This document shows, in pieces, positions 1 to 64,000 of a stretch of 64,000 nt of DNA; the stretch's first letter is position 1, and each line of letters begins with the position of its first letter. The translations under genes and the position numbers were made by a program. Under the pieces are notes generated by a model. It had not been told where the DNA came from. It was given only the letters and a program-made list of their open reading frames with translations, and made no database searches. Where the stretch lies: assembly GCA_016220095.1 (NCBI GenBank), contig JACRIJ010000048.1, positions 5,296 through 69,295 of the forward strand. The letters run 5' to 3'. The DNA is from Planctomycetota bacterium (lineage in GTDB: Bacteria > Planctomycetota > MHYJ01 > JACQXL01 > JACRIJ01).

Positions 1-1217
1 CGTATTCGTATAGGAGGCACTATGATGCCGAGTTCCAGCGCCGCCTGTCGGCGTATCATAGCCACGCGGTCAAGGAGGTCGCCGCCGTGCGCCGGGTCAA
101 CTAATTTGATAAGGCTGTAGCCGATTTCAAGTTCCATGGGATCCACGTACAAAAGGCTTTCAACCTTTTCCGGTTTGCGCATGGCGGATTCCTTTTCTTT
201 CTGCGCGACCTGCGATCTTTCAACCTCAAGAGACCTGTGTTTATTAATATTCCACGCCACGATGAAGATGACTATGATAACGGCAAAAAGCGGTATTTTG
301 GGGAGCGGGGTTAAGACGAGCACCAGCAGGAATCCGCCCGCGACATAGAGAGCGCGGGGATTGGAAAAAAGCTGGCCTATAAGGTCTTTACCGAGGTTGG
401 ATTCCGCCGTTGTCCTTGTTACTATAAGGCCGGCGGATATGGATATGATAAGGGCCGGTATCTGGGAAACCAGTCCGTCGCCGATGGTCAATTTAGTAAA
501 AGTCAAAAGCGCTTCATTTATGCTCATATTATAAGATACCACGCCGAGGATTATGCCCATTACGATGTTGACTATTGTTATAATGATGCCCGCGATGGCG
601 TCGCCGCGCACAAACTTTGTCGCGCCGTCCATGGCGCCGTAGAAATCCGCTTCATGGGATATCTGGGCGCGGCGTTCCCTTGCCTCGGCTTCTTTTATAA
701 TGCCCGCGTTAAGGTCCGCGTCAATGCTCATCTGTTTGCCTGGCATGGCGTCCAAGGTGAAGCGCGCGGCGACTTCCGAGATCCTGTTCGCGCCTTTTGT
801 GATGACGACGAATTGCACGATGACGATAACAACAAAGAGGACAAATCCGATAAAGGGCTGGTCGCCTGCGACAAAAGTCCCGAAGGTCTCTATGACCTTG
901 CCGGCCGCGGCAGTTCCGTGAGTAGGCGCGTTCACAAGGATAAGGCGGGTGGAGGCTATATTCAGTGCCAACCTGAAAAAAGTGGTTACCAACAGCAGGG
1001 ACGGAAACACGGAAAATTGCAGGGGTTCCCTTACGTATATTGTGGTAAGCAATACGATTACAGAAACGGATATGCTTATTACCAGCAGGAAATCCATTAC
1101 GATGGTATTCATCGGGATGAAAATGGTGAATATCATCATAATGATAAGCAACACGAGAAGCATATCCGTGTTCTTAAGCAGTAGGCTTAAAGCAGGCGAT
1201 TTTGTGTTAGCAGGCAT
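1..1217 (-). CDS. flhA: Flagellar export apparatus protein FlhA, N-terminal ~405 aa. The gene continues past the left edge of the window.
   Basis: My own translation of the minus strand starting at the ATG (rc of 1215-1217) gives MPANTKSPALSLLLKNTDMLLVLLIIMMIF...FRLALNIASTRLIL...GDAIAGIIITIVNIVMGI...VDPMELEIGYSLI. These are hallmark FlhA motifs. It sits immediately downstream of flhB. It is not in the ORF track because it runs off the edge. Confidence 0.85.
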   Translation of the reverse strand, partial: MPANTKSPALSLLLKNTDMLLVLLIIMMIFTIFIPMNTIVMDFLLVISISVSVIVLLTTIYVREPLQFSVFPSLLLVTTFFRLALNIASTRLILVNAPTHGTAAAGKVIETFGTFVAGDQPFIGFVLFVVIVIVQFVVITKGANRISEVAARFTLDAMPGKQMSIDADLNAGIIKEAEARERRAQISHEADFYGAMDGATKFVRGDAIAGIIITIVNIVMGIILGVVSYNMSINEALLTFTKLTIGDGLVSQIPALIISISAGLIVTRTTAESNLGKDLIGQLFSNPRALYVAGGFLLVLVLTPLPKIPLFAVIIVIFIVAWNINKHRSLEVERSQVAQKEKESAMRKPEKVESLLYVDPMELEIGYSLIKLVDPAHGGDLLDRVAMIRRQAALELGIIVPPIRI

Positions 1218-1287
1218 CTTTTAGAATTAAAAATTAACAACAGGGTGAACACACAGGTTCACCTCTACACCGTAACTCCTAAACTCA

Positions 1288-2358
1288 TTATGCCGGGATG
1301 CGTTTTTTGGCCTTATAGACCATGCTGAGGACTTCCGCGATTACCTTGTAAAATTCCTCAGGTATAGGCATTCCGACGTCCAGGAACTTATAAAGCGTTT
1401 GAGCCAGCAGGGGGTCGCGTTGTATAGTCACGTTATTAGCTATTGCGATTTCGCGTATGCGTTTAGCCACCTCGCCCGCGCCTTTAGCGACGCATACGGG
1501 CGCGCGGTCTTTACCGGCGTCGTATTTCAGAGCTATGGCGAGTTCGGTCGGATTGGTTATGACGACTGCGGCCTTCGGCACTGCGGCCATCATTCTCTGC
1601 AAGGCGATATGGCGGTGGATGGACCTGCGGCGTTCTCTTGTCCTGGGGTCGCCTTCAAACCGTTTCAATTCCTCTTTTATTTCCTGTTTTGACATACGCA
1701 GGTCTTTTTCATACTGCCATCTCTGGTAACCATAATCAAACAATGCCAGGATTATAAGCGCGATAGAAACCCGGAATCCCATTTTTATGCACACTTCGGC
1801 TATGAAAAAAACGATATCTTTGACATCCATTTCCGGCAGGGCGAGAATCATTTCCTTTTCGTTCATTATTGTGACATAAAGCAATGCCGCGATGACGCCC
1901 ACCTTAAAAAGGCTTCCCAACAGGCGCACAAACGCCCGCAGGGAAAAGACCCTTTGTATGCCGGACACGATGTTTAATTTGTCAAGATTCGGCTCAAGCG
2001 GCGTCAGGGTGAAGATAAATCCTATTTGCAGTATATTTGCCGCTATTGCCGCTATGAGCACTACGACAACAAAAGGAAGCAGGGCCGCTGAGACGTACAA
2101 GAGGCCCGTTTGCGCGTATTCGGTAACGCTGTCCACGGACACTTCCGCTTTATGAAGATTTCCGAAAATATTTCTGCTGAGTTCAAAAATGCGCCCGATC
2201 ATCTCGTTTCCCAGGAAATACAATCCCATGAATGCCGCAAGCAGTATTATGGCGGTGCAAAGGTCCTGGCTCCGGGCGACGTGGCCGCGGTCCTTTGCCT
2301 CCTGCCTGCGGTGCGCGGTCGCCTGCTCAGTTTTTTCTTCAAACCTTTCGTCCGGCAA
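1288..2358 (-). CDS. flhB: Flagellar export apparatus protein FlhB
   Basis: 356 aa with four TM segments followed by a cytoplasmic domain carrying the NPTE-like autocleavage site (VVITNPTELAIAL). Its position after fliR is canonical. Confidence 0.9.
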   Translation of the reverse strand: MPDERFEEKTEQATAHRRQEAKDRGHVARSQDLCTAIILLAAFMGLYFLGNEMIGRIFELSRNIFGNLHKAEVSVDSVTEYAQTGLLYVSAALLPFVVVVLIAAIAANILQIGFIFTLTPLEPNLDKLNIVSGIQRVFSLRAFVRLLGSLFKVGVIAALLYVTIMNEKEMILALPEMDVKDIVFFIAEVCIKMGFRVSIALIILALFDYGYQRWQYEKDLRMSKQEIKEELKRFEGDPRTRERRRSIHRHIALQRMMAAVPKAAVVITNPTELAIALKYDAGKDRAPVCVAKGAGEVAKRIREIAIANNVTIQRDPLLAQTLYKFLDVGMPIPEEFYKVIAEVLSMVYKAKKRIPA

Positions 2359-2373
2359 GGAAATCCTCCTGTG

Positions 2374-3153
2374 TTATTTCATAAGAACAATCAGCCCGTC
2401 AACCGCCTTAAACCATTGGGAAATCATTGACGGGAAGATATATCTGAAAATCGGATCAAGCACCATTATCATTATGGCGAAACCTACTATAAGCCGCAAC
2501 GCGAATCCCATTATGAAAATATTCATTTCCGGCACCGTGCGCGCGAGAAATCCCATTGCTATGGTCGTAATAAGCAGGGCCACCACGATAGGCGCGCTGA
2601 GTTTGACGGACAGTATGAGCATCTGCACGAACATGGTGTCCGAGATCTGCAACGCGAGTTTATCGGTGAATACGAATCCCATGAGCGGGATGTCCTTGAA
2701 GCTGTGCACGACCGTCGCGATAATCAGGTAGTGGCCGTTGAGCAGTATGAACACAATCAATCCGAGGAAAAACTCAAATTGCCCCATGATGGTTACCTGT
2801 TCCGTTGACACGGGGTCAATTACGTTAGCCATGCCTATGCCCATTTCCTGGTCAACAAAATGTCCAGCAAGCTGTACGGCTGAGAAGAGCATTGTAGCGG
2901 CGAATCCTATCAGCAGTCCTATGGAAAGTTCTGAGAGCACCGCCATGGCGACAAGACCGAGGCTTCCCGGCATCACGAGTGCCGATTTATCAACTACCGG
3001 CGCTACTATGAACGCGAGTATCATGGATAGCCCTATTTGCACCTGCGCGGGTATGTTGCGGCTTCCGAGAAACGGGGCTATGAGCATGATCCCGCTTATG
3101 CGGAAGAGTATCAGCAGGTAAGCGAGTATGTTTATCTGGACAAGGTCTAACAT
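2374..3153 (-). CDS. fliR: Flagellar export apparatus protein FliR
   Basis: 259 aa polytopic membrane protein lying between fliQ and flhB. Confidence 0.85.
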   Translation of the reverse strand: MLDLVQINILAYLLILFRISGIMLIAPFLGSRNIPAQVQIGLSMILAFIVAPVVDKSALVMPGSLGLVAMAVLSELSIGLLIGFAATMLFSAVQLAGHFVDQEMGIGMANVIDPVSTEQVTIMGQFEFFLGLIVFILLNGHYLIIATVVHSFKDIPLMGFVFTDKLALQISDTMFVQMLILSVKLSAPIVVALLITTIAMGFLARTVPEMNIFIMGFALRLIVGFAIMIMVLDPIFRYIFPSMISQWFKAVDGLIVLMK

Positions 3154-3419
3154 TAATGCAGTTTAATCATCTCCAATATGACCCGCTCCGTATAATCCAC
3201 AAGGACGGTAATCAGCCATGGGGCCATGACGTAGAGCGTGGCGACGACGGCTATAATTTTCGGGATGAATGTAAGCGTTTGTTCCTGTATCTGCGTCGCG
3301 GCCTGGATTATGCTTATAAGGACGCCTACGACAAGGCCGACTGCAAGCAAAGGCAGCGACAATTGCATCGTTATTACAAGGGCCTCCCGGCCCATTCTTA
3401 CGGCTTCTTCAAGATCCAT
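3153..3419 (-). CDS. fliQ: Flagellar export apparatus protein FliQ
   Basis: 88 aa with two TM helices. Gene order is fliP-fliQ-fliR. Confidence 0.85.
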   Translation of the reverse strand: MDLEEAVRMGREALVITMQLSLPLLAVGLVVGVLISIIQAATQIQEQTLTFIPKIIAVVATLYVMAPWLITVLVDYTERVILEMIKLH

Positions 3420-3458
3420 AGATTTTCTCCGGAAAAATGACTTTAAAGAGCGTTTTCG

Positions 3459-4232
3459 TTACGTTTGGAAACTCTGTACGAGCGCCCCGATTATAAGGTG
3501 CCATCCGTCAACAAGTATAAAGAGCAGTATTTTAAACGGCAGTGAAATCAAAATAGGCGGCAGGACGAGCATGCCCATGGATATGAGTATGGACGCGACG
3601 ACGAGGTCCACGACGATAAACGGCAGGAATATGGCGAATCCCATTATGAACGCCCTGCGCAATTCGCTTATGACAAATGCCGGCACGAGGATTTCAGACG
3701 GAATATCCTTGCGTTTGACATCCTTGGGGAATGTCTTGGACGTGCCGGTGATATTTGCGAAAAGCATGATGTCTTTTACGCGCGTCTGGCCGAACATGAA
3801 TTCCCTTAAAGGTTCCATGGCCTTGTTGAACGCGGCCTTCTGCGTTATAGTCCTGTCCATGTAAGGCACGAGGGCGTTGTCCTTGATTTTGGTGAGCGTG
3901 GGCATCATTATCATAATGGTAAGGATGAGCGACAGCCCTATTATTATCTGGTTGGGCGGCAATTCCTGCGTTGACAACGCGCGTCTTACGAATGACAATA
4001 CGATGACGATTCTTATGAACGAGGTCATCATGACCAGGATTGCGGGCGCGAAGGTCAGGATAAGGAGCAACAGGATGATTTCAAGTGTCGTAGCGACATC
4101 ATCAGGATTGTTTGACCTTTCGAGCCCCTTTATGGTAGGCAGGCCTTGCGCATAGGCGGAATGTTCTGCGGAAATGCTGAAAAAAAGCAGGAGGACAACC
4201 CCTGCAAGCAGAATGGTCTTGTACTTTTTCAT
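3459..4232 (-). CDS. fliP: Flagellar export apparatus protein FliP
   Basis: 257 aa with a signal peptide and a conserved FliP core (FIRIVIVLSFVRRALSTQELPPNQIIIGLSLILTIMIMMPT). Confidence 0.9.
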   Translation of the reverse strand: MKKYKTILLAGVVLLLFFSISAEHSAYAQGLPTIKGLERSNNPDDVATTLEIILLLLILTFAPAILVMMTSFIRIVIVLSFVRRALSTQELPPNQIIIGLSLILTIMIMMPTLTKIKDNALVPYMDRTITQKAAFNKAMEPLREFMFGQTRVKDIMLFANITGTSKTFPKDVKRKDIPSEILVPAFVISELRRAFIMGFAIFLPFIVVDLVVASILISMGMLVLPPILISLPFKILLFILVDGWHLIIGALVQSFQT

Positions 4233-4281
4233 ATAACCTCTCTCCGATGATATTTATATATATTCTATGCCAGTTCTCCGT

Positions 4282-4929
4282 TTACGTGGCATTCCATTTT
4301 TTCATGGTCTCTTTTATTTCGTCCAGCTGTCCCTGCAGTTTCTTATAGGACTCACTGCGCGCGGCGTCTTTATCGTAGGATTCCAGGTCGTTAGCGGCTT
4401 CATTAAGCGCCTTATTGAAATCCGCCTGGCTGGAATCCGGTTTGGACGCGCCGCACTGTATCTTCAGGAGCGCGACCTGGTGCGGGTCGGTGATTTCACT
4501 GAGCGTTTTCAGGCCGGTTTTCGTGACTCCGACAATAAGGATCCTGTTGCCTATCAGCACGAGGTTGATTGAATTAACGGAATCAACCGGCCTCCTTGCT
4601 ATTATCTGTATGGCATCCGAAGCGAAGAGCCGTTTTGAGCCCGGCAGGAACCTTTTAATGCCGTAGAACGCGAGGAAAATCATTCCTATGACAAGCGCCG
4701 TATAGAGTAAAAACTTGAAGAAGTTCGGCGTATAATCAGAGGCGCGCGGTTTTGCCCCGGCCGTGTCGGTATCCGTTACGGGCAGGAGTTCAGACGCGGG
4801 CACGTCTTTGTCCGCGGCAGTGTCAACGGCTTTTTCTTTGCCGGCATCCGTCTGGGCGTAAGACGCCGTCGGCAGGCAGGCCGCGACCGTTGCAAATATT
4901 ACGAATAATTTCAGCAGAAAACATTTCAT
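4282..4929 (-). CDS. fliO: FliO/FliZ-family flagellar biosynthesis protein
   Basis: 215 aa with one TM segment. It lies between fliN and fliP. It carries the FliO-like segment LVLIGNRILIVGVT. Confidence 0.6.
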   Translation of the reverse strand: MKCFLLKLFVIFATVAACLPTASYAQTDAGKEKAVDTAADKDVPASELLPVTDTDTAGAKPRASDYTPNFFKFLLYTALVIGMIFLAFYGIKRFLPGSKRLFASDAIQIIARRPVDSVNSINLVLIGNRILIVGVTKTGLKTLSEITDPHQVALLKIQCGASKPDSSQADFNKALNEAANDLESYDKDAARSESYKKLQGQLDEIKETMKKWNAT

Positions 4930-5450
4930 TTTACTTTGTCCTTTTTAGGAATTATTTCAGTAACCCTGATACAGAAAGTGTCGTCGCCGAGGACGAGTAT
5001 TTCGCCTTTTGCGACAAGCTGTTCATTGACGAAGATATCCAGCGGGTCGCCCGCGAGTTTGTCAAGTTCCACGACCGAGCCTTTGGACAGTCCGAGTATA
5101 TCCTTTACGCGCATCCTGCATTTGCCGAGTTCTATTTTGACGTTCAGCGCGACGTTCATAAGCATGTCTATATTAGCCTGGGATTTGGCTTCGGAAGTTT
5201 CCGGGAACTGGTCAAGGTTGAACGGCGCGTAAGACATCTTGGCGGCGGGCTGTGCGGACGTAATGGACGGCGCTGAAGGAGCGGCTGTTTCGGCGAACTT
5301 GAGCAATTCGTCAACATTCGCGTCCGTCACCGGCTGGGACTTGCCCGGGACATCGGACTCTATGCCGAGTTCCTTCAGGATTTTATCAATCTGGTCATTG
5401 TCAATATTGTCGGGTTGTTTGCTGTTTTCCGGCATTTTAGTGCACCTCAA
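4926..5450 (-). CDS. fliN: Flagellar motor switch protein FliN/FliY C-terminal domain protein
   Basis: 174 aa. The C-terminal SpoA-type domain reads VELDKLAGDPLDIFVNEQLVAKGEILVLGDDTFCIRVTEI. The true start may be the internal Met (MPENSK). Confidence 0.8.
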   Translation of the reverse strand: MRCTKMPENSKQPDNIDNDQIDKILKELGIESDVPGKSQPVTDANVDELLKFAETAAPSAPSITSAQPAAKMSYAPFNLDQFPETSEAKSQANIDMLMNVALNVKIELGKCRMRVKDILGLSKGSVVELDKLAGDPLDIFVNEQLVAKGEILVLGDDTFCIRVTEIIPKKDKVK

Positions 5451-5471
5451 AAAATTAATTTACGTCATTTA

Positions 5472-6026
5472 CTATGGCGGCGAGTATGTCGTGAAGATTA
5501 CGCTTTTAATTCTGCCTTTTCCTCCCACCAGGTTTTCAATTTTTTCTTTGATTTTTATTTTAAGTTCGTCCTCTTCTTCCGGCATTCTTGCGTTCATATA
5601 ACTCAGTTTTGTCATTTCCGTGCGTATGCGGTCTATGATCTTGGGTTCCCAGGTTTTTATCAGGTTTTTGGTATCCGCTTTCAAGACCGGGTCGCCGTCA
5701 AGTTCAAATACCGGCACTATCCGGAACGAGCCGGAGGTCCTTCCCTCCGAACCTATCTGGAGTATGGCCTGGATTTCCGGAAGGGTCACGAAGTCCGGCT
5801 GTTCGGCGTTTGTTTTCTCAACCGGTTCTTCAGGGGTGTTCTGCACGAAGTAGTGAAAAAGCATGTAAAGCACTATTCCTTCGGCGATGATAATGGCGAA
5901 TACGAACAGCAGTCCCGTGGTGCTGAACATGTGCTGTTTCGGCGCGGCCGCGCCGGCAGGAGGCGCCTGTTCCGGGCGTTCCGGCCTATCGGTTGACGCG
6001 AAAGACTGTTTGTCAATAGGACTCAT
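5472..6026 (-). CDS. fliL: Flagellar basal-body-associated protein FliL
   Basis: 184 aa with one N-terminal TM segment. It sits between motB and fliN, the usual place for fliL. Confidence 0.7.
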   Translation of the reverse strand: MSPIDKQSFASTDRPERPEQAPPAGAAAPKQHMFSTTGLLFVFAIIIAEGIVLYMLFHYFVQNTPEEPVEKTNAEQPDFVTLPEIQAILQIGSEGRTSGSFRIVPVFELDGDPVLKADTKNLIKTWEPKIIDRIRTEMTKLSYMNARMPEEEDELKIKIKEKIENLVGGKGRIKSVIFTTYSPP

Positions 6027-6047
6027 ATAAAAACCTCATACAAAAAA

Positions 6048-6752
6048 TTAATGCGAAGGCCGTACCAATTCCTCGGATACGATTATTTCAACGCGCCGGT
6101 TTTTATGGCGTTGTTTCAGGTCAAGCTGGAATACCAGCGGGTCGTTGTTTCCGCAGGCGGTCACGCGGATCCGTTTGGGGTCGATTTTTGTTTTTTCTTT
6201 CTGGTTTATCAGATAGTCGGCGGCGTTTTTGGCCCTGTTGTAAGACAGCAGGCTGTGGTCGCCGTTTACGGAATCCTCGGCATTAGCCGCGGTAAATCCG
6301 CGGATTTCAATGACATTCGGGTAATCGCGGAAAAACTGTTCCGCCATGGAATCAAGGATAGCCTTGAAATCATCGGACAATTCGGCGCTTCCCTCTTCAA
6401 ATTCACTGACGCCTTCGGTCGTTATTTTCAGGCCTTCGTGGACCCTGGTTACAAGCAGGTTCATTCCTTCAATGGGGCCGGGGTATTTCGCGCCTACGGT
6501 ATAAAGTTCGGGTATTTTTTCCGTGAAAATAGTGCTTGCGAGGGCGTTGTTTTCGGATTCTATCGGCGCCGGCGGCAGTCCTTTGCCGAACGTTTCCATT
6601 GCCTGCCGGAGCACGGCCGCCTTGGTCACGTCATATTTCATCATTGCGAACATGAGAACGAACATGCACAGCAATTGCTGAGTGAGGTCGGCATAGGACA
6701 GTATCCATGCCGGAGCTCCTTCTTCAGCTTCTTCTTTTGCGCTTCTGGGCAT
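6048..6752 (-). CDS. motB: Flagellar motor stator protein MotB
   Basis: 234 aa. It has an N-terminal TM segment with a plug region and an OmpA-like C-terminal domain (NRRVEIIV). It follows motA. Confidence 0.85.
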   Translation of the reverse strand: MPRSAKEEAEEGAPAWILSYADLTQQLLCMFVLMFAMMKYDVTKAAVLRQAMETFGKGLPPAPIESENNALASTIFTEKIPELYTVGAKYPGPIEGMNLLVTRVHEGLKITTEGVSEFEEGSAELSDDFKAILDSMAEQFFRDYPNVIEIRGFTAANAEDSVNGDHSLLSYNRAKNAADYLINQKEKTKIDPKRIRVTACGNNDPLVFQLDLKQRHKNRRVEIIVSEELVRPSH

Positions 6753-6774
6753 AAAAGACCTCTTAAAATAATTC

Positions 6775-7590
6775 CTATTTTTTCAATAATTCCCTGAGGC
6801 GCGGTTCAAGGAATATGCGGAGTTTTTGTTCCACCACGCGCGGGTTGTCGCCGGATTGTATGGACATAATTCCTTTTATTATCATTTCTTTTATAAGAGC
6901 TTCTTCTTTTGAGCGTTCTTCAAGTTTAAGGAACAGCGGCCTGCAAATGATATATGTAGCCACGACGCCGTATAAAGTGGTTAAGAGCGCGATTGACATA
7001 TTCCTGGCAATGCCCGTCGGGTCGGTGGTATTGGCGAGCATGGCTATTAATCCTATAAGGGTGCCGAGCATGCCGAAAGACGGCGCGTAAATGGAAAACG
7101 CCTCTATTATCTTTTTGCCTTTCCTGTGGCGGTCAAGCATATTGTCAAGCTCGGTGTTAAGCATCTGCTGGATGACTTCGGGATCGGTGCCGTCAACCGC
7201 GAGCTGGAGGCCCCTGACGAGGAATTCATTATTCTTAATCTGTTCGGTTACGCCTTCCAGTGCGAGGATGCCGTCGCGTCTCGCGATATCGGCATATTTT
7301 GAAAGCTCTTTAATGATGTTTACAGGGTTGTCGTGTTTAATGATGAACGCCTGTTTGACAATTCCCGGCAGGCGCGAGAGTTCAGGCCACGTGAATTGCG
7401 ATACGGTGGCCAATATAGCGCCGCCGAATGTAATCATCATTGAAGGCAGATCAATGAACATCAGAAGGCTGCTGCTGAACTGCAGGGAAGCCAGGAGCAT
7501 AATCATGCCCACGGCCATTCCGATTATGGTTGTAAAATCCAACAAATCAGTAAAACTCCTAACTGCAAAAACACCTTCGCGGACGCGCAC
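6775..7590 (-). CDS. motA: Flagellar motor stator protein MotA
   Basis: 271 aa with four TM segments. The MotA/TolQ/ExbB signature (FGMLGTLIGLIAMLAN) is present. Confidence 0.9.
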   Translation of the reverse strand: MRVREGVFAVRSFTDLLDFTTIIGMAVGMIMLLASLQFSSSLLMFIDLPSMMITFGGAILATVSQFTWPELSRLPGIVKQAFIIKHDNPVNIIKELSKYADIARRDGILALEGVTEQIKNNEFLVRGLQLAVDGTDPEVIQQMLNTELDNMLDRHRKGKKIIEAFSIYAPSFGMLGTLIGLIAMLANTTDPTGIARNMSIALLTTLYGVVATYIICRPLFLKLEERSKEEALIKEMIIKGIMSIQSGDNPRVVEQKLRIFLEPRLRELLKK

Positions 7591-7628
7591 CGCAGTGCGT
7601 TTCCGCGAAAAGAATGTTCACTCCGGAA

Positions 7629-7847
7629 TCAGCCATTCAGGCACCTGATAGAACGGTTAAATTCTATCACGCGCTTGATGACATCGTCAACGGATTCCTT
7701 GACCACGATTTTTTCGTGGTTAACAAGGGTGATGACGGTATCCGGTGTTTCTTCAAGGAACTGGATAAGTTCCGCGTTGATCACAAATTTTTTTCCGTTT
7801 AGCCTTGTAACTTTAATCATTGTTTTACATTTTAACATTAGGGGCAA
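7629..7847 (-). CDS. flbD: Flagellar protein FlbD
   Basis: 72 aa (MIKVTRLNGKKFVINAELIQFLEETPDTVITL...). It lies between flgE and motA, as in the Bacillus and spirochete fla operons. Confidence 0.8.
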   Translation of the reverse strand: MPLMLKCKTMIKVTRLNGKKFVINAELIQFLEETPDTVITLVNHEKIVVKESVDDVIKRVIEFNRSIRCLNG

Positions 7848-7886
7848 GGCAAATCAAGAATTACCTTGCCCCCAAAGTATGTTTTT

Positions 7887-9944
7887 TTAGACTATATTTA
7901 CCAGATCCTGAAGCATCTCATTGGCGACGCTTATAGTGCGGGCGTTAGCCTGGAATGCGCGCTGGCTTACTATAAGGTTGGTGAATTCCTTGGCGATGTC
8001 AACGTTGGATTCTTCCAGGTATCCACTGCGGATCAATCCCCTTGCGAAAGTGCCCGGGGTGCCGACGTTTGCCAGGCCAGAATTCGTGCCTGCCGCGTAG
8101 AGGTTGTTTCCGAGGGATTCAAGGCCGTTGTTATTGGCGAATCTCGCGAGGGCGACCTGTCCAAGGGTTTTTGTCAGGCCGTTCGTGAAGAATCCCGTAA
8201 TCAGGCCGTTTGTTGAGACCGAGAAATCGGAAAGCGTGCCCTGTTCGTAGCCGTCCTGGTTGACCATTGCCACTTCAGAAGTCTGGTTGGCAAAGCCGGT
8301 AACCTTTGAGAAATCGGTTGATACGAGAAGCGGCGAATTCGCGCCCGTGTCCGCCAGGTTTAAGCTTACTGCCGCGCCGGGATTGGACGATTGGAACTGG
8401 CCGTTGGGGTCAAACTGCACCTCGCCGGTTCCCGCAAGGCGCGTGAAATCGGAATTATCCGTGGTTTCCGCGAACCATTTGAAGGTATTTCCGTTGGTGT
8501 TTTTGCTCTGGAGGACGTAGGTCATTTCAACCGTGTGCCCGTTTCCGAGTGAATCAAAAACAGTTACATTGGAAATAATACTTTCGCCTGTCGCGGCTTT
8601 TACTTGGTTGAACGTAGTCAACTGCTGGTCTGCCGCGGTGAGCTCAATATTGCTCAGCGCGTTGGCCAGGCCTGCGTTGCCTGCAATGCGTATTACGCCT
8701 GCGGCCGAATCTGGGTCGTCTTGCGCGCCGGGTATTACGGCGGCGTTGCCCGTGCCGATGGCGGTAAATGCCTTTTCATTGAATTCAAAGTACGTAAGAT
8801 CCGTAGGTAAAGGCATTGTGGGGTCAAGCGGGCTGGAGAAGGTTATGTCGGTATCGCCGACAATTGCGGGCAATCCGTAAGGGCTCGTAGGAGACAGCAG
8901 TGTCGCTACGCGCGCGATTAATCCCGCGCTGTCGCCCGAGGTAAACCTTACATAATCGCCTACGCGCACTCCCTGTGCCCAGAGGTCTCTGCCTTTAAGG
9001 GTCATGCCGTTGGCCGTGACGGTGTCGTCTGTGCCCGCGCCGTCCATATCAAGAGTTCCGGTGGTAATCTGTCCTGAATAGGTGTCATTGCCGGAATCGT
9101 TGACCCCGAGCGCCTTATTGATAAAATCAAGAAGGTCTCCGACGGTCGTACCGGAATCATCGTTTCCTGTTGCGGGCGGCAGGTTGCTGATTTCAAATTT
9201 ATACACCGGCAGTGAGCGGTTGCCTTTGTCAGCGGAGATTTCTATGATATCGCCTGCTGAAAGGCTGAAGTCAATGGCGCCGCCTGATTTGCCGAGGTCG
9301 GTCAGGAGCGTATTGGCTGTAGCGGCCGAGGCGGAGTTCAAATCCCAGAACGCTTCGGATTCCAATACCGAACCGCTGTTGGCTATTTCGCCCGCGCCGT
9401 TGAGGTTGCCGTCAAGATAAACATTGTCGGTTTCCTGCGCTATCCTGAGGTCGCCTACCGGTATTTCTACGTTGGACACAGGCCCGCCTGTGGTAACTGC
9501 GAAAGTATCAAAGTCTGCCATCCAGCCCTGCACGATAAAGCCGTTGGTCGGGCTGTGGAGGTAGTTTGCCGGGTTAAGCGAGAAACTCCCGTCTCTCGTA
9601 TAGACCGGACTGCCATTTTCATCAAGCATCACGAAGAAACCGTCGCCTTCAATGGCGAGGTCTCCCGGGTTGCCTGTTGCTTTCAGGTTGCCCTGTGTGA
9701 AATTTTTTGACGTATCGGCTATCTGGACGCCTAATCCGAGTTGTTTCGGATCAATGCCTCCGAGGAAACCCTGCGGCGCCGTGCCAAACGACATTGTCTG
9801 GCTTAGCACCGTCTGGAAAGTGGCCCTGCCGGACTTGAATCCGGTGGTGTCCACGTTTGCAAGGTTGTCGCCTATGATGTCAATCCTTGCCTGTTGCGCG
9901 GCTAATCCTGATATAGCCGAGTTTAAAGCCCTGATAAGAGCCAT
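7887..9944 (-). CDS. flgE: Flagellar hook protein FlgE
   Basis: 685 aa. The N-terminus is the flagellar rod/hook type (ALNSAISGLAAQQARIDIIGDNLANVDTTGFK) and the C-terminus is conserved (VDIAKEFTNLIVSQRAFQANARTI). Confidence 0.9.
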   Translation of the reverse strand: MALIRALNSAISGLAAQQARIDIIGDNLANVDTTGFKSGRATFQTVLSQTMSFGTAPQGFLGGIDPKQLGLGVQIADTSKNFTQGNLKATGNPGDLAIEGDGFFVMLDENGSPVYTRDGSFSLNPANYLHSPTNGFIVQGWMADFDTFAVTTGGPVSNVEIPVGDLRIAQETDNVYLDGNLNGAGEIANSGSVLESEAFWDLNSASAATANTLLTDLGKSGGAIDFSLSAGDIIEISADKGNRSLPVYKFEISNLPPATGNDDSGTTVGDLLDFINKALGVNDSGNDTYSGQITTGTLDMDGAGTDDTVTANGMTLKGRDLWAQGVRVGDYVRFTSGDSAGLIARVATLLSPTSPYGLPAIVGDTDITFSSPLDPTMPLPTDLTYFEFNEKAFTAIGTGNAAVIPGAQDDPDSAAGVIRIAGNAGLANALSNIELTAADQQLTTFNQVKAATGESIISNVTVFDSLGNGHTVEMTYVLQSKNTNGNTFKWFAETTDNSDFTRLAGTGEVQFDPNGQFQSSNPGAAVSLNLADTGANSPLLVSTDFSKVTGFANQTSEVAMVNQDGYEQGTLSDFSVSTNGLITGFFTNGLTKTLGQVALARFANNNGLESLGNNLYAAGTNSGLANVGTPGTFARGLIRSGYLEESNVDIAKEFTNLIVSQRAFQANARTISVANEMLQDLVNIV

Positions 9945-10040
9945 AAACGTCTCCTTTCTATACAGGCCTTTCGGCCCGGCAGAAGCGCTGCCGGTCCGGG
10001 ACCCTCCTGTTTTAAAACAGGGCCGGGTTTTTTTAAGGGC

Positions 10041-10427
10041 CTATCCTACAATGATCGTGCTATCAATATTCGTGAAAACCTTGTCTTTCATTTCACTCTT
10101 ATCAATAGCGGTAATTACATTACGGTTCTTAATGTTTACGACGAAACCGAGGTCTCTGAGCAGTAAAAGCGATTCCTTCGCGCCTTTGGACTCTGCTTTT
10201 TCACAGGCGTTGTTAAGGGCGCTGAGGTCGTTCTGGGTCAGCTCAATGTTCCTGCTGTGGATTCTCTGCTGGGCATGGCTGGAAAAAGTCAGCGGTTTGT
10301 TTTCGTCAATGACCTGCTGTAGCACTGAGGCGAAATCGCCTTTCTGCTGAGGCTGTACCGCCGCAGGCTTTTGCTGTGCCGGTTTAACAGGCTGGATGTT
10401 CTGTATCTGGTAGATGTTGTTCATCAT
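10041..10427 (-). CDS. Flagellar operon protein of the TIGR02530 type, found between flgD and flgE in Clostridia
   Basis: 128 aa. The core LTFSSHAQQRIHSRNIELTQNDLSALNNACEKAESKGAKESLLLLRDLGFVVNIKNRNVITAID matches my recollection of that family. This is a family-level call only. Confidence 0.5.
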   Translation of the reverse strand: MMNNIYQIQNIQPVKPAQQKPAAVQPQQKGDFASVLQQVIDENKPLTFSSHAQQRIHSRNIELTQNDLSALNNACEKAESKGAKESLLLLRDLGFVVNIKNRNVITAIDKSEMKDKVFTNIDSTIIVG

Positions 10428-10444
10428 ATTTGTAATCCTCCCTG

Positions 10445-10864
10445 TTAAGAAGCTACAACTTCCTGTACGTTGTTAAGGGCAACCGTTTCATTGCCCACTA
10501 CCAGAGAGATGCTGTCATTGTTTACAACGACTTTTGATACCGCGCCTTTGACCAGATTGCCGCTGTCAGCCGTACCGGTGATTGTCTTTCCGATAAGCGT
10601 GCTTGCGGCCCCGAGTTCCTGGTACTTGTTCATGGTCTTGAGCGTGTCGGTAAGCGCCGATGTGGATTCAAGGTTCTGAAGGTTCGTCAACTGGCCGAGG
10701 AATTCCTTATTGTCAAGCGGTGACATAGGGTCCTGGTTGGACACTTCAGCGATGAGTATCTTCATGAATTCATCGCGCGTGAGCCTTGCCCTTTCGGCGG
10801 TTGAGCCTGTCGCGGCCGAAGTCTGTGTCGTGCTCGTCAAAGAGCTGATTGGGTTGGGCATCAT
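10445..10864 (-). CDS. flgD: Flagellar hook assembly/capping protein FlgD
   Basis: 139 aa. The motif SNQDPMSPLDNKEFLGQLTNLQNLE is typical of the FlgD N-terminal region. Confidence 0.85.
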   Translation of the reverse strand: MMPNPISSLTSTTQTSAATGSTAERARLTRDEFMKILIAEVSNQDPMSPLDNKEFLGQLTNLQNLESTSALTDTLKTMNKYQELGAASTLIGKTITGTADSGNLVKGAVSKVVVNNDSISLVVGNETVALNNVQEVVAS

Positions 10865-10897
10865 TTTTCTATTCTCCTAAAAGTTGGGCGTCCTTGT

Positions 10898-12487
10898 CTA
10901 TACCAGCACGTCAACGAGCTGGTTTGAGGTGCGCGGCCGTGTAATTTCGGGCCATTCCGATTCCGGTTCTTCCTGTTTTGACAGTCCGGAATACTGGGTG
11001 AACGGTTTTTCCTGCTTGTCGCCGAACTGCTGCGGGCCCTGCTGTAAATCCTGGTCAACGGTGACTTCAAAGTTGGAGATGCTGATACCCTGGTTCTCAA
11101 GGTCTTGTTTCAGCGCTTCAAGGTTGTTCAGGATGGCATGGCGCGCCGCGTGGTTTTCGGTTACCATGGTTGCGGACAGCGAATTTTCCTTTACCGCGAG
11201 GTTGATTTTGAGCGTGCCGAGTTGCTGCGGATGCAGGAGCATCTTAATGCGGTTCGTGCCGTTTCTTAAGCCTGCCTTTGTCGCATTGGCGATTTTCTCA
11301 ATCATCTCAGCCTGGTCGGCTCTGGGAACGGATGCTGTCTTTGACAGTTTCGCGAAGAACTGTGACTGGTCGGACTTTCCGATGTTAACCGCGGATTTTG
11401 ATTCGGCTGACTGCATCATGGGTTTCTGCGCGGTATCGCTGTTGGCGAAGCCGTTTGTTGTTTTGGCTGTGGGAGCCACGGCGCCCGCGGTTTGCACGTA
11501 AGACGCTTCAAAGCCGTTGAGCGAAGTCGCGGAATAATTTGTTGTACCAACGGCGTCTGTTTTCGGCGCCGGGGCCTGCACTGCGGGAGCTGATATTTTT
11601 ACGCTGTCAGCCTGTCCGTTTTGCGAATTATCCGTGTTCCAAAGTGACGGCGTCTGCGCCTGTTCTGCCTGCGGGTTGGCGGCGGGTTCCGTTCTTGCCT
11701 GTGCGGCGTTAACTGCATTGGCGTCAGGTTTGCCGGCGTTCTGCACGGGTGCGTCCACTGAAAATGCGTCGGGCGCGGTTTGCGTGTCAATTGTTTTTGC
11801 CTGTTCAACAGTCTGTGCGATGGCCGGTTTGCCCGATGTCATAGGCTTGTATTCCTGTTCAATCGGGTCTGTCGCGGCGTTTCCGTCCGTTGTTTCCGGT
11901 GCGATTGTGTAAACGGGTTTCGTCTGCTGTGCCGGCGTTTCAATTGCCTGCAATTCGCTTGCTTCCGGCAGTGCCTGATTCATCGGCGCGGTGTACGCCA
12001 TCGCATCATTTTGAACTGCCTGCAAAGGTTCCGTTTGAGTCGCCTGCGCAGGTTGCGCCGGCTGTTCTTCCGGCTGGAATTGCGCCGTTTGAGCCGTTTG
12101 AACGGGTTCCTGTTTCAACACGGGCTGGGTGTTCTGTTCCGAAGCCGCGGCTTGATAAGGCTTCTCGTTTACTGCCGTATCAACACTGGCGTTGTTCTTC
12201 AGCGGGATGTATTCGCTTTGCGCGAGCGTATGGTCTTTGGCCTGCGTGAAAACCTGGACTTCGTCCTGTTCCTGTTCCGGCAGTTCGTGTTCCGCGGGTG
12301 CGGAATCTTCATTAGCCGTTGCCTGCGGCACCTGCGCGGGTTCGGGCGTTGCCGTAATCATGCTCATCAGGATATCGCTGAACGAAATGTCGGTAATCTC
12401 CGGGCTGAATTTCTGCGCCACTGCCTGTGGCGCCGGCGACGTTGAATTAATGTTACTAACCGCTTTCATGTTCTCACCCCCTTTCAA
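10898..12487 (-). CDS. fliK: Flagellar hook-length control protein FliK
   Basis: 529 aa. The centre is rich in Q, A and P. The C-terminal Flg_hook domain reads NRIKMLLHPQQLGTLKINLAVKENSLSATMVT. Confidence 0.8.
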   Translation of the reverse strand: MKGGENMKAVSNINSTSPAPQAVAQKFSPEITDISFSDILMSMITATPEPAQVPQATANEDSAPAEHELPEQEQDEVQVFTQAKDHTLAQSEYIPLKNNASVDTAVNEKPYQAAASEQNTQPVLKQEPVQTAQTAQFQPEEQPAQPAQATQTEPLQAVQNDAMAYTAPMNQALPEASELQAIETPAQQTKPVYTIAPETTDGNAATDPIEQEYKPMTSGKPAIAQTVEQAKTIDTQTAPDAFSVDAPVQNAGKPDANAVNAAQARTEPAANPQAEQAQTPSLWNTDNSQNGQADSVKISAPAVQAPAPKTDAVGTTNYSATSLNGFEASYVQTAGAVAPTAKTTNGFANSDTAQKPMMQSAESKSAVNIGKSDQSQFFAKLSKTASVPRADQAEMIEKIANATKAGLRNGTNRIKMLLHPQQLGTLKINLAVKENSLSATMVTENHAARHAILNNLEALKQDLENQGISISNFEVTVDQDLQQGPQQFGDKQEKPFTQYSGLSKQEEPESEWPEITRPRTSNQLVDVLV

Positions 12488-12544
12488 AGGTAGCGGTGTT
12501 TATAATCGGCAGGGATTGATGACAATCAAACCCTGCGTAGATAA

Positions 12545-13210
12545 CTATTTTATTTCCGGTTTTTTCGTTGAAGCCGCGAGTACGGTTTCAACTTCAAAAG
12601 ATTTATCTTTGTAGCTTTTCCTGAGTTCCGTGAGGATATCGGCGCTGAAGGATTCCTTGAAGCCCTTAAGATATCTTATCACAGTGGGCGTTTCCCATGC
12701 GGAAAACATGCCCGCAACTTCTTTCGCGGACATTTTGGAAAATATCTTGAGGTTGGACGCGTAGTTAAGTTCGTCGGCCTTCGGGAAGGTCTCTTCAATG
12801 AATTTCTGGAATTTCGCCTTGTTTTCTTCAAAAGCGGCCTTGTCCCTGCCGAGTTTGTCTTCGCGCAGTGTTAATTCCGTAAGCTTGGTGTTTATCTGGT
12901 TCTGGAGCGTTTCAATGAGCGCGAATTTTTCCTCCTGGGTTTTCAGTTTTGCCAGGGCGTCATTCTGGAGCGCCATGGCGCGGTCAAGTTCGTCCGGCTG
13001 GGCCGGTTGTTGGGGCGCGGCTTCGGTAAATTCTTTTCCCTTCAGGGCTGACAGCGAATTGTCAATCTTATGGGAGTTTAAGACACCCGTGGAAAACAGC
13101 ACTGTTATCACCGTAACCAGGATGGCGAACGCGACGAAGAAAACAAATTCAATTGTCTTGAATGCCGTTTTCAACGTTGACAGTTTTAATAATTTCGAAA
13201 AATTAAGCAT
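12545..13210 (-). CDS. YlxF-like flagellar operon protein with an MgtE_N-like domain
   Basis: 221 aa with an N-terminal TM segment and a coiled coil. The C-terminus is MgtE_N-like (SKMSAKEVAGMFSAWETPTVIRYLKGFKESFSADILTEL). It lies between fliJ and fliK like B. subtilis ylxF. Confidence 0.5.
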   Translation of the reverse strand: MLNFSKLLKLSTLKTAFKTIEFVFFVAFAILVTVITVLFSTGVLNSHKIDNSLSALKGKEFTEAAPQQPAQPDELDRAMALQNDALAKLKTQEEKFALIETLQNQINTKLTELTLREDKLGRDKAAFEENKAKFQKFIEETFPKADELNYASNLKIFSKMSAKEVAGMFSAWETPTVIRYLKGFKESFSADILTELRKSYKDKSFEVETVLAASTKKPEIK

Positions 13211-13673
13211 ACACGGCGTCCTGTTTATTGTTCAGGGAATTACAGAATTTTACGGTTGCGATTTCGTCAAGGAACTTGCGCTCTTCAATGTTCAGCTGGT
13301 ACAAGTAATCCCTGTATTTTTTTTCCTTGAGCTTATCAAGGATTTTTCTTTCCTTGGTTGCCTTTAACAGTTCCGCGCGTTTCCGGGTTTCCTGGATGCC
13401 GAGGGCTTTTAGTTCGTTCCGGGCGTTAATGAGTTTTGCCTCAAGCGCCCTCTGGTACCTTTTCTGCGCGAGCACGTCCTGTATCTTTACCGAGGCGGAC
13501 ACGAGTTGCCTGAGGTCATCGGCCGCGCCGGCGATCAGTTTTACGATTGAATCAATCTTCGCCTGCTGGTCAAACACTTTCTTCTGGGCGATCGCAAGCT
13601 CGCGTTTTTTTTCTTCTTCAACCTGTTTTTTGTATTGAAGTACCGTTTCAAGCTGGAATTTAAAGGTTTTCAT
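13203..13673 (-). CDS. fliJ: Flagellar export chaperone FliJ
   Basis: 156 aa coiled-coil protein located after fliI. Confidence 0.75.
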   Translation of the reverse strand: MKTFKFQLETVLQYKKQVEEEKKRELAIAQKKVFDQQAKIDSIVKLIAGAADDLRQLVSASVKIQDVLAQKRYQRALEAKLINARNELKALGIQETRKRAELLKATKERKILDKLKEKKYRDYLYQLNIEERKFLDEIATVKFCNSLNNKQDAVYA

Positions 13674-13676
13674 TGT

Positions 13677-14987
13677 TTATTGCCCTGCCAGTTCAAGTAA
13701 CGATTGCACGGTTTTTTCGTAGGTGGTTTTTTCCGCTATATCCTGTTTCAGGAAGGCGTTGATTTTCGGCATAAGTTTTATCGCGTGGTCTATATCGGGG
13801 TTTGAGCCGTGCACGTAAGCTCCGATATTTATCAGGTCTTCGGCATTCCTGTAAGTTGCCATTATTGATTTTATTTTAACCGCCGCTTCGCGGTGTTCCC
13901 TTGATACGACTTCTATCATAAGGCGGGAAACGCTCATAAGCGGGTCAATTGCCGGGTAGTGGCCTTTGGTGGCGATATCGCGCGACAGCCATATATGGCC
14001 GTCAAGGATGCTTCTGGCGGTATCGGCGACGGGTTCGTTTATGTCATCCGATTCAACAAGCACCGTATAGATTCCAGTAATACTGCCTTTGTCGGACGTG
14101 CCGGCGCGTTCAAGCAGTTTAGGCATCATGGCAAAAACCGATGGGGTGAACCCTTTGGTGGCAGGCGGTTCTCCGATGGACAATCCGATTTCGCGCTGGG
14201 CTATGGCCATGCGCGTGATGGAATCCATAAGGAGCAGAACGTCCATGCCCATATCGCGGAAAAATTCGGCTATGGCAGAGGCGGTAAAAGGCGCTTTTAC
14301 GCGCAGGAGCGCGGGTTCATCCGAGGTGGCGACCACTACGATGGACCTTTTCAGGCCTTCTTTGCCGAGGTCTTTTTCAATGAATTCCCGGACTTCCCTG
14401 CCGCGTTCGCCGACGAGGCAGATGACGTTGACCTGCGCTTCGGTATTCCTTGCCACCATGCCCATGAGCACGCTTTTGCCGACGCCGCTTCCGGAGAAGA
14501 GCCCTACCCGCTGGCCCCTGCCGCAGGTGGAAAGCCCGTCAATGCATTTTACGCCGGTGGCAAGCGGTTTGGAAATACGCTGGCGGGAAAGCGCCTTCGG
14601 GGGCGCGGCGTAAATGAAATTTTTCCTCGCGGTATTTACCGTTGGTCCGTTGTCAATGGGGTTTCCCCGCGCGTCAACGATTCTGCCGAGGAGTTCCATC
14701 CCTATGCTGACGGATTGAATGTTATTTTTGCAGTTTACGATATCGTTTCTTTTAATGCCGCGCATTTCGCCGAACGGCATGAGGAGAAGGCGGTCTTCCC
14801 TGAAACCTACGACTTCGGTTTCTATGGTTTGGTTTGAATGCGACGGCTGGATTGAGCAGATACTTCCTACGGGCGCGGAAAGCCCTTCGCATTCTATGAT
14901 AAGCCCTATGATCTTAGAGACTCTTCCCGAGAGCCGCATGGATGTGGCGTTGTCCAGTATTTCCAATTCTGTCTGAAATATTGACAT
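13677..14987 (-). CDS. fliI: Flagellum-specific ATPase FliI
   Basis: 436 aa. Walker A is GSGVGKS and Walker B is LLLMDSITR. It is an F1/T3SS-ATPase-like protein. Confidence 0.95.
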   Translation of the reverse strand: MSIFQTELEILDNATSMRLSGRVSKIIGLIIECEGLSAPVGSICSIQPSHSNQTIETEVVGFREDRLLLMPFGEMRGIKRNDIVNCKNNIQSVSIGMELLGRIVDARGNPIDNGPTVNTARKNFIYAAPPKALSRQRISKPLATGVKCIDGLSTCGRGQRVGLFSGSGVGKSVLMGMVARNTEAQVNVICLVGERGREVREFIEKDLGKEGLKRSIVVVATSDEPALLRVKAPFTASAIAEFFRDMGMDVLLLMDSITRMAIAQREIGLSIGEPPATKGFTPSVFAMMPKLLERAGTSDKGSITGIYTVLVESDDINEPVADTARSILDGHIWLSRDIATKGHYPAIDPLMSVSRLMIEVVSREHREAAVKIKSIMATYRNAEDLINIGAYVHGSNPDIDHAIKLMPKINAFLKQDIAEKTTYEKTVQSLLELAGQ

Positions 14988-14988
14988 C

Positions 14989-15693
14989 CTATTTATTGCC
15001 TTTCAGGATAATTTTATAAAGTTCATCAAGCTGGACTGCCACGGAGGCGTCCACCGAGCCGGTGCGGGATTTTACGACGACGGAACCTTTCGGAAATTTC
15101 GTATCCTGCACGAGTTTGATGGTTTTTATTTCCGAAAAGGTTTTTTGTATTTCCGGGAAAAAGGTTTCCGCTGACACGAGGTCGTCCGGGCTCATGAGTA
15201 TTTCAAGGTCGGTTTTCTGGGCGGTAAGTTCTATGGCCTTGATTATATTGGCGTTGACGATGTCGGGGTCAAGTTCTATCTGGCGGTTGAGTATTTTTTC
15301 CACTATTTTGAAAGAGAGTTCAACAAGGTCTTTGCGCGCGTTTTCGGACTGGTATCTGGATTTTTCCTCAAGGGCATCAATCAGTTTGCGCAGTACGGCG
15401 ATAAGTTCTGCGGATTCCTTGCGGACCTGCTGGACGGCGCTTTCATTGCCGGATTTCCTGCCGTCAACCGTGCCTTTCTGCATGCCGTCCTGATACCCTT
15501 TTTCGTATCCCTGCTTGTAAGCGTCCGCGGAGATGGTTCTGGACTGGGCGACAGCGTCCGTTATGAGTTCCCTAGATTTAATCTTGGCGTTTTCCAGGAT
15601 GCTCTTCGCGTGGAGCACTATGTCCGTAAGGTCAAGGGGTTTTAATTCGCCCTTGAGAGAATCGGCATCTTTGTTTTTAATTACTTTAACCAT
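14989..15693 (-). CDS. fliH: Flagellar assembly protein FliH
   Basis: 234 aa charged helical protein lying between fliG and fliI. Confidence 0.75.
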   Translation of the reverse strand: MVKVIKNKDADSLKGELKPLDLTDIVLHAKSILENAKIKSRELITDAVAQSRTISADAYKQGYEKGYQDGMQKGTVDGRKSGNESAVQQVRKESAELIAVLRKLIDALEEKSRYQSENARKDLVELSFKIVEKILNRQIELDPDIVNANIIKAIELTAQKTDLEILMSPDDLVSAETFFPEIQKTFSEIKTIKLVQDTKFPKGSVVVKSRTGSVDASVAVQLDELYKIILKGNK

Positions 15694-15703
15694 ATAAATA
15701 CTT

Positions 15704-16717
15704 TTATACTATAATTTCTTCTTCGCCGCCGCGGCCCTGGATGAAGAGTTCGCCTTTTTCTTCAAGCTGTCTTACGACGTCCACGATGGACTGCTGGGCC
15801 GCTTCAACGTCCGCGAGGCGCACGGGGCCCATGAATTCTATTTCTTCTTTTATCATATCCACGGCGCGTTTGGACATATTCTTAAAGAATTTTTCCCTCA
15901 GTTCCACGCTGGCTGTTTTGAGGCCCAGGGCGAGAGTATTGGGTTCAACTTCTTTAAGGAGGTTTTGTATGCCCCTGTCATTGACAAGGAGGATGTCGTC
16001 AAATACGAACATGAGTTTTCTTATCTGGTCTGCGAGTTCCGGGGCCTGTTCTTCAAGCAGGTCAAGTATATTGCGTTCGGTGGACCTGTCGGTGAGGTTG
16101 AGGATTTCCGCGGCGGTCTTTACGCCGCCGGATTCCTTTAGTTCTTCGGTGACGAAAGACGCGAGTTTTTTTTCAAGCGCCTGTTCCACCTGTGATATTA
16201 CTTCAGGGCTCGTATGTTCCATTGAGGCGAGCCGTTTAATGACTTCAAGCTGTTTCTGCGAAGGAAGCCCGGCGAGGATTTCGGCGGACTGCGAGTGGGA
16301 CAGGTGGGCGAGTATCAGCGCGATGGTTTGCGGGTGTTCGTTCTGCATGAAGGTCAGGAGGTTTTCGGCGTCGGCCTTCTGGAGGAATCCGAACGGCGCC
16401 ATTTTCATGGACTGTTCTATCATTTCAAGGATGCGCTGGGTTTCTTCTATGGGGAGCACCTTTTCAAGAAGGGAGCGAGCGTAGGATACGCCGCCCTGTT
16501 CCACGTACTGTTGGGCCATGGAAAGGTGGTAGAATTCTTCAATAGTTCTGTCGCGCTCTTCCTTGGAGACGTTTTCAAGCTTTGCTATTTCCAGGCCGAC
16601 AAGTTCTATGGTTTCTTTATCAAGCTGGGACAGGACTTTCGCGGCCATATCCTGTTCAAGCGAAACCATGAGAATGGCGGCTTTTCTGATGCCCTGTTGT
16701 AGAGTAATTTCTGCCAT
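15704..16717 (-). CDS. fliG: Flagellar motor switch protein FliG
   Basis: 337 aa. The C-terminal torque-generating region is conserved (FVFDDILLVNDRGIQNLLKEV). Confidence 0.9.
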   Translation of the reverse strand: MAEITLQQGIRKAAILMVSLEQDMAAKVLSQLDKETIELVGLEIAKLENVSKEERDRTIEEFYHLSMAQQYVEQGGVSYARSLLEKVLPIEETQRILEMIEQSMKMAPFGFLQKADAENLLTFMQNEHPQTIALILAHLSHSQSAEILAGLPSQKQLEVIKRLASMEHTSPEVISQVEQALEKKLASFVTEELKESGGVKTAAEILNLTDRSTERNILDLLEEQAPELADQIRKLMFVFDDILLVNDRGIQNLLKEVEPNTLALGLKTASVELREKFFKNMSKRAVDMIKEEIEFMGPVRLADVEAAQQSIVDVVRQLEEKGELFIQGRGGEEEIIV

Positions 16718-16729
16718 ATAAATCAGACC

Positions 16730-18343
16730 TCAACTTTTAATCCATCTTTTGACTAAATTGGCGGCAACCCTCGGGTTCTTTTTGACCGTATCTTTAACCC
16801 ATTCGCGCATCTGTGCGATTTTCATGTCGGGCGCGGGAATTGCGAGTTCGGGTATTTCAATCTGCGGCAATTCCGCGGGCGGTTCCATTTCTTTTTTGGC
16901 TTTTTCAAGTTCCTTCATGAGTTCGGTGGGCATTGATTTGCGTATGACGAATCTGTAACCGATGAAGAGCAGGGTGAGCAATATTGCCAGCAGGGCGATC
17001 TGGGGCCCGTATTTGCCGAGCATATCGGTAGCGGTTTCCACGCCGGACGGTTCCTGGAAAGTTTCGGGTTCAGGGAAGGACATTGCCGTGATGGAAATCT
17101 TTTCTTCATTATCCATGCCGCATATCCTCGCGACCTGCGTTTTCCATGTTTTGATATTTTCATCAAGCTGTGCCTGCGCGTTCTTTTTGTCAGCTGCTTT
17201 GCCGCCGGGCAGTAACAGCGCTTTTTCATACGGGACAACGATTGCGATGGAGGTGTCTTTTATCGTACCCGGAGGCACTTCGCTTTCCGTAAGCGTTTTG
17301 GGATAGACGTCAGATGTTTCCGTTTCCGAAGAGGATGTTTTCATGGGTATTTCGCCGCCTCCGGAAGACGGGTTTGTTACGGAAAGGGGCGAGGAAGGCG
17401 ATGACTGGCCTACGAGCCCGCTCTTATCCGTCATTCCGGGTATGCCGCCGGTGCCGGCGCCCAGGACCGGTTCGGATGTTTCCGTGGAAGTGCTGTTTAC
17501 TACAATGGCTACGTGTTCTTCGGAATGTATTTTTTGTTTGGTGAAATCCATTTTCAGGTTGACCTTGACTACCACGGGGAAAAACTGCGCGAAGAAAGAT
17601 CTGACGCTGTCTTCAAGGAATTTTTCTTCCTTTCGTTTTATGTCAAGGTGTGTGGCGGACTGGAGCGCCATGTCGTCCTTGTCAAGGACGCTGAAGAGAT
17701 TGCCGTCCGCGATAATGGCCACATCCTGCGGTTGCATGGAGCCGAACGCGTTCGCGACCAAATTGGCGATTGCGTTTACGTTTACGGCGGAAAGCGACAT
17801 GCCGGGTTTCAGGGTAAGCATTACGGAGGCCGTTCCGTGGTCTTTATCTTCATTGAATATGAATGAATCCTGCGGTATTTTTTCAACGATTGAGGCGGTT
17901 TTGATGAACGGAAGCATCATAAGATAGCGCCTGAGTTCGCGCTTTTTGCTTACGAGAAGGCGCATATCGCGGCGGTCTTTGCTTTCCGCGAAGCTGTCGC
18001 CGAAGACCCATTCCCAGACGTCTTTGCCTTCGGGCAGTTTGCCTTCGCCGTAAAGTTCCAGGAGCAGTTTAGACCGTTCTTCGGAAGGCACGTAGAGTTT
18101 GCTTTCTTCCACCGAGTACGGGATCCTTTTTTCATCAAGGTATTTCTGGACTTCGGACGCCGCTTCGTAGGTCATTGTCTCCGGCGTAAGAGGCACAAGG
18201 CTGGGTTTGGAGCTCATGGACACGAGCGTGATTATGGTGGCGATGACGGCTACGCAGATGGTCCCGAGGATGAACTGTTGAGAGCGGTTCATTCCCTTGA
18301 CGATGTCCCTTATCTGGTTGAACACTTGTCTGAAAAAATCCAT
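16730..18343 (-). CDS. fliF: Flagellar MS-ring protein FliF
   Basis: 537 aa with N- and C-terminal TM segments. It is preceded by fliE and followed by fliG. Confidence 0.9.
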   Translation of the reverse strand: MDFFRQVFNQIRDIVKGMNRSQQFILGTICVAVIATIITLVSMSSKPSLVPLTPETMTYEAASEVQKYLDEKRIPYSVEESKLYVPSEERSKLLLELYGEGKLPEGKDVWEWVFGDSFAESKDRRDMRLLVSKKRELRRYLMMLPFIKTASIVEKIPQDSFIFNEDKDHGTASVMLTLKPGMSLSAVNVNAIANLVANAFGSMQPQDVAIIADGNLFSVLDKDDMALQSATHLDIKRKEEKFLEDSVRSFFAQFFPVVVKVNLKMDFTKQKIHSEEHVAIVVNSTSTETSEPVLGAGTGGIPGMTDKSGLVGQSSPSSPLSVTNPSSGGGEIPMKTSSSETETSDVYPKTLTESEVPPGTIKDTSIAIVVPYEKALLLPGGKAADKKNAQAQLDENIKTWKTQVARICGMDNEEKISITAMSFPEPETFQEPSGVETATDMLGKYGPQIALLAILLTLLFIGYRFVIRKSMPTELMKELEKAKKEMEPPAELPQIEIPELAIPAPDMKIAQMREWVKDTVKKNPRVAANLVKRWIKS

Positions 18344-18370
18344 ATTATTTAACCCCTTTAATTAAAACGA

Positions 18371-18679
18371 CTATACGCGCATACGCATGATTTCTTCGTA
18401 CGCGTCAACGATTTTATTTCTAAGCTGGATCATCAGTTTGCTGGTGATTTCAGCCTTTTGCGCGGCGGACACGACTTCGGCGATATTGTCCGTTTTGCCG
18501 GTAACGAGGTCGGCGACCGAGGACTGGTATTCTTTCTGGACTTCATTATACTTGTCCATGTAATCCGACAGGATTTCCTTGAAGGATTTTCCGGATTCGG
18601 TCTGCCCTGTTGGAGCGGAAGGCGCCGGGGATATGGGCTGTATTGCCGCGGGTTTAATCGGTTGTATCTGGTCTGCCAT
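18371..18679 (-). CDS. fliE: Flagellar hook-basal body protein FliE
   Basis: 102 aa located after flgC. Confidence 0.8.
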   Translation of the reverse strand: MADQIQPIKPAAIQPISPAPSAPTGQTESGKSFKEILSDYMDKYNEVQKEYQSSVADLVTGKTDNIAEVVSAAQKAEITSKLMIQLRNKIVDAYEEIMRMRV

Positions 18680-18699
18680 ATGGAACTCCTATTATAAAA

Positions 18700-19104
18700 T
18701 CAGGCTAAAAGCCTTATTGTTGTTGAGAATAACTGTTTTGTCACTTCAAATGCCGTGGCGTTCATTTCGTACGCCCTTGCGGCTTCAATGGCGTCAACGA
18801 ATTCAAAAAGCGGGTCTATGTCCGGGAATTTTACGTTGCCGTTTTCATCCGCGTCCGGGTGGTTGGGAATATGGCTCATCTTAAACGCGGGGAATTCCTT
18901 TATTTCCGACACCCTGACGCCCTGATTCGGCATGCCTTTCTCAGGCAGGCCCGTCTGGAACACCGCCCTCTTGGGTTTGTAGGGGTTGACATTGCCGAAG
19001 GCGTCTCTCGTGGATTCTATGTTCGCGTAATTATCCGCGGCCACGTTTAATCGCGCGCGCTGGGCGGTCATGCCGGATGTAAGGACGTCTAAAGTTGAAA
19101 ACAT
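18700..19104 (-). CDS. flgC: Flagellar basal-body rod protein FlgC
   Basis: 134 aa with the rod N-terminal motif SGMTAQRARLNVAADNYANIES. Confidence 0.9.
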   Translation of the reverse strand: MFSTLDVLTSGMTAQRARLNVAADNYANIESTRDAFGNVNPYKPKRAVFQTGLPEKGMPNQGVRVSEIKEFPAFKMSHIPNHPDADENGNVKFPDIDPLFEFVDAIEAARAYEMNATAFEVTKQLFSTTIRLLA

Positions 19105-19130
19105 ATTATAATCTCCTGACTAAATTATTA

Positions 19131-19568
19131 CTAAGTTGCTTTTTCAGCGATGGCGCTTTTCAGGGAATCAAAATTATTCCTCAGTAGTTGCACGAGCACG
19201 GAATAGTAAAGCGCGTTTTTTGCCAGCTTGGCGTTTTCCCTGTCAACGTCAACGTTGTTGCCGTTGTGGGACATCACGCCGGGTTCCGGGGATAGCACGG
19301 GATCAACCTTGAACTCGCCGGAGTTACTGGTGAAACCTCCGCCCGAGGCGCTTTCAAATTCCAGGTAGCCTACATCCCTTTTACTGCTTTCCTGCAGGGC
19401 TTTTTCAAGGTATTCCATGAACTCTTTTTCAGGCAGGTCAAGCGCCTTGAACCCGGGCGTTGTGGCATTTGCGATATTGTTGGCAATCACATTATGCCTC
19501 TGATAAGAAAAAGAAATCGCTTTTTCCAGTAAAGGAATATTGCCTTTGCTGAAGATTGAGTTAATCAT
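19131..19568 (-). CDS. flgB: Flagellar basal-body rod protein FlgB
   Basis: 145 aa. It is the first gene of the operon. Confidence 0.85.
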   Translation of the reverse strand: MINSIFSKGNIPLLEKAISFSYQRHNVIANNIANATTPGFKALDLPEKEFMEYLEKALQESSKRDVGYLEFESASGGGFTSNSGEFKVDPVLSPEPGVMSHNGNNVDVDRENAKLAKNALYYSVLVQLLRNNFDSLKSAIAEKAT

Positions 19569-19726
19569 AACTAATCCTTCTAAATACTTGCCAGTTATTG
19601 CATTTGCAGGCCGAGACCCGCGGCCAATGGTCAGTGATCGGTGAAAAAGGTCATAAATTCAGTGGTAGTGACAGTGGAAAAAGATGAACTGAAGATGTTG
19701 ACCACTTATCACTAATCACTGACCAC

Positions 19727-19742
19727 TATACAGTTATGCAAC
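19727..19742 (-). promoter_or_regulatory. Sigma-54 (RpoN) -24/-12 promoter driving the flgB-flhA operon
   Basis: The minus strand reads TGGCACGcaggTTGCA. The -24 element, the -12 element and the GG-N10-GC spacing all match consensus. It lies about 160 nt upstream of the flgB ATG. Confidence 0.7.
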
Positions 19743-19934
19743 CTGCGTGCCAAAAATACAGTTTTCGTGTTTTTGGCGCCACGTAAGGCATAACATGTTT
19801 ATTTTCAGTTGGTTATAGCAGAAATCGCATTTCAGTCACGGGTGCGGATTCCTGCAGAGAGCGGTTTTTGGCAGAAAATGCCGGGGTATTCGGCACTTTT
19901 TGCCGTGTTAAATCAGTTAAGAGCGCTAAGCTCT

Positions 19935-20040
19935 TTTAACCACGAAGCACACGAAGTGCACGAAGAGCGGCTCGTGAAACTCGTGATCTTCGTGGTAGAA
20001 AGCGCTATGACGACGGCTAAATTAGCCACGAATAAATACG
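19935..20040. repeat. Repeat family R4 (CCACGAAG-cACACGAAG-tgCACGAAG ... CTTCGTGG), palindromic CACGAAG motifs
   Basis: Related copies lie at 25995-26040, 32570-32610, 37615-37645 and 53580-53650. Variants 34480-34580 and 26440-26500 replace cacgaag with cacagag. Confidence 0.7.
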
Positions 20041-20136
20041 AACATCGGAATCTTGTGAGCCTCAGCGGTCCTGCGGCTACAACTGGCCACCGGTCACTGT
20101 CCACTGGTTACGGCCTCCGGTTCCCGGATCCCAGGA

Positions 20137-21507
20137 TTACGGCGTTAATTTTTTTATTTTATCTCTCAATGAGCGCTCGGATATGCCGAGGGCCTTGGCT
20201 GTCTTTACACGGTTGCCGTTGAAACTCTCAAGGGCATTTTTAATGGCAATGAGTTCTATTTCTTCCAGCGATTGGATAGCGGTATCGGATTGCGCGGCAA
20301 CGCCTTGAGGCGGAGTTTTTTTCAACATGCATGACAAGTCTGCGGCGTTAAACTCCGCGGCATCCGCCGGGGCAAGCAGGTGCAATCGTTCAATGATATT
20401 AGCCAATTCGCGCACGTTTCCCGGCCAGGGGTAGTTCATGAGCGCCATTTCAGCGTCATGGTTAAAGGATTTTGCCTTGCGCCCGGATTTCTGCGCAATT
20501 AACGCGCAGAAATGCTGTGCGAGTTCCGGTATATCTTCCGCGTGTTCCTTCAGCGGCGGCAGGTGTATCGGCACCACATTCAGCCTGTAAAAAAGGTCCT
20601 GCCTGAACTTGTTATTCTTAATCGCGTTTTCCAGGTTCCTGTTGGTAGTGGCGATAATGCGGACATCAACGGTTTTTGAGAATGAACTGCCGACCTTTTC
20701 AAAGTTTTTTTCCTGCAGTACCCGGAGCAATTTTGCCTGCAGTCCGAGGTCAATTTCACTGACCTCGTCAAGCAGGAGGGTGCCTTTATCCGCCAGTTCA
20801 AATCTGCCTTTGCGGGTCCTGTCTGCTCCGGTAAAGGCGCCTTTTTCATGGCCGAACATTTCGCTTTCAAGCAGGCCTGCTGAGAGCGCGGCGCAGTTGA
20901 CAGCGAAAAATGGCTTATCACGGCGGTTGCTTAGCGCGTGAATGGTTCTTGCGAAGACCTCCTTGCCTGTGCCGCTTTCGCCCGTTACAAGCACGGTGGA
21001 ACCGGAATCGGCAATCTTTTTTGTCTGTTCGTATGCATCGCGCATGACCTTGCTCTTGCCGAGTACAAGCTTATAATCAGCCGTATCCGACAATTGCGCC
21101 CGCAGTCGTTCGTTTTCGCTGATAATGTTATAATGGTAAATAGCCTTTGTCAGCACGATTTCAAGCTGTCCAATGCTGAACGGTTTGGCTATATAATCAA
21201 ACGCGCCTTTTCTTACCGAATCAAGCACGGTTTTTACGGATTCCGCGTCTTTTACCGCGAAATGCGCGGTGATTATGACAACGGGCACGTCGGGCGCTAT
21301 TTTTTTTAGTTCCTCAAGCACTTCCAACCCGTGCATGACCGGCATTATCAGGTCGCAGAATACGCAATGGTAAGTCTGGGTCTTGAATGATTCCAGGGCG
21401 TCCGGGCCGTTTGAAAACGTGCTTACGGAGAAGCCGAGTGTTTTAAGGGAATCCGCCAGGGCGTCCCTTAAAGAATCTACATCGTCAATAACAAGGATGT
21501 TATACAT
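20137..21507 (-). CDS. Sigma-54-dependent response regulator (NtrC/FleR/FlrC-like)
   Basis: 456 aa. It has a receiver domain (CDLIMP), a sigma-54 AAA+ core (GESGTGKE, ESEMFGHEKGAFTGA, GAFTGA) and a C-terminal Fis-type HTH. Confidence 0.9.
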   Translation of the reverse strand: MYNILVIDDVDSLRDALADSLKTLGFSVSTFSNGPDALESFKTQTYHCVFCDLIMPVMHGLEVLEELKKIAPDVPVVIITAHFAVKDAESVKTVLDSVRKGAFDYIAKPFSIGQLEIVLTKAIYHYNIISENERLRAQLSDTADYKLVLGKSKVMRDAYEQTKKIADSGSTVLVTGESGTGKEVFARTIHALSNRRDKPFFAVNCAALSAGLLESEMFGHEKGAFTGADRTRKGRFELADKGTLLLDEVSEIDLGLQAKLLRVLQEKNFEKVGSSFSKTVDVRIIATTNRNLENAIKNNKFRQDLFYRLNVVPIHLPPLKEHAEDIPELAQHFCALIAQKSGRKAKSFNHDAEMALMNYPWPGNVRELANIIERLHLLAPADAAEFNAADLSCMLKKTPPQGVAAQSDTAIQSLEEIELIAIKNALESFNGNRVKTAKALGISERSLRDKIKKLTP

Positions 21508-21588
21508 AGAAAATACGGGATTATGGGGTTACGGAGTTACGGGGTTATGGAGTAGGGGTGAACCCATATGTTCACCCTGTTAAAGAGT

Positions 21589-22401
21589 TCAATTTTTCAG
21601 CGGGAGTATAACGGTAAAGACCGCGCCTTTTTCCGGGTTATTCCGGCCTTCAATGGAGCCCTTATGGGCTTCAATAATCCTGTGGGCTATCGCGAGCCCC
21701 AGGCCGGTTCCTTTGGATTTATTCGTAAAAAACGGCGTAAACAATTTATCGGAGGCATCGGCGGAAATGCCGCACCCGTTATCCGAAATGGACACCGAGG
21801 CTTTGGCATTGTCCATCGTTGCCGCGATGGCTATAGAGCCGTTCTTATCAACCGCCTGCGTGGCGTTAAGGATAATATTTAAAAATACGCGTTGAAGCAT
21901 ATATTGGTCAGCGGAGATATCCATGCGGCCGTCCTGAAATTTTGTTACGACGGAAATATTCTTGTTTTCAATATGCCTTGCGGCGAGCGCGAGGGATTCG
22001 TTTATTACGGCGCGGAGGTCGCAAGGCGCGAAGGCTGGGTTTATTTCCCCGGCAAACGAAAGTATATCTTCCACGGTCGCGTTAAGCGTGTGGATGGCGG
22101 AGATTATCTTATCGGTTACGCCGGCGGAATCGGCGTCATCGGCAAGCCGGCGCTGGAGCATGGACGAATATAGCTCAATGGTGGCAAGGGGGTTTCTTAT
22201 CTCATGCGCCACGCAGGCGGCCATTTCGCCGATGACAGCAAGTCGGTTCTTCCGGCTGAGTTCCTTTTCCAGGCCGACAACTTTTGCCTGGAGGAGCTGA
22301 TTGCTCTTTTCAAGCTCCGTGGACGTCCTTATAAGAACCGGAATCGTTTCCTTCAGGAAATTAATGTCTTCAAGCTGTTTGCCGGATAAATTCTCATTCA
22401 T
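21589..22401 (-). CDS. Cytoplasmic sensor histidine kinase (FleS/FlrB-like), cognate to the downstream response regulator
   Basis: 270 aa with no TM segment. It has an N-terminal coiled coil, an H-box (HEIRNPLATIE) and a HATPase_c domain (GTGLGLAI). Confidence 0.85.
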   Translation of the reverse strand: MNENLSGKQLEDINFLKETIPVLIRTSTELEKSNQLLQAKVVGLEKELSRKNRLAVIGEMAACVAHEIRNPLATIELYSSMLQRRLADDADSAGVTDKIISAIHTLNATVEDILSFAGEINPAFAPCDLRAVINESLALAARHIENKNISVVTKFQDGRMDISADQYMLQRVFLNIILNATQAVDKNGSIAIAATMDNAKASVSISDNGCGISADASDKLFTPFFTNKSKGTGLGLAIAHRIIEAHKGSIEGRNNPEKGAVFTVILPLKN

Positions 22402-22561
22402 ATTAACGAAATATGAAATATGAAAAATGAAGGACGACGTTCGGGTCTCGACTCCCGGATCTCGGACATCGGCCCTCAGGCAACGTCCTTTCGTCTTCCT
22501 TTTTCATTTTTCATCCTCGTTCGTTTAAACGGGCCACGGGAAACGGGTCACGGGCCACGGA

Positions 22562-22984
22562 CTACGGCTTCTGTTTCTTCATATTTGCGTAGGCTGACGC
22601 GGCCTTTTTGGCATTTATAATCTTATCAAGTTCCGAGGAGACGGTTGTTTTTGATTTTTCGGCGAGGGCTACGCATTTATTTTCTTCTTCCATAAGCCGT
22701 TTATGGGCTTCGGTTATTTTATCAAGCAGGGCGTTTACCGAGGCGCGCTGTTCTTCGGGCGCGGAATTCGCGGTTTCCAGCCACTGTTGTTTCAGCGAGG
22801 CAAGCGCCTTGCTGTCAACGTCTATTTCCACGAAGAGCGAATTCTTTTTTTCAAGCAAAGGCATAAGCTGGTTGAAGTTGCCCTGCTGGAACAGCAGGTA
22901 TTGTTCCCCGGCGGTCTTAAGGAGTTCATCGTAATTATTCAGTATTTTTGTCAGGGACCGGCAGAGGTCTTCAAACAGCGGCAT
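22562..22984 (-). CDS. FlgN-like flagellar export chaperone (tentative)
   Basis: 140 aa all-helical protein adjacent to flagellar regulators. The match is at family level only. Confidence 0.35.
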   Translation of the reverse strand: MPLFEDLCRSLTKILNNYDELLKTAGEQYLLFQQGNFNQLMPLLEKKNSLFVEIDVDSKALASLKQQWLETANSAPEEQRASVNALLDKITEAHKRLMEEENKCVALAEKSKTTVSSELDKIINAKKAASAYANMKKQKP

Positions 22985-22987
22985 AAC

Positions 22988-25495
22988 CTATTCTCCTCCA
23001 ACCAAAAGAGTAAGGTCATCCAGTTCTTTTTTCCAGCGCAGGAAGCTCGGGCTGTTGGCGTTTTCAGGGGATGCGTTTGTGAATTTTTCGTAAGCGAACA
23101 AGGCGAGTTCTATGTTTTTTTGCGCGTCAGCGGTGCGGTTAAGGGAATAATAGCATTTAGCTTCCTGTATAAGCGCCCATAGCATTTCGGGCTGGGAATT
23201 GAATTTTTTCCAGGCCGTTGAATACGTGTTCGCGGCGTTCGCATAGTCCTGCAGGTTGAAGAATGCGTCGGCGATATTAAAATAGGAATTCCTGTTCATC
23301 TCGGAATATCCGGGGTAAGAGGCGATGGGTATGCCGTCCCGGCCGTCCAATTTTCCGGTCTCTATGGTGTTGTAATAATCGGCGATGGCGTTTTTCCAGT
23401 CCTGTTTGAGCGAGTATGACTGGGCGCGGTGGTAATACGCGGAAAAAGTGTTTTCCGGGTCATCGTTTTTATAGCGCGTGATGGCCTCGGACAGCGTAAG
23501 AACGGCGCTGGAGATGTCGTTTGTTTTCTTTTCAAAATTTGATGACTGCAGGAGCGCTCTTTTATAATAAAGTTCTCCGAGTTTGAAGATGGACAATTTC
23601 CATTCCGGCGTGAGCGGCGAGAACAAAGTGGAACTGCTCAGTATGTTCAGGAACGCCTGTTCGGCGTTATCAAGGTTACCGGAGAGCATTATGGAATGGG
23701 CTTTTTCGTAATAAGACATGTAGCCGTACGGAGGCGTATAGGGATAAAACGTGATATTTTCGTCAAAGGTTTTGATGGCCTCGCTGTATTGGCCGAGTTT
23801 TTGATAACACATGCCGAGCTTATAGTATGCTTCAGTCCTGTTAAGCGGAAAATGAGTGCTTATGTATTGTTTGAATACGCCGGCCGCCGGGGAGTAGGCC
23901 TCTGCCTGATAGAGCGAATCGCCGGCGGACCACAGATGGATATTGGACGCGGGCGCGGCGGGAGCCGCCTTATAGGCGCTGATAAATGCCTTTGCGGTTT
24001 TGACATAGAATCTTTTTGTCACATTGCGGAGGTCCATGTAATCGCTGGTTATGCCGGACTTAATGGTGGCGCTGTATTCCCTTTCATGCAATTTTGATAC
24101 GTTAAGGTAAGTCCTGCCGAGGAGCGCGTAATTATCCTGCGAAGGGTCAACGGACGTAAGTTTTTCAACCGTATTCATTATTCGCAGGAGCGTTTGCCGC
24201 GAATCCATAGTCGGCAGAATGGCGTCAATTTTGGCGCGGAAGTCTTTTATGAAATCATCGCGGCCCGCGGGGAGTTTTTTAATTTTCTGAAAGGACGACT
24301 CGTAAAGTTCAAGCGATTTTTCAATGAGGTTATTTTTAAAGTAAATATCGGCGAGCTTAAGAGTTGCCAGAAACTGGTATTCGTTGGGAACCTTGCTTCC
24401 GGCCAGAAGGGCCTCAAAGCAGGTATAGGCGTTGGGATAGTCGTTATTGCCGATGTAGGCAAGGCCGAGCGCAAAAGAGAGTTCTGGGAAGGCTTCCTTG
24501 TCGGAGTTACGGGGAAGGACGGGTTGCAGAAGCGCGATGGTATCGGCGAAATTGCCGGTTTTTATAAACAGGTTGGCGATTCTCAGCAAGGCGGTTTTGT
24601 TGTTTTTTTCAAGTTCAAGGATGTTCAAATAGCAAATGTACGCGTGGTTAAGGTTGAAATCAGCCCGGTTGATATTTTCGGAAATGGCGCCTTCAACGAG
24701 CAATTTGGCTATTTCTTCCTGCACGCCCGCGTTTTTATCATAGGCGGCGAGGGCTTTTTTTATCTTATCCAGTCTTTCTTGCACGGCCGCATCGGCGTCT
24801 TCCGCTTTTTCAAATGTAGGCAGAGGGAGCAGGCTGATGCATTCGGCAATCTTAAGGTTAAAAAGCCTTTCATTCGGATAATACTGCTGGAACCTTTTGA
24901 ATTCCGCGAGGGCCTGGGTTGGATTGCCGGAATCCTTGATTTTCTCAATGGAATCCATTATAGCGCCGGACATTTCCGGGACAAAAAAATCGTTTTTGAT
25001 TGCGGATTCAAACATGCCAAGATTAGATTGGAGCGCGTTGGCCGAGGGCATGGTTTCCGCGAATTCCTGTTTATAAGCCGTTAATGCCATAAGGCCCTGG
25101 ATTTCGCCTGTGAACTTATTGCGGGGGAAGCGGGCGATGAAATCAGCGCCTTCTTTCATGGTGTTGACATAATCGTTAAGCATGTAAAGCTGGCGGATTT
25201 TATCGGCTTCAAAGGCGTAGACTTTTTCGTAACGCCCTTTAGACGGCAGGAATAGCGGGACGAGGAGCACGGAAAGAATTGCGAATACAAAGGTAGACAC
25301 CTGCCAGTGTACTGCGCATTTTCGCGCGAACGATGCAAATGTAGGAATAGATTCAATTAAAGGCATAATATTAAAGAAATACTTTTCGTCCTGGTCGTTT
25401 TGCTGCTGAATAACGAAACGACGATACGGATTTTGCCACAGCCCTTCGCTCTGCTCCCTTCGGCACCTCAGGATTGCGACAGGATAAAAGAGCAC
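22988..25495 (-). CDS. Membrane-anchored tetratricopeptide-repeat protein
   Basis: Many TPR-like Y/A/L-rich repeats. The likely true start is the internal Met at 25366 (MPLIESIP... followed by a TM helix). The first 43 codons of the track ORF overlap intergenic repeat sequence. Confidence 0.6.
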   Translation of the reverse strand: MLFYPVAILRCRREQSEGLWQNPYRRFVIQQQNDQDEKYFFNIMPLIESIPTFASFARKCAVHWQVSTFVFAILSVLLVPLFLPSKGRYEKVYAFEADKIRQLYMLNDYVNTMKEGADFIARFPRNKFTGEIQGLMALTAYKQEFAETMPSANALQSNLGMFESAIKNDFFVPEMSGAIMDSIEKIKDSGNPTQALAEFKRFQQYYPNERLFNLKIAECISLLPLPTFEKAEDADAAVQERLDKIKKALAAYDKNAGVQEEIAKLLVEGAISENINRADFNLNHAYICYLNILELEKNNKTALLRIANLFIKTGNFADTIALLQPVLPRNSDKEAFPELSFALGLAYIGNNDYPNAYTCFEALLAGSKVPNEYQFLATLKLADIYFKNNLIEKSLELYESSFQKIKKLPAGRDDFIKDFRAKIDAILPTMDSRQTLLRIMNTVEKLTSVDPSQDNYALLGRTYLNVSKLHEREYSATIKSGITSDYMDLRNVTKRFYVKTAKAFISAYKAAPAAPASNIHLWSAGDSLYQAEAYSPAAGVFKQYISTHFPLNRTEAYYKLGMCYQKLGQYSEAIKTFDENITFYPYTPPYGYMSYYEKAHSIMLSGNLDNAEQAFLNILSSSTLFSPLTPEWKLSIFKLGELYYKRALLQSSNFEKKTNDISSAVLTLSEAITRYKNDDPENTFSAYYHRAQSYSLKQDWKNAIADYYNTIETGKLDGRDGIPIASYPGYSEMNRNSYFNIADAFFNLQDYANAANTYSTAWKKFNSQPEMLWALIQEAKCYYSLNRTADAQKNIELALFAYEKFTNASPENANSPSFLRWKKELDDLTLLVGGE

Positions 25496-25651
25496 AGAGA
25501 CTACGGAGAACGCAACGAATTAGACAGGGACTTAACGAGACTCTAAAGAGATACGACGACGAAACTACAATAGGTATTTTCGACGCTTGCGTTTACGTAC
25601 GCTCTTAAAAATCGTTTTACGTTCTGTGACCTCTGTGGCAAATCGGCACAG

Positions 25652-25966
25652 TTAAGGGTTTTTGATTTCTTCCTTATCAAGCATTTCCTTAACTTCCTGG
25701 AGCGTATGATGGCGCTTAAGGCGTTCAATTTTTGCGAGCCGCTGGAACACCAGTTCCGGATATAAACGGTGCCCGGATTTCGTGCGTTCGGCCTCGGAAA
25801 TAAGGCCGAGCATGGTATAGTTATGCAGGGTTTGGCGCGAGATACCCGTGTAGTGGATGATTTCGCCGATCTTAAAAAGTTTAACGGGAAGCACCACTCC
25901 CGTAGCGGCGAACGCAAGATGCCCGTCTTTCTGTTCAACCTCGGATTCAGCTTGATTTTTTTTCAT
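25652..25966 (-). CDS. MerR-family transcriptional regulator
   Basis: 104 aa with the HTH LFKIGEIIHYTGISRQTLHNYTMLGLI...SGHRLY. The overlapping ORF 25543-25938 is rejected. Confidence 0.65.
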   Translation of the reverse strand: MKKNQAESEVEQKDGHLAFAATGVVLPVKLFKIGEIIHYTGISRQTLHNYTMLGLISEAERTKSGHRLYPELVFQRLAKIERLKRHHTLQEVKEMLDKEEIKNP

Positions 25967-26280
25967 TATTCAATCCCCCGAAATAATTTAAGATTTACGC
26001 AGAGAACAACGTTTTTTGCCACGAAGACACGAAGGACGATTATTCCTGTCACTACGATGACTGATAAGCGATAGCTTTCCCGGCAATTTTTGTGACTTCT
26101 TGGCAAATCCTTTGTTACTTTATATTTTATAAAGTATAAAGTATAAAATTAAGAGGAATTTGTCAAGTAAAATTTTGCATTTCATGAAAAATTTATTTTG
26201 CATAACATGTTGAATTGCAGTCTGTTGTGAGACGTGTGTAGAATTTTGAAAAATTATCGGAAGTTCCGATAATACGAAGG

Positions 26281-26405
26281 AGGAAAAACGAAAAATGAAG
26301 AATGAAGGACGATACGAAAGAATGATAGAATGGCAGGATGATAGAATGTTTTGTAAAAATCTTAATTTTTAAATTCAAAATCTTAAATTTTAATGCCTGC
26401 CCCTT
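26281..26405. repeat. Dispersed intergenic repeat family R1 (gaaaaatgaagaatgaaggacg...agaatgatagaatggcaggatgatagaatgtttt...aatcttaaatttta-gcctgcccc)
   Basis: Other copies lie at 30695-30817 (inverted) and 60474-60592. Fragments lie at 22395-22440, 34585-34630, 56700-56745 and 58955-59045. Confidence 0.8.
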
Positions 26406-26509
26406 ATCGTTTGAAAACCTGTAAAACTCGTCGTTTTCCGTGTATTCTGTGTGTTCTGTGGTAAAAAATTATCGTCGTTTCGTCTTCGTGTGCATTCGTG
26501 TGTATTCGT

Positions 26510-26569
26510 GGCTAATCAGCCGTCCCGCCGTCAAATTACACAGAACCGCACAGATTACGACGAAGGAGG
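26510..26569. repeat. Dispersed repeat family R2 (ggctaatcagccgtcccgccgtcaaattacacagaaccgcacagattacgacgaaggagg)
   Basis: An inverted copy lies at 30618-30680 and a partial copy at 37731-37760. Confidence 0.8.
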
Positions 26570-26835
26570 GAGTACTCTGTTGGGATTTAATGACTGGATG
26601 ATTTGCGATTTAATGATTGAGACGTGCAACGCGTAATCGTTTACCCTGAGGCGGCCCGAAGGGTAAATCATCAAGTCATCCAGTCACCAAATCATTAAAT
26701 TTCCGAAAGGTTTCGTCGTTCAGTCGTTTACTCGCAGTTGTCAATCTGCCTAATCTGTTGCTAAAAAAAAACGGCCTGCCCGCTTTTTCAAGCAGACAGG
26801 CCGTGTAAAATTTGCGTCTATGAACGCCGCGTCAA

Positions 26836-29800
26836 TTACTTGCCGCCTCTGGAGGATTTGGCTTTCATCTTGGCGCCGAACATTTCTGCGCTCTTATAGT
26901 ATGAACCGGTCTTGTAATACCAGTTGTCATACTGGGTGAACGTGAATTTCACGCCCGGGTCTTCGTTAAGAACCTGGACATTATCAATCGTCCAACCGCG
27001 ATAACCGTTATACAGTCCGTCATTCGAGGTAAAGTAGAATCTTACCTGGATCACGTGGCCTGCAAACGGGTCAAGGTTGACTGAATAGTTCAGCCACACC
27101 GGTACCGCGTCAACGCCGCCCGAAGAATAGTTCGTGTAAGCGACCTGGCCGCCGTACGGGGGTTCGCTTTCCGGGTTCAGGTTGAACAACGTGTTCCAAC
27201 CGGCATTGGGGTAATTAGTAGTAGCAGTGTCTATTGTATAGTTGTTGGTATCTGAATAGATATCAACCGTGCCTGCATCGTCAACCACTCTGACCTGGAC
27301 GTACATCTGGTCATACTGGCCGCCTGCGCAATCAACGCTTTCGGTTTCAAACCATGATTTGAAAGCGAGTTTCGCGTTGGCGAAATCGGTCAGGTCAATA
27401 AGCGGGGATGTCAGGTAACCTTCGTTACCGCCGCTCGGTGATGTGCCGCCGTTATTGGCATAATTGGAATACTGCAACGCGTTCGTTTCAGTGGTATCCA
27501 GCGTGCCGTCTCCGCTATAAAGCGGCGTATCCGCGCCGATGAATGTGCCTGTGGCGTCTTCACCGTACCAGAATACTGTTGTGCCTGTTGAAGGAGCAAG
27601 CAGTGTTACGGAAGCGGTAGAGGCGGTGTCTGTAACAGTGACAATAAGCACGTCGCCTGCATCAATCGTTCCATTACTGTTCGTATCGGTAAAGGACGAA
27701 ATCGGCAGTTCGTTACTTCCCTGGGAATCCGACAGATATATGGTGTCATCAAGCGTAAACGCGTTGTCATAGTTCCAGTCATAAACATAGCCCCACGCGT
27801 CAGCCGTGCTGTCACCATTGGTATCCAGGGTTAAATCCCCGTAACCATAGTTGTTTGTGATGGTGAGGACAACAAAATCCTTGTCAATCTTCGGTTCGTC
27901 CGGGTATTCAACGAGCGTGCTTACAATGTAAGGCAGTACTGCGATTGAATTCGGATTTGTGACTGTGTGCCACAAACCGCTTGCATCCCAATCTGACGCG
28001 TCGGCTTCAAAGTCCCAGTCATAAGTGACCGCGACTGCAATGGGGTCAAGGGCGAAATTGACTGTTACGGTTTGGTTGGCTACCAATGTGCCTACAGCAT
28101 CCGTAGGAGAAGGCGAGAAATCGTCTGCCTGTGCCTTGATTGTCAGCAATCCGCTGAGAATCGGGTCAACGTCTTCAAACGTATAAACGCCGTTAGCATC
28201 CGTTACCGCTGTCATAACTGCGGTGTTGATGCCTGATGCGGGCAGATAGATGTTCTTTACGAGAACCATTGATGTCGGGTCGCCCTGCAGATCAATATCC
28301 GCAGTTGCCGAACCGCTGAACGGTATGCTGTTAATCGTCCATGAAGCAGTTACGCCGAATGTCAGCGTAAGTGTATCTTCAAGGTAGGATGTGCCGGGCG
28401 TAAAATCCTGGATAATCGCGCCGAAGTTATCGGTCACGAAGTTTGTAAGGGCGTTGTAGAAAACCAGGTCGCCGCTGGATATCGTTGTTTCCGGAACAAT
28501 GAAATAGGTAGGCAGATCGTTACTGTCCGTACCATTGGCGGTAACGCCGGCGTATGTTCCGTGCAAACTGGCTGTCCATTCAAAAGTTGCATTCTGTCCG
28601 GCTGTTGCAAAGAAGAAACCGACATTCTGGCCGCCCCAGATATTGACTGTTCCCAAATTGGCCGTAAGCGAGCCGGTCATATTGATCTTGCTCTTGTCAA
28701 AGATGACTTCAAACGAACCCTGTGAGATTTCCGTCAAGGTTGCGCTTTCGTCCACCGCGGTAACCTGCAGGTCGTAAATGCCTGAGAAATCCGCAGTAGC
28801 GTAGTTCGTAAGAACTGATAGGAGAAGTTCATCGTTCATGACAAAGTTCATGCTTTCCGAGCCCATGCCGTGTTTAATGCTGACCCACGTAGTTTCGTCC
28901 GGTTTCTTGAAATCCCAGTAATAATGCGTGTCGGGATTCATGCCTACCGCGACGCCCGTTACTACGTCACCGCCGTCGGTGGTGTATTCAATCGATTCAA
29001 CGGATGTTAATACGGACGGGTTCTTCATGGTGACTATTGCGCCTTCAATGGGCGAACCATTGGCGGAATTCGTTACCGTTCCCGATACCGTGGCCGTTGT
29101 TGAAATCGGAGCAAGGGCGAAATTCAGGGCGTAATCTGTTACGTTATTTTCCACAGTGACAATTGAATAATCTTCAAAGAAACTTTCCGCTTTGACAAGA
29201 AGGCTTACGCTGGGTGAGTCAAACGGGATTGTCAGTGTGATGGAATATGCACCGTCCGTGCCTGACATGACGAATGTTTCATTGGCAAATACCAGTGCAT
29301 TCTCAATGGCGTTATCGGACGTGTCTTTTACAGTTCCTGTAATGGTGATTGTCGGATCAACTATCACGCTTTCATAAGCGAATACAAAAGGATAAAGCAC
29401 ATTCAGATAGACGCCGCTTGCGGATGCGAGGTTGTATGAACCGTTGCCGCCGTTGGCTGTCGGATTGAATTCCACCTGTGCGTCTCCTGCTTTCGTCCAG
29501 GTCTTATCACTGTTATCCGTCATGTCATAATACCAGAGTGACAGTGTAACAAGTCCCTGGGAAGCGAGGTTATTCAGTGTTTCAGCGTCTTTGTCGCCGA
29601 GCACTTTTGAGGATCTCGGGGTAATCATGTTCTTGGTTGGATCGGTTGTGTTCCAGCCGATTTCAGTTAGAGTGGCCTTTTTGCCGTTATCAGACCTTAC
29701 GAAGCTTACATCCGCTCCGCCGCAGACCGTTCCGGTTACGCCGTGGTCTTCGCTGTTGACCGCGGGCGGTACGTTCGGGTTGGTGTAAGGCGTTACGCTG

Positions 29801-30384
29801 ACTGCAATGTCCTGTGTAAGCGACATTGATTCAATCGTAATGCTTGTGCTTCCATCTGAAGACGTGACAACCTTCGGAGCAGCTTTCTGTGACTTTGACG
29901 CGCTTGCGATAAGTTCCACGCTATTCGAGTCCAACTGTTGAAGGAAGAGATAAAGGGTTGTCGCCGTTGACAGGTCCACCGTTGCCGAAGCTTCGGTATA
30001 ATTCGGGGCGTCAACCGTTACGAGAGCCGTAGCGCTCGGGGACACGTTGACTGCGAAAATACCGCTTGAATTGGTCGTGGACGAGGCCGTGCCGATAGCG
30101 ATATCAGCGCCGGAAAGAGGCAGAAGCGTGCTCGTGCCTTCCATTTTGAACAACATGCCCGTAAGGGATACTGTTGTTCCGGAACCGCCGCCGGTTGTGC
30201 CACCGCCAGTCGTGCCGCCACCCGTGGTGCCGCCGCCTGTGGTGCCGCCGCCAGTCGTGCCGCCGGTCGTTGTGTCAGTAGTCGTAGAACTACTGCCGCC
30301 GCCGCCACCGCAGCCTACTGCGCCAATGCCTACGGCAATGGCAAACAATACCAGGCTCAGTGCCATAGTATGCTTTCTAAGCAT
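26836..30384 (-). CDS. Large surface lipoprotein (1182 aa) with a (TTGGG)n low-complexity linker and Ig-like or carboxypeptidase-regulatory-like beta domains
   Basis: A signal peptide is followed by the lipobox AVGC. A G/T-rich tandem linker follows, then the rest is rich in beta-strand T, S, N, D and G residues. Confidence 0.75.
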   Translation of the reverse strand: MLRKHTMALSLVLFAIAVGIGAVGCGGGGGSSSTTTDTTTGGTTGGGTTGGGTTGGGTTGGGTTGGGSGTTVSLTGMLFKMEGTSTLLPLSGADIAIGTASSTTNSSGIFAVNVSPSATALVTVDAPNYTEASATVDLSTATTLYLFLQQLDSNSVELIASASKSQKAAPKVVTSSDGSTSITIESMSLTQDIAVSVTPYTNPNVPPAVNSEDHGVTGTVCGGADVSFVRSDNGKKATLTEIGWNTTDPTKNMITPRSSKVLGDKDAETLNNLASQGLVTLSLWYYDMTDNSDKTWTKAGDAQVEFNPTANGGNGSYNLASASGVYLNVLYPFVFAYESVIVDPTITITGTVKDTSDNAIENALVFANETFVMSGTDGAYSITLTIPFDSPSVSLLVKAESFFEDYSIVTVENNVTDYALNFALAPISTTATVSGTVTNSANGSPIEGAIVTMKNPSVLTSVESIEYTTDGGDVVTGVAVGMNPDTHYYWDFKKPDETTWVSIKHGMGSESMNFVMNDELLLSVLTNYATADFSGIYDLQVTAVDESATLTEISQGSFEVIFDKSKINMTGSLTANLGTVNIWGGQNVGFFFATAGQNATFEWTASLHGTYAGVTANGTDSNDLPTYFIVPETTISSGDLVFYNALTNFVTDNFGAIIQDFTPGTSYLEDTLTLTFGVTASWTINSIPFSGSATADIDLQGDPTSMVLVKNIYLPASGINTAVMTAVTDANGVYTFEDVDPILSGLLTIKAQADDFSPSPTDAVGTLVANQTVTVNFALDPIAVAVTYDWDFEADASDWDASGLWHTVTNPNSIAVLPYIVSTLVEYPDEPKIDKDFVVLTITNNYGYGDLTLDTNGDSTADAWGYVYDWNYDNAFTLDDTIYLSDSQGSNELPISSFTDTNSNGTIDAGDVLIVTVTDTASTASVTLLAPSTGTTVFWYGEDATGTFIGADTPLYSGDGTLDTTETNALQYSNYANNGGTSPSGGNEGYLTSPLIDLTDFANAKLAFKSWFETESVDCAGGQYDQMYVQVRVVDDAGTVDIYSDTNNYTIDTATTNYPNAGWNTLFNLNPESEPPYGGQVAYTNYSSGGVDAVPVWLNYSVNLDPFAGHVIQVRFYFTSNDGLYNGYRGWTIDNVQVLNEDPGVKFTFTQYDNWYYKTGSYYKSAEMFGAKMKAKSSRGGK
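30150..30300 (-). repeat. Tandem 15-bp coding repeat (about 5 units, gccgccRgtSgtgcc) encoding (GGTTG)n in the lipoprotein linker
   Basis: The periodicity is directly visible. The poly-P antisense ORFs 30018-30308 and 30047-30400 are artefacts of it. Confidence 0.8.
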
Positions 30385-30472
30385 AAAAACACCTCCATAG
30401 AAAAAAGTTACGTCCGTTGATCCAACATTGATTAACAGACAATGGTTAAACGTTAAATCCCTAAGTAAGAAT

Positions 30473-30501
30473 ATTATACCCTACAAAACGCGAAAAGTCA
30501 A
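30473..30501 (-). promoter_or_regulatory. Sigma-70 promoter of the lipoprotein gene
   Basis: The minus strand reads TTGACT, a 17-bp spacer and TATAAT. It lies about 85 nt upstream of the ATG, which has an RBS GGAGG. Confidence 0.65.
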
Positions 30502-30694
30502 GGCAATTATAAAGTTTTTTTTTGTAACACTGGTAAGGCGAAGGAAGCAGGGAGAAGACAGACCGGACGTCCGTGGCCCGTTTAAACGGGAACCGGGCAA
30601 CGGGAACCGGGTGACGTCCTCTCTCCTTCGTCGTAATCTGTGCGGTTCTTTGTAGTTTGACGGCGGGACGGCTGATTAGGGACAATGGAGTTAA

Positions 30695-30817
30695 GGGGGC
30701 AGGCATCAAAATTTAAGATTTTAGATTTGAGAATTAAGATTTTCTAAAACATTCTATCATCCTGCCATTCTATCATTCTTTCGTTCCGTCCGTCCTTCAT
30801 TCTTCATTTTTCGTTTC
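30695..30817. repeat. R1 copy, inverted relative to 26281-26405
   Basis: Together with R2 and R3 copies it forms a composite module of about 300 bp. That module is the inverted counterpart of 26281-26590, and the two flank the lipoprotein gene. Confidence 0.8.
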
Positions 30818-32413
30818 GGCATCAGACGCCGTCAATATGCGCGGTATGAACATCAGGCCTTTTACCACCTGCTGGGAGATGTCGTTTACCATTACGGTTA
30901 TCGGTTTTGCGCCGGTGTCCGTGAGTTTCATTATCCAGAACAGCACCGCTAATCTTGCCACGGAGGTCCACAGGAACAGTATCTGTTGGTAGCACATCCC
31001 GGCTACCTGCACGTTATAAGACTGGATGATGCTCGCCAGGCTTCCTGCCAGCATCGCTGAACTTGCCGCGGCTACGTTGGCAAAACAGGAGAATATCGCG
31101 TAATAGACCTCTTTTCCCCTCTGGGGCGAAACGCCAAGAAGCATATTGAATAAGGCCAGTTCAAGTCCGCCCCATATAATCCCCGATGAAATGTAGTCCC
31201 ACCATATAGGCAGGGTAAAGCCACGCCTTGCAATAATATACATCAGCGGATGGAATACCCCGAAATAAACTGTAAAAAGCATGACGGGCTTGTTGCCGTA
31301 TTTCTGAATCAGCCTTCCCCATATAGGTATGAAGATAATTCTCGCCACCTGCGAAGCCAAAGACATCAGGGCTATGCTTTTGTAAGTCAACGACAGGTTC
31401 TCTATCTGGAACGCGCCCCAGAACGGCCCCGCAAATCCGTTCAGAAAACCCCATAATACAATAAAGAGCAGGAGATTATTGAAGTTTTTATCCTTCCTGT
31501 ATTCCTTCCAGCTGAAAGGTTCCTGCGCCGGAAAGGTCTGTTGCGCCGGTTCCGGCTGTCTGAGTATGAAAAAAAGCGACATAAGAGACGCTATAGCTCC
31601 GGCAATGAACAGGATTGAAAGCCCGACGAATTCCAGCGTCTTAAACGAATTGCCGAATAGATCCATTATCTTATCCGTGAACGGGAAGATATCCATGAAA
31701 AATTTCCCGATGCCTTTTGACATGTCCAGAACGTGGCTCGGGTCGTTTTTGTCCAATTGGAAATTCGCAATGAAGTACCCTGCCGCGAGGGTTATGACGA
31801 ATGAGACTATGGTAACGTACATGTTTCGCCGGCCGAAATAGGTTGAACGGACTTTTTCAGGCACCAGGTCGCTCATCCAGCTTGTCCAGACGTTGCCGCT
31901 TATAGCGAGGCTTGCCCAGCTGATTCCGTAGATGATGAAGAAAATCATGAGTGCCGTGGATTTTACGAAAAAGCACGGTATGAAAGGCACGGTTATCCAG
32001 ATAAACCTTGATACGATGCCTGTGACGGCGGTGACATTTTTCCTGCTGGATATCCTGCTGAGGAATACCGACGTGAAGACCGGTATGATGTTTACGAGCG
32101 GCGGAATGGCGGCCAGGAGCCCGTAATGGAATTCATTCGCGCCTAACAGGATGATGAACCCCAGCGGGTAAATGCCGCCGGTGAGCGCCATGTGCACGGT
32201 CGCGAAACATCCTTCAATAGTTGATATCTTTAACCCGTAACGGGTATCTGTTTTCTTTGTGGACATAACCTTAATATAACGATTTAAGATGTAAGATTGA
32301 AGATATAAGGTAATACTTAAGCTATTTGAAGTAATTCCCCCCTCCCTTGATGGGAGGGGGCATAGGGGGAGGGTGAAAAACATTTTCCCCCTTTCTCTGT
32401 CCCTCTCCCGCAA
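30797..32413 (-). CDS. MFS-type transporter
   Basis: About 12 TM helices. The likely true start is the Met at 32266 (MSTKKTDTRYGLKIST...), which gives 489 aa. The upstream part of the track ORF overlaps the palindromic repeat. Confidence 0.7.
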   Translation of the reverse strand: MRERDRERGKMFFTLPLCPLPSREGGITSNSLSITLYLQSYILNRYIKVMSTKKTDTRYGLKISTIEGCFATVHMALTGGIYPLGFIILLGANEFHYGLLAAIPPLVNIIPVFTSVFLSRISSRKNVTAVTGIVSRFIWITVPFIPCFFVKSTALMIFFIIYGISWASLAISGNVWTSWMSDLVPEKVRSTYFGRRNMYVTIVSFVITLAAGYFIANFQLDKNDPSHVLDMSKGIGKFFMDIFPFTDKIMDLFGNSFKTLEFVGLSILFIAGAIASLMSLFFILRQPEPAQQTFPAQEPFSWKEYRKDKNFNNLLLFIVLWGFLNGFAGPFWGAFQIENLSLTYKSIALMSLASQVARIIFIPIWGRLIQKYGNKPVMLFTVYFGVFHPLMYIIARRGFTLPIWWDYISSGIIWGGLELALFNMLLGVSPQRGKEVYYAIFSCFANVAAASSAMLAGSLASIIQSYNVQVAGMCYQQILFLWTSVARLAVLFWIMKLTDTGAKPITVMVNDISQQVVKGLMFIPRILTASDAETKNEE

Positions 32414-32456
32414 GGGGAGAGGGGATTACTTCAAATGACTTAAATCTTACATCATA
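32283..32456. repeat. Nested palindromic element with G-quadruplex-prone core, in the divergent promoter region between the MFS gene and dodecin
   Basis: The core reads GGGAGGGGGCATAGGGGGAGGG plus CCCTCCC/GGGAGGG hairpins. The outer inverted repeats are taagatgtaagatt/aatcttacatca and tttgaagtaat/attacttcaaa. Confidence 0.7.
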
Positions 32457-32708
32457 GATTTGTTTTCTTTGGTTACGGCTGGTTTGTTTTGCCTTATCTT
32501 ACACTTACACTTTTTCTTTACAAAAAGAATCGTTAATGTTTAAATAGTTTTAATATGTAACTTCTACGTTTTTAGCCACGAGGGCACGAAGACACGAAGG
32601 ACGCATGTTTCAGTACAATGATTGACATTCGGCATTCTTTATGTAAATCTTCATGCCTTCGTGGCAATATATATAGTGGTTGATTTTTATTTTTTAGGAG
32701 TATTTTTT

Positions 32709-32912
32709 ATGGCAGTCGCAAGGGTTTCAGAAATAGTAGCTTCTTCTTCCAAGGGTTTTGATGATGCCGTTAAGGAAGGGTTCCATCGCGCATCCAAGAC
32801 CTTAAGGGGCATCACCGGCATTGAAATCACAAAGTTTCAGGCCAAGGTCGAAGGCAATAAGCTGAAAGAATACCGCGTTCATATGAATGTAACGTTCATA
32901 TTGGAAGATTAA
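32709..32912 (+). CDS. Dodecin-family small flavin-binding protein
   Basis: 67 aa (MAVARVSEIVASSSKGFDDAVKEGFHRASKTLRGITGIEITKFQAKVEGNKLKEYRVHMNVTFILED). It has the RBS aggag. The track ORF 32622 start is too far upstream. Confidence 0.7.
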   Translation: MAVARVSEIVASSSKGFDDAVKEGFHRASKTLRGITGIEITKFQAKVEGNKLKEYRVHMNVTFILED

Positions 32913-32976
32913 GTCTGAGGTTTACACCGTGATCCGTTTAAACGGGAACCGGGCACCGGGTCACGGGAAACGGAAA

Positions 32977-34434
32977 TCAATCCACCCAGTAATTCGGCGC
33001 TTCCTTGGTTATAACGACGTTATGGGGATGGCTTTCTTTCAGGCTGGCCGTGGATATCTTGACGAAGCGCGCCTTTTCGCGCAATTCTTCGATATTCTTC
33101 GCGCCGCTGTAGCCCATGCCTGCTTTGAGGCCGCCGATTAACTGATGCACAAAATCAGACAACGGGCCCTTGGACGGCACCAGGCCTTCTATTCCTTCGG
33201 GTACGAGTTTTGAGCGTTCTTCAACGCTTGACTGCTGATAGCGGTCTTTACTGCCTTTTTCCATCGCGTCAATGGAGCCCATGCCGCGGTATGCCTTATA
33301 AGACCTTCCTTTATATATAATGGATTCTCCAGGGCTTTCATTCGTACCGGCAAACAGGCTTCCTATCATCACGCTGTTTGCGCCTGCGGCAATGGCCTTG
33401 GTGATATCGCCCGAATGCGTAATGCCGCCGTCGGCTATAACGGGTATCTTGTATTTTTCCGCGGCGAGCGTGCATTGGTAAACCGCGGTAATCTGCGGGA
33501 CGCCTACGCCGCTTATGATTCTCGTGGTGCATATGGAACCGGGCCCTATGCCGACCTTTATCCCGTCGGCGCCGGCTTTTATCAATTCTTCGGCGGCTTC
33601 ATTCGTGGCAATATTGCCGGCAATCAATTCTATGCCGAATTTCTTTTTTATTTCTTTTATTGTTTCAATGACGTTTTTGCTGTGGCCGTGCGCCGTATCC
33701 ACGACGATGACATCCACGTCGTTTTTTACGAGTTCGGAAACCCTGTCATAATCATGCACGCCGACTGCGGCTCCGACTCTCAACCTGCCGCGGCCGTCCT
33801 TGCAGGCGTTCGGATATTGCAGGAGCTTGTTTATATCTTTGATTGTTATCAGCCCTTTTAATTGGAAGGCCTTGTCAACCAGCAGTAATTTTTCAACCTT
33901 TGCCTGATGCAGGATCTGTTTGGCCTGTTCAAGCGATGTCCCGAACGGCGCCGTTATAAGGTTGGTTTTGGTCATTACGTCGGCTATTTTCTTGCTGTCA
34001 TCCTTCTGGAATCGCAGGTCCCTTATGGTAAGTATGCCGACAAGTTTCTTCCTGTTGTCAAGGACCGGTATGCCGGAGATATGGTGGTCGTTCATTATTT
34101 TTTTCGCGGTCCTGATGGTTTCGTCGGGCGGGAGCGATATGGGGTCAAGTATGATTCCGTTGGCGGACCTTTTTACTTTCATAACCTCCCGCGCCTGGTC
34201 AACGACAGGCATGTTTTTATGGACGATGCCTATGCCGCCTTCCTGGGCGAGGGCTATGGCGAGCCGGGAATCCGTTACGGTATCCATGGCCGCGGATACG
34301 ATAGGTATGTGCAGGTTTATATTTTTGGTCAGGCGCGTCATGGTGCCGATCTGGGACGGCACGATGTCGGATTTGTTCGGCACTATCAGGACGTCGTCAA
34401 AGGTAATCCCGTCACCTATGAATTTGTCTTTCAT
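32977..34434 (-). CDS. guaB: IMP dehydrogenase GuaB
   Basis: 485 aa. It has tandem CBS domains, the catalytic loop ([11 protein letters not shown]) and an IMPDH barrel. Confidence 0.95.
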
Positions 34435-34627
34435 ATATAAATCCTTTCGTAAGAAGTTCAGGGGATAAAAAAACGTTTTTTAGCCACAGAAAACACAGAG
34501 AGCGCAGAGAACTATGGCTCGTAATTCGTGGCAAAAATGTCATCGTTATTCCTCCGTGATCTCTGTGCGCTCTGTGGTTTCGTAATCGTCCGCCGTCCTT
34601 CATTATTCATTTTTCATATTTCATTTT

Positions 34628-35227
34628 TTACTTATATCTTCGCAGTGTCTCAAACGGGTCTTCCATTTTTATTATAACCGGGCTGGCTGACGCCTGGAAG
34701 GCCGCGGTTATGGCGGTTCCGATGTCTATAAAAGCCTTTTGTTGTTCCGCATTAACGAGCGATTCGTAAGCGACAATGCGTTTCATTTCCGCGGTTTCAA
34801 GGCAGATGGCCTTGGAAACATCCATGGCCCTGGAGGTTTTTTCCGCGGCGGGCATGTCAAAGAAACCGTTATCCCGCATGATTTCCAGCAATCTCGCGGA
34901 AAATTTTATGTCCATTACGGATTCCAGCGGCGCGCCGAGATTCTGGAGCGGGTTTCGGGCGTACATGTGTTTATTAAGCCAATCCTGCGTCTGCATTACT
35001 ATAATGGCGCTCGTGTAGGGATTTTCGGGTTTTGTAAATGTCTGCGGGGTGGCTCCGGCGAGTTTGTTGTTATAATACGAAATCCTTACGTATTTCGGGT
35101 TTATTTCCGGAGCGGCGCCGGAAGTTGACGCGCAGGAGGCGCAGAGTATTGACAGCGCGAAGGCAAATGCGATGCCCCGCCAGTTCTTCGTTCCCGGTAT
35201 CCTGAAAAATACGTTGAAAAAATTCAT
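34628..35227 (-). CDS. Hypothetical lipoprotein
   Basis: 199 aa with a signal peptide and the lipobox ILCASC. It is translationally coupled to proS (stop and start overlap). Confidence 0.5.
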   Translation of the reverse strand: MNFFNVFFRIPGTKNWRGIAFAFALSILCASCASTSGAAPEINPKYVRISYYNNKLAGATPQTFTKPENPYTSAIIVMQTQDWLNKHMYARNPLQNLGAPLESVMDIKFSARLLEIMRDNGFFDMPAAEKTSRAMDVSKAICLETAEMKRIVAYESLVNAEQQKAFIDIGTAITAAFQASASPVIIKMEDPFETLRRYK

Positions 35228-36960
35228 TACTGTAACCGCATTTTTTCCATTAGGGTCGTATATTCATTCCAGAAGCCGTGTATTTTCACGCCGACTTCGT
35301 TTATGTTTACGGTGTATTGTTCTTTTTGCATGCGAAGTTTTACGTCAACCGTATTGCTTTTGAGCGTTTTTGAGCCGACCGTTATGCGGATGGGCATTCC
35401 GATGAGGTCAGCGTCCTTGAATTTGACTCCCGCGGACACGTCGCGGTCGTCCAGGAGCACGTCAATGTTCATGCCCTTCAATGTCTCGTATATGCCGTTG
35501 GCCGCGGCGGCTATTTTTTCGTCTCTCGGATTTATGGCGGAAATTACCGCCTGAAACGGCGCCAGATTAGGCGGCCAGATAATGCCGTCCTGGTCATTGA
35601 AAAGTTCCAGCGCGGAGGCGATAATCCTGTTTACGCCTATTCCGTAACAGCCCATTATTATCGGGTGCGATGCGCCTTTTTCGTCCAGGTACAGGGCGCC
35701 GAGTTTCTGGGAATATTTCGTGCCGAGTTTGAATATATGCCCTATTTCAATGCCGCGCGAAATAGAAAGGGTGCCGTCGCATTTAGGGCACTTGTCGCCG
35801 GTAACGCATACGCGCGCGTCAACGAATTGGGCCGGAGTGAAGTCGCGGTCAAGATTGACATTGGTTAAATGCGTATCCGCTTTGTTTGCGCCGGTGACGA
35901 AATTTTTCAGCGCCTTTACCGAATGGTCCGCGATAACGGTCATTTTCAATCCGACCGGCCCGGAGAATCCAAGGGGGCCGCCGGTGGTTTTTTCTATGGT
36001 TTCCTTATCGGCCATGGCGATATTGGCCGTATTAAGGATGTGCGCGAGTTTGGTTTCATTGACGTCATGGTCACCCCTGACAAGCACTGCAACGGGTTTG
36101 CCGTCCGCGACATAAATAAGCGTTTTGACAAGTTTCATTGCGGGCACTTTCAGGAATTCCGTAACCGCGTCAATGGTGGATTTGCCCGGGGTTAAGACGG
36201 ATTCGCTTGCTTTCAGTGGTTCCTGTTCTAAAGATTGCGGGGGCCGGCATTCGGCCTTTTCCATATTGGCGCTGTAGCGGCATTTGCCGCAGGAAACAAG
36301 CAGGTCTTCGCCGGATTCCGCGGGGATCATGAATTCCAGGGACGTATCCCCTCCCATAAGTCCGGAATCCGCCAGTACTATTTTATATTTCAGTCCGCAA
36401 CGGTCAAAGATACTGCTATAGGCCTTATACATCGCGTCAAAGCTCTTATCAAGTCCGCCTTTTGAGGTGTCAAACGAATAGGCGTCTTTCATAAGGAATT
36501 CCTTACTGCGTATGACGCCGAAGCGCGGGCGTATCTCGTCGCGGAACTTGGTCTGTATCTGGTATAGGTTGATAGGCAGTTGTTTATAAGACGAAATCTC
36601 ATTGCGTACGATATGCGTAACGACCTCTTCGTGCGTAGGGCCGAGGACCATGATTTTGCCGGTCCTGTCGGTGAATTTGCACATCAGAGGGCCGAAGGCG
36701 TTAAAGCGTTCGGATTCAATCCACAGTTCCGACGGCTGGAGCACGGGCATAAGAATTTCCTGGGCGCCGGCGCGGTTCATTTCCTCGCGTACGATGTTAA
36801 TGGCCTTGTTTAAGACCTTGAAACCTGCGGGCAGGTAGTTGTAGATGCCGGAACCGAGTTTTCTTATAAGGCCGGCGCGGATCATCAGCTTCTGGCTGAT
36901 AGTATCCGTTTCGGAAGGGTCTTCTTTTAATGTGGGAATAAGATAATTGGACCAGCGCAT
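35227..36960 (-). CDS. proS: Prolyl-tRNA synthetase (bacterial type with an editing domain)
   Basis: 577 aa. It has class II aaRS motifs, an INS editing domain and an anticodon-binding domain. Confidence 0.95.
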   Translation of the reverse strand: MRWSNYLIPTLKEDPSETDTISQKLMIRAGLIRKLGSGIYNYLPAGFKVLNKAINIVREEMNRAGAQEILMPVLQPSELWIESERFNAFGPLMCKFTDRTGKIMVLGPTHEEVVTHIVRNEISSYKQLPINLYQIQTKFRDEIRPRFGVIRSKEFLMKDAYSFDTSKGGLDKSFDAMYKAYSSIFDRCGLKYKIVLADSGLMGGDTSLEFMIPAESGEDLLVSCGKCRYSANMEKAECRPPQSLEQEPLKASESVLTPGKSTIDAVTEFLKVPAMKLVKTLIYVADGKPVAVLVRGDHDVNETKLAHILNTANIAMADKETIEKTTGGPLGFSGPVGLKMTVIADHSVKALKNFVTGANKADTHLTNVNLDRDFTPAQFVDARVCVTGDKCPKCDGTLSISRGIEIGHIFKLGTKYSQKLGALYLDEKGASHPIIMGCYGIGVNRIIASALELFNDQDGIIWPPNLAPFQAVISAINPRDEKIAAAANGIYETLKGMNIDVLLDDRDVSAGVKFKDADLIGMPIRITVGSKTLKSNTVDVKLRMQKEQYTVNINEVGVKIHGFWNEYTTLMEKMRLQ

Positions 36961-37057
36961 TTAATGAAAAACTTCCTAAAAAAGCGTAAATCTATAATCC
37001 GGCAATTATATCAAAAAAAACGCGGTATGCAAGAAAAAAAGGATGACGAAGGTAACC

Positions 37058-37284
37058 CGTCAGTAAACTGTGGCATTTCAATATGTGATTTGTGATATAA
37101 AACAAATAAAAGCGTATAGTAGCCCAGCCATTTATGGCTGGGTTTGTATGTCAAAAGCCTAACATATACGCCATTTATGGCGTTATGTTAAGGGTATGAA
37201 TGCCCTTTATGTTTTTCAATTTTCTATTCCCCAGCCATAAATGGCTGGGCTACTAACGTCCTTTAATGCCACCGTTTACTGACG
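37058..37284. mobile_element. MITE-like palindromic element with 20-bp terminal inverted repeats
   Basis: The terminal inverted repeats are CGTCAGTAAACTGTGGCATT and AATGCCACCGTTTACTGACG. A nested internal inverted repeat reads agtagcccagccatttatggctggg / cccagccataaatggctgggctact. A related partial copy lies at 56933-57050. Confidence 0.6.
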
Positions 37285-37472
37285 CCTTACTCAGGCGGCA
37301 AGATTTTCCTTGACAAACACAGGAAGGAAGTGGTAGTTCCAACTTAAGGAGGGAGTGATAGGGACGGATTTTAACGATTCACTTTTCAGGTATTATATAT
37401 TTCGAAAAATGAAAAGGCTAAGCGCCACAGAATTCCGCGTGAATCATTGAACGCTTTATGCTTTTGTTCATA

Positions 37473-37512
37473 AGCGTGGAGTGATGATTTTTCAGCTCCA
37501 CGCTTTTTTTTT
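37473..37512 (+). terminator. Rho-independent terminator on the plus strand
   Basis: A perfect 9-bp stem (agcgtggag/ctccacgct) is followed by T9. Confidence 0.6.
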
Positions 37513-37888
37513 AACTTTCTGGCCGAGCGGAAGACCGAAGAAGGTAACCGATGCCAATCTGAATCACAAAATCTTCCACCCCCTTCGGAAGTACGAAATA
37601 AATCGACGTTCTTTGTGTCCTCGTGCCTTCGTGGCTAAAAACATACTATCGGCGTAAGGGGGTAGGCTTTCCTTTCTTCGCTAAAGCTGCGGACAGCGCG
37701 GCTCTAAGTGTACTTTGGCGTTTGTACTTTGTAATTTAACGGCGGGACGGCTGATTAGCCACTAATGAACACTGATGCACACGAAAAGCTGTTGAAGCTC
37801 CCTGTTGCTTGCAGTAGTGAGCTTCAACAAGATGAATACATGGATTCCCCCCTACCCCATAACTTCGTAACCCCACAACCCCGTAACC

Positions 37889-39739
37889 CTACGGCACGTA
37901 CATGACATACGTTATGGCGGGCAATTCTATGTAATAATTATTATCCGAGGTTATATTGCGGAGCAAAGGATATTTGAAATTCCTGTCCAAAAGGCATCCC
38001 ATGGCGGCCATGCAGAACTGCCTGGTATTTTTCTGCTTTTCTTTTTTGCAGATACCTATGAGTATTTCAGCGGTTTTTACGTCGCCGAGCCGGCCCATAA
38101 GGTCTATCGCAGTCAATTTGAGTTCCGAATCGTCGGTTTTTACGTCGTCTTTCAATTCTTTATAAACGAATTTGTCTTCCCCGAGCATCATAAGGGCGTA
38201 CATGGCGCTCCGGTATATTTCCGTATCGCGCTTTTTGGATTCGCTGAGGGATTCCTTGATTTTCTTGACCGCGTCCTTGTCAGGTTCGCCGATTATTCCG
38301 AGCGCGAGTATTGCGTATTTTTTCAGGGCAGGATACCTTTTTTTCTCGGTGCATTTTACAAGCAGGCCGATGGAATCCTTATCGCGGAGCAACCCCAGCG
38401 CAAGCGCGCACGCGGCGCGCACGGCTTCAAACTTTTTTGCGTCATCGGCGATATCGGAGAGTATTTTGGAAGCCTTTTCCTTATTGCCGAGGATGCCGAG
38501 CCCGATAGCGGCAAAGCCCTGCAATTCGGGGCTTGTGCTGTTTACCAGCGCGTCCAGCAGAGGGTCGCACGCGGCCTCATTTCCGAGTCGGCCCAGCGAT
38601 ACTGCCGCGAAACATCTGGCCATGACATCGCGGTCCGTACGCAGTATTTTTATAAGCGTATTCAGGCCTTTTTCGTATTTCATAGAGCCCAGCGCGACAG
38701 CCGCACTGCGCCTGATATCCGGGTTTTCATCATCAACGGCGCCCCGGATAATCTCTCCGGCGGAATCTCCGCCTATCCTTCCGAGCGCCAATACCGCGCA
38801 TGCGCGCACGTTATTGAAAGTATCCCTTTTTTCGCTTGAGTTCAGGACGGTGCCGAGGAATTCCGTACAATCATCGGCCTTCATCATACCCAGCGCCGTT
38901 ACCGCGCAGGAGCGGACCTCCCAATCCTCGTTTTCATCCGTTATAAACTGCTTTAATGCTTCAATGGACGGTTTATGTCCCATAAAGCCTATGGCGAACG
39001 CCGCAAAACCCCTGGTAATTTTATTGCTTTTCCTGTCTTTCAGGAGTGACATCATCTTTTCAGCGTGCGATATGTCGCCGAGCATGCCAAGTCCGAGGAT
39101 AGTAAAATTCAAGAGGTCTTTTTCGCTGGCATCAAGCAATTTTTCAATATCCTGCGCGGCGAATTTATCATTGCTTTTCGCCAGGGCTATCACCGCGGGA
39201 AAACGGATTTCAGGGTCTTTATCCTTAAGGCATCCTAACAGGAAATCCCACAGGAGCTTGTATTCATTTTCGCGCACTACGCGCGCATCGTCTTTTTCAT
39301 CCAGGCCTTCGGTCTTATCAAAAGGATAAACCCTGCCCGTATCAATAAATTTATCCTGATTCAACTGCCACCAGAATTCCCATGCCGACGCCATATTTTC
39401 ATAAGACCTTTGATTGCCTGAAGGCATTTCAGAACCGGCGGAGCCTGAATCCCCTGAAGAATCGGGCGGCGCGGAAGGAGACGCGGCCGGAGAAGGGGTT
39501 GGCTGGGGCGGCTGTTCCGTAGGGGTGCTCTTGGGCGGGGCCTTGGGCGGAATGCCGGCCGGAGGCTGTGTTTTAGGCGGTTCCGGGGGAGGAGGCGGGG
39601 GCGGGTCGGCCCAGCGCGCCCTGAATTTTCCGCACGCATCGCCGCCGCAGATGCACCACGCATAGCTGTAGCCGCGCGCGGCATTAAGAACGGTTGCCAA
39701 AATTAGCACCGTAAAAAACAAACGAAAGATTTTTTTCAT
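37889..39739 (-). CDS. Exported HEAT/PBS-lyase-repeat protein with a proline-rich N-terminal region
   Basis: 616 aa with a signal peptide. The N-terminus is P-rich (PPPPPPPEPPKTQPP). About 12 HEAT-like repeats follow (RxxAxxALG motifs). It lies immediately downstream of the giant protein gene. Confidence 0.7.
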   Translation of the reverse strand: MKKIFRLFFTVLILATVLNAARGYSYAWCICGGDACGKFRARWADPPPPPPPEPPKTQPPAGIPPKAPPKSTPTEQPPQPTPSPAASPSAPPDSSGDSGSAGSEMPSGNQRSYENMASAWEFWWQLNQDKFIDTGRVYPFDKTEGLDEKDDARVVRENEYKLLWDFLLGCLKDKDPEIRFPAVIALAKSNDKFAAQDIEKLLDASEKDLLNFTILGLGMLGDISHAEKMMSLLKDRKSNKITRGFAAFAIGFMGHKPSIEALKQFITDENEDWEVRSCAVTALGMMKADDCTEFLGTVLNSSEKRDTFNNVRACAVLALGRIGGDSAGEIIRGAVDDENPDIRRSAAVALGSMKYEKGLNTLIKILRTDRDVMARCFAAVSLGRLGNEAACDPLLDALVNSTSPELQGFAAIGLGILGNKEKASKILSDIADDAKKFEAVRAACALALGLLRDKDSIGLLVKCTEKKRYPALKKYAILALGIIGEPDKDAVKKIKESLSESKKRDTEIYRSAMYALMMLGEDKFVYKELKDDVKTDDSELKLTAIDLMGRLGDVKTAEILIGICKKEKQKNTRQFCMAAMGCLLDRNFKYPLLRNITSDNNYYIELPAITYVMYVP

Positions 39740-39783
39740 TTTCCTAACTTGTTCCAGAAGGCCCTGGTATATTACCTGAATTT

Positions 39784-42700
39784 TTATTGTCTCCTGAACA
39801 GCAATACCGCGACGAGTCCGAGGAGCGTTAACAGCATATATATATAAGAAGCCCTATTGTCTTGAGATGCCATTTGGGTTACAAAGCAGGCCGGTTGTGT
39901 GAGTTTACTGCCGGAATCCGAACTGTTGTCGGAAACCTGCGGATTCGGCGTTACCGGGTCAGGGGTTACCACGGGGTCCTGGCCGCCTGTTCCGGGATCC
40001 GGCTGGGTTGTTTTATTTGTAACGACTACCGTAACATAGCTTACGGCGCTGTAGTCAACCGCGTCGCTGACTGTAAGTTTGAACTTATAATTTCCGTTTA
40101 CCGTGGGGGTAAAAGACGGCTCCGGGGTGTCGGCATTGTAGAGTTCAATAACAGGGCCTTCCAACTGCGTCCAGCTGAACAGCAGGCCGTTTGAATAACC
40201 GGCTACTCCGTCCGAGTCGGTATCTGAATCATAGCTTCCCGAGCCATCCAGAGCTACCTGTTTTCCGGGTTTCGTGCTGATGGAATCACCGGCATTGGCG
40301 ACCGGCAGGTTATTTCCCTGCGGATTCAGCACGCTGTCAAAATCGTCTATTATTACAGTCACATTATCGTATGCCTGCACGGAATTCTGGTCTGTAACGG
40401 TCAATTGGAATTCATACAATCCCCTTGCCGGCGGCGCGAATTTAGGCGCTGAACTTGCGGCATCGTCAAGTGTAACGGAAATGCCGGTTTTCTGTTGCCA
40501 TAAGAAAGACAGGGAGCCGGCGCCGGTGCTTGTGTAACCGATAAGCGTTACGACAGGCATGTCATACATGTTAACGATACTGTCGCCGTCGGGATCTGTT
40601 TCAGGCGACACGAATGCCTCGGCAACAGGGAATTCGTCCGCAGTCTGCGGCACAACGTAAATCGTTATCTCGTCCGGCACGCCCCAGGCGGTTCCGTCAT
40701 TGACGGACAATTTATAAATCAAAGTGCCCGTTTCAGCGGCCGTAAAGGACAATATCTTATCCGTGCCAGCCTGAGACCCTGATAACGCGTTTTCTGTCTG
40801 CAGGAGTTCCCATTTATATGTCAAAGCATCGTTGTCCGGGTCAGAGCTGAAGCCTGCGTCAAGCGTAACAGTCTGTCCCAGGGTATATCTTGTGGCTGAA
40901 GTTGTAATCACGGCGGAAGGCATATGATTGGACGGGCTGTTCGCGTAAACTGACACGTAAGAAGTCATGCCAGGCGCATTGTCATCGTCCGTGACGTCCA
41001 GAGAGAAATAATAAACTCCGGTAGTTGCCGGTACAAAGGCGGCTATGGCGCCGTTACTGCTGTTTAATGTCAGGGTTTCGCTTGGGCCGCTGAGGTATTG
41101 CCACAAGTAGGTCTTTATATTGCCATCGTCATCCCTGCTCGTTGAACCGTCAAGGTAAACCGTAGTGCCGGTTACAGCGTTCCTGTCCGGACCCGCGCAA
41201 GCGAGCGGAGGCATATTGGTATCTTGAACCGCTATCGTTACATCAGCCGGCGAAGACAGGTTGATGCCGTCGGAAACAACCAATGAGAAATTGAATACGC
41301 CGCTTAATCCTGTTGTATCAAACACGGGTTTATCTGTCGCAGTGCTGTCAAGATTAGGATGGAACGTCCAGTTATACGTGAGAGCATCGCCGTTAGCGTC
41401 GTAAGAACCGCCGGCGTCAAGGGTAACCAAATCACCTTCGGTCACCGTTGTTGTTTTTTCGTTACTGATAACAGCCACGGGACTGACGTTATTTATTTTA
41501 ATTGTAACGGAATCAGGGGCGCTTGAAATGGCGCCTTCTTTTATTATAAGCTGGAAGACATATTCGCCTGTGGCCTTGCCCGTGAAAGACGGTGTTGAAG
41601 TGGAAGAACTGTTCAACACAACTTCCGGGCCTGACACCTGCGACCACTGGTAAATGATTCCGGTTTTGGTGCCGGTGGTATTGGTGCTTTTTGTGCCGTC
41701 AAGGGTGATAACGCTGGGGTCGGAGGTTTTATCCGAGCCGGCATTTGCGGCCGGGACTGCTCCCGTGTATTCATAACCGTTCGCTAATGTAACTGCGGCC
41801 TGAGACGGGCTTGTTATTACGACATTCACCTTTCCTGTATATCCTGAAGGGGTATAGCCGGTGAATACCGTACTGCTGACGAAAGTTACGCCTGTTGCGG
41901 GACTGCCGCCGAAGGTAATTGTTGAGCCGGATTCAAAATTCGTGCCTGTTATCGTAAAAAAGATATTGCCCGCGACACTGCCGTTATTCGGCGCAATGGA
42001 AGTTATTGTCGGCGGGGAGATATACGTAAACCCGTTCTGGCTGGTATAGCTCTGGCCGTCCGGGTTGGTTATAGTTACGTTAGCCTGGCCGAGCGTACCG
42101 TTCGGCGTTACTGCCGTGACAGCAGACGTGGAAACAACAGTCACGCTTGTTGCGGAACTGCTTCCGATTTTGAGGGTCAAACCGTTCTGGAAATTATATC
42201 CGCTGACCGTTATGCTGGTGCCGCCGCTTGAAACGCCGGAAGCGGGAGATATTAGCGCAATAGCCGGCGCTGTGGACAGGTCGTAAGAAAAACCCGCTGT
42301 CAGGGTAACGGCCTGCGAATCCGGATTAGTAACGGTCACATTTACGGTAGAGGCGACCGCCACGGCCGGCGTTAAGCAGGTTATGGTTGACGAATTAACG
42401 ACAGTTACGCTTGTGGCATTATTCGGTCCTATTTTAACGATAAGGCCGTTTGAAAAATTATTGCCCGAGATAGTCAGAGACGTACCGCCTGCAATCGGGC
42501 CGTGCGTAGGCGATACTGATGTTATCTGCGGAGACGGCAGGGCATTATATGTAAAACCGTTGGTCAGAAGGCCGTACTGCGTATCGGTATTAACGGCTTT
42601 AATCGTAACGGTTCCTGCGTTTCCGGCAGGTGAGAAACAGGTGATAGTGTTTGAATCCACACGCGTAACATTAGAAGCCGCGTTAGCGCCGAAAAATACG

Positions 42701-45700
42701 GCCACGCCGCTATTGAAGTTGCTTCCGGATATCGTGCACGAAGTGCCGCCTGTCACAAAGCCGTTATCAGGGCTGACAGACGTTATCTGCGGCACGGGCA
42801 GTGAATTATACGTATATCCGTTGAACAAAATATAATATTGCGCGTCGGTATTGACCACTTTAATTGAAACTGCACCGGCGTTTCCGGCAGGGGAAGAACA
42901 TGTTATGGTATTTGCATCCACGCGTACAACGCTCGCGGCCGCGTTAGCGCCGAAAAATACGGTTACGCCGCTGTTGAAATTGTTTCCCGCGATGGTGCAC
43001 GAGGTGCCGCCTGCCATAAGGCCGTTATCCGGGGTGATGGAAGTTATCTGCGGCGCCGGCGGCGCGTTGTATGTAAAGCCGTTAAACAGCAGGTCATATT
43101 GCGTGTCCGGATTGACGACCTTGACGGGAACTGCGCCGATACTGCCTGCCGGCGAGGAGCACGTAATGGAGGTGGAATCCACCCATGTTACAAGCAATGC
43201 CGGATTGGCGCCGAAGAACACGGTTGCGCCGTTTTTGAAATCCGTGCCCGTGATAGTGCATGGCGTATTTCCTGCGACATCGCCGTTATCAGGCGCTATG
43301 GAAATTATGTTCGGCATGGCTACGGGCTGGAACGTAAAACCGTTCGTAAGGGTTCCGGCAAGAGTGGAGGGATTGGTAACAACGACATTCACTCCTCCTA
43401 TGGTGCCGGACGGCGTGGTGCACGTAATAGACGTGCTGTTTACAACAGTTACGCCGGTAGCGCTGTTCGCGCCGATTTTCACCGTCGCGCCGGAGACGAA
43501 ATTAGTGCCTGTGATTGTCACAGAATCGCCGCCGTCGGAAGTGCCCGTATTCGGGGCTATTGATGAAACCGTGGGGCTGTTGGCGTAAACAAAGCCGTTA
43601 GTAAGAATATTATACTGTGTATCGGGATTTACGACTTTTATGTCATATGTGCCGGCGCTTTTTGCAGGCGCGGTAAAGGTCAGTGAAGAAGAACTGACGA
43701 ATGTCACGCCGGAGATGGAAGTAGTCCCGAAGAAAACGGAACAGCCGGAGACAAAATTCGTGCCTGAAATGGCGACAGAAGCGCCGCCGGCGATATCGGA
43801 TGCGGACGGAGCCGCAGAAGTTACGGAAGGCGCCGGGTCTGTGAAATACGTGAAACCGTTTGTCAATGACGCAGACTGCGGACCGGGAACTGTTACGGTA
43901 ACGGTCGCGTTTCCCGCGGCTCCTGAAGGCGCAGTGCAGGTTATTGTCAAAGCATTAACGACAATGATATTTGTCGCGAGGACTCCGCCGAAAGTGACCG
44001 TCGTGGCGGGATTGTCAATGAAATTAGTTCCCGTTACGGTAACGTTGGTTCCGCCGGTTGACGGTCCCTGGTTTGGCGAAACCGAGACAACCGTTATAGG
44101 AGTAGAAACCGTATATCTCCAGAAAGAGTAATTCGTATTACTGCTTCCGGCTATGGCAAAAATTGAGCCGTTGTAGTAGTTCAAGGATGCGCCGTCGTAG
44201 AAATAACCGAGATCTGCCGCAGACGCGTCGTCCCAAGTATTCAGGCTTATGGTGTACCTGTAATACCCCAGAGAACCGTTGCCGGCGACGGCAAAAATGT
44301 AATCGCCTGTTCCGGTGCATGCAAGCGAACCGCCTATGTTGACAGTACCCGGGAGATTAGCGCGTGCCAGCCAGGAATCTCCGGAAATAGAATATCTCCA
44401 GAACTCATTTACTCCGGAGCCGCGCAATACATAAATATAATCGCCTGTGCCGGGATATGCCATATCCGCCCCGTTTCCAGGAACATTGGTTATCGGAGTC
44501 CGGACGTCCCAGCTATTGGTTGCGATGGTATATCTCCAGAAATCATTAACACTTCCCTGGAGCAAATAAACATAAGTGCCTGTCGCGGTCATTGCCGCGC
44601 CGGTATTCACTAATCCCGGAACCGGTGCCATGGAAGTCCACGTGTTAAGGGATATTGAATACCTGTAGAAATCTGTTGTATTAGAACAGCGGGCGGCGTA
44701 AAGATAATCGCCTGTGCCCGGATAAGCTATTGCCCCTGCGGTAGCAATAGCCGCGGGCGTGCTTGCAAGGAATTTCCACGTATTGGTGCTGATATCATAG
44801 GCATTGAAATAAGAAGTGCTGGCTCCCCTCAGCGCATAGATGGAAGAACCCGCAATCTCGGAATCGCCGCCTGTGCCAGCCGTGAAATTTGTCTGGGAAA
44901 TGGAATTCCAGCTTAATCTTGAAGTGGAGAATCTCCATAATTCCTGAGTATTGGCGGCCCTGAAGGCATAGATGTAATCTGAATTCCCTATGGATACGAG
45001 GGTGGCATTGGTGCTTATTGTATTGGGAGGATACGATGTAGCCTGCCAATTCTGATTAATCAGGGAATATCTCCAGAAAGATTGATTGCCATTCCCCTGG
45101 AAGGCATACAGGTATTCGCTGTCGGAATTATGGAATTGCAAATAGCCGCCTGCGACAACATTGCCCGGCGCGGATGCTAATACCGTCCAGGTGTTGCCGG
45201 AAATGGAATATCTCCAGAAATCAGCCGTGGTACTGCCGTGGAAAGCGTAGATATAATCCCCTGAGCCGGGGTACGCGAGATAGCCGCCGTCAGTTACGGT
45301 AGCAGGCGCAGATGCCGGCGTGGTATTGTCCCATGTATTGGTGCCCGTGTCATAGGTCATAAATTCCGATTGGGTATTGCCCTGGAAGAAATACAGTTTA
45401 GTGCCCACGCGAACGGCGGAGGCGCCCGCGCTTAAATTTACCGGCGCATCCGCGTAAGAGGCGTCATTCCAGGAATTGCCTGAAATGGAATATCCCCAGA
45501 AAGTAGCCGTGTTGTTGGCTCTCGCGCAGTATATGATATCGCCGGACCCCGGATACAAAAGAACGGAGCCGGTGGATATTGTTCCCAATGTAACGGCAAG
45601 GGTCGAGTGCGTATTTGTAGAAATAATATATTTAGAAAAAGTTGTTGAATTGTTGCCATTCGTATAATATATCGTATCATTGCCGTCCCATTGAGCCCTT

Positions 45701-48700
45701 CCGCCCGTGCTCATCACCGCAGGCAAGAGAGCGGGTTCGGTCCAGACATTTGCCTGGATGTATCTGAAAGCGGCCCTGAGTGTGGCGGTTTGCACGTCGG
45801 GATTAGTAACCGTTACAGAAGCGGCCCATGCGGTGCCGGCGGGCGTCAGGCAGGTCAGCGTTTGCGAATTCACAAACGCAACGCTGGTCGCGGATGTGCC
45901 GCCGATTGTAACTGTTGCGCCGTTTACGAAATTATAGCCTTTGATTGTAACGGACGATTTTCCTGCGGACACGCCTTCTTCCGGAGTAATGGATGTTACA
46001 TAAGGTTTACTTACGAATGTCACGGCATTAGAAGAGGTATAAGTCAGGGAACCGTTACTGACCGTAATATCCGACAGTCCCAGAACGCCTGCGGGAACGA
46101 CGACCTCCAACCTCGTTGAATTTATAAAAGTAACGCTTGTGGCATTTATGGCGCCAAATTTGACCGTTGTAGTCGGGGTGAAATTAGAACCGTAGATTAC
46201 AATAGTCATTCCTCCGTTTACGGGAATGGTTGTCGGGAAGACCGTTGTAATTGAAGGAGTAAGGCCTTCAAAAAGAAGCCTGTATCTCGCAAAATACAGG
46301 CCGCCGCCTCCATTTATAGCGTACAAGTAATTATCATTTCCGTATGTCAAAAATCCGCCGGTTGAATAGGTGTAAGGGGCCGATGAAAGCGAAACCCAGG
46401 ACTTTGTAGTCTTGTAATATCCCCAAAACCCGGTCGTTGTATTGCCTTGAAGCGCATATATTACATCGCCATATCCGGGCCATGCCATGTCAAAACCGGA
46501 CGTCTCAGCAAATGGAACCGATGACTCTATAAGCCAGGTATTTGAAGCAATGTCATACGAATAGAAACCGGTCTGGGAATTACCAACCGACAAATATATT
46601 TTTCCATTGCTGTAACACAAAGCGCCGCCGTCGTTTACCACAAATGGCGTGGTTGCGAGGGATTCCCACTTGTTCTGGGATATGACATATCTCCAGAAAT
46701 ATAGTGTTCCGCCGCCGCCCGTCGCGTAGATGTAATCGCCGGTTCCGGGATAAACCGAATCCGCTCCGTAGCCGACAATGGTTGGCGCATCAGTCAAAGA
46801 AGTCCAAACGTTCGTTGTCATGTTGAATTTTGCAAATGAACTACTGCCATAACCTCTTAGGGCATATAAATAAGTAGAATCCACCTGCGTTAAGGATGAT
46901 CCATAATAAGTTCCCCAGGGCGTGGCGGTCATGGTAGTTGCGGTGTTGGCTGTGATATCATATTTATAAAAATTGGTTCCACCCTGCCCGTACATTACGT
47001 AAATCTTTTTATCGGTTGTTCCGCATATATTGCCATAGCTCATAGAACTGGGAATCGGCGTAAGCTTGGACCATTTCTGGCTCGCGAGATAATACTTGAA
47101 AACATATTGAGTGCTCTGAGCCGGGATCAGCATAATGGCATTCAGGCTTGCGATGTAGGCCATTTTGCCGCATTGATATACGCCTACAGGCGTGGCGGTC
47201 AAACTTGTCCAGCTGTTGCCTGTAATATTATAACGGGCAAAACCCGTAGTGTTGGAGCCCTGCGTACAGTAAATATACCCGTCGTTACCGTATGCCTGAT
47301 AAGCGCCGTAATAAGTTGAAAACGGCATATTTGCCATTTGCAGCCAGGAGTTTCCGGAGATGGAATACCTGTAATAGGTATTCGTATTATTGTGAGTCAC
47401 ATATATAAAATCGCCTGAACCCGGATAGTTGCCGCTTGCGCCGTAATTAAAAGTTGCGGTGAAATTAGTCATTGCCAGCCAGCTGTTGCCGGAAATCGAA
47501 TACCTTAGAAACGTATTCGTGTTGCCTCCCGGGGCGCAATAGATAAAGTCGCCCGAACCGGGATAAACCAGAAAACCTCCCGTAGTTACGTTACTGGTGC
47601 AGGCAGTCATTGTGTCCCAGGTATTTGGTCCGATATTGTAACGGTAAAATGTACTGGTGCCGCCGCCTCTTGTCAGATACAAGGCGGTTGTTGAAGGCAC
47701 ATATACCATATCAGCCCCGATGCCGCCTGTTGTTGTTACGGGCGTAAGTAATGTATAGGCATTTGAGGTAAACGAATATTTATAGAAGGCTGAAGAACTT
47801 CCAGGATAAGGCCAGAAATACGTGAAATCCCCTGTGCCGGGATAGCAGAGCGTTAAACCCTGATAGGCATTTACGGGAAGCAGGGCCATCTCGTTCCATG
47901 AATTCACGGCTTCAAATTCAAAATAATTCGTCAATGTCGCGTTCTGTAAATCCGGATTGGCGACGGTCAGGCTGGCAATCGCAAGGCCGGACGGCGCGGT
48001 GCAGGTTATCGTAAAGGGGTCAACTACCAGTACTCCCGTGGCGGAAACGCCTCCGACAGATACGGTTGCCCCGCTCACAAAATTTGCCCCGGTTATGGTA
48101 ATCGGAGTACCGCCGCTTGCCACCAAAATCTGCGGCGTTGCGGAAGTCAAATACGGTTTGCTATCGTAAGTGAAGCCGCCGACAAGGGTGGACGTCTTGG
48201 TATTAGGATTCGTTATTACCACATTGGCGGCGCCTGCTGAACCGGCCGGAATCGTCACAGTCAGGCTGATAGAACTGTTGAAAACTATGTTGGTCGCGGC
48301 CTGGCCTCCAAATGTGAGCGTAAGCCCGGGATAAAAACCGGTACCTGTAATAGACACCGGACTGTTGCCGGAAGTAGGCCCTGTTGATGGATTAATCAGC
48401 GATATTGACGGCGTTGCGCCTGAATCCAAGACGCAGTATTTCGTGATGTACGGGGTGTTATTGCCGACTAATGAATAAATATAATCATTTACTCTCGCAA
48501 AATCAGTAACCTGATAGTATTTGAAAGGCGTATTGGTCAGCGTTGTCCATGCATTAGTGGTTGTGGAATAATACCACCAGGCGTGATTTGTCGTGCTTGA
48601 CGGGCCGTAATTTGCACCGGTGGCATAAATTTTATCGCCAAACCCGGCATAAACCATTTGAGGGTAATACCCGAAAGTTGACGGGGCATTTGCCAATTGC

Positions 48701-51700
48701 GTCCATGCATTCAGGGAAATAGAATACTTATAAAAAGTCTGCTGGCCGTTTGAACCGAACATGTACATGAAATCGCCCGTGCCGGGATAATGCAGGCCGC
48801 CTCCGTAGTTAAGAGTGGCGGATAAAGAGGACATTACAGACCATGAATTTGAAGTAATATCATATTTATAGAAATCGCTGGAACTGCTGGCCCGCGCGCA
48901 ATATATGGCGTTTGCGGACGATACGTAAGCCAATCCGGCGCCGTAAGACGCGGTGTTTGGAAGCGCTGTCATCGTGTCCCAGGTATTTGTGGAAATAGTA
49001 TATCTGTAAAATGTTGTTGTCGCCGTTCCGCGCATCAAATAAATCTTATCCGTGCCGGCCAGCACCATATCCGCGCCGTAATTCACGGTGGCAGGTATGG
49101 CGGCTAAGGTTGCCCAGGTATCGGTGGCAGTGGTGTATTTCCAGAAATTCGTAGTGCTTGCGCCGCCGCATACGTATAAATTGGCTGAACCGTCATACAA
49201 TATATTTCCGCCTTCAGCTATTGATGCCGGGGCCGGGGCCACATCAACCCAGTTGTTTCTGGAAACGGAATACCTTACAAAATCCCTCTGGTAATATGCG
49301 GGCATGGAGTACAGATAATCGGAATTGGAAATGGAAAGCAATGTCCCGCCTTCCCAGTTATACGACATTGGCTGAGGTTGCATGGTTTCCCACGAATTAA
49401 GCCCCATGGAATAACGATAGAAGTACGCGCCGCTGCTAGTGGCATTTCCGCGTAATAGATAAAAGTAATTTGTCCCGTACGCCCATGCAAGCGAACCGCC
49501 GTACCGGATGGTGTTGGGCGTTGATGGCAACGTCTCCCACGTATTGCCGGCAATGGAATATCTCCAGAAATCCGTAGTATTGGCCCCGCGCGTGGCATAC
49601 AGGTAATCGCCCTGGCCGGGCCATACCAGGTCGCATCCGCCTTCCTGCTCGTTCGGGGTGCTGGCCAATTGGGCCCATGTATTGCCGGAAATTGAATATC
49701 TCAACAAGAGCTTTCTGTTTGCCGAAATACTGGCGTGGGTGCCTAATGTCGCGTAAATGTAATCGCCGCCTAACCATGCCATTGAACATCCGTAGTCCGC
49801 CAGGTATGTCGCGTTAAGAACTGTCGTATCCTGGGGGTCAACATCGTTCCACGTATCAGTAGATATCTTGTATCTCCAGAAGATGCCGGTCTGATTGCCC
49901 CTGAAGACATAGATATAGTCACCGTTCGCGAAACACATGCTTGAAGCGCGGTATAATAACGTTCCGCCGGGCGTGGTCGCGCAAACCGTCCATACGTTTG
50001 TTGACAGGCTGTATTTCCATAAAGTCGTAGTATTGTCTCCACGCAAGGCATAAATAGTATCTGCGCCGTCATAAGCCATTGCCGAGCCGTCATTAAACCA
50101 ATTGGGCGCGCAGGCAGGCGTATCCCACCCGTCCACGCTTACATATCTGAAAGCAGTTTTTAAAGAACCGTTGAAAGGGCCGGGATTGGTTACGGTTAGA
50201 TCCACGGACCAGGTATTGCCGGTTCCGGCCGGTGTCGCGCAGGTAATGCTCGTTGAGCTGACCCTGACGACGTTAGTGGCGGAATTCGCCCCGAATTTAA
50301 CCGTCACTCCAACCGCAAAATTCTCGCCTGTTATGGTAGCGTTAGTGCCGCCGGTATAAGAACCCGAATATGGCGATACTGATTTTACGATAGGATCGGT
50401 CTTGTAGGTAAACCCTCCTGTAAGCGTATTGGAAAGAGGGCCTGGGTTGGTAACAACCACATTCGCGGCCCCGGCTACTCCGGCCGGTGCGGCCGCGCTG
50501 ATTAAACCGGTATCCAGGAAAGCAACGTTCACAGCCGCAACGCCGCCGATAGTAACCGTTGCAGTCGGATAAAAATTCTTGCCGATTATCTTAACCGTGG
50601 TCCCGCCGGCCGTGCCGCCTTCATTAGGGAATATGGCTTCAGCCGTTGGAGTTGAACTTTCAAAAACCTTGTATCTGAAGAAAGATGCCGTGGTATTGCC
50701 GGCAAAACAATAGATATAATCGTTGGCGAATGTTAACGATATTCCGACATTATTAAACGTAAATGGCGAAGAACCCATTGTTGCCCATGTGTTGGTCGTC
50801 ATATTGTAACGATAGAATTCGGCCGTATTCTGGCCTCTCGTGGCATAAAGATAATTGCCGTATTTAGGATATATGAGCGCTCCACCGGACCCTATTGTGG
50901 CCGGAGTGGAAGCGAGAACGCTCCAAGTATTGCCGGAAATGGAATATCTCCAGAATTCGGAAGTGGCCGCGCCGCGCAGGGCATAGATATAATCTCCGGT
51001 GCCCGGATACGAAAGCGATGCGCCGGCCTCAACTACATTAGGCGTAAGCGCAAGCTGAGACCATGAATTTCCGGAAATGGAATATCTCCAGAAACTTGAG
51101 AAACTGCCGCCGCGAAAGGCGTAAATGAAATCGCCGGTTCCTGGATATAACAAAAATCCGCCGGTAGTTACCGTTCCGGGCGTTGAAGTCATGGTGGACC
51201 ATGAATTTGAGCCGACCGTGTATTTCCAGAAATTAGATGTGGAATTGCCGGCCATTACAAAAAGATTGGTGCCGTCGGAACAGATAGCGCCGCCTGCGCC
51301 GATAGTCCCGGTCGGCTGGGCCAGGCCAGTATTCCATGTGCCCGCGGACGTGTCATAGCGCCAGAAATCCGCCGTAGTACTGCCTCTAAGCGCATAAATA
51401 TAATTTCCCGAGCCGTAATACGACAATGAACCGCCTGCAGTGATTGTATTGGGCGCGGCAGGAATTGCACCCCACCTGTTATTGCTGATGGAATACCTTA
51501 AAACAGTATAACCCCAGTTTCCCTGATTAAAATAGAACCAATCAGTGCCGGGAACGTACACTATATCTGCGCCGCCTGCTGTGGATATCGGCACATTTGC
51601 CATATCGGACCAGGTTGTGGTGGAAATCCGATATTTTTTGAAACCATTGCTCGGCCAATTCGTACAATAAGCGTAAACATAATCGGGGTCAGACCCGAAT

Positions 51701-52416
51701 ATAAGGTCGCCTTCCGTTGTTACCGCTGTAGGCGAAACAGTGAGAGCCCCCCAGGAATTTCCGGAAATGGAATATCTCCAGAAATCCGTGGTATTGGCGC
51801 CGCGCAAGGCATAGATGTAATCGCCGGAACCCGGATACGCCAGAGCGCCGCCGGTATTGACAGCGCCGAGAGCAACCGCCTGCGCGCCTGACCATGTGTT
51901 ACTGCCAATATCATAATAGTAAAACGCGGTGCCATTGCCTATAAGGCAGTATATTCTGTTATTGGAACTGACATAAACAACATCGCTTCCGGCACTGACT
52001 GCCACGGGTATGGCCGCGCACGGAGACCATGCATTGCCGGATATGGAGTATTTTTGAAATCCTGTGGCGCCATCCCCCTGCGTCGCGTAAATAAAATCTC
52101 CACCGCCCCAGCACATAGAACCGTAACTGGGAATGCCCCAGGGACTGCCGGTAACCGAGGTGTAAGTTCTACTGCTGATAGTGTACTTGTAAAATTGAGA
52201 ACCGCCGCCGCCTTGCGTTATAAATAATGTGTCCGCTCCGGCCGCGGTTATTTGTGAACCGTAGTACGTTTGCAGAGGACAGGACGGCGGTTCTTCCCAC
52301 CCTACCTGCGCGTAAAGCTCTGCGGGAATAAAAAAGGCCATTGCAAAAATAAATAATGCAATAACCCATTTGTTTGTAATCGCCGCTGTTTTAAGATTTT
52401 TTGTGCGCATAAACAT
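39784..52416 (-). CDS. Giant cell-surface protein (4210 aa) built from beta-propeller blade repeats, many IPT/TIG domains, PKD-like domains and a C-terminal membrane anchor
   Basis: A signal peptide is followed by about 50-aa blade repeats (GxGDYIYAxRGxxxxxFWRYSISGNSW). More than 20 IPT/TIG units are present (e.g. PNEGGTAGGTTVKIIGKNFYPTATVTIGG). Five PKD-like units follow (ANAGSDKT...YQWSQVSGP). The C-terminus is a hydrophobic helix plus RRQ. Confidence 0.85.
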   Translation of the reverse strand: MFMRTKNLKTAAITNKWVIALFIFAMAFFIPAELYAQVGWEEPPSCPLQTYYGSQITAAGADTLFITQGGGGSQFYKYTISSRTYTSVTGSPWGIPSYGSMCWGGGDFIYATQGDGATGFQKYSISGNAWSPCAAIPVAVSAGSDVVYVSSNNRIYCLIGNGTAFYYYDIGSNTWSGAQAVALGAVNTGGALAYPGSGDYIYALRGANTTDFWRYSISGNSWGALTVSPTAVTTEGDLIFGSDPDYVYAYCTNWPSNGFKKYRISTTTWSDMANVPISTAGGADIVYVPGTDWFYFNQGNWGYTVLRYSISNNRWGAIPAAPNTITAGGSLSYYGSGNYIYALRGSTTADFWRYDTSAGTWNTGLAQPTGTIGAGGAICSDGTNLFVMAGNSTSNFWKYTVGSNSWSTMTSTPGTVTTGGFLLYPGTGDFIYAFRGGSFSSFWRYSISGNSWSQLALTPNVVEAGASLSYPGTGDYIYALRGAATSEFWRYSISGNTWSVLASTPATIGSGGALIYPKYGNYLYATRGQNTAEFYRYNMTTNTWATMGSSPFTFNNVGISLTFANDYIYCFAGNTTASFFRYKVFESSTPTAEAIFPNEGGTAGGTTVKIIGKNFYPTATVTIGGVAAVNVAFLDTGLISAAAPAGVAGAANVVVTNPGPLSNTLTGGFTYKTDPIVKSVSPYSGSYTGGTNATITGENFAVGVTVKFGANSATNVVRVSSTSITCATPAGTGNTWSVDLTVTNPGPFNGSLKTAFRYVSVDGWDTPACAPNWFNDGSAMAYDGADTIYALRGDNTTTLWKYSLSTNVWTVCATTPGGTLLYRASSMCFANGDYIYVFRGNQTGIFWRYKISTDTWNDVDPQDTTVLNATYLADYGCSMAWLGGDYIYATLGTHASISANRKLLLRYSISGNTWAQLASTPNEQEGGCDLVWPGQGDYLYATRGANTTDFWRYSIAGNTWETLPSTPNTIRYGGSLAWAYGTNYFYLLRGNATSSGAYFYRYSMGLNSWETMQPQPMSYNWEGGTLLSISNSDYLYSMPAYYQRDFVRYSVSRNNWVDVAPAPASIAEGGNILYDGSANLYVCGGASTTNFWKYTTATDTWATLAAIPATVNYGADMVLAGTDKIYLMRGTATTTFYRYTISTNTWDTMTALPNTASYGAGLAYVSSANAIYCARASSSSDFYKYDITSNSWSVMSSLSATLNYGGGLHYPGTGDFMYMFGSNGQQTFYKYSISLNAWTQLANAPSTFGYYPQMVYAGFGDKIYATGANYGPSSTTNHAWWYYSTTTNAWTTLTNTPFKYYQVTDFARVNDYIYSLVGNNTPYITKYCVLDSGATPSISLINPSTGPTSGNSPVSITGTGFYPGLTLTFGGQAATNIVFNSSISLTVTIPAGSAGAANVVITNPNTKTSTLVGGFTYDSKPYLTSATPQILVASGGTPITITGANFVSGATVSVGGVSATGVLVVDPFTITCTAPSGLAIASLTVANPDLQNATLTNYFEFEAVNSWNEMALLPVNAYQGLTLCYPGTGDFTYFWPYPGSSSAFYKYSFTSNAYTLLTPVTTTGGIGADMVYVPSTTALYLTRGGGTSTFYRYNIGPNTWDTMTACTSNVTTGGFLVYPGSGDFIYCAPGGNTNTFLRYSISGNSWLAMTNFTATFNYGASGNYPGSGDFIYVTHNNTNTYYRYSISGNSWLQMANMPFSTYYGAYQAYGNDGYIYCTQGSNTTGFARYNITGNSWTSLTATPVGVYQCGKMAYIASLNAIMLIPAQSTQYVFKYYLASQKWSKLTPIPSSMSYGNICGTTDKKIYVMYGQGGTNFYKYDITANTATTMTATPWGTYYGSSLTQVDSTYLYALRGYGSSSFAKFNMTTNVWTSLTDAPTIVGYGADSVYPGTGDYIYATGGGGTLYFWRYVISQNKWESLATTPFVVNDGGALCYSNGKIYLSVGNSQTGFYSYDIASNTWLIESSVPFAETSGFDMAWPGYGDVIYALQGNTTTGFWGYYKTTKSWVSLSSAPYTYSTGGFLTYGNDNYLYAINGGGGLYFARYRLLFEGLTPSITTVFPTTIPVNGGMTIVIYGSNFTPTTTVKFGAINATSVTFINSTRLEVVVPAGVLGLSDITVSNGSLTYTSSNAVTFVSKPYVTSITPEEGVSAGKSSVTIKGYNFVNGATVTIGGTSATSVAFVNSQTLTCLTPAGTAWAASVTVTNPDVQTATLRAAFRYIQANVWTEPALLPAVMSTGGRAQWDGNDTIYYTNGNNSTTFSKYIISTNTHSTLAVTLGTISTGSVLLYPGSGDIIYCARANNTATFWGYSISGNSWNDASYADAPVNLSAGASAVRVGTKLYFFQGNTQSEFMTYDTGTNTWDNTTPASAPATVTDGGYLAYPGSGDYIYAFHGSTTADFWRYSISGNTWTVLASAPGNVVAGGYLQFHNSDSEYLYAFQGNGNQSFWRYSLINQNWQATSYPPNTISTNATLVSIGNSDYIYAFRAANTQELWRFSTSRLSWNSISQTNFTAGTGGDSEIAGSSIYALRGASTSYFNAYDISTNTWKFLASTPAAIATAGAIAYPGTGDYLYAARCSNTTDFYRYSISLNTWTSMAPVPGLVNTGAAMTATGTYVYLLQGSVNDFWRYTIATNSWDVRTPITNVPGNGADMAYPGTGDYIYVLRGSGVNEFWRYSISGDSWLARANLPGTVNIGGSLACTGTGDYIFAVAGNGSLGYYRYTISLNTWDDASAADLGYFYDGASLNYYNGSIFAIAGSSNTNYSFWRYTVSTPITVVSVSPNQGPSTGGTNVTVTGTNFIDNPATTVTFGGVLATNIIVVNALTITCTAPSGAAGNATVTVTVPGPQSASLTNGFTYFTDPAPSVTSAAPSASDIAGGASVAISGTNFVSGCSVFFGTTSISGVTFVSSSSLTFTAPAKSAGTYDIKVVNPDTQYNILTNGFVYANSPTVSSIAPNTGTSDGGDSVTITGTNFVSGATVKIGANSATGVTVVNSTSITCTTPSGTIGGVNVVVTNPSTLAGTLTNGFTFQPVAMPNIISIAPDNGDVAGNTPCTITGTDFKNGATVFFGANPALLVTWVDSTSITCSSPAGSIGAVPVKVVNPDTQYDLLFNGFTYNAPPAPQITSITPDNGLMAGGTSCTIAGNNFNSGVTVFFGANAAASVVRVDANTITCSSPAGNAGAVSIKVVNTDAQYYILFNGYTYNSLPVPQITSVSPDNGFVTGGTSCTISGSNFNSGVAVFFGANAASNVTRVDSNTITCFSPAGNAGTVTIKAVNTDTQYGLLTNGFTYNALPSPQITSVSPTHGPIAGGTSLTISGNNFSNGLIVKIGPNNATSVTVVNSSTITCLTPAVAVASTVNVTVTNPDSQAVTLTAGFSYDLSTAPAIALISPASGVSSGGTSITVSGYNFQNGLTLKIGSSSATSVTVVSTSAVTAVTPNGTLGQANVTITNPDGQSYTSQNGFTYISPPTITSIAPNNGSVAGNIFFTITGTNFESGSTITFGGSPATGVTFVSSTVFTGYTPSGYTGKVNVVITSPSQAAVTLANGYEYTGAVPAANAGSDKTSDPSVITLDGTKSTNTTGTKTGIIYQWSQVSGPEVVLNSSSTSTPSFTGKATGEYVFQLIIKEGAISSAPDSVTIKINNVSPVAVISNEKTTTVTEGDLVTLDAGGSYDANGDALTYNWTFHPNLDSTATDKPVFDTTGLSGVFNFSLVVSDGINLSSPADVTIAVQDTNMPPLACAGPDRNAVTGTTVYLDGSTSRDDDGNIKTYLWQYLSGPSETLTLNSSNGAIAAFVPATTGVYYFSLDVTDDDNAPGMTSYVSVYANSPSNHMPSAVITTSATRYTLGQTVTLDAGFSSDPDNDALTYKWELLQTENALSGSQAGTDKILSFTAAETGTLIYKLSVNDGTAWGVPDEITIYVVPQTADEFPVAEAFVSPETDPDGDSIVNMYDMPVVTLIGYTSTGAGSLSFLWQQKTGISVTLDDAASSAPKFAPPARGLYEFQLTVTDQNSVQAYDNVTVIIDDFDSVLNPQGNNLPVANAGDSISTKPGKQVALDGSGSYDSDTDSDGVAGYSNGLLFSWTQLEGPVIELYNADTPEPSFTPTVNGNYKFKLTVSDAVDYSAVSYVTVVVTNKTTQPDPGTGGQDPVVTPDPVTPNPQVSDNSSDSGSKLTQPACFVTQMASQDNRASYIYMLLTLLGLVAVLLFRRQ

Positions 52417-52440
52417 TTCTCCAATTTATTTTCGCGTTAC

Positions 52441-52576
52441 GAAAAACCGCACCACTGCGAAGAAGGATGCGGGACAGCACGTAAGGGAACTGCCCTGCCG
52501 CACTCTTCCCCGGCCTATCCCGTTGTTGTCCGGAACAGGCCGTTCAGTGCATGTGCAGAGATTGTGTTGTGTTTCA
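52441..52576 (-). ncRNA. Conserved structured 3' element downstream of small-protein paralog 1, possibly an attenuator in front of the giant gene
   Basis: It is about 85% identical to 53851-53961. It forms two hairpins with compensatory and wobble changes between copies, and a T5 tract follows. Confidence 0.4.
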
Positions 52577-52792
52577 TTATAATTCCGTCTTCTGCCAGCC
52601 AACAAGGTATCCGTCCGTAAAAATATAGCGTTCTTTCATGTTGCCGCTGACATGCGAATAAATCCATTCCTCATGCCTCGCGGAATTCCTGTTGCTGGCC
52701 GTCCTGACCTCTTTGGCCATGGGCTTGCCGCGTACGCATAAAATGTCCTCGGTCGTAAACGGCGGACAACATATTTTTAAGTCTTTATTCAT
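52577..52792 (-). CDS. Small 71-aa protein, paralog 1, sigma-54-dependent, unknown function
   Basis: The sequence is MNKDLKICCPPFTTEDILCVRGKPMAKEV...YIFTDGYLVGWQKTEL. It is about 80% identical to the 53962-54180 product. It has the RBS GGAGG. Confidence 0.6.
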   Translation of the reverse strand: MNKDLKICCPPFTTEDILCVRGKPMAKEVRTASNRNSARHEEWIYSHVSGNMKERYIFTDGYLVGWQKTEL

Positions 52793-52841
52793 ATATATTC
52801 CTCCAGAAATAATGCAAAACCTTCTCTATAATATAGTATAA

Positions 52842-52857
52842 CGCAAATGCAGTGCCA
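52842..52857 (-). promoter_or_regulatory. Sigma-54 promoter of small-protein paralog 1
   Basis: The minus strand reads TGGCACtgcatTTGC with the GG-N10-GC spacing. It lies about 50 nt upstream of the ATG. Confidence 0.65.
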
Positions 52858-52968
52858 TAGCGCTTAATAAGGCAAAAGCAGGCGCTATCTCTAACACGCT
52901 GTTTGTCAACATGTTGTGGCGGCGGCAAAGGGCCGGTTTTTAGGGGTTTTACGGCAGATGTGCTAAAA

Positions 52969-52997
52969 TTCATACAGATGGATAATTTTTCATACAG
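52969..52997 (-). promoter_or_regulatory. Putative enhancer/UAS direct repeat TTCATACA-N13-TTCATACA
   Basis: It lies about 115 bp upstream of the sigma-54 promoter. The same motif sits at the same distance upstream of paralog 2. Confidence 0.45.
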
Positions 52998-53850
52998 AAG
53001 CGTTGAAATGCAGGGTAACCAGGATATGCCGGCGTTATTTTGCAGCAAGGGACGATTTTTACAACAGATTGAACAGATTAAACGGATTGACGACTACGAC
53101 TAAACAACGAAACAATCCGGACGATGAAACGAAACCACAGATTTTACAAGATTAACACACACATTCGCTCTGCGCAATGCAGGCAAGATTGCGACGACGT
53201 ATCCTGGGTATCCTGTACATCCGATGCAGATAACGGCGCGTTTACGAACGGTTATTTACATGGCAAAACATATATACTTAGCGTGCTTAACGGCCTTTGC
53301 GGGCAAAACGTCGTTCGCTCTAACGGCGACGATTCAACCGCAAAGCAAGTTTACCCTGAGCGGAGCGAAGGGCAAAGTACGCTAAGACGATGCGAATATC
53401 CGTCGTCTTTGCGTTCTTTGCGGTCTTAGCGGTTTATTTCGGTCGTCGTACGTCCGAGCCGCCGACGAACGCAATAAGCCGCAGAGGACGTCAAGAGCGC
53501 CAAGTGACTTGACGAAAGTAGAAGTTGAGACTTAAGACTATAAAGCAGCATAGCCGCAACCAAAACGACTACACGATTATTTGCCACGAAGGCACGAGGT
53601 CACGAAGAATGACGAACGACTATGCCAATTAGCCACAGAGCGCACAGGGAGCGCGGAAAACCATATGACATTCCAATAAATTACTTGAAAAAAGGTGTTC
53701 CCCTTCGTAAAATTCTAAAATCTTCCAATCTTGGAATTTTCTAATCTTGGAATCCGTAAAGTGATTTTCGACATTCGCCCCGGCACCCGGATCTTGGCTC
53801 TCGGCCGTCGTTCTCCCTCCTTCGTTTTCTCTTCTTCCTCCTCATAAAAG

Positions 53851-53961
53851 AAGAGTGCAGGACAGCCCGTAAGAGAACTGCCCTGCCTTGATCTTCCCCG
53901 GCCTATTCCGTTGTTGTCCGGAATAGCCCGTTTAGTGTATGTGTAGAGGTTGTGTTGTGTT
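53851..53961 (-). ncRNA. Conserved structured 3' element downstream of paralog 2
   Basis: One hairpin is CTATTCCG-gacaacaa-CGGAATAG and a second is GCAGGGCAG...CTGTCCTGC. It is homologous to 52441-52576. Confidence 0.4.
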
Positions 53962-54180
53962 TTACTGTAATTCCGTCTTCTGCCAGCCTACAAGATATCC
54001 GTCCGTGAAAATGTATTTTTCTTTCGTATTGCCGTTAACGTGCGAATAAATCCATTCCTCCTGCTTTGCGGAATTCCTGTTATTGATAATCCTGACCTCT
54101 TTGGCCATGGGTTTGCCGCGTACGCATAAAACATCCTCGGTCGTGAACGGCGGACAAGATACTTTTGATTCTTTGTTCAT
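53962..54180 (-). CDS. Small 72-aa protein, paralog 2, sigma-54-dependent, unknown function
   Basis: The sequence is MNKESKVSCPPFTTEDVLCVRGKPMAKEVRIINNRNSAKQEEWIYSHVNGNTKEKYIFTDGYLVGWQKTELQ. It has the RBS GGAGG. Confidence 0.6.
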   Translation of the reverse strand: MNKESKVSCPPFTTEDVLCVRGKPMAKEVRIINNRNSAKQEEWIYSHVNGNTKEKYIFTDGYLVGWQKTELQ

Positions 54181-54228
54181 GATTCCTCCGGAAACAATTC
54201 AAGATTCTCTCTGCTATTCTCTTTACAC

Positions 54229-54243
54229 GCAAAAATAATGCCA
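54229..54243 (-). promoter_or_regulatory. Sigma-54 promoter of small-protein paralog 2
   Basis: The minus strand reads TGGCATtatttTTGC with the GG-N10-GC spacing. Confidence 0.55.
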
Positions 54244-54346
54244 TTAAAATGAAAAAAACAAACACTGGCGTGTCGTTATAACGGATTGATTATCAAGGTG
54301 TTGCGTTGGCGGAAGAAGTGCGCCTTTCATACCTCAATTAAACGGG

Positions 54347-54374
54347 TGTAGTAAAATTCATACATGTGATTGAA
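54347..54374 (-). promoter_or_regulatory. Putative UAS direct repeat TTCATACA-N13-TTCATACC
   Basis: It is a homolog of 52969-52997. A third half-site lies at 54313. Confidence 0.45.
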
Positions 54375-54406
54375 TTTTCATACCTGGAAATGAATTTACA
54401 TAATTC

Positions 54407-56407
54407 TTAATTCGTTAAAGTAATTATTCCCAACAGGCGCAGTTTCCTGTACAATGCCGACCTGTTATATTTCAACGTTCGCGCGGCCTGGACGATATTG
54501 CCGTTGCATTTGCGGAGTGTTTCCGTCAGGACCTGCTTCTCAAACGCGTCTCTTAATTCCTTAAAACTCGTTTGGCCTGTTGTTTGCGCGGGTTCCTGTG
54601 GCCTGTAGGCGTTAATGACCGGAGAGAACATCGGTGTTTCTAACAGAACCGATTCCTTATTCAGGGCGCAGATCCTTTTTATTTCGTTTTTCATCTCGCG
54701 TATATTGCCCGGCCAATTATAATTGACGGCCGTTGTCAGGGCCTCCTGCGTGATTTCCATGGGCCGGCCGGTTAAAGTATATTTCACAAGGAAATATTTC
54801 AATAACAGCGTTATGTCTTCCCTGCGTTCCCTTAAGGCGGGCAGGTTGATCATGATGGCGTTTATCCGGTAATACAAATCCTCCCGGAACATTTTTTTTC
54901 TCACCAATTCTTCAATATTCTGATTGCTCGCGAAAATAAAACGCGTATTTATCGGGACCGGGTTTTCCGCGCCGATGCGCCAGACCTGTTTTTCTTCAAG
55001 CACGCGCAGTAATTTCTGCTGGATTTTCAAAGACATGTCCGCGATTTCGTCCATGAAAAGCGTGCCGTTGGAAGCCAGTTCAACGTAGCCTTTTTTGACT
55101 TCCACGGCGCCCGTGAACGCGCCTTTGGTATGGCCGAAAAGTTCGCTTTCCACGAGGGATTCCGTCAGGGCGCCGCAATTGAACGCCAGCCAATTCTCAT
55201 TCTTGCGCAGGCTGTTCTGGTGCAGGGCTGAGGCGATGAGTTCTTTGCCGGTGCCGGTTTCGCCCTGGATAAGCACGGGCAGGTCGGTCGGCGCGATTTT
55301 TTCCAGTATCTTGAAAACATCCTGCATTGCCGTGGACGTTCCTATGATATCCCTGTACGGCGAATTTTCATACTTCGTGTTTATCGTATTTTTCAACACC
55401 TCAGGCAGGTCAACTAAACCGGACTGTTTCTGCGGAGTCACCGACTGCAGACGACGGAAAAGCTGTTCCAATTCCCGGCTCTTTTCATAAAGCCAGACCA
55501 CGTCCAATTTGTTAAGGACCGGTTTGATCCTGCGTTCGGCCGCGGCGGCCTTATCGGGCATGTTCTTCAGGAAATAGCATTTGCTCAGAAGAAGTTCGGA
55601 TTCCGCGTAGATGTAAGTAATCTTTGCCTGCCCGGATTCTTTTTTTATGGCAAGCAGTTCTTTTATGGCCTCATCAACGTGCGATTCCAACATGTCCATG
55701 ACTGCAAAATGGATCCTGGCTTCAAGGGCGCCTGTCAGAAAATTCTTCTGGTTGCTGAAGTCCACGCATTCTTTAAAGACGGCCTTTGCCCCGGCATAGT
55801 CGTTGACCGCCATCAGGTATTCGCCCTTTAAATGATTGTGATCCAGCGGAAAAAATCCGAGACTGCTGTCGTCTTTGAAAGCGCCTAATTTATCGTAGAT
55901 GATATCCCTGACTTTCGGCAATTCCGCGTTATGGAGATAGCAATATGCGAGGCAGACGAACGTATAGATATACGTCATCTTATCCATAGGGAATTCGCCG
56001 TAGCCGTATTTTTCAAAGTAGTCCTCGGCCTTTTTGAGATTTTGGATTGCCGGGCCTATATTTTTCAGGAGCATGAGATTGCTTCCGATTTCGCAGGAAA
56101 CGTATACGCTCTTAGCCAATGGGAAATGGTGCCTGGACGCCAATAGAGAGGCCTTGTAATACATGTCAATCGCGCGTGAAAATTCTATGAGGTTGTAATA
56201 TATGCGGCCCATATTGCAATAGAATCCGAACTCCTTTTCCGGGCTGAAGGAGAGCAGTGGCATTTTTTTCAGGGCATCTTCCCCGCAGGCCTTTGCCTTC
56301 ACGAAGTTGCTTTCCCGTATGAATTGGGCTATAAGCCCGTCATAATAATCCAGAGTTTGGTTTTTCATAGGTTTGCTGTATTTTATCAATTGATTTCTGT
56401 TTGTCAA
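54407..56407 (-). CDS. Sigma-54-dependent transcriptional activator with an N-terminal TPR-like sensor domain and no receiver domain
   Basis: 666 aa. It carries GETGTGKE, ESELFGHTKGAFTGA and a C-terminal Fis-type HTH. The track start is a TTG codon, and an in-frame ATG at 56368 is the more likely start. Confidence 0.85.
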   Translation of the reverse strand: MTNRNQLIKYSKPMKNQTLDYYDGLIAQFIRESNFVKAKACGEDALKKMPLLSFSPEKEFGFYCNMGRIYYNLIEFSRAIDMYYKASLLASRHHFPLAKSVYVSCEIGSNLMLLKNIGPAIQNLKKAEDYFEKYGYGEFPMDKMTYIYTFVCLAYCYLHNAELPKVRDIIYDKLGAFKDDSSLGFFPLDHNHLKGEYLMAVNDYAGAKAVFKECVDFSNQKNFLTGALEARIHFAVMDMLESHVDEAIKELLAIKKESGQAKITYIYAESELLLSKCYFLKNMPDKAAAAERRIKPVLNKLDVVWLYEKSRELEQLFRRLQSVTPQKQSGLVDLPEVLKNTINTKYENSPYRDIIGTSTAMQDVFKILEKIAPTDLPVLIQGETGTGKELIASALHQNSLRKNENWLAFNCGALTESLVESELFGHTKGAFTGAVEVKKGYVELASNGTLFMDEIADMSLKIQQKLLRVLEEKQVWRIGAENPVPINTRFIFASNQNIEELVRKKMFREDLYYRINAIMINLPALRERREDITLLLKYFLVKYTLTGRPMEITQEALTTAVNYNWPGNIREMKNEIKRICALNKESVLLETPMFSPVINAYRPQEPAQTTGQTSFKELRDAFEKQVLTETLRKCNGNIVQAARTLKYNRSALYRKLRLLGIITLTN

Positions 56408-56745
56408 TAAATATTGAAGAATTGAATAAGCGGACAGTGAATGACGGCGAAATCAACAGGGGCTCTAAGAGACTTTAAAGAGACTGACGACGAGCCCTGA
56501 ACAACAGATTGAACAGATTAAACGGATTGACGACTACGACTAAACGACTGAACAACCGGACGACGGGATGAAACCATATAAAGAAGAAGGCAGTAAGAAG
56601 GCAGGCTGACGCACCGTTCGTCGTCCGTCGTTCAACTGTCGCCTGTTCACATATCACCTTTCGTCGTCGTCCCTCGCTACTCGTTACTGGCTACTCGCTA
56701 CTTCGTCCATCCGTCCTTCATTCTTCATTCTTCATACTTCGTAAG

Positions 56746-56819
<74 letters not shown>

Positions 56820-57066
56820 AAAATCTGCTCTGCAGATTTTGCAGAAGCAAATGCAGTTAATTTTCAACTGTTAAACGTATTTTAATCAACAATAGATAAA
56901 AACGCAAGAAAAAGAATGTTCTAATAGTAACCCGTCAGTAAACGGTGGCATTAAAGGGCGGTAGTGGCCCAGCCATTTATGGCCGGGGTGTAGAAAACTG
57001 AAAAACATGGAGGGCATTCATGCCCTTAATATAACGCTATAAATAGCCTGGTTTGTTGACCTGTTT

Positions 57067-57621
57067 TTATTGTAAGAGTAGCTTCATTTCACGCAAGGCA
57101 CGGCTAACTTCCGCTTCATCTATATTGCCATATTGGCTTTGCATAAACTCCCGGTAAAGTTGGATGCCCGGAGCATCAATATCTTTGAAATATTCCATAA
57201 CTATTTCAACGCACTGCTGTTTTAACCCTTCTTCTTTACCAAATTGCGACCAAAATAGTTTGTTAAAATTGCCATTCTGAATATTGTGCCTGACGATTTT
57301 TATGCTATCGGCAGAATGCACCTGGGCTCTTTCTCTATTTTCCTTAGGCTTGTCAGGCCTTCTAAGGTTTTTGTATCTGTCTTTAATTGCCAGAAGCTTC
57401 AGCATTAAAACAGCATTAGGTTTAGCAAAACGAATTTTAACTTTGGCAGGCCTGCCATCCGGCAAATTACCTTCTATGAATGCGTAATCAAATTGCTGTA
57501 ACACAATCTCTGCGCCAACACACTGAAATGCATGGATTCCTTTTTGAATATCTACTCTGACAGGATCCTTAGGTCTTTTTTCCTTATCGGACGCCATAAA
57601 TTCAATTCGCATCAGTTCCAT
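57067..57621 (-). pseudogene. C-terminal part of an AbiEii/DUF1814-like nucleotidyltransferase toxin, out of frame with its N-terminal part
   Basis: It continues the 57612-57833 ORF after a +1 shift inside an A7 (plus-strand T7) tract at 57633-57639. The combined length is about 257 aa. Confidence 0.5.
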
Positions 57622-57833
57622 GCTGTCAGGAATTTTTTTAAGACTTCAGCAATTGAGGTTAATGATTTACGCAAAGAAATTACATCCAACAGAAAATCAA
57701 AGTCTTTGGAATAACGTGGATTATTGACATTGAATGTCATTGCTTGAGCGCCAGATAAAACAAAATCCTCCGCGGCACTGCCCAATTCAGTCATCAATTC
57801 TAATAAATAGGTTTTTTGCGGTTCTTTAATCAT
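57612..57833 (-). CDS. N-terminal part of an AbiEii/DUF1814-like nucleotidyltransferase
   Basis: It carries the NTase core FVLSGAQAMTFNVNNPRYSKDFDFLLD (GS...DxD). It overlaps the upstream gene by 8 nt. Confidence 0.5.
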   Translation of the reverse strand: MIKEPQKTYLLELMTELGSAAEDFVLSGAQAMTFNVNNPRYSKDFDFLLDVISLRKSLTSIAEVLKKFLTAWN

Positions 57834-58932
57834 TTTTCATCCATCTCTTTTCAATTATGTTGGTTAAAAGATATTCCGCTTGCTTTGCATCACGTCCTCC
57901 CTTGGCATAACAGTCCAGATATGCCTGAATATTAGAAACTGTCTTTATGCTGTCAAATCTATTGGAATACATCGCCACGCCTTTATCATAAGGACTAAAG
58001 AAAAGAAAATCAGGGCCTTTCCCTTTTTCATCCGTTGCGGCAAATTTACGCAATTCACCGTATGCGCCAGGATTCATTACATATACATCAATCCTGTCAA
58101 TATTAACAAATGGCGCTGTAAAATTAGCCGCCGCGGAGCCAGTAAGAACAAAATCCGCATCAGGAAACTTCAGCATCAGCCCGTTTAATGACGTTTTTAA
58201 GTCGAAGTCAAATGAATTTTTGCAGAGCCAGGAACTCCGGAGCATCCATTTGTATCGTTCCTGGTATTTTTCCGCCCATTTGAAAAGAAGCCTGTTGGGC
58301 TCAGGAATCGCGATTTTCATTCCATCTCTGCGTACCAATAATGCCTCATCCAGAGAATCAATGGTCTTTGATACAGAGGAAAGACTGATTTGAAAATATT
58401 TATCCCTGCCCTGTTCAAGCGATTCTTTTAGTAATTCCTGATATATATCACCTACTAACCATTTCCGGCCCGGATTATTAAGCAATACACGAAGAACTCT
58501 TGAAGAAACTCCGCTAAATGGATTACGCAGTAATCGAGGCGTTTTAAAGATATTAGGACGGCCTAAACGTTGAATTAATACTTTTCCGGGTATTCCGATA
58601 GAAATATTCCCGCACATATCTATGAAGCCGACATTGTTTTCCTGGCAATACTTTTGGCTTTCCAGCGGCAGGTATGGGCATACTAAAATATATAGATTCG
58701 TTGAATTACTTAAATTAAACTTTATAAGCCAGGGGGCGATTTCTTTTAATATTTTAGGAGTAATTTGGGTTTTTATTTCACCATATAGTAATATTTTTGT
58801 TCCTGAAAAATCCAAACAAATTGCCACATCAGGTCGAGCACTTATGTTCGGGCTGTTCCGCCATGATTCGGGTTCAATACTTATAACTTTAATGCCAGAC
58901 AATCCATTAAACGGCTCGCCTTTATTAAGCAA
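57826..58932 (-). CDS. Putative AbiEi-like antitoxin/regulator with a PD-(D/E)xK-like N-terminal domain, a wHTH and a C-terminal GS...DxD segment
   Basis: 368 aa. The N-terminal domain reads PDVAICLDFSG...LYGEIKTQ. The central wHTH-like segment is SSRVLRVLLNNPGRKWLVGDIYQEL. The C-terminal segment is FVLTGSAAANFTAPFVNIDRIDVYV. Confidence 0.4.
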   Translation of the reverse strand: MLNKGEPFNGLSGIKVISIEPESWRNSPNISARPDVAICLDFSGTKILLYGEIKTQITPKILKEIAPWLIKFNLSNSTNLYILVCPYLPLESQKYCQENNVGFIDMCGNISIGIPGKVLIQRLGRPNIFKTPRLLRNPFSGVSSRVLRVLLNNPGRKWLVGDIYQELLKESLEQGRDKYFQISLSSVSKTIDSLDEALLVRRDGMKIAIPEPNRLLFKWAEKYQERYKWMLRSSWLCKNSFDFDLKTSLNGLMLKFPDADFVLTGSAAANFTAPFVNIDRIDVYVMNPGAYGELRKFAATDEKGKGPDFLFFSPYDKGVAMYSNRFDSIKTVSNIQAYLDCYAKGGRDAKQAEYLLTNIIEKRWMKND

Positions 58933-59100
58933 TTCTACAAAACGGATTTAAGATTTAAGACTTACGATGTAAGATTTTTTCGGCGTATCTTCATAAAATT
59001 TTAATTCTTAAATCCAAAATCTTAAATCTTCAGGCCTGCCCCCCTGCGTTTTTGACCCCGTTTTCAGACATCCCGATTTTTTGACCGAAGTAGAAAATTC

Positions 59101-59128
59101 TTGACAACATTTTTGACTTTGGTATAAT
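59101..59128 (+). promoter_or_regulatory. Sigma-70 promoter of the ATPase gene
   Basis: The sequence is TTGACA, a 16-bp spacer and TATAAT. An RBS aggag precedes the ATG at 59155. Confidence 0.6.
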
Positions 59129-59154
59129 ATTCCGGATATAGGAGATTTCTTGAA

Positions 59155-60333
59155 ATGCTTAAAAGATACCTGGAGAAACGCATCGTTGAAGACCTCAGGG
59201 AAAAAATGGTGTTTATTGCCGGACCAAGGCAGGTTGGCAAGACAACGCTCGCTCTGGAGATAGGCAAACTGCATTTTTATGACAAAACATCGTATCTGAA
59301 TTGGGATGACAGGGGAGACAGGAAAAAGATGCTGGAAGAAACGTTCAACCCTGAACACGAATTCATCGTGTATGATGAAATACATAAATACAGACATTGG
59401 AAAAATTATCTTAAAGGTATTTACGACAAGAACAAATCAAGGTTCAAAATAGCCGTTACCGGAAGTGCGCGGCTTGATATATTCCGTCGGGGCGGGGATT
59501 CCCTTATTGGCAAGTACAGGCTTTTCCGTCTGCACCCATTGTCCTTGAATGAACTGATTGGCAGACATTCTGATACGGCGCCGTTTGAACAACTCAGGTT
59601 TTCGCCCGTAGTCAGGGAGGCTGCTGACGCGTTTGCGCGTCTCTTTAAGTTCGGTGGTTTTCCTGAAATTTGTCTTAAGGGCAGTGAGCGAGCGTTAAGA
59701 TTATGGCATAACGAACGCGTTGACAGGCTAATTAAAGGTGAAATCAGGGATTTGGAGAACATCAGGGACCTCTCTGCCCTGCAGGTTATGACCGAACTTA
59801 TGCCGGACAAGGTCGGGTCGCTTTTCTCGTTGAACTCGCTCAGCGAAGATCTCAGCGTCGCGCATAAAACCGCCATGCTATGGCTTGACATCCTGGAAAG
59901 ATTCTATTTCTCCTACAGAATTCGTTCGTTCAGAGGCAGTAAAATTAAATCACTGCGAAAAGCCCCGAAGGTTTATTTGTGGGATTGGTCGGATATCAAG
60001 AACGAAGCCATAAGGTTTGAAAACAATATTGCGTCGCATCTGCTGAAATTTTGTCATTACCTCAACGACGCCGAGGGTTACAAAGCGGAACTTCATTTTC
60101 TCCGTGATATTGACGGCCGGAAGGTGGATTTCCTTGTCGCAGTGGATGGAAAGCCGTGGTTCTGCGTGGAAACGAAGACGCAATACAAAACTATACCCTC
60201 CGGACTAAGATATTTCGTTTCGCGGTTGAATATTCCGTATGCCTATCAGGTGGTGAGAGAGGCGGGCGTGGATGAACTGAAAGACGGCATAAGGACAATA
60301 AGCGCGGATAAATTTCTGACAGCCCTTTGTTAA
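59155..60333 (+). CDS. AAA_14/DUF4143-family ATPase
   Basis: 392 aa with a Walker A motif GPRQVGKTT. The architecture is typical of the widespread ATPase plus DUF4143 family. Confidence 0.75.
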   Translation: MLKRYLEKRIVEDLREKMVFIAGPRQVGKTTLALEIGKLHFYDKTSYLNWDDRGDRKKMLEETFNPEHEFIVYDEIHKYRHWKNYLKGIYDKNKSRFKIAVTGSARLDIFRRGGDSLIGKYRLFRLHPLSLNELIGRHSDTAPFEQLRFSPVVREAADAFARLFKFGGFPEICLKGSERALRLWHNERVDRLIKGEIRDLENIRDLSALQVMTELMPDKVGSLFSLNSLSEDLSVAHKTAMLWLDILERFYFSYRIRSFRGSKIKSLRKAPKVYLWDWSDIKNEAIRFENNIASHLLKFCHYLNDAEGYKAELHFLRDIDGRKVDFLVAVDGKPWFCVETKTQYKTIPSGLRYFVSRLNIPYAYQVVREAGVDELKDGIRTISADKFLTALC

Positions 60334-60649
60334 GCTTCCGGGAACCAGCAAAGGTCTGGCATCCGCGTCTAATTAACCAGAATAACCTAAAAGTGAATTG
60401 CTGAGCCCTCCGAAGCCAAGGGCGAAGGAGGGAAGGCATGCCCCCTTGCGCTCTTTCGACGAAGGAGGAAGAAGGAAAAATGGAGAATGAAGGACGTACG
60501 GAACGCAAGAATGATAGAATGGCAGGATGATAGAATGTTTTGTAAAAATCTCAATTCTTAAATCTAAAATCTTAAATTTTGAGCCTTGCCTTTTACGCCT
60601 GCTCTTCAAAAAATATTTTTCTTGACAAATACAGGAAAGAGGTGGTAAA

Positions 60650-60799
60650 ATGCCTAATGTTGATCCTGTCCAGCACTTGTATCTTGGATTTCTCTATGCC
60701 AAGATAAATAATCATGAAGGTGCAGTGGATGAACATAATATTTTAAAGGGTTTGGATAAACATTTAGCAGACGATTTGTTCGGTCTTTTTCTTAAGAAA
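60650..60799 (+). CDS. Small 49-aa ORF with promoter-like repeat module R7 upstream (tentative)
   Basis: The upstream sequence reads TTGACAAATACAGGAAAGAGGTGGTAAAATG. It lies directly before the TPR gene pair. Confidence 0.25.
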
Positions 60800-60815
60800 T
60801 GATAAAGATAATGCT

Positions 60816-62069
60816 ATGATAACGTCACAAGATATTATAGTGAAATATAAGTATAATTATTTAGTTGCTTTACAATTCATAAGTGCAGGAATAGGAATCC
60901 TTGTCGCTCTGTTCACGTTACTGCCGTTGTATATTGCAGTCGTATCCGCACTGTGCATTATTTTCGCAATAGTCCTTTTATTTATATGGATTTTCGCAGA
61001 CGCGGCAGAAATCCATATAAATGCCGGAGAAATCACTTTTTATTCAGATCTCGATGCTTTTGCGGTCATTAATATTGCTGGAATTGAACGATTCGTGCTG
61101 GTTAAATTTATGCGGATATATTGTTTAAAAATCGAGGATCCGAGCATATCCATTGACTCGCAGTATACTCCGTTAAAATACAAGCTAATCTTTTGGCTTA
61201 ACAGGAAAATATTTAAAACGCCGGGTGTCATAAAAATATCAGGGGCGTCTTTGCCGGCCGACGCGCTTTTGGAACAAATTAACGAAATAAGCCCCGTTTT
61301 GTATAACAACAGCTATTACAGTGACATCAAGGCATCCCTGTTTCCGTTCGTAGCATATCGTAATGGCTTCGGGCTGGCGCGGATATTTGCCGTCATTTTT
61401 TTCGTATTGCTTGCGGGATTATTGCCTATTGGCTTTTTCGTGCAGATTCAGGAATCCGTCTGGCAGAAAAAGTATGATAAAGCGCTTGAATCTTATGAAA
61501 ACGGAAATTTAGAAGATGCCGGACAATATGCCAAAGAAGCCCTGGATACCGCAAAAAATTCAATAACTCTGCGGGACAGCGATGAACCTTTATATTCAAT
61601 GCTGCTTTCCGCGGACATTTATTACGATCAAAATAAACTTGCGGAGGCCGAACCGATTTTTAGGGAATTGCTCGCAAAATACGAGAAAAAAGATTCTCAA
61701 TTTCATACATTTATAGGAAAATATTCTTTTTTAACGGCGGAATCCTGTTTCGCGCAAGGGAAGCTTGATGAAGCAGAAATCTTTTATAACAAGGCCTTGA
61801 CTGCTCAGAATTACAGCTATTGGGCTGACAAGCTGATGCTCGCGAAGCTCTTGCGTTCGCTTGGAGTAATATACTGCCGTAAGGGAAATCTGCTCAAATC
61901 AGAAGAATTGCTTAACAAAGCCTTGAATATCTATGAAACTAATTCCGGCACTGATGAAGATACCGTTGAAGTGTTGAAAAACCTTGCTGAAACATATAAA
62001 AAAATGGGAAAGCCGGACCAATCTGAAATGATGTTGGAAAGGGCTGAAGGAATTCTTTCGGAGGATTAA
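60816..62069 (+). CDS. Membrane protein with N-terminal TM helices, a bacterial-PH-like region and C-terminal TPR repeats
   Basis: 417 aa. The product is AT-rich and is a paralog of the next gene. Confidence 0.6.
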   Translation: MITSQDIIVKYKYNYLVALQFISAGIGILVALFTLLPLYIAVVSALCIIFAIVLLFIWIFADAAEIHINAGEITFYSDLDAFAVINIAGIERFVLVKFMRIYCLKIEDPSISIDSQYTPLKYKLIFWLNRKIFKTPGVIKISGASLPADALLEQINEISPVLYNNSYYSDIKASLFPFVAYRNGFGLARIFAVIFFVLLAGLLPIGFFVQIQESVWQKKYDKALESYENGNLEDAGQYAKEALDTAKNSITLRDSDEPLYSMLLSADIYYDQNKLAEAEPIFRELLAKYEKKDSQFHTFIGKYSFLTAESCFAQGKLDEAEIFYNKALTAQNYSYWADKLMLAKLLRSLGVIYCRKGNLLKSEELLNKALNIYETNSGTDEDTVEVLKNLAETYKKMGKPDQSEMMLERAEGILSED

Positions 62070-62074
62070 CTCAG

Positions 62075-63385
62075 GTGTATCCAAGCAGTAATGCCGCAAT
62101 TGCAGGCAATAATAACGAAATAGTCGTTAAACCGCAGAGGAATGCGCTCAGGATGGCATTGATTGTTTTTCTTCTGGTTTTCTCGGCCATGATAGTATAT
62201 TTGAGCCGTATTGAAGTTTACAATGAAGCTTCCGGTGTAGGATTCGGAATCATCTTTCTTGTAGCCCTTGGCGAGTTATGCCGAAGCATCTTAAGAAAAC
62301 CCAAATATTATGTCATTAATGAAATCGGCATCACCTGCCAAACCAAAACAACAAAAATATATACACTAAAATGGCAAGATATCACCGAAATAAAAATAAT
62401 TCAGCAGGTATTTCTTTATTCGCTCGGCATATCCGCGCGGAACTACCGTATGATATCAGGAAAACTTGGATTAAGCGGAAAAATTGTAGCATTCATGAAT
62501 AAACTTAATTTTCAGACGCCTATAGTAATACAACTGTTCGGTGCATCAGTGCCAATGCGGGATGTGCTGTCATTCATCGGTAATTTTTATGAAAGGCCGC
62601 TGGGGCTTTGTTACGGGAATATAGCATGCAATCCTCCGATAATTCGTCTTTACCAGAAATTCATAAAACCGTACAAAATGCTTTCTTACGCATGTATAAT
62701 ATTTTTTGTTGTCCTTTTGATTTTCGGGGTTTTAAGCCTGTACGAAGATGCTGTATGGAAAAAAGATTATCTGAAGGCAAACGCATATTACGAACAAAAA
62801 GATTATAAAAACGCCGAGGAGTATGCGCAAAAAATTCTGGATTTCACCAGGAAACGTATAATCATTGGCGGAGTTGAAAAGAATTTAAATATGCGGGATT
62901 CAATGGCACTCCTTGCGAATTCCCTCAGAATGCAGGACAAGCATTTTGACGCTCAGAGGATATATAAGCGGATATTGACCGGTCTTGAAAGTAATTTTAG
63001 CATAACCAATGCGGCGGTCGGCCAGTATTCGTACGCCTTGGGAGATGAGTATCTTTTGTTAAATGATTACATTAAAGCTGAAGTTTACTTGAAACGGTCA
63101 TTACTGTCGCATGATTACAATAAATGGGCTACGGATGAAGAAATCGCATATATTTCAAATGGGCTTGGCGTAATCTATATGGAACAGGGGGACTATAAAG
63201 AATCTGAAATCATGCTGACTAAATCACTGAAGATTTACGAAGGCATGAAAAATGAAAGCAATAATTTTGATACGGCTACAATAATGCTTAATCTTGCGGA
63301 TTTGTATTTCAGAACGGGGCGTAATGTCGAAGCACAGGCATTGACTAACCGCGCCAACGAAATTAAAACGAACATGAAATACTAA
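62075..63385 (+). CDS. Membrane TPR protein, paralog of the 60816-62069 product
   Basis: 436 aa with the same architecture. Confidence 0.6.
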   Translation: MYPSSNAAIAGNNNEIVVKPQRNALRMALIVFLLVFSAMIVYLSRIEVYNEASGVGFGIIFLVALGELCRSILRKPKYYVINEIGITCQTKTTKIYTLKWQDITEIKIIQQVFLYSLGISARNYRMISGKLGLSGKIVAFMNKLNFQTPIVIQLFGASVPMRDVLSFIGNFYERPLGLCYGNIACNPPIIRLYQKFIKPYKMLSYACIIFFVVLLIFGVLSLYEDAVWKKDYLKANAYYEQKDYKNAEEYAQKILDFTRKRIIIGGVEKNLNMRDSMALLANSLRMQDKHFDAQRIYKRILTGLESNFSITNAAVGQYSYALGDEYLLLNDYIKAEVYLKRSLLSHDYNKWATDEEIAYISNGLGVIYMEQGDYKESEIMLTKSLKIYEGMKNESNNFDTATIMLNLADLYFRTGRNVEAQALTNRANEIKTNMKY

Positions 63386-63698
63386 GGGACAAGGGGTCAG
63401 AACTTCAATTTTCACTTTTGCAATACGCATCATAGCAATCTCTCATGGATTTTCAAATATTTTTTATTTCATTTGCAATGCATCAGACTAAGTGGTCTAC
63501 GCATTGTTTTGCACAGGCTAACTCCGAAGGAGTGAAAGCGTATAGGCGGGCGCGTTAAAAAACGACAATGGGTCAGGCCTGAATGACATGAAGATAGCAC
63601 ATAACCATTTGGACGACAATATAGTATAAAAGAAAAGGTCTCCTTTAGCCGATAAAGGAAGTATCAAACAAACCCTTTATCTAAAAGGAGACCTATCT

Positions 63699-64000
63699 AT
63701 GTTAAGTATCGGCAATTGTGTGGAAACACTTGCGAAAAAATATCACAATTCTTTCGGTCTTCCCTTCCGAAACCATCTGTCTAAAGTAGACATCCAATCT
63801 GTCGTCCGTACAAGCAATATTTCATGGAGAGAGCGTGTTTTTTCGCCCTCGGTTACTATTTGGGCGATGCTTTCCCAAGTTCTTGATTCCGATAGGGCTT
63901 GTCGCCTGGTTTCTGCCCGGGTAGCCGCATATCTGGTTTCTGAAGGCAAGCCGGCGTGTTCGGATGATCCCAGCGCTTACTGCCAGGCTCGCAAGCGGCT
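63699..64000 (+). mobile_element. IS4-family DDE transposase gene, 5' part, truncated by the window end
   Basis: It has the RBS aaaggag. The N-terminus is MLSIGNCVETLAKKYHNSFGLPFRNHLSKVDIQSVVRTSNISWRERVFSPSVTIWAMLSQVLDSDRACRLVSARVAAYLVSEGKPACSDDPSAYCQARKR, which is typical of IS4-type transposases. Confidence 0.7.

Follow-up and report, generated by a model that had tools for sequence, protein, structure and literature searches.

Intergenic repeat modules of the locus

The window, that is the whole stretch of 64 kb analysed here from a Planctomycetota bacterium, carries among others the flgB operon with its sigma-54 promoter, an EBP gene, a MerR-family gene, an MFS gene and the genes for IMPDH and dodecin. 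The original prediction held that its gaps reuse at least eight families of dispersed repeats. All eight named families and several more were found, at or near the positions given and far above chance. As had also been claimed, the modules occur in both orientations and are recombined with each other: R2 copies A and C have a common left flank, A and B a common right flank. Two of the R3 positions (22525 and 32930) were borne out, but the third (30555) is about 15-20 nt off, the actual copy being at 30571-30616.

Repeats with E < 1e-3 account for 2453 of the 7394 intergenic nt in the window (33%), and the dispersed copies, which lie in both orientations, are 82-100% identical. The pattern ATGRANAATGAAGGACG occurs 6-7 times (0.08 expected). 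Copies are mosaic: R2 copy A, for instance, sits inside a hairpin of which copy B has just one arm. The modules are listed below, with the strand where one is assigned; V1 (L561) and V2 (L006 and L564) are sister genomes.

26274-26403, plus strand: R1 composite; GAAAAAT/GAAGAAT array, then AGAATGAT array, AAATCTT array and GCCTGCCCC at the end
60459-60590, plus strand: R1 composite copy, 88.5% identical to 26274-26403 over 122 nt
30696-30816, other strand: R1 copy, 90-92% identical
22408-22437, 34593-34622, 56711-56740, 58945-59043: R1 sub-modules standing alone
22405-22514: R1a hairpin, GAAATAT/GAAAAAT arms around a variable interior (z -3.8)
58945-59043: R1c hairpin, GATTTAA arms opposite AAATCTT arms
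26512, 30660 (minus), 37739 (minus): R2 core CTAATCAGCCGTCCCGCCGT, three exact copies (0.01 expected)
26429-26562: CATTCGTG array and R2 core (26512-26531) inside a CACAGA-type outer hairpin (z -2.9; RNA fold -43.9 kcal/mol)
22522-22561: R3 arm, cgtttaaacg then (ACGGGNN)n; a single arm here, a full hairpin in L006/L563
30571-30616, 32927-32972: R3 copies, the second filling the convergent IMPDH/dodecin gap
30571-30816, minus strand: R3, R2 and R1 copies in series
19941-19995: R4 palindrome, (CACGAAGnn)3 opposite (nnCTCGTG/CTTCGTG)3 (RNA z -5.9, DNA z -4.0)
26016-26038, 32574-32603, 32655-32667, 37607-37641, 53583-53609: other R4 CACGAAG arrays
26016-26038: R4 arm within the MerR-family gene leader; partner arm 26085-26105 degenerate in the window, intact in V1
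32574-32667: R4 array ahead of the dodecin gene, with a short inverted partner (z -5.0); replaced in V1
37607-37889: R4 (37607-37641), R2 (37724-37785) and R8 (37854-37889) copies
53061-53137 (plus), 56501-56576: R6 copies, 89.6% identical
26715-26759, minus strand: R6 copy, AACAGATTG array and ACGACT array
53631-53657: CACAGAG array near R6 53061-53137 and R4 53583-53609
56501-56740: R6, CTCGCTA array (56673-56702) and R1a (56711-56740), abutting tRNA-Arg
37303-37335, plus strand: R7, probably promoter-like (TTGACA and TAGTTC/TAAAAT 17-18 nt apart); also at 60615-60647, 87.9% identical
21514-21581 (repeat copy 21514-21553), minus strand: R8, small GGGTGAAC...GTTCACCC hairpin, then (CCCCGTAAC)n
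37854-37889, 1239-1286, both minus strand: further R8 copies
37057-37285: MITE-like element with inverted ends of ~19 nt (cgtcagtaaactgtggcat; z -9.4)
56926-57047: half copy of the MITE-like element, 88% over 119 nt
20082-20121: micro-array of the ACTGGCCACCGGTC type downstream of the EBP gene, from Tandem Repeats Finder (TRF)
25367-25651: MerR/TPR gap, CACAGAG-type arms and 'gacagggacttaacgagact' module
26581-26705: AATCATC/GATGATT-array hairpin, apical tttaccctgaggcggcccgaagggtaaa (z -5.1); similar apex at ~53345
32274-32460: nested hairpin, ATTTAAG-type outer arms around two G/C mini-hairpins (z -7.2 for 32327-32446)
34478-34622: CACAGAG hairpin, then R1a array, abutting the stop codon of a 199-aa gene

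As we read the sequence, the MFS gene ends inside the R1a array of 30571-30816, from which its final codons and TGA stop come.

Micro-array and hairpin architecture

The unifying feature of almost all these families, which was absent from the original prediction, is that they are tandem micro-arrays of 7-9-nt units arranged as nested hairpins. Nearly every module consists of 2.5-5 tandem copies of such a unit (up to ~12 nt), e.g. CACGAAG, CACAGAG, ACGGGNN, GTTACGG or GAATGAA, and arrays often stand opposite their own reverse complement, yielding hairpins that are long, imperfect and in many cases nested. The modules lie between genes only. From gap to gap they have been copied in either orientation, and many copies are pieces whose ends do not agree. 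By our own count, TRF detects ~39 micro-arrays in ~7.5 kb of intergenic and ~12 in 56 kb of coding DNA, a density ~25-fold higher between genes, and 12 of the 13 exact triple arrays with a 5-mer core are intergenic, in a window of which 11.8% is intergenic. The hexamers CACAGA, ACGAAG and ACGACG are enriched 6-14-fold in these regions. Folding at z < -3 was found for 20% of intergenic and 1% of coding 120-nt windows (p = 0.006), with z of -3.8 to -5.9 for individual hairpins. No family matching these hairpin modules was found in Rfam. The possibility of an assembly artefact is excluded by an independent Logan assembly (L005, SRR12113407), which matches exactly over 3900 nt spanning two repeat-rich gaps.

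The flgB promoter region

The predicted sigma-54 promoter of flgB exists and matches the consensus exactly, and the R4 palindrome, which had been placed ~200 bp upstream of it, is found ~190-260 nt upstream. Three further features of this region are relevant:

19600-19735, minus strand: flgB leader hairpin of CACTGAT/CACTAAT-type arrays directly after the sigma-54 promoter (z -4.7; RNA fold -47 kcal/mol)
19737-19752, minus strand: sigma-54 promoter TGGCACGCAGGTTGCA of the flgB operon, a conserved signal and not a repeat module; one substitution in L561
19872-19906: conserved dyad ggcaaaaagtgccgaataccccggcattttctgcc, ~120-170 nt ahead of the promoter and with hardly a change between the window and L561 (hairpin z -4.6)

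R4 had been proposed as the site at which an EBP would bind. In V1, however, the promoter, the leader hairpin and the dyad are kept, but R4 is swapped for unrelated arrays. Because of this replacement, and because R4-type arrays lie in unrelated gene contexts of many lineages (see below), R4 is very unlikely to be an activator site; the dyad would be the better candidate. The leader hairpin is ~96% identical in V1, compared to 90-95% for coding DNA. Since an array hairpin is thus better conserved than genes, not all modules are neutral.

A broader version of the proposal would make the modules operators or UAS of nearby regulators, R4 for the flgB sigma-54 activator and others for the MerR-like protein. 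The distance between R4 and an exact sigma-54 promoter fits this idea, as does the R4 hairpin that the MerR-family gene carries in its leader in both the window and V1. We nevertheless consider it extremely improbable, because the palindrome is not conserved in V1 beside a retained promoter and a different dyad, and because R4 arrays occupy at least six unrelated gaps of the window and occur in many lineages without common neighbouring genes. On both grounds, the modules taken together are not sites of gene-specific regulators.

Turnover between sister genomes

The 64 kb of this genome were compared with ~37 kb of sister genomes. Coding DNA is 90-95% identical to V1/V2, array-filled gaps are 4-34% identical, and the array-free gaps 9945-10040 and 12488-12544 are 98-100% conserved. 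Insertion polymorphism between strains, proposed earlier as a check, is indeed seen between the window and the sister genomes, which favours the REP/BIME-like or mobile-relic reading. Module positions differ at most compared sites, the library is common to the genomes, and the replacement segments of the sisters match window modules at non-orthologous sites. Promoters and U-tract terminators beside replaced modules are kept; the canonical U-tract terminator of the 1182-aa gene (26771-26804, minus strand; not a module) is conserved in V2 (L564), where the neighbouring modules are replaced.

The MerR/TPR gap measures 285 nt in the window, 104 nt in V2 and 24 nt in V1, without mutual homology. 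The R1a hairpin 22405-22514 keeps its outer arms in V2 (L006) but has its interior exchanged. In V1, an R1a-type hairpin stands in the convergent IMPDH/dodecin gap in place of R3 (32927-32972), and an R3-type hairpin stands after the 199-aa gene in place of 34478-34622. Orthologous R3 arms vary in unit number and order. V1 has a clean ~107-nt insertion at fliG/fliH in the flagellar operon, bordered by an AAGTA repeat, and V2 an extra 76-nt hairpin with ACGAGGA on its flanks and an X / rc(X) / X layout; at these junctions, the only two seen with direct repeats, the repeats differ in length, and both segments are probably insertions rather than deletions, as judged without an outgroup.

The same hairpins in other bacterial lineages

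At least 12 named lineages from many phyla have hairpins of CACGAAG arrays with the form TTCAC-(unit)3-loop-(unit)3-GTGAA, and both CACGAAG and CACAGAG versions occur in IMG/VR contigs; permuted control heptamers almost never make such hairpins. This cross-phylum hairpin is the newest part of our finding. Its arms almost always have exactly three units, and its loops (8-130 nt) are unrelated in sequence. The pentanucleotide TT(C/A)AC stands directly 5' of CACGAAG/CACAGAG hairpins (C 85%, A 73% at -1, -2). In one IMG/VR contig (L325), CACAGAG hairpins adjoin long, classic-looking heptamer arrays, e.g. TATCCAG x 23.7.

The cross-phylum elements lie between convergent genes in 22 cases and between divergent genes in 5 (29 versus 8 in the hairpin set), often 2-40 nt past a stop codon. 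This distribution would be expected if the hairpins were transcription terminators or mRNA-end stabilisers in which structure alone is selected and modules are interchangeable, and the swaps of hairpin type at the IMPDH/dodecin and 199-aa/IMPDH gaps agree with it. We judge this decidedly improbable, however, since the hairpins have no U-tracts, and T-runs lie on their 5' side and A-runs on their 3' side, opposite to the order in a terminator. Canonical U-tract terminators are present, with modules beyond them (26771-26804), modules are wholly lost from some gaps (MerR/TPR), and some are not hairpins (the fliG/fliH insert; the R1 composite, z -0.6).

The core 7-mer is conserved and the spacers are variable, in the window and across many lineages, which would suit sites for an abundant protein with one 7-9-nt unit per subunit, in a global regulatory or nucleoid-structuring network; candidates would be a ribbon-helix-helix protein (DNA) or a cold-shock or S1-type protein (RNA), and conservation of the protein would account for that of the units. 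The constraint on the flgB leader hairpin points the same way, Nostoc heptamer repeats affect expression (bioRxiv 10.1101/2022.06.06.494920), and TAACTGA repeats have been proposed as S1, Csp or CsrA sites (PMC4679880). Still, this is distinctly unlikely: at least 12 distinct unit sequences in one genome would call for many proteins, most sites are not kept in the sister genomes, and solitary arrays show no significant bias relative to the transcription strand (40 versus 25).

Origin and spread of the modules

Mobility in trans has a precedent in REPIN/RAYT (PMC3116915). The modules would then be non-autonomous transposable elements; an HUH/Y1 enzyme (RAYT or IS200/IS605-like) would recognise a short motif, TTNAC, beside the hairpin foot and move them in single-stranded hairpin form, as is thought for REPs/REPINs. 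The insertion polymorphism, the lack of consistent target duplications (as expected of HUH elements) and the conserved TT(C/A)AC are consistent with this, and three-unit arms with variable loops resemble fixed ends around variable cargo. We regard it as unlikely. Among 20 window proteins scanned against Pfam (genes 19131-39739 and 52577-63385), none has a RAYT or IS200-type domain, no gene family was found enriched beside ~130 cross-phylum elements, window copies are fragments with inconsistent ends, including single arms copied without their partner, and the 5- and 7-nt junction repeats resemble microhomology.

The explanation we prefer, for which we see about an even chance, takes the intergenic modules for selfish or neutral filler, of the kind represented by REP/BIME and STRR/SDR, that slippage and template switching have spread and that is now and then co-opted. 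On this reading the gaps have two layers: ordinary conserved signals (sigma-54/sigma-70 promoters, the candidate activator dyad, U-tract terminators), and a presumably genome-wide library of small non-coding modules, usually an array with its reverse-complement array. Replication slippage and fold-back copying would lengthen a module where it stands; template switching or ectopic recombination at microhomologies supplied by the shared heptamers, and not a dedicated cut-and-paste transposase, would carry it into other gaps. Where transcribed, they would form stable hairpins at mRNA ends, most of them dispensable and some co-opted, as may be the case for the flgB leader hairpin. However, many bacterial lineages have these 7-mer cores and the conserved TTNAC prefix in common, which slippage and template switching alone do not explain and which suggests a recognising factor or horizontal spread.

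Comparison with known repeat systems

The element 37057-37285 resembles a MITE in its inverted ends, strong fold and second partial copy, but the array modules have neither fixed ends nor a fixed-length target duplication. Like the REP/BIME (PU) elements and REPINs of Proteobacteria, the modules are extragenic, imperfectly palindromic and multi-copy, lie in both orientations and mostly near gene 3' ends, and form mosaics; REP/BIME elements are a major source of small variable intergenic segments between strains (PMC2884548; PMC3116915). In contrast to the single 20-40-nt palindrome of REP, the arms here are tandem 7-9-nt arrays, with many unit families per genome and inconsistent copy boundaries, and neither the conserved GTAG head nor a RAYT gene was seen in the window (20 proteins scanned).

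Intergenic tandem heptanucleotide arrays in several unit families and with a sporadic phylogeny are a likeness to long simple sequence repeats and to the heptamer repeats (STRR) of cyanobacteria, reportedly described by Mazel in 1990. The arrays here differ from both in being short (~3 units) and imperfect, with 1-2-nt spacers, typically as inverted pairs, and in a Planctomycetota host. The long simple sequence repeats of Mrazek (2007), as summarised in PMC4679880, have 5-11-nt units. Two features here resemble the SDR of Nostoc, without sequence similarity: the 20-nt R2 core, which lies inside array hairpins, and the nested hairpins of L006. For SDR, Elhai et al. are said to have described in 2008 mobile-looking cores of ~20-27 nt within tandem heptamers, nested insertions, preserved hairpins and compensatory changes, with a model of an RNA intermediate.

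A parallel to the cross-phylum CACGAAG/CACAGAG arrays, in that one heptamer is common to distant phyla, is TAACTGA, found in 2-6 intergenic copies in Beggiatoaceae, Cyanobacteria and Bacteroidetes without an evident mechanism of transfer (PMC4679880). Those repeats are direct, rarely inverted and mostly just upstream of start codons, whereas the arrays described here form inverted pairs with a bias towards gene 3' ends.

Repeat modules are real and fill the intergenic regions

Most genes of the window lie on the minus strand, and the range under study contains flgB, a sigma-54 activator gene (EBP, 20137-21507), a histidine kinase, FlgN, a TPR protein and a MerR-family regulator. Repeats occur in nearly all gaps that exceed about 80 nt, which bears out the original prediction that nearly all gaps longer than 100 bp reuse the same modules; the internal gaps of the flagellar operon are shorter than 60 nt and free of repeats. 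All predicted families (R1-R4, R6-R8 and a MITE-like element) are present in the window, the positions given for R3, R6, R7, R8 and the MITE-like element being off by minor offsets. The 20-nt core of R2 is found exactly in three gaps (0.01 expected), the R1a motif, a sub-module of R1, occurs 6-7 times (0.08 expected), and R1 is a 130-nt composite with three copies of 88-92% identity. Repeats cover 33% of the 7.4 kb of intergenic DNA (E < 1e-3).

Over 3.9 kb that take in two repeat-rich gaps, the window agrees base for base with L005, a contig assembled independently from a different read set. The repeats are therefore not assembly artefacts, a possibility that had been raised together with the prediction and is excluded by this match. 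The exact R2 core gave no match in the searched genome-contig and metagenome-contig collections, from both of which the source genome is absent, and a homologue search with the EBP returned the window's own protein as its sole match. The IMPDH of the nearest other relative, labelled Ca. Brocadiia, is 72% identical; the corresponding contig (L002) has a differing repeat style, with only one array of the window type.

Nearly all modules are micro-arrays, commonly paired as hairpins

The feature that unifies nearly all modules, which had not been stated before, is that they are micro-arrays. In each module a unit of 7-9 nt is repeated in tandem 2.5-5 times, with imperfect copies; the units include CACGAAG (R4), CACAGAG, ACGGGNN (R3), GTTACGG (R8), GAAAAAT/GAATGAA, AGAATGAT, ATTTAAG, AACAGATTG, CACTGAT, AATCATC and CTCGCTA. 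About 39 arrays, with a period of 7-10 nt, lie in the intergenic DNA of the window, and by our own count from the tandem-repeat listing micro-arrays are about 25 times as dense in intergenic as in coding DNA. Among arrays with exact cores, 12 of 13 are intergenic, the intergenic share of the window being 11.8%, and the hexamers CACAGA, ACGAAG and ACGACG show a 6-14-fold intergenic enrichment. An array is commonly trailed by its reverse complement, which results in a long hairpin with 6-9-bp helices and small internal loops at the spacers. Such hairpins are often nested, and the R2 core, exact in three copies, sits inside array hairpins.

Nested hairpins in the window
26429-26562, nested hairpin
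32274-32460, nested hairpin
22405-22514, nested hairpin

Folding z-scores below -3 were obtained for 20% of 120-nt intergenic windows as compared with 1% of coding windows.

Several arrays touch genes or their signals. An R1a array at 30797-30830 provides the final codons and the TGA stop of an MFS gene, and in the sister genome V1 (L001, 1925-1945) a 201-aa gene stops two codons later, within an array. Array modules overlapping the 3' ends of genes are thus able to alter C-termini and ORF calls; as they lengthen neighbouring ORFs or provide stop codons, the annotation of MAGs is affected, and short-read assemblies are broken by such modules. Another R1a array directly adjoins tRNA-Arg (CCT) at 56745-56819(-), and half a copy of the MITE-like element lies at a distance of about 100 nt. 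A TATAAAG x 3 array (26128-26147) lies at the -10 region of the MerR-family gene promoter (TTGACA, about 17 nt, TATACT) and is kept in V1. A short unit at 37336-37510(+) has the promoter-like module R7 on one side and, on the other, a canonical U-tract terminator at about 37473-37510; it might represent a small RNA or an ORF of 13 codons. Elsewhere in the window, a 4210-aa ORF (39784-52416(-)) contains many internal repeats of about 135-141 nt (about 46 aa) and a 261-nt triplicate at 42455-43237. The ORF at 63699-64000(+) continues past the window end and has no adjoining array modules; its N-terminus resembles an IS4-family transposase.

Intergenic turnover between sister genomes

About 37 kb was retrieved from two related populations, V1 (SRR22387810; contigs L001, L561, L562 and L563) and V2 (SRR22388139; L006 and L564). 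Identity to the window is 90-95% in coding DNA and reaches 98-100% in the array-free gaps at 9945-10040 and 12488-12544. The sigma-54 flgB promoter, the promoters of the MerR and ATPase genes, and both the promoter and the U-tract terminator of a 1182-aa gene are retained. The array-filled stretches are unalignable (identity 4-34%). Between the IMPDH and dodecin genes the window carries an R3 module and V1 an R1a-type hairpin; between the 199-aa and IMPDH genes the window carries a CACAGAG hairpin and V1 an R3-type hairpin; the MerR/TPR gap measures 285, 104 and 24 nt across the three genomes. Replacement segments in the sisters resemble window modules from other, non-orthologous sites. The module library is common to the sisters and its placement differs, which confirms the insertion polymorphism that a strain comparison had been proposed to reveal. 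This provides a concrete case of near-complete intergenic turnover at a stage when genes are still 90-95% identical.

Two junctions give further information. The fliG/fliH junction of V1 contains a block of about 107 nt with (GGACGGACGAR)3 and an AAGTA repeat on its flanks, as compared with 10 nt in the window. V2 has an additional 76-nt hairpin with ACGAGGA flanks, in which one array is laid out direct / inverted / direct. Apart from the repeats, the genes that follow the AAA_14/DUF4143 ATPase in V1 (L562, 1336-8986) differ from those of the window and encode DUF4011 helicase-like, SMC_N/AAA ATPase, DUF3226 and DUF6709 proteins, which suggests a variable, possibly defence-related island.

The same comparison bears on the regulatory role that had been predicted for the modules. 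The sigma-54 promoter of flgB is an exact match (19737-19752(-)), as predicted, and together with a CACTGAT-array leader hairpin (19600-19735, folding z -4.7) and a dyad at 19872-19906 (ggcaaaaagtgcc-N9-ggcattttctgcc, about 120-170 nt upstream of the promoter) it is 96% or nearly fully conserved in V1. The R4 palindrome at 19941-19995, proposed as the activator site of this promoter, is replaced by unrelated arrays in V1; a UAS of a sigma-54 activator would be a dyad some 100-200 nt upstream and kept along with the promoter, and R4 showed no such conservation in L561. The dyad at 19872-19906 is the better candidate and a likely site of activator binding. With the R4 palindrome replaced and promoter and dyad kept, the reading of the modules as regulator-binding sites is unsupported. 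The conservation of the leader hairpin, in turn, shows that constraint acts on one or more of the array hairpins, which amounts to co-option.

Further sigma-54-like promoters precede two paralogous 71-72-aa genes at 52577-52792(-) and 53962-54180(-), which lie within a 358-nt duplication (84% identical) and adjoin a second sigma-54 activator gene (54407-56407). These promoters are at 52842-52857 (one mismatch) and 54228-54243 (two mismatches); a Pfam search with the paralogues gave no match.

Mosaic copies and possible mechanism

Copies of R2 are mosaics: the left flank is common to copies A and C, the right flank to copies A and B, and copy B carries a single arm of the hairpin that encloses copy A. 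Because boundaries are ragged, junction repeats unequal and some copies single-armed, copy-choice or template switching combined with slippage would account for the copies better than would a transposon whose ends are fixed. Modules may thus be generated by replication slippage of array units, fold-back copying and template switching within the shared library, and would occasionally be co-opted. We favour this mechanism, at roughly even odds; it does not explain why the CACNRAG hairpin is conserved across phyla together with its TTCAC foot. The reading of the modules as mobile or REP-like is supported.

CACGAAG and CACAGAG hairpins in other bacteria

One genome per species was scanned for (CACGARG n1-2)x3, which yielded at least 120 matches, compared with about 9 expected by chance (our own estimate, uniform composition). 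The matches listed represent 12 or more named lineages in many phyla, with a locus G+C of 38-74%. They include Acidobacteriota, Planctomycetota, Verrucomicrobiota, Gemmatimonadota, Chloroflexota (among them the complete genome of Herpetosiphon aurantiacus DSM 785), Desulfobacterota, Nitrospirota, Methylococcales, Alpha- and Betaproteobacteria, one cyanobacterium and others. Among the 165 arrays in the matches listed, 61% have an inverted partner at most 400 nt away and 145 contain three units exactly. In the same set, the pentanucleotide that precedes the first unit on its 5' side reads TT(C/A)AC (C 85% at -1, A 73% at -2). The element can therefore be written as TTCAC-(CACGAAGnn)3 - loop - (nnCTTCGTG)3-GTGAA. 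Its loops are 8-130 nt long and unrelated in sequence, and CACAGAG arrays share both this form and the foot.

Raw array counts are not diagnostic, because two permuted control heptamers gave 111 and 21 loci; the inverted-partner fraction and flank conservation were therefore taken as the test. In IMG/VR contigs, this fraction distinguishes the heptamer families of the window from the controls, whose arrays are mostly long, of period 9 and coding-like.

Arrays with an inverted partner in IMG/VR contigs
CACGAAG, 31%
CACAGAG, 32%
GTTACGG, 26%
Permuted control heptamer 1, 5%
Permuted control heptamer 2, 1%

Convergent gene gaps outnumber divergent ones among the cross-phylum elements (22 vs 5; hairpins alone 29 vs 8), and no gene family is enriched beside the cross-phylum arrays. 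A small GxxExxY (PD-(D/E)XK-like) gene lies between inverted CACGAAG arms in two unrelated genomes (L009, 898-1355, and L095). A reading of the arms as termini of a GxxExxY cassette was abandoned, as just these two such ORFs lie between arms and the pattern is not general. A BLAST search of 72,556 plasmids with the consensus CACGAAG arm gave weak coding matches only. In the window and 16 cross-phylum loci, Rfam returned only tRNAs at the gathering score and nothing but spurious sub-threshold matches at a permissive threshold; it contains no family to which these hairpins belong. We found no description of CACGAAG or heptamer hairpins in Planctomycetes in the literature.

A window-like mosaic style with further unit families is seen in some contigs (L152, L182 and L325). 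The last of these, from IMG/VR, combines CACAGAG hairpins, with nine CACAGAG arrays in all, with a 20-nt repeat and long heptamer arrays (TATCCAG x 23.7, CCAGTAT x 11.3; sites 1493-1658 and 10833-10911) that resemble the cyanobacterial STRR style.

The CACNRAG hairpin has the form 5'-TTCAC-(CACGAAG or CACAGAG + 1-2 nt)x3 - variable loop - (inverse)x3 - GTGAA-3'. Tentatively, and as the less probable outcome, it might represent an undescribed pan-bacterial class of intergenic elements, which a conserved vector or recognising factor would maintain or carry between phyla and of which the window genome would hold a hyper-expanded, fast-recombining library. If this is true, that genome would be a natural system for working out the mechanism. 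The hairpin and its TTCAC foot are a sharply defined motif, which makes the question of its maker or reader testable.

Comparison with known repeat systems

REP/BIME elements are recognised by a conserved GTAG/CTAC head and a cognate RAYT gene with REPs on its flanks. The module alignments contain no GTAG/CTAC head, and a Pfam scan of 20 window proteins detected no Y1 transposase domain of a RAYT (TnpA-REP); in these alignments and proteins both defining features are missing. REP/BIME and REPIN elements are among the closest known kinds (PMC3116915; PMC2884548), and REP/BIME elements have in common with the modules their extragenic location, imperfect palindromy, multiple copies (here within the window), mosaicism and strain variability. 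Unlike MITEs, which have fixed terminal inverted repeats and a target-site duplication of fixed length, the array modules lack fixed ends: their ends are inconsistent, the junction repeats are 5 nt long in one case and 7 nt in the other, and inverted ends are found only in the element at 37057-37285. They also differ from intrinsic terminators, as the array hairpins have a 5' T-run and a 3' A-run and lack a U-tract; canonical U-tract terminators exist apart from them.

The cyanobacterial STRR heptamers and small dispersed repeats (SDRs), which PMC3116915 cites, are likewise near known kinds. STRRs and long simple sequence repeats have many near-perfect copies, are longer than expected and vary in unit number. 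The window arrays share with STRRs the intergenic tandem heptamers; they have 2.5-5 imperfect copies, and R3 arms at orthologous sites vary in the number and order of units. In Nostoc, SDRs have 21-27-nt cores that lie within heptamer arrays or each other, with the hairpin preserved. Here the 20-nt R2 core lies within array hairpins and hairpins are nested; no empty-site/filled-site pair was found for the core. Also among the nearest kinds are simple-sequence repeats with 5-11-nt units and the TAACTGA repeats that occur across phyla (PMC4679880), as well as Nostoc heptamer repeats that affect expression (bioRxiv 10.1101/2022.06.06.494920). The poorly understood heptamer-repeat phenomenon of cyanobacteria and giant sulfur bacteria would come to include Planctomycetota and a wide range of further lineages, and tandem micro-arrays would be tied to hairpin-forming, REP-like behaviour.

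Follow-up and report, generated by a model that had tools for sequence, protein, structure and literature searches.

A putative surface lipoprotein gene in this DNA lies between two inverted composite repeats, which raises the question of whether the repeats act as the arms of an invertible or recombining cassette, or of a composite MITE pair, or whether they "may simply reflect the repeat density", as the original prediction allowed. The locus was examined within the window, by which is meant the whole 64-kb stretch of DNA analysed. The host is a Planctomycetota MAG that, by the source names of matches in a protein search, has Candidatus Brocadiia as its closest named relatives.

The bracketed gene and its inverted flanks

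The bracketed gene (26836..30384, minus strand), as given in the ORF list, encodes a putative lipoprotein of 1182 aa. Inspection of its N-terminus, MLRKHTMALSLVLFAIAVGIGAVGC, reveals a signal peptide that carries a lipobox-like Cys; after it comes a (TTGGG)n linker, encoded by a 15-nt tandem repeat (repeat family D1; 30185..30289, minus strand). The Pfam domains CarboxypepD_reg, CarbopepD_reg_2 and InhA-like_MAM were also identified. A sigma-70-type promoter, TTGACT-17-TATAAT (11/12 match; 30473..30501, minus strand), precedes the gene, and an intrinsic terminator comprising a 15-bp stem with 9 G-C pairs and then T8 (26771..26804, minus strand) follows it. In its organisation the lipoprotein gene is ordinary: a monocistronic unit served by its own promoter and terminator, with a GC content (~0.50) that matches the surrounding DNA. 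Both the gene and its promoter fall inside the bracket, as had been predicted.

Gapped comparison of the two arms resolved two matching blocks. Block A at 26286-26403 aligned with the reverse complement of 30696-30816 at 108/122 identities (89%; E = 8e-35), and block B at 26512-26575 aligned with the reverse complement of 30616-30679 at 60/64 identities (94%; E = 3e-20). Both blocks were also recovered by an ungapped repeat finder, and perfect matches between the arms extended to 39, 27, 26 and 24 nt. This similarity is far beyond chance and, given the block order A-B...B'-A', the arms form a true composite inverted repeat around the lipoprotein gene and promoter, in agreement with the original prediction. 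The predicted length of about 300 bp was an overestimate, the matching sequence amounting to only ~182 nt in two blocks. The left arm spans 290 nt and the right arm 201 nt, the difference being due to the A-B spacer (108 nt and 16 nt, respectively).

In the left arm (plus strand), module A consists of A1 (26286-26348), a GAATGA-type word array, and A2 (26349-26403), a AATCTTAA-type array that ends in GCCTGCCCC. The start of module A adjoins the junction motif ACGAAGGAGG (26274..26283, plus strand), and the same 9-10-mer closes module B at 26560-26569. Five occurrences of ACGAAGGAG were found in the window, against 0.32 expected, every one of them at a module edge. The insert between A and B (26404..26511, plus strand), which is missing from the right arm, contains two arrays, one of CGTGTATTCTGTG and one of TAGCCAC-(CACGAA)n in reverse complement. 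The right arm lies on the minus strand and consists of module B (30616..30679) and module A (30696..30816; A2 30696-30749, A1 30750-30816), the latter overlapping the final codons and stop (30797-30799) of the upstream MFS transporter ORF. A third arm component had been predicted as optional at 30555-30615. The sequence concerned, module C (30571..30616, plus strand), is an ACGGG-type array around the palindrome CCCGTTTAAACGGG, with copies at 32927-32972 (83% identity) and 22514-22559 (70%); it is confined to the right arm and had no left-arm counterpart in the gapped comparison. A small ORF in A1, suggested by AGGAGG and then ATG, was rejected because a 4-nt indel shifts the frame between copies.

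Two further modules lie inside the bracket on the terminator side. An imperfect palindrome of 110 nt (26584..26693; centre TTTACCCTGAGGCGGCCCGAAGGGTAAA; inverted pair I6) forms the dominant hairpin when 26270-26700 is folded, and a CAGATT/CGACTA-type module (26715..26759, minus strand) is 84% identical to 56512-56556 and 79% identical to 53072-53113.

Dispersed copies of the modules

By the original prediction, random occurrence of these flanks beside unrelated genes would count against a cassette, and such copies were found. A third full copy of module A (60459..60595, plus strand) belongs to an unrelated locus, with an AAA_14/DUF4143 gene on one side and a TPR gene on the other, and an A2-only copy (58995..59051, plus strand) lies upstream of the promoter of the gene at 59155-60333. 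A third copy of module B (37724..37785, minus strand) comprises the 5' half with a CACGAA-array extension and is 87% identical to 26485-26546, a segment that runs from the left-arm insert into module B. The 20-nt core of module B, CTAATCAGCCGTCCCGCCGT, is invariant across the three window copies. In addition, fragments of the A1 start occur at 22408-22437, 34594-34622 and 56712-56740, where they adjoin a histidine kinase gene, a 199-aa ORF and tRNA-Arg. Pairwise identity of module A was 89% between the left and right arms, 85% between the left arm and the 60-kb copy, and 90% between the right arm and the 60-kb copy (60472-60590). Judged by these identities, the arms of the bracket appear to have no special pair relationship, the right module A being as close to the 60-kb copy as to its partner.

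The left intergenic region shares separate modules with seven other intergenic regions and, among the 13 repeat-bearing regions, 31 of 78 pairs have a module in common. The strongest pair of regions (36961-37888 and 56408-57066; 222 bits) is non-adjacent, and the bracket pair ranks second at 213 bits. By our own arithmetic, an adjacent pair among the four strongest would arise by chance with a probability of ~0.5. With so high a density of repeats, the bracketing position is within chance, and the hedge in the original prediction is borne out. Several other brackets exist, but a general rule of inverted copies around each transcription unit was rejected, as the 28 matches between regions comprise 15 inverted and 13 direct.

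The combination A1+A2+B in the same order was found only in the two arms among the window loci, which implies that the composite was copied as a unit at some point. The neighbouring position of the two composites could therefore reflect a local event and not pure chance; the chance of adjacency together with inverted orientation is ~0.25 by our own estimate, which draws on only 13 regions.

The words that make up the modules are characteristic of this DNA. They are 10-90-fold enriched in intergenic over coding DNA, and CACGAAG-type arrays number 7 in the 64-kb window versus 6 in 1.27 Mb of other genomes. Neither the 185,579 species-representative genomes nor the JGI metagenome collection contained a match to the 20-mer core of module B. 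Searching Rfam at gathering thresholds returned tRNA-Arg only, with no family at the modules.

The locus in close relatives

The comparison drew on 64 kb of a single genome and on three short contigs from relatives, L003 and L084 being from different sequencing runs. L003 carries a lipoprotein ~91-92% identical to the window protein, and its coding sequence is 81-95% identical per 150-nt window, with a difference of 15 nt in the alignment around the tandem repeat that encodes (TTGGG)n. Homology extends from the A-tract of the promoter to the T-tract of the terminator, beyond which identity is that of background. The promoter stretch (30365-30514) keeps 98% identity, which is lost abruptly upstream of 30515; at the other end the terminator is kept and homology stops just past its T-tract. 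In place of the arms, the flanks of L003 match other modules of the same repertoire (window positions 25500-25560 and 56441-56518, and the A1 start) and form their own 32-nt inverted pair. In L084, both intergenic regions around IMPDH are likewise replaced.

Identity at four-fold degenerate sites was 82% (0.815) for IMPDH and 78% (0.775) for the lipoprotein gene. That the mosaics are unalignable while these sites remain so similar indicates that point mutation alone is insufficient to account for their divergence. A search for homologues of the lipoprotein gave one scored match, the T/G low-complexity linker having probably flooded the candidate list. A scan of genome contigs with IMPDH gave matches of at most 64% and no syntenic relative, and an exact-protein look-up of the MerR ORF gave no match.

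The Logan contig of the source sample ends at 26786 and 30580, short of the A and B blocks on both sides. The break at 26786 appears to adjoin a position in the terminator loop at which the relative differs by a single base.

Explanations for the bracket and known repeat systems

The repeats are genuine. They are dispersed without preferred orientation, have no relation to the expression signals of the gene and are not conserved with it in a close relative. We consider it probable that two copies of an interspersed mosaic repeat specific to the lineage, organised in the manner of BIMEs/NIMEs, came to lie on either side of the gene by chance, and that the bracket has no dedicated function. Most intergenic regions of this genome are made up from a common set of 30-120-nt modules, which consist of quasi-periodic 7-9-nt words and are combined in differing order and orientation at each locus, and the A+B combination happens to occupy both intergenic regions beside the lipoprotein gene in opposite orientation. 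The modules may be spread or reshuffled by an active process, either mobilisation or recombination/gene conversion between copies, and whole sets of them would be exchanged between genomes that retain ~80% identity at neutral sites. One side effect could be rare RecA-mediated inversion of the 4-kb segment by homologous recombination between the arms, which share perfect matches of up to 39 nt, as the original prediction allowed. Such an event would carry promoter, gene and terminator together and leave expression unswitched.

A more far-reaching claim, which we regard as rather unlikely, is that the lineage has an undescribed, actively reshuffling intergenic mosaic system of at least 10 quasi-periodic module families, replaced wholesale with breakpoints exactly at promoter and terminator edges, even as paralogous copies keep 85-94% identity. 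If true, this would call for a dedicated mobilisation or gene-conversion mechanism without the hallmarks of REP/RAYT, MITE or dRS3 systems, and the lipoprotein bracket would be one of its products.

Among the alternatives to chance juxtaposition, a NIME-like function is the least improbable. NIMEs (Parkhill 2000; Bentley 2007, PMC1797815) are intergenic arrays of many ~50-150-nt module families that lie at gene boundaries, including beside surface-protein genes, and vary in composition and length between related genomes while the neighbouring genes stay. They are proposed recombination substrates for allele replacement in Neisseria, and the present arrays could by analogy aid replacement of the lipoprotein gene by divergent incoming alleles. 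Multi-family arrays of 30-120-nt modules do lie beside a putative surface-protein gene here and, like NIME arrays (PMC1797815), are wholly different between close relatives; moreover, the lipoprotein is more divergent than IMPDH (92% versus 97.5% amino-acid identity, for one gene pair from two runs). However, the mosaics flank IMPDH, ProRS, tRNA-Arg and the flagellar operon just as often, with no bias to surface-protein genes. The four-fold identity of the lipoprotein gene is not clearly below that of IMPDH, the difference being within sampling error, so no clear excess of synonymous divergence is apparent and nothing suggests an imported divergent allele. NIMEs also have 20-bp inverted-repeat delimiters of the dRS3 type between modules, whereas a search of the window for ATTCCCN8GGGAAT gave one 1-mismatch match, inside a coding region, versus 0.32 expected, which is no more than chance. 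Unlike NIMEs, the modules are internally quasi-periodic word arrays and belong to a phylum unrelated to Neisseria. We consider a NIME-like function improbable.

It is distinctly improbable that the modules are functional cis-elements (insulators or protein-binding arrays, stabilisers of mRNA 3' ends, or small RNAs) and that the bracket reflects the boundaries of transcription units. By our own reading, four of the six copies of the A1 start are placed at 3' ends: three immediately follow the end of a gene or tRNA (30797, 34628 and 56745), and one comes 126 nt past the stop at 60333. Three of the four copies of A or A2 have a consensus promoter 35-230 nt downstream. The region 26270-26700 also folds better than shuffled sequence (z = -3.4). 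Against this, the right arm folds no better than its shuffles (z = -1.3), no Rfam family was matched, and orientation relative to genes is inconsistent, with the left arm pointing the "wrong" way. The modules are, moreover, not conserved at the orthologous positions in the close relative, in which promoter, Shine-Dalgarno sequence and terminator are 98% conserved.

Inverted repeats on both sides of a surface-protein gene recall the invertons (fimS, hin/hix and the Bacteroides capsule promoters), in which such repeats surround a segment next to or containing a surface-structure gene. Some global invertases act on distant loci, and a recombinase encoded elsewhere might flip the 4-kb segment and so give phase or antigenic variation. 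In invertons, however, the flip parts promoter from gene or swaps coding ends, whereas promoter, gene and terminator here lie together inside the bracket, so that inversion would produce no on/off change. Neither a silent alternative gene copy nor a partial cassette was found in the window. Invertons also have a dedicated recombinase; consistent with the original prediction that none is nearby, no recombinase or transposase Pfam domain was found in the annotated ORFs of the window, among which several small ORFs and two larger ones without any Pfam match (57067-57621 and 57826-58932) have no assigned function. A 92-nt indel sets the two arms apart, copies just as similar exist elsewhere for each module, and the arms are not kept in the relative, which has different flanks. 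Taken together, these observations make a site-specific invertible segment very unlikely, and the invertible or recombining cassette of the original prediction is not supported.

Least credible of all is that the arms are the ends of a composite transposon or MITE pair that brought the lipoprotein gene here: a single gene is indeed bracketed by inverted copies of a multi-copy element, and A and B are each present in at least three copies in 64 kb, but no transposase domain was found in the annotated window ORFs, the arms lack terminal inverted repeats (from sequence reading and folds, the ends of A, B and the A-B composite are not complementary) and target-site duplications, the GC content of the gene fits the surrounding DNA, its synonymous divergence is in line with that of chromosomal IMPDH, and the arms are missing from around the gene of the relative, for which 270 nt upstream and 173 nt downstream were covered. 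The left (...GGAGGAAA / AACG...) and right (...CGTT / TCGGCATC...) outer flanks have no common direct repeat, and the ACGAAGGAGG direct repeat around the left copy is part of the modules themselves.

Long inverted repeats on both sides of a surface-protein gene are not in themselves a sign of phase variation in repeat-dense genomes, and repeat density is the best explanation of the present pair. In this uncultured planctomycete lineage, intergenic DNA consists almost wholly of a private modular repeat vocabulary, whose mosaics are exchanged far more quickly than neutral sites change and interrupt short-read assemblies at almost all gene boundaries.

No description of these repeats was found in the literature searched, and the closest systems resemble them in organisation. 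The BIMEs of enterobacteria, built from REPs, are likewise interspersed extragenic non-coding mosaics, in which a few types of motif are combined in changing order and orientation, chiefly at gene 3' ends and between operons (PMC2817692, PMC3733652). The REP unit is a palindrome of 20-40 bp that bears a GTAG or CGTC tag (PMC3733652), whereas modules A and B measure 64-120 nt and are not palindromic. A RAYT-like gene goes with the REP system, and none was found in the window.

The BOX elements of Streptococcus pneumoniae (boxA-boxB-boxC) are also composite intergenic repeats of distinct modules with variable content, but they have a fixed A-(B)n-C architecture and no sequence relationship to the present repeats, in which many module families combine freely. 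The STRR heptamer repeats of heterocystous cyanobacteria provide the likeness at the level of words, being 7-9-nt words in tandem in intergenic DNA with a lineage-specific vocabulary. Here the words are degenerate and grouped into longer conserved modules, often as hairpin pairs, and they occur in a planctomycete that has sigma-54 regulators and flagellar genes. Should an active mechanism underlie these mosaics, they would represent a NIME/BIME-like system in a distant phylum, one that would help explain the fragmented MAGs of the group.

Structure and content of the inverted arms

When the intergenic regions on either side of the 1182-aa lipoprotein gene were aligned with gaps, two blocks emerged in the order A-B...B'-A', confirming that the inverted repeat around this gene is real. 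In block A, left-arm positions 26286-26403 matched the reverse complement of 30696-30816 at 108/122 positions (89%, E = 8e-35), and in block B, 26512-26575 matched the reverse complement of 30616-30679 at 60/64 (94%, E = 3e-20). The A-to-B spacing is 108 nt on the left and 16 nt on the right, such that ∼182 nt of matching sequence lies inside arms of 290 nt (left) and 201 nt (right), with perfect matches of 39, 27, 26, and 24 nt. The original prediction included an optional third unit in the inverted block; A and B were present on both sides, but this unit, the ACGGG-rich module C (30555-30615), was found only on the right and had no left-arm counterpart. Relatives of module C occur in the window at 32927-32972 and 22514-22559. 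Its conserved core is the palindrome CCGTTTAAACGG (30578-30591, 22525-22536, and 32935-32946), also present in an intergenic region of L084, a short-read contig carrying an IMPDH relative.

The sole ORF within the bracket (26836-30384, minus strand, 1182 aa) begins with a signal peptide up to a lipobox-like ...GAVGC, followed by a (TTGGG)n linker, and contains CarboxypepD_reg-type and InhA-like MAM domains. As originally predicted, the arms flank both the gene and its sigma-70 promoter (TTGACT-17-TATAAT, 11/12; 30501..30473, minus strand). A strong intrinsic terminator (15-bp stem and T8; 26804..26771, minus strand) also lies within the bracket, the arms of which neither contain nor separate any expression signal. 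The linker is encoded by a 15-nt tandem repeat (30185-30289) past the lipobox Cys, and a 15-nt difference in this part of the alignment with a 91% identical relative suggests that repeat number is polymorphic, in frame.

The bracket lies among chromosomal genes with housekeeping and regulatory functions, every one encoded on the minus strand: an MFS transporter (30797-32413), IMPDH (32977-34434), ProRS (35227-36960), a MerR-type regulator (25652-25966), and a TPR protein (22988-25495). A flagellar operon fills the first 21 kb. That no recombinase is nearby was borne out by a domain search, which detected no recombinase, integrase, or transposase domain among the ORFs tested in the 64-kb window.

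Further along, a 4210-aa ORF (39784-52416) contains many internal repeats (families D1-D6), a hydrophobic tail at its end and, by eye, beta-propeller-like YxYxxRG motifs and IPT/TIG-like segments. Between this giant gene and a sigma-54 activator lies a direct duplication (52460-52995 and 53848-54383; 543 nt, 76% identity), each copy of which contains a 71-72-aa ORF (MNKDLKICCPPFTTEDILCVRGKPMAKEV...). Two ORFs without any Pfam match (57067-57621 and 57826-58932) are situated just past tRNA-Arg. The GC content of the 57-64-kb region is 0.38-0.44, compared with ∼0.49 elsewhere in the window; this region could be an acquired segment, and no integrase domain was detected within it.

A dispersed repeat vocabulary

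On inspection, almost every intergenic region proved to be a string of quasi-periodic 7-9-nt words, namely CAC[GA][AG]AG, ACGGG, GAATGA, AATCTTAA, and CAGATT, with many arranged as hairpin pairs. These words were enriched 10-90-fold in intergenic relative to coding sequence, and 1.27 Mb of sequence from other genomes contained few of them. At unrelated sites, further copies were found of module A (60459-60595; its A2 half only at 58995-59051), of module B (37724-37785), and of the start of the A1 half (22408-22437, 34594-34622, and 56712-56740, the last directly 3' of tRNA-Arg).

All-against-all comparison yielded 28 matches between different intergenic regions, 15 inverted and 13 direct, and each of 31 among the 78 pairs formed by the 13 repeat-bearing regions had a module in common; the left-arm region shares separate modules with seven others. 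This dispersal supports the alternative, raised originally, that the bracket reflects repeat density. The bracket pair (213 bits) ranks second to a non-adjacent pair, 36961-37888 and 56408-57066 (222 bits). Twelve of the 78 pairs are adjacent, giving a probability of ∼0.5 that at least one of the four strongest is; this value is halved if inverted orientation is also required. Module A identity was 89% between left and right arms, 85% between the left arm and the 60-kb copy, and 90% between the right arm and that copy; the arms thus have no closer kinship to each other than to a distant copy. The sequences show that a dispersed mosaic repeat, in two copies, makes up the bracket. One motif alone, ACGAAGGAG(G), is a candidate for marking junctions: it occurs at module edges in 5 copies versus 0.32 expected and is itself part of the modules.

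Several other repeats were observed. The strongest intergenic pair is inverted (37170-37291 and 56926-57047; 122 nt, 88%), and two additional direct matches lie close by; the pair includes the hairpin CCCAGCCATTTATGGCTGGG, belongs to a family distinct from A, B, and C, and brackets the 4210-aa gene, one copy adjoining tRNA-Arg(CCT) (56745-56819). Arrays of TAGCCAC followed by (CAC[GA][AG]AG)n, often forming hairpins as inverted pairs, lie at 34463-34590, 19940-20000, 26010-26045, 32575-32605, 37607-37645, and 53575-53660; the first shows presence/absence polymorphism, as the close relative L084 lacks it. GTTTAAA shows 18-fold intergenic enrichment. An inverted pair of 48 nt (1239-1286 and 21534-21581; 81%) encloses the entire minus-strand gene cluster from flhB (1288) to a sigma-54 response regulator (21507), an arrangement that looks meaningful yet fits the general repeat density.

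Turnover of intergenic sequence among relatives

The comparison covered 64 kb of one genome plus three short contigs from its relatives, obtained in three different runs. The sole scored lipoprotein homologue, P0001 (91% identity), is encoded on a 4.1-kb Logan contig, L003, whose homology with the window begins at the A-tract immediately 5' of the -35 box and ends at the terminator T-tract. Identity was 98% in the promoter and 5'UTR and 81-95% per 150-nt window of coding sequence, falling to background at both edges. The L003 flanks are built of other modules from the same vocabulary, with an inverted pair of their own from a different module (32 nt, 84%). As judged from this sequence, the bracket is not conserved together with the lipoprotein gene.

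Similarly, in L084 (IMPDH 98% identical), genes are 88-99% identical, and both intergenic mosaics around IMPDH are replaced, with the ribosome-binding stretch kept. Four-fold degenerate sites are 82% identical for IMPDH and 78% for the lipoprotein, so that neutral DNA under point mutation would still align easily; the alignments indicate that the mosaics have been replaced, not merely diverged. Paralogous module copies are 85-94% identical within and between genomes.

After the identical protein, the next IMPDH relatives are from Candidatus Brocadiia (72%; taxonomy from depositors' protein names), and the best match in species-representative genomes was ≤64%. The Brocadiia MAG contig with the 72% identical IMPDH (L085) has hairpin repeats of other kinds as well as a single CCACAAAG-type array (∼3850-3880); modules A, B, and C were not found in it.

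The four Logan contigs from this lineage, L001 (window 26786-30580), L002, L003, and L084, are only ∼4 kb each. Both ends of L003 lie within intergenic mosaics, and those of L001 lie in module C and the loop of the terminator; MAG assemblies from this group are probably broken up by these repeats.

Origin of the bracket and comparison with known systems

The bracket is best explained as an ordinary product of intergenic DNA that is unusually rich in repeats, and it is this architecture, with its fast turnover, that deserves further attention. Since A1, A2, and B in this order are common to these two loci only, the A-B composite was probably duplicated as one piece in the past; one copy would later have gained or lost ∼92 nt, and modules generally would be moved or reshuffled by an active process.

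Perfect matches of 24-39 nt are about the minimum length known to permit RecA-dependent exchange in E. coli, so that the 4-kb unit could conceivably invert on rare occasions. In such an inversion, the promoter, gene, and terminator would turn as one block, leaving the gene unswitched. Interpretation as an invertible cassette is accordingly unsupported: promoter and terminator lie within the bracket, and the presence of inverted repeats is the only inverton feature observed in the window. Allelic exchange of surface-protein genes via NIME-style arrays is likewise unsupported, since housekeeping genes are flanked equally and, in the one gene pair compared, the lipoprotein gene differs at synonymous sites about as much as IMPDH does, within sampling error. 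The suggested MITE pair lacks the hallmarks of terminal inverted repeats and target-site duplication and is unsupported as well.

REPs are tagged palindromes of 20-40 bp (PMC3733652), whereas modules A and B are not palindromes, right-arm folding being no better than that of shuffled sequence (z = -1.3). The definition of NIMEs demands dRS3 delimiters (PMC1797815), and the mosaics differ in this respect, as none were found in the window. By organisation, the closest known systems are NIMEs and BIMEs.

Follow-up and report, generated by a model that had tools for sequence, protein, structure and literature searches.

The window analysed here, a stretch of 64,000 nucleotides from an uncultured groundwater Planctomycetota MAG (contig JACRIJ010000048.1), carries three REP units at two extragenic loci, both with co-directional flanking genes. 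According to Di Nocera et al. 2013 (PMC3733652), REPs are 20-40-nt extragenic palindromes, mostly GTAG-tagged. The first locus (copy 1) falls within the 928 bp that separate a HEAT-repeat gene (37889-39739, minus strand) from proS (35227-36960, minus strand), surrounded by housekeeping genes and without any shift in composition. The second (copy 2) is placed between a split AbiEii-like ORF and tRNA-Arg(CCT) (56745-56819, minus strand), with about 107 nt separating the tRNA gene from the outer end of the repeat. Their features are as follows.

37052-37077, plus strand: outer repeat of copy 1, left arm, GTAACCCGTCAGTAAACTGTGGCATT (inverted-repeat and 20-mer search); positions 37058-37077 are the terminal inverted repeat (TIR) of the preliminary description
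37078-37118, plus strand: left linker, including a 30-nt AT-rich stretch (37078-37107) without counterpart in the right arm or in copy 2 (alignment)
37119-37142, plus strand: left REP unit, GTAG (37119-37122) followed by hairpin A, CCCAGCCATTTATGGCTGGG (37123-37142) (tag and hairpin scan, folding)
37160-37190, plus strand: hairpin C, TAACATATACGCCATTTATGGCGTTATGTTA (repeat search, folding)
37190-37217, plus strand: hairpin B, AAGGGTATGAATGCCCTT, then TATGTTTTTC; terminator-like on the strand reading outward to the right end
37230-37253, minus strand: right REP unit, hairpin A' (37230-37249) and CTAC (37250-37253; GTAG on the minus strand) (inverted-repeat search, tag scan)
37265-37290, minus strand: outer repeat of copy 1, right arm, GTAAGGCGTCAGTAAACGGTGGCATT as read on the minus strand (inverted-repeat and 20-mer search)
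56927-56952, plus strand: outer repeat of copy 2, GTAACCCGTCAGTAAACGGTGGCATT (20-mer and repeat search)
56964-56987, plus strand: REP singlet of copy 2, GTGG tag and CCCAGCCATTTATGGCCGGG (tag scan, folding)
57011-57047, minus strand: hairpin B of copy 2 (57011-57026) with T-run, then a hairpin C remnant, GCTATAAATAGC (57036-57047) (alignment)

The 20-mer CGTCAGTAAACNGTGGCATT occurs three times in the 64-kb window, at 37058-37077 (plus strand), 37265-37284 (minus strand) and 56933-56952 (plus strand), with none expected in shuffled sequence. The 227-bp palindromic element of the preliminary description is therefore real, and it also folds strongly. Its TIRs had been called perfect; the two arms in fact agree at 19 of 20 positions, the single difference being T/G at position 12. 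Outward of the 20-mer, two mismatches are followed by four further bases ending in GTAA at 37052 and 37290, so that the outer inverted repeat of copy 1 measures 26 nt with 88% identity (23/26). Read inward, the outer repeat of the unit takes the form GTAA(CC/GG)CGTCAGTAAAC(T/G)GTGGCATT. The nested internal palindrome stood up fully, its arms at 37117-37142 and 37230-37255 being complementary at 26 of 26 positions, and each of them contains the self-complementary 20-mer CCCAGCCATTTATGGCTGGG. This 20-mer forms hairpin A, written as arms CCCAGCCAT-TT-ATGGCTGGG, with a 9-bp stem and a DNA folding energy of -9.6 kcal/mol in copy 1. On each of the two arms, hairpin A is immediately preceded on its 5' side by GTAG, at 37119 (plus strand) and 37253 (minus strand).

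From the outside inward, the unit begins with the outer repeat and an 11-nt linker; the tag (GTAG or GTGG) and hairpin A come next, and about 22 nt of T/A-rich spacer lead on to hairpin B (arms AAGGGCAT-TC-ATGCCCTT) and hairpin C (ACGCCA-TAAA-TGGCGT with an extended stem). The top of hairpin C in copy 1, GCCAT-TT-ATGGC, is identical to the top of hairpin A. Copy 1 comprises one full unit on the minus strand, to which the left end adds an inverted outer repeat, the 30-nt AT-rich insertion and a further tag with hairpin A. The result is a doublet in which the GTAG tags face outward and start 107 nt apart, with linkers of unequal length, 41 nt on the left and 11 nt on the right.

The second copy, announced as rearranged and partial, is indeed present near tRNA-Arg: over a length of 122 nt, positions 56926-57047 are 88% identical to 37170-37291 in reverse complement. 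It is not rearranged; according to the alignment, it is a single inverted unit in which the TIR is followed by hairpins A and B and by what is left of hairpin C. No base distinguishes its TIR from the right arm of copy 1. Hairpin A of copy 2 has one A·C mismatch on the plus strand, which corresponds to a G·T pair on the opposite strand. The top of hairpin C changes from GCCAT/ATGGC in copy 1 to GCTAT/ATAGC in copy 2, the two exchanges (C>T and G>A) compensating each other. Relative to the flanking genes, the unit is oriented in opposite directions at the two loci.

As a separate observation, the window contains a second family of GTAG-tagged hairpins of the form GTAG(A/G)GGTGAACC...GTTCACCCTGTT, at 1239-1286 (minus strand) and 21534-21581 (plus strand).

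The whole element folds far better than its shuffled versions, with z of about -12 for RNA on both strands and -13 for DNA. A highly structured small-RNA gene had been offered as one explanation, and a cis-regulatory leader or attenuator of proS would be a related one. Both would account for the very stable predicted structure and for the resemblance of hairpin B and its T-run to an intrinsic terminator (read outward, it scores terminator-like in both copies); two stem substitutions are moreover G·T pairs on the outward-reading strand, and REPs are often transcribed (PMC3733652). However, the strong folding is a consequence of the inverted repeats, which trivially give both strands equal stability, and thus provides no independent evidence for an RNA. 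At the gathering threshold of Rfam 15, the tRNA-Arg was the sole match in the window, and a relaxed scan of 36900-37900 returned only chance-level matches far under the cut-offs. The orientation of the unit flips between the two loci, and copy 1 lies upstream of a likely extended -10 promoter-like site of proS (TGATATAAT, at about 37007-37015 on the minus strand), which would place it outside a leader. The ProS protein is 100% identical to MBI5359858.1, and the next best match is only 63% identical anywhere and 58% among GTDB species representatives; the locus has therefore no close relative with which to be compared. The region upstream of proS was examined in relatives for an empty site or a conserved structure, and nothing similar was present at the proS loci of 80 other genomes. 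We consider an RNA gene or leader extremely improbable.

The surroundings of copy 2 could be read differently, with the unit as the end of a larger island integrated beside tRNA-Arg and copy 1 as a two-ended remnant of the island termini. The GC content falls from about 0.49 to about 0.41 to the right of approximately 56 kb, at copy 2, which lies between the tRNA gene and accessory genes including the split AbiEii-like ORF and an AAA_14/DUF4143 ATPase. An independent assembly also has a break here. Logan contigs of SRR12113407, from the same organism, are 100% identical to the window, and one of them (L090) stops at 56928, at the outer end of the copy 2 unit and one base inside its GTAA terminus. 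Against an island, the window is devoid of integrase and transposase genes, the unit is on the 5' side of the tRNA without any partial tRNA repeat, and no second TIR follows further right in the window. Homology to copy 1 ceases at 57047, 20 nt short of the neighbouring ORF, and copy 1 itself is found among housekeeping genes of unshifted composition. An origin as island termini is thus very improbable. The contig ends are of interest in another respect. The terminal 30-mer at 56928 is absent from copy 1, so that a branch of the assembly graph at this position would call for a structural variant or for one or more additional copies; four other contig ends fall in or beside repeats (32605, 46121, 59024 and 60557). 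The ends are suggestive of further copies of the unit in the source genome, and no more than suggestive, because three of the eight (36546, 37480 and 63627) matched no repeat.

The preliminary description had proposed a search for flanking target-site duplications and a wider search for the 20-bp TIR. Neither gave support to a TIR-defined element. No duplication was found at either tested boundary: the 8 bp beyond GTAA read tgacgaag on one side and tcaggcgg on the other, and the flanks beyond the 20-bp TIR read ggtaaccc and ccttactc, where a 'TA' duplication would be a trivial reading. The exact 20-nt TIR had no match in 185,579 species-representative genomes and none in the metagenome contig collection. 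A 17-base shortened TIR gave seven matches in viral contigs, which came from three distinct sequences with unrelated flanks and are attributable to chance. Comparison of the element with plasmids and phages (blastn) returned nothing meaningful, and the six-frame translation of both copies had no matches in the protein database. The 64-kb window encodes no transposase or integrase, and a tblastn search of it with a Y1 protein was also empty. A 13-nt direct repeat (GACGAAGGTAACC and GAAGAAGGTAACC, at 37045 and 37537) was considered as the ends of a 492-bp insertion and rejected; about 0.2 such pairs are expected by chance in the region, by our estimate.

These results bear on a classic MITE, that is an internally deleted insertion sequence whose 20-26-bp TIRs would be bound by a DDE transposase, possibly of IS66 type. 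The element shares with DDE-type MITEs (Correia/NEMIS, Nezha, RUP) its TIRs of 20-26 bp (19/20 identical in the 20-mer and extending to GTAA), its size of about 230 bp and the lack of coding capacity. All three ends start with GTAA(CC/GG)CGTC and resemble the IS66-family ends GTAAGCGTCCGG and GTAACCGTCCGG (PMC12888890), and the independent Logan contig stops at a GTAA terminus. It differs from such MITEs in having neither a target-site duplication, including the 8-bp one of the IS66 family, nor a matching insertion sequence or other TIR copies in the collections searched. The linkers of copy 1 (41 and 11 nt) are very unequal, the window has no DDE transposase, and the TIR is not the widely conserved part of the element; that part is the tagged inner hairpin with its tie to Y1 transposases. 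Given the missing 8-bp duplication and the missing transposase, we keep an IS66-like origin as an improbable rival. The suggestion of a non-autonomous transposable element was probably right in the broad sense, whereas its definition as a MITE by the TIR was probably wrong. The transposition by Y1/HUH enzymes leaves no target-site duplications, so their absence cannot refute the mobility of the element.

The hairpin pattern CCCAGCCATWWATGGCYGGG was found at more than 120 exact metagenome loci, compared with none for the TIR of similar information content; viral contigs had no match to the hairpin A pattern. Tags, neighbouring genes and doublets were counted over 80 of the more than 120 matched loci. 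The family hairpin carries a strictly oriented 5' tag (ATAG 91, GTAG 3 and TTAG 1 at these 80 loci) within the consensus TGA(A/C)AATAG, and nothing is conserved past position -9. Covariation was assessed with an anchor on [AG]TAGCCC alone, which yielded 99 distinct 26-mers. At least eight of the nine stem pairs are formed in 57 of the 99, with at least 15 compensatory stem variants (e.g., CAT/ATG, GCT/AGC, CTT/AAG, ACT/AGT and GAT/ATC), whereas 930 kb of unrelated control loci contained no tagged hairpin of the hairpin A type.

At 16 of the 80 loci, a Y1 gene (IS200-like/RayT, PF01797; an ORF of 150 aa) is located about 50-250 nt from the hairpin. The Y1 proteins of these loci are 28-100% identical to one another, and the same hairpin type lies beside all of them. 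The Y1 protein matches Pfam PF01797 (Y1_Tnp) with E of about 1e-28 and the NCBIfam IS200 model with 74 bits (cut-off 55); the score against the curated RAYT model is 26.8 bits, under its cut-off of 80, so that 'RAYT' is meant here functionally and not as strict family membership. For close homologues, the JGI name is 'REP element-mobilizing transposase RayT' and the NCBI name 'IS200/IS605 family transposase'; their NCBI taxon labels are mostly Verrucomicrobiota. At three loci (L107, L109 and L171), the Y1 gene lies between two hairpins with outward tags, 566-624 nt apart. Nine further doublets among the 80 loci are gene-less, with outward tags and hairpins 89-147 nt apart; the doublet of copy 1, with 107 nt, has the same geometry. 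The module order at two loci (L095 and L115), namely hairpin A, a C-like hairpin and a B-like hairpin, is as in the window, with stems that are altered yet paired. The Y1-bearing elements have on their 3' side the layout seen in the right half of copy 1, an inner hairpin followed by about 22 nt of T-rich spacer, hairpin A' and the tag. Three independent assemblies place the Y1 gene of a named Verrucomicrobiota MAG in one and the same genomic neighbourhood, with tagged stem variants of the hairpin on either side; the gene behaves as a resident, RAYT-like one. The tagged hairpins at these Verrucomicrobiota loci are found solely beside the Y1 gene, with none dispersed over 20 kb, and a high copy number is therefore not general for the hairpin A family. 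Because hairpin A is widely conserved and occurs beside Y1 genes and the TIR is unmatched, the inner hairpin and not the TIR is, on sequence grounds, the informative and diagnostic part of the element.

We therefore read copy 1 (37052-37290) as a REPIN-type doublet and copy 2 (56927-57047) as a decayed singlet, probably moved in trans by a Y1 transposase; we put the probability of this reading at about 0.72. In its tag, stem-loop and inverted doublet, as well as in extragenic position and compensatory variation, the window element agrees with REPs and REPINs, and it lacks a target-site duplication. REPINs and RAYT transposases were defined in Pseudomonas fluorescens SBW25 (Bertels & Rainey 2011; PMC3116915, PMC3337134), a REPIN being two inverted REPs with a spacer, thought to be mobilised by RAYTs (PMC3337134). 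Like REPINs, the window element is extragenic, non-coding and without target duplication, and relatives of its hairpin symmetrically flank a Y1 gene. Unlike them, it has a hairpin sequence unrelated to the Pseudomonas hairpins, two extra hairpins in the spacer and an extra inverted repeat of 20-26 nt outside the tags. In the REP/BIME system of E. coli, the Y1/HUH enzyme TnpA-REP recognises the tagged stem-loop in single-stranded DNA, and the repeats can affect transcription termination and mRNA stability (PMC3479197); the Y1 proteins beside hairpin A differ from that enzyme as IS200 equivalogs under the curated RAYT cut-off.

A closer likeness is offered by the GTAG REPs of the PVC bacteria. 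According to the same study (Di Nocera et al. 2013, PMC3733652), such REPs are known in Planctomycetes and Verrucomicrobia, GTGG predominates in the GTAG-20 REPs of Opitutus terrae, REPs often pair up as dimers whose units are 20-100 nt apart and whose tags lie outside, and REPs are located between co-directional or convergent genes. With the REPs of Opitutus terrae and Rhodopirellula baltica (GTAG-20/21, 'HH' dimers), compared here by their description, the window units share a 5' GTAG (GTGG in copy 2) directly before a GC-rich stem of 9 bp with a short T-rich loop, dimers with outside tags, co-directional flanking genes and G·T stem pairs. The difference lies in the host, which belongs to an uncultured lineage from groundwater, no other ProS being more than 63% identical to its own.

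The outer repeat is the part that fits least. It sits 11-41 nt beyond the GTAG tags, and since the conservation of the family ends about 5 nt beyond the tag, the outer repeat of copy 1 is left unexplained by the canonical REP model. Most likely, this uncultured groundwater Planctomycetota MAG carries it as an extra feature of its own. Unrelated stem-loops or long TIRs are linked to some REPs, and the 'TIRtrons' of section 16 of the same source (PMC3733652) are a precedent in which long inverted repeats and degenerate GTAG units are joined and are copied together; they differ in that no Y1 gene lies between the TIRs of the window. It is rather unlikely that the whole composite (the GTAA outer repeat, the GTAG-REP and the two inner hairpins) is copied, with the Y1 enzyme acting 11-41 nt outside the tags. 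If true, such copying would bridge REP-flanked and TIR-flanked Y1 systems.

Under the REPIN-type reading, the acting enzyme would be a tyrosine transposase working in trans, a small Y1 (HUH) protein of IS200/RayT type, and not a TIR-binding DDE transposase. It would recognise the tagged hairpin in single-stranded DNA, cut beside it and insert without target-site duplication. The cognate Y1 gene would be encoded elsewhere in the source genome and its product would copy the element, of which the outer GTAA...TTAC repeat may be a part. As a side effect, hairpin B with its T-run, together with the hairpin formed by TIR and flank with T7 (37044-37062), might keep the HEAT-repeat gene insulated from the promoter of proS.

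For annotation, the long near-perfect intergenic palindromes of this genome would be assigned to REP/REPIN-type repeats tied to a Y1 transposase, and not to small-RNA genes or DDE-type MITEs; the lack of target-site duplications is expected for such repeats. As GTAG REPs have already been described in Planctomycetes and Verrucomicrobia, the element adds to a known REP type, and an uncultured groundwater lineage of Planctomycetota joins its hosts. The 20-nt REP stem is base-for-base common to a RayT-like family that is very widespread in metagenomes of soil, peat and lakes. The same stem is present in the Planctomycetota MAG and, in contigs labelled Verrucomicrobiota and (NCBI label) Limnocylindria, next to Y1 genes. 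Strict vertical inheritance is the proposal made for REPIN-RAYT systems, whereas this distribution could reflect horizontal spread of the REP-transposase pair. The common stem would thus provide a handle on how REP-transposase pairs persist in, or move between, PVC bacteria.

The nearest relative found for the inner module of the window (75% over 95 nt) is L095, a metagenome locus that matches the pattern of hairpin A, the tagged REP hairpin of the element. Positions 1-330 of L095 (JABUBN010002309.1) form a tandem array of mosaic units of ~190 nt, each with two differing GTAG-tagged hairpins (CCCGGACGTTCACGTCCGGG and CCCAGCCATAAATGGCTGGG) together with hairpins resembling B and C, the inner hairpins of the element.

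Copy 1, the probable REPIN-type doublet at 37052-37290, lies in the spacer between proS and a HEAT-repeat gene. The first bases of its outer inverted repeat arm (left TIR) pair with the flank as TGACG...CGTCA (37044-37062, minus strand) to form a hairpin with T7 behind it on that strand, resembling a terminator; directly after this structure comes a promoter-like TTGCAT-N16-TGATATAAT before proS (~37000-37035, minus strand). The left TIR is also abutted by the first copy of a 13-nt direct repeat, GACGAAGGTAACC (37045-37057) and GAAGAAGGTAACC (37537-37549), which may have arisen by chance, with an estimated ~0.2 such repeats expected in the region. Between copy 1 and the HEAT-repeat gene, four features follow in series at 37300-37515, in the orientation opposite to that of either neighbour:

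37310, plus: TTGACA box
37354-37449, plus: AAGGAGG site, then a GTG-initiated ORF of 31 codons
37472-37514, plus: strong hairpin plus T9 run, terminator-like

This series could represent a small gene or sRNA; Rfam matches overlapping 37300-37515 (plus strand) were at chance level only and far under their cut-offs.

A second family of GTAG-tagged hairpins has the form GTAG(A/G)GGTGAACC-loop-GTTCACCCTGTT, preceded by GAGTTACGG, and its two copies are 81% alike. At least five additional repeat families, with 2-4 copies each (e.g., the AAAATCTTAAATTTT, GAAGGACG/CGTCCTTC, CACGAAGGCACGAGG and CCGTTTAAACGGGAACCGGG types), make the intergenic DNA of the window a mosaic, and several of these repeats share the spacer with copy 1. 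The longest of the palindromes below (32304-32456) overlaps the 5' end annotated for an MFS transporter ORF.

Repeats and palindromes elsewhere in the window
1239-1286, minus: second GTAG-tagged family, after flhB
21534-21581, plus: second GTAG-tagged family, between histidine kinase and sigma-54 response regulator genes
26274-26800, 30560-30820, 32565-32603, 32921-32974, 37603-37785, 53061-53137, 53577-53615, 56501-56576, 56706-56740, 58945-59051, 60459-60600: additional intergenic repeats
32304-32456: imperfect palindrome (155 nt, 73%), one arm C-rich and the other G-rich, CCCCCTCCC...GGGAGGGGG
19929-20006 and 58945-59028: smaller palindromes

To the right of tRNA-Arg, the segment 56000-64000 has a GC content of 0.41 against about 0.49 and looks like an acquired island, with no integrase visible for it within the 64-kb window. 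It encodes an apparently frameshifted AbiEii-like protein, split between two ORFs (57067-57621 and 57612-57833). Also in this segment are a 368-aa ORF of unknown family, two membrane TPR proteins that are paralogues of each other, and an AAA_14/DUF4143 ATPase.

The gene cluster for flagellar export, hook and basal body (1288-19568 and 20137-25495) looks complete, with genes for FlhB, FliR, FliP, FliO, FliN, FliL, MotAB, FlgE, FlgD, FliK, FliJ, FliI, FliH, FliG and FliF; a sigma-54 two-component pair and FlgN come after the flagellar genes.

Just upstream of a 4210-aa ORF (39784-52416, minus strand) lies a 539-nt direct repeat (52460-52995 and 53848-54383, 76%), either copy of which encodes a protein of 71-72 aa, MNK..CPPFTTED..CVRGKPMAKEV...YIFTDGYLVGWQKTEL. 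The ORF itself contains many internal repeats, namely ~46-aa units spaced by 135-140 nt and three tandem units of 261 nt (42455-43237), and its product resembles a giant surface protein.

Follow-up and report, generated by a model that had tools for sequence, protein, structure and literature searches.

Planctomycetota, like other uncultured bacteria, commonly have giant envelope proteins made of repeats, and little is known of what these bind or how they reach the surface. The giant protein considered here resembles several described systems, each of them in part. All of its 15 IPT/TIG units match the choice-of-anchor Z repeat (NF058597, CoaZ_rpt_PGGG), an IPT/TIG subfamily (PF01833), although this model covers the repeat only and not the eight predicted Kelch propellers, the PKD array or the C-terminal tail. 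The term 'choice-of-anchor' designates surface proteins whose homologues use differing C-terminal anchors (10.1101/2023.03.06.531300).

The propellers extend a widespread and uncharacterised bacterial Kelch family whose members use several different anchors. The same 46-aa blade (GDYIYA.RG....FWRYSISGN.W) is found, at 30-48% identity, in uncharacterised Kelch proteins of Dehalococcoidia, Planctomycetota, Omnitrophota and Patescibacteria. These homologues have almost exclusively 6 or 12 blades (Pfam Kelch_1/Kelch_6/Beta-prop_ATRN-LZTR1), and their tails are of the T9SS type A (P0088 and P0044), MYXO-CTERM (P0116) or another helix-plus-basic kind, or there is none. However, the best 120 of the 608 homologues are all of 1357 aa or less and carry one or two propeller units versus the eight of the giant protein, and none of these 120 provides a second case of the multi-block arrangement, i.e. 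four tandem propeller pairs alternating with TIG pairs. To our knowledge, this family has no known ligand or binding partner.

The C-terminal tail recalls MYXO-CTERM and other Cys-type tripartite signals by its Cys segment, hydrophobic helix and C-terminal Arg cluster on a protein with a signal peptide (Haft 2023, 10.1101/2023.06.07.544157; myxosortase, PMC11980579), and the distance between its Cys and its helix resembles that in the MYXO-CTERM tail of P0116. It differs from MYXO-CTERM by the lack of any match to TIGR03901 or a related model, by its charged spacer and by its single occurrence; furthermore, no cognate CPBP protease was found for it in the 64-kb window (the whole stretch of DNA that was analysed). 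With eukaryotic plexin/MET/attractin-type receptors, the protein would share a propeller head, an IPT/Ig-like stalk and a single C-terminal transmembrane helix, and significant sequence matches were obtained from its IPT domains to plexin-A and MET and from its propellers to attractin/KLHL-type Kelch. However, the propellers are predicted to be six-bladed Kelch and not seven-bladed Sema, and a cytoplasmic signalling domain is absent, the putative cytoplasmic end being of three residues. This likeness therefore appears to be one of design and of shared domain superfamilies only.

The protein is of an ordinary kind, although its arrangement is unusual, and to judge by its sequence it is made entirely of known domain families. 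It offers a clean case of modular build-up, with four predicted tandem double Kelch propellers alternating with Ig-like pairs and a 15-domain stalk. The main yield of our analysis lies in corrected domain counts and in an idea, that of a new sorting class, left without positive support.

The gene, its integrity and its neighbour

The giant protein is encoded on the minus strand (39784..52416) by a single ORF of 4210 codons from the first ATG, with no internal stop, in agreement with the length given in an earlier note on this DNA. The deposited record, MBI5359860.1 ("IPT/TIG domain-containing protein", from a Planctomycetota MAG), has 4208 aa. The true start is likely the second in-frame ATG, at 52410 (4208 codons), since GGAG lies 8 nt upstream and the deposited protein begins at the same ATG. 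The earlier note had considered that frameshifts might break the ORF; in the deposited sequence, the frame is intact. The gene is real and intact and codes for an exported protein of about 4,200 residues of an uncultured Planctomycete.

The source is a MAG and the giant sequence is highly repetitive, as would be expected if the ORF were an assembly artefact of repeated modules or a decaying pseudogene. This is hardly credible in view of a frame that runs for 12.6 kb without a stop, of a regular domain architecture, of blade blocks that are only 34-38% identical to each other and of TIG units that are mostly 30-55% identical, the sole DNA tandem repeat having 2.3 copies of 75% identity. Since the repeat units are diverged and there is only this one short DNA tandem repeat, repeat collapse and chimeric joins are unlikely. 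Moreover, an independent metagenome (JGI 3300040800) carries an orthologous 3' end, 74-76% identical, with the same tail and then the HEAT gene. An exact-sequence contig look-up gave no match for the giant protein or for the neighbouring ProRS, and for IMPDH one 3.9-kb Logan contig only.

The HEAT gene (37889..39739, minus strand) starts 44 nt downstream of the giant gene in the same orientation and encodes a 616-aa HEAT-repeat protein (MBI5359859.1) that has a hydrophobic signal or anchor at its N-terminus and also a Pro-rich linker. The earlier note had stated that the two genes form an operon. Their co-orientation, the short gap and the adjacency were confirmed; co-transcription is plausible but unproven. 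An operon is plausible because the 44-nt gap contains no terminator-like site on the minus strand and because the adjacency is kept in the orthologous locus (L002). In that locus, however, the spacer is of 277 nt and contains GC-rich inverted repeats, as seen by eye.

Domain architecture

All the features of the protein described below lie on the minus strand. The N-terminus, read from the sequence as MRTKNLKTAAITNK / WVIALFIFAMAFFIPA / ELYA|QV, has the look of a Sec-type signal peptide (residues 1-36, 52309..52416), with a basic n-region, a hydrophobic core and a cleavage-like site, LYA|Q. A hydrophobic segment was also flagged there computationally, and the protein, for which a signal peptide had been proposed, is most likely Sec-exported.

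A blade motif (G.GDYIYA.RG....FWRYSISGN.W), about 46 aa long and previously given as about 47 aa, is repeated throughout four blocks. Our own blade HMM, with 20-74 bits per unit, far above chance, counts 48 blades, exactly 12 in each block, where more than 60 had been claimed. Block 1 covers residues 52-587 (50656..52263), block 2 residues 776-1333 (48418..50091), block 3 residues 1505-2051 (46264..47904), in which an N-terminal closing strand precedes the 12 blades, and block 4 residues 2237-2771 (44104..45708). The blades are of Kelch type: Pfam gave 140 bits for Kelch_6 (cutoff 25.3) and 113.9 bits for Beta-prop_ATRN-LZTR1 (cutoff 50), block 2 being among the regions matched by these families, and the PDB sequence matches of the blades are to KLHL20/KEAP1.

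The AF2 model of block 1, computed with an MSA, has a pLDDT of 87.8 and a pTM of 0.77 and consists of two six-bladed propellers; the double-propeller model is that of this block, block 4 as a single sequence having given a pLDDT of 39 only. By Foldseek, the block 1 model matched the KLHL20/KLHL2 Kelch domains (TMt 0.69-0.72) over about 275 columns, which is half of the 12-blade block, and its full-length matches were tandem double propellers. According to this model, each 12-blade block is made of two six-bladed Kelch propellers, eight in all, whose ring closure is predicted. A single 12-bladed ring is disfavoured by the superposition of one half of the model on closed six-bladed Kelch domains and by the occurrence of 6-blade units in the homologues.

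TIG pairs follow the first three blocks: pair 1 at residues 588-759 (50140..50655; Pfam, NCBIfam and own HMM), pair 2 at residues 1334-1502 (47911..48417; own HMM) and pair 3 at residues 2052-2220 (45757..46263; own HMM). Nine tandem IPT/TIG units come after block 4 (residues 2772-3551, 41764..44103; Pfam, NCBIfam choice-of-anchor Z and own HMM). The total of 15 units from our own HMM is also the number of stretches found by Pfam (TIG, PF01833, 608.5 bits in total, likewise far above chance, cutoff 20.9) and by NCBIfam (NF058597, 371.9 bits, cutoff 30). Of the pairs or triplets previously placed between the propellers, the three pairs are there and there are no triplets, and the terminal run has nine units instead of about 13. 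Units 10-12 are recent duplicates, with 61-74% aa identity and a 261-nt tandem period at 42521-43116. The PDB sequence matches of the IPT region are to plexin/MET IPT domains.

The stalk continues with six K319L-like PKD domains (residues 3559-4124, 40045..41742), and not five as had been thought: Pfam (PF22352, 177.4 bits, cutoff 27) gave six stretches and our own HMM six units, and the PDB sequence matches are to KIAA0319L PKD structures. A low-complexity linker rich in Pro, Thr and Asp follows (residues 4125-4170, 39907..40044). The earlier note's picture of a giant exported protein composed of propeller, IPT/TIG and PKD modules is supported.

The C-terminal tail and its distribution

The tail (residues 4171-4210, 39787..39906) reads KLTQPACFV-TQMASQDNRA-SYIYMLLTLLGLVAVLLF-RRQ, exactly as quoted before, and comprises a Cys motif, a 12-residue polar spacer, a hydrophobic helix of about 18 residues and a basic end. 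Its hydrophobic window spans residues 4188-4206 (mean KD 1.89) and is followed by RRQ. The previous description, in which a hydrophobic helix is followed by basic residues and there is no LPXTG, PEP or GlyGly motif, was borne out. An HMM scan covered known signals (LPXTG, PEP-CTERM, GlyGly-CTERM, MYXO-CTERM, JDVT/Synerg/CGP-CTERM, PGF-CTERM and T9SS CTD), and no NCBIfam sorting-signal model reached its cutoff on the tail, the best being VPDSG-CTERM with 8.2 bits against 22, over the helix part only. The match to a known sorting signal that the earlier note had envisaged was thus not found by the NCBIfam scan. The tail of the orthologue reached 13.0 bits with LPXTG_anchor (cutoff 15.9) and 12.6 bits with Loki-CTERM (cutoff 19.9), again over the helix part only. 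As positive controls, the same scan recovered MYXO-CTERM on P0116 (21.5 bits) and T9SS type A on P0088 and P0044 (about 39.7 bits). A likeness to a 'CFI-box' C-terminal motif was considered and dropped, since no NCBIfam model of any kind matches the motif part of the tail.

The only other bearer of the tail, found in a separate search, is the orthologous fragment of the JGI 3300040800 metagenome (P0001, locus L002). It ends in RKRR and keeps the Cys, with a second Cys in 'GCGA'. The tail is 62% identical between the two proteins, compared with 76% for the PKD domains, 73% for the linker and 74-76% overall. KLTQPACFV is identical in both, which is uninformative on invariance, since at this overall identity there are two orthologous sequences only. 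A profile of the tail, run against 1.84 billion representatives of a parent collection in which the MAG's own proteins are present, retrieved the giant protein alone; such a search is of low sensitivity to short signals that are only loosely conserved. Four further profile matches were rejected as noise because of their internal positions: P0123 and P0124, which were read, are internally repetitive ORFs, and P0125 and P0126 were judged by match position and stretch count alone. A word search with the tail only gave no match, and is weak since its results seem to omit the proteins of the window itself. A metagenome scan with the aligned C-terminal regions gave one distant PKD protein, which is uninformative.

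Within the 64-kb window, the tail occurs once and no sortase, exosortase, rhombosortase or CPBP-like gene was found; the sole multi-pass membrane protein found there is an MFS transporter. The neighbours of the giant gene encode the HEAT-repeat protein, ProRS, small ORFs and a sigma54 enhancer-binding protein, and no cognate sorting enzyme adjoins it. The earlier suggestion of a new CTERM sorting class is not supported: no pair of otherwise dissimilar proteins shares the tail, in the window or among the 1.84 billion representatives, it is less conserved than its passenger domains, and the window has no enzyme for it. Nothing that we found shows the tail to be a new protein-sorting signal.

Membrane anchor or cleaved signal

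The giant protein is probably a Sec-exported and C-terminally membrane-anchored envelope protein, adhesin- or receptor-like. Its signal peptide would carry the chain through the cytoplasmic membrane and, following the positive-inside rule, its C-terminal helix and RRQ end would act as the stop-transfer anchor of a type I membrane protein. The Pro/Thr-rich linker, the six PKD and the nine IPT/TIG domains would form a long semi-rigid stalk beside the membrane, past which four double six-bladed Kelch modules, with TIG pairs between them, would present eight potential ligand-binding faces. The protein would hence be a multivalent binding component of the cell envelope. It is from sequence features that we infer its surface location, stalk-and-head geometry, membrane topology and binding function. 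A plain stop-transfer anchor explains all the observations on the tail, which would then be a permanent anchor and not a cleaved signal.

The envelope of this Planctomycete is presumed to be diderm. An adhesin role fits poorly with it unless there is processing or an unusual envelope, since an inner-membrane helix would leave an ectodomain that is likely longer than 100 nm inside the outer membrane. Counting also against a permanent anchor, the cytoplasmic end would have three residues, as in cleaved sorting signals, and the orthologue-conserved Cys lies 12 residues before the helix, a layout like that of Cys-type tripartite signals.

The tail might instead be a cleavable and undescribed, lineage-restricted signal of that type, in which the Cys would be modified and the helix removed by an intramembrane protease (CPBP/Rce1-like or other) for delivery to the outer surface. 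Five of the eight attributes of Haft (10.1101/2023.06.07.544157) apply to it: a position at the extreme C-terminus (last 40 residues), a hydrophobic helix, a basic cluster (RR, or RKRR in the orthologue), an N-terminal signal peptide and homologues elsewhere with different signals or none. The retention of the Cys in the orthologue, together with its second Cys, the distance of about 12 residues from Cys to helix, like that in P0116, the membership of the TIG repeats in a curated 'choice-of-anchor' family and an ectodomain that would exceed the normal length of a periplasm point the same way. Moreover, the blade family would normally be passed to dedicated sorting systems, since its homologues bear MYXO-CTERM or T9SS tails. 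However, such a signal is unlikely here: no unrelated second bearer appeared among the 1.84 billion representatives or in the window, the two known sequences are orthologues and do not suffice to define an invariant signature, the tail has evolved faster than the passenger domains, its spacer contains charged residues (D, R) where that of P0116 has small ones, the motif part is not covered by any HMM match, not even by one below threshold, and no enzyme gene lies nearby. These points weaken the case without deciding it, since short signals of loose conservation are easily missed by a profile search. We regard as quite unlikely the more specific proposal that the PACF-spacer-helix-RR tail is such a signal and is cut, probably once the Cys has been modified, by an intramembrane protease whose gene lies elsewhere in the genome. 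If true, it would explain how an eight-propeller protein of more than 100 nm is displayed beyond the Planctomycete outer membrane and would give the Cys-type sorting systems a Planctomycete branch.

It is also conceivable, if rather improbable, that the protein stays permanently in the cytoplasmic membrane as a structural element of the periplasm or envelope (spacer, scaffold or polymer capture) and works with the exported HEAT protein. Planctomycetes can have an enlarged periplasm for polymer uptake, the exported HEAT partner is conserved alongside, no outer-membrane targeting feature is recognisable in the protein and the topology would be that of the membrane-anchored adhesin or receptor. 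However, no sequence feature is specific to such a role, and the homologous propeller modules with T9SS or MYXO-CTERM tails in other phyla suggest an outward-facing function for the family.

Predicted transcription

A scan of the genome collection with ProRS gave 80 loci, none of them with a relative of the giant gene or of the HEAT gene; the best ProRS match (58% identity) was in another Planctomycetota MAG. A metagenome scan with the HEAT protein gave no match.

Upstream of the giant gene, the second copy of a cassette (52440..53030, minus strand), which ends about 30 nt before the start of the giant gene, comprises a UAS-like box, a sigma54 -24/-12 element (52843-52857), a 71-aa ORF (52577-52792) and two hairpins (about 52530-52447), and is likely the promoter region of the gene. 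Further upstream, a gene (54407..56407, minus strand) encodes a sigma54-dependent enhancer-binding protein with an AAA+ domain and a Fis-type HTH, which is a candidate regulator of the cassettes and of the giant gene. The giant gene would thus be under sigma54 control, its transcription probably starting from the sigma54 promoter 430 nt upstream, under the adjacent enhancer-binding protein, and it may run into the HEAT gene.

Architecture of the giant protein

The exported Kelch-TIG-PKD protein belongs to the giant, modular proteins of the cell envelope, and its C-terminal anchor is unclassified. All its domains belong to curated families and the protein is already deposited (MBI5359860.1, 'IPT/TIG domain-containing protein'; 70,364-bp contig, locus tags HZA48_..., of a MAG whose label reads Planctomycetes/Planctomycetota bacterium); what is unusual is its scale and regularity. 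The kinds of domain named in an earlier note were all recovered by Pfam: IPT/TIG (608 bits, 15 stretches), K319L-like PKD (177 bits, 6 stretches) and several Kelch families, including Kelch_6 (140 bits) and Beta-prop_ATRN-LZTR1 (114 bits). The top NCBIfam match is NF058597 'choice-of-anchor Z repeating domain' (372 bits, cutoff 30), which has 15 stretches, as many as there are TIG units, the best of them lying on a TIG unit. By sequence, the TIG part resembles the IPT domains of plexin/MET and the PKD part those of KIAA0319L.

All the repeat counts of that note had to be revised once every unit was placed with HMMs made from the protein's own repeats. These place 48 blades of about 46 aa, and not more than 60. 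The blades form four blocks, each of exactly 12 (residues 52-587, 776-1333, 1505-2051 and 2237-2771, numbered from the first ATG), and a short closing strand of the form W..P comes before every block. Blocks 1 to 3 are each followed by a TIG pair, never by a triplet, and block 4 directly by a tandem run of nine TIG units (residues 2772-3551) instead of about 13. Then come six PKD domains (residues 3559-4124) rather than five, a Pro/Thr/Asp-rich linker and the tail, i.e., the last 40 residues.

The most likely reading of each block is a pair of six-bladed Kelch propellers, which would make eight in the protein. Several lines of evidence point to this fold. Among the best 120 of 608 homologues found with block 1, the blade count is nearly always 6 or 12. 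The AF2 model of block 1 (pLDDT 87.8, pTM 0.77) rests on an 11-sequence alignment of 12-blade blocks, a single sequence having given a pLDDT of only 39. In Foldseek searches of the PDB, half of this model (about 275 columns) falls on single six-bladed Kelch domains (TMt 0.72 for KLHL20 and 0.69 for KLHL2) and the full-length model aligns with tandem double-propeller proteins (LRP6, GH74, WD40 UTPs). A PDB sequence-profile search agrees (KLHL20, KLHL12, KEAP1).

Integrity and start of the reading frame

As previously claimed, the protein is encoded by one continuous ORF, uninterrupted over 4210 codons (39784-52416, minus strand). An assembly artefact is unlikely, since the four blade blocks share only 34-38% identity, about the same as with homologues from other phyla, identity between TIG units is mostly 30-55%, with units 10-12 as the only recent duplicates, and a single tandem repeat is present at the DNA level (261 nt, 75% identity). 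Furthermore, the 3' end of the gene recurs at 74-76% identity on L002, an independent JGI metagenome contig, where it encodes the same tail and precedes the first part of the HEAT gene. The first ATG (52416) is probably the wrong start: the second in-frame ATG, two codons in, has a GGAG 8 nt ahead of it, making 52410 the likelier start. The public entry also begins there.

C-terminal tail and proposed topology

The tail (KLTQPACFV / TQMASQDNRA / SYIYMLLTLLGLVAVLLF / RRQ) comprises a Cys-containing segment, a polar spacer, a single hydrophobic helix and a short basic end. The protein would be a Sec-exported type I membrane protein, held in the cytoplasmic membrane by the helix and RRQ. Linker, six PKD and nine TIG domains would form a stalk, and four double-propeller modules spaced by TIG pairs a multivalent binding head, with an adhesin- or receptor-like function. 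Several points argue against a simple permanent anchor: the very short cytoplasmic end, the tail Cys kept in the orthologue, the presumed diderm nature of the host and the fact that homologous propeller proteins normally go to dedicated surface-sorting systems.

The tail had been proposed to represent a new CTERM sorting class. In agreement with this proposal, NCBIfam scans found no sorting-signal model for it at cutoff; the nearest, VPDSG-CTERM, reached 8.2 bits (cutoff 22) on the helix and basic part only. The HMM match that the note had named as refuting its proposal was thus not obtained. This null result is meaningful since tails of homologues were recognised in the same scan, as MYXO-CTERM (P0116; 21.5 bits, cutoff 20) or T9SS type A (P0088 and P0044; about 39.7 bits, cutoff 23). 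Moreover, of the eight attributes that Haft lists for tripartite C-terminal sorting signals (10.1101/2023.06.07.544157), the protein displays the position at the extreme C-terminus, the hydrophobic helix, the terminal basic cluster, the N-terminal signal peptide and the presence of other signals on homologues in other lineages. Multiple occurrences per genome and occurrence on unrelated proteins were not found: a full HMMER search of 1.84 billion representatives (whose parent collection includes the proteins of the MAG), with a profile built from the two known tails, returned only the giant itself besides noise. Four further matches were rejected as noise, all being internal and the two inspected both lying in repetitive ORFs. 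The tail is also unique among ORFs of the window, and no sortase, exosortase, rhombosortase or CPBP-type gene is found within these 64 kb. Any invariant signature would be based on two orthologous tails, whose identity (62%, the PKD region reaching 76% and the linker 73%) suggests no visibly stronger constraint than on the rest of the protein. As a background rate, a C-terminal helix plus basic residues is found on about 1% of the ORFs of unrelated loci (1.3 Mb), nearly all being polytopic permeases. The tail is a genuine membrane segment, which alone is no proof of a sorting signal, and the search lends no support to a new class. Since the profile search is blind to loosely conserved short signals and direct reading of the genome was limited to the window, a Cys-type signal specific to the lineage keeps a small share of the probability.

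Relatives of the giant

The bacterial Kelch family to which the giant belongs is uncharacterised and widespread in Dehalococcoidia, Planctomycetota, Omnitrophota and Patescibacteria, and its members vary in their 'choice' of anchor. Among the best 120 of 608 homologues, the longest has 1357 aa and no second protein has several double-propeller blocks alternating with TIG pairs. About 13 six-blade homologues (P0023, P0059, P0067, P0071, P0072, P0076, P0090, P0095, P0097, P0103, P0104, P0106 and P0113) share a tail, GG.V.P.NK..VL.PWL followed by a helix and R/K. The two of these tails that were scanned match no NCBIfam signal model at cutoff and give sub-threshold sortase-signal matches (best LAVTG, 19.3 bits, cutoff 27). 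All the bearers of this shared tail may simply be mutual orthologues, or the tail may be an uncurated anchor type. P0004, a 12-blade homologue of 1136 aa that also has CHAP and FN3 domains, has the C-terminus ...EGSCFGLEGLIPLVVIIWFITRRKQNWEKEA, with another Cys-Phe motif, directly ahead of a helix and a basic cluster; this tail also matches no NCBIfam signal model.

Expression and neighbouring genes

Two copies of a cassette of about 540 nt lie on the minus strand (52440-53030 and 53840-54420; 85% identity), with about 810 nt without convincing ORF between them. Copy 2 (52440-53030) stops about 30 nt short of the start of the giant. Both copies carry a UAS-like box (TGTATGAAAA...TGTATGAATTTTA, minus strand), a sigma54 -24/-12 element (TGGCAC-N5-TTGC at 52843-52857 in copy 2 and TGGCAT-N5-TTGC at 54229-54243 in the other, minus strand) and a 71/72-aa ORF (MNK..CPPFTTED.LCVRGKPMAKEV...GYLVGWQKTEL) without Pfam match, followed 3' of its stop by two conserved hairpins. 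Conservation of the non-coding 3' part equals that of the ORF. With such an element before its start and a sigma54 enhancer-binding protein gene just upstream of the cassettes, the giant gene is probably sigma54-dependent and transcribed through the hairpins, as we infer from sequence. A third exact element (TGGCACGCAGGTTGC; 19738-19752, minus strand) lies upstream of the flagellar operon; three such elements are thus observed in 64 kb versus 0.44 expected by chance.

The HEAT gene, encoding a protein with an N-terminal hydrophobic signal and a Pro-rich linker, starts 44 nt 3' of the giant. The operon proposed earlier is plausible given this gap and the absence of any terminator-like site on this strand. 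The adjacency is kept in L002, the only relative, but the spacer (698-985) has there 277 nt versus 44 nt, and reading by eye shows two GC-rich inverted repeats in it (CCCTCCCCATCGGATGGGGGAGGG and GGCCATGAACCGAGAAGGCTCTGGTTCATGGC); co-transcription may therefore not be constant.

The flagellar operon (1-18 kb) encodes FliF, G, H, I, J, K, FlgE, MotA/B, FliL, N, O, P, R and FlhB. The other genes of the window encode IMPDH, ProRS, the HEAT protein, an MFS transporter, TPR proteins, and regulators of the sigma54 and two-component kinds, including a histidine kinase and a response regulator of NtrC type at 20137-22401; a low-GC region is also present. A second large, putatively exported protein of 1182 aa (26836-30384, minus strand) begins like a lipoprotein (..AVGCGGGGGSSS) and contains CarboxypepD_reg domains, a long run rich in Gly and Thr and a sub-threshold match to the InhA-like MAM domain, with neither NCBIfam match nor C-terminal anchor. 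In the region 56000-64000, the GC content, about 50% before tRNA-Arg(CCT) (56745-56819), falls to about 41% directly after it. This region, which resembles an island integrated at the tRNA gene, encodes an AAA_14/DUF4143 ATPase, unannotated ORFs and two adjacent paralogous membrane-plus-TPR proteins with an STM3941-like N-terminus.
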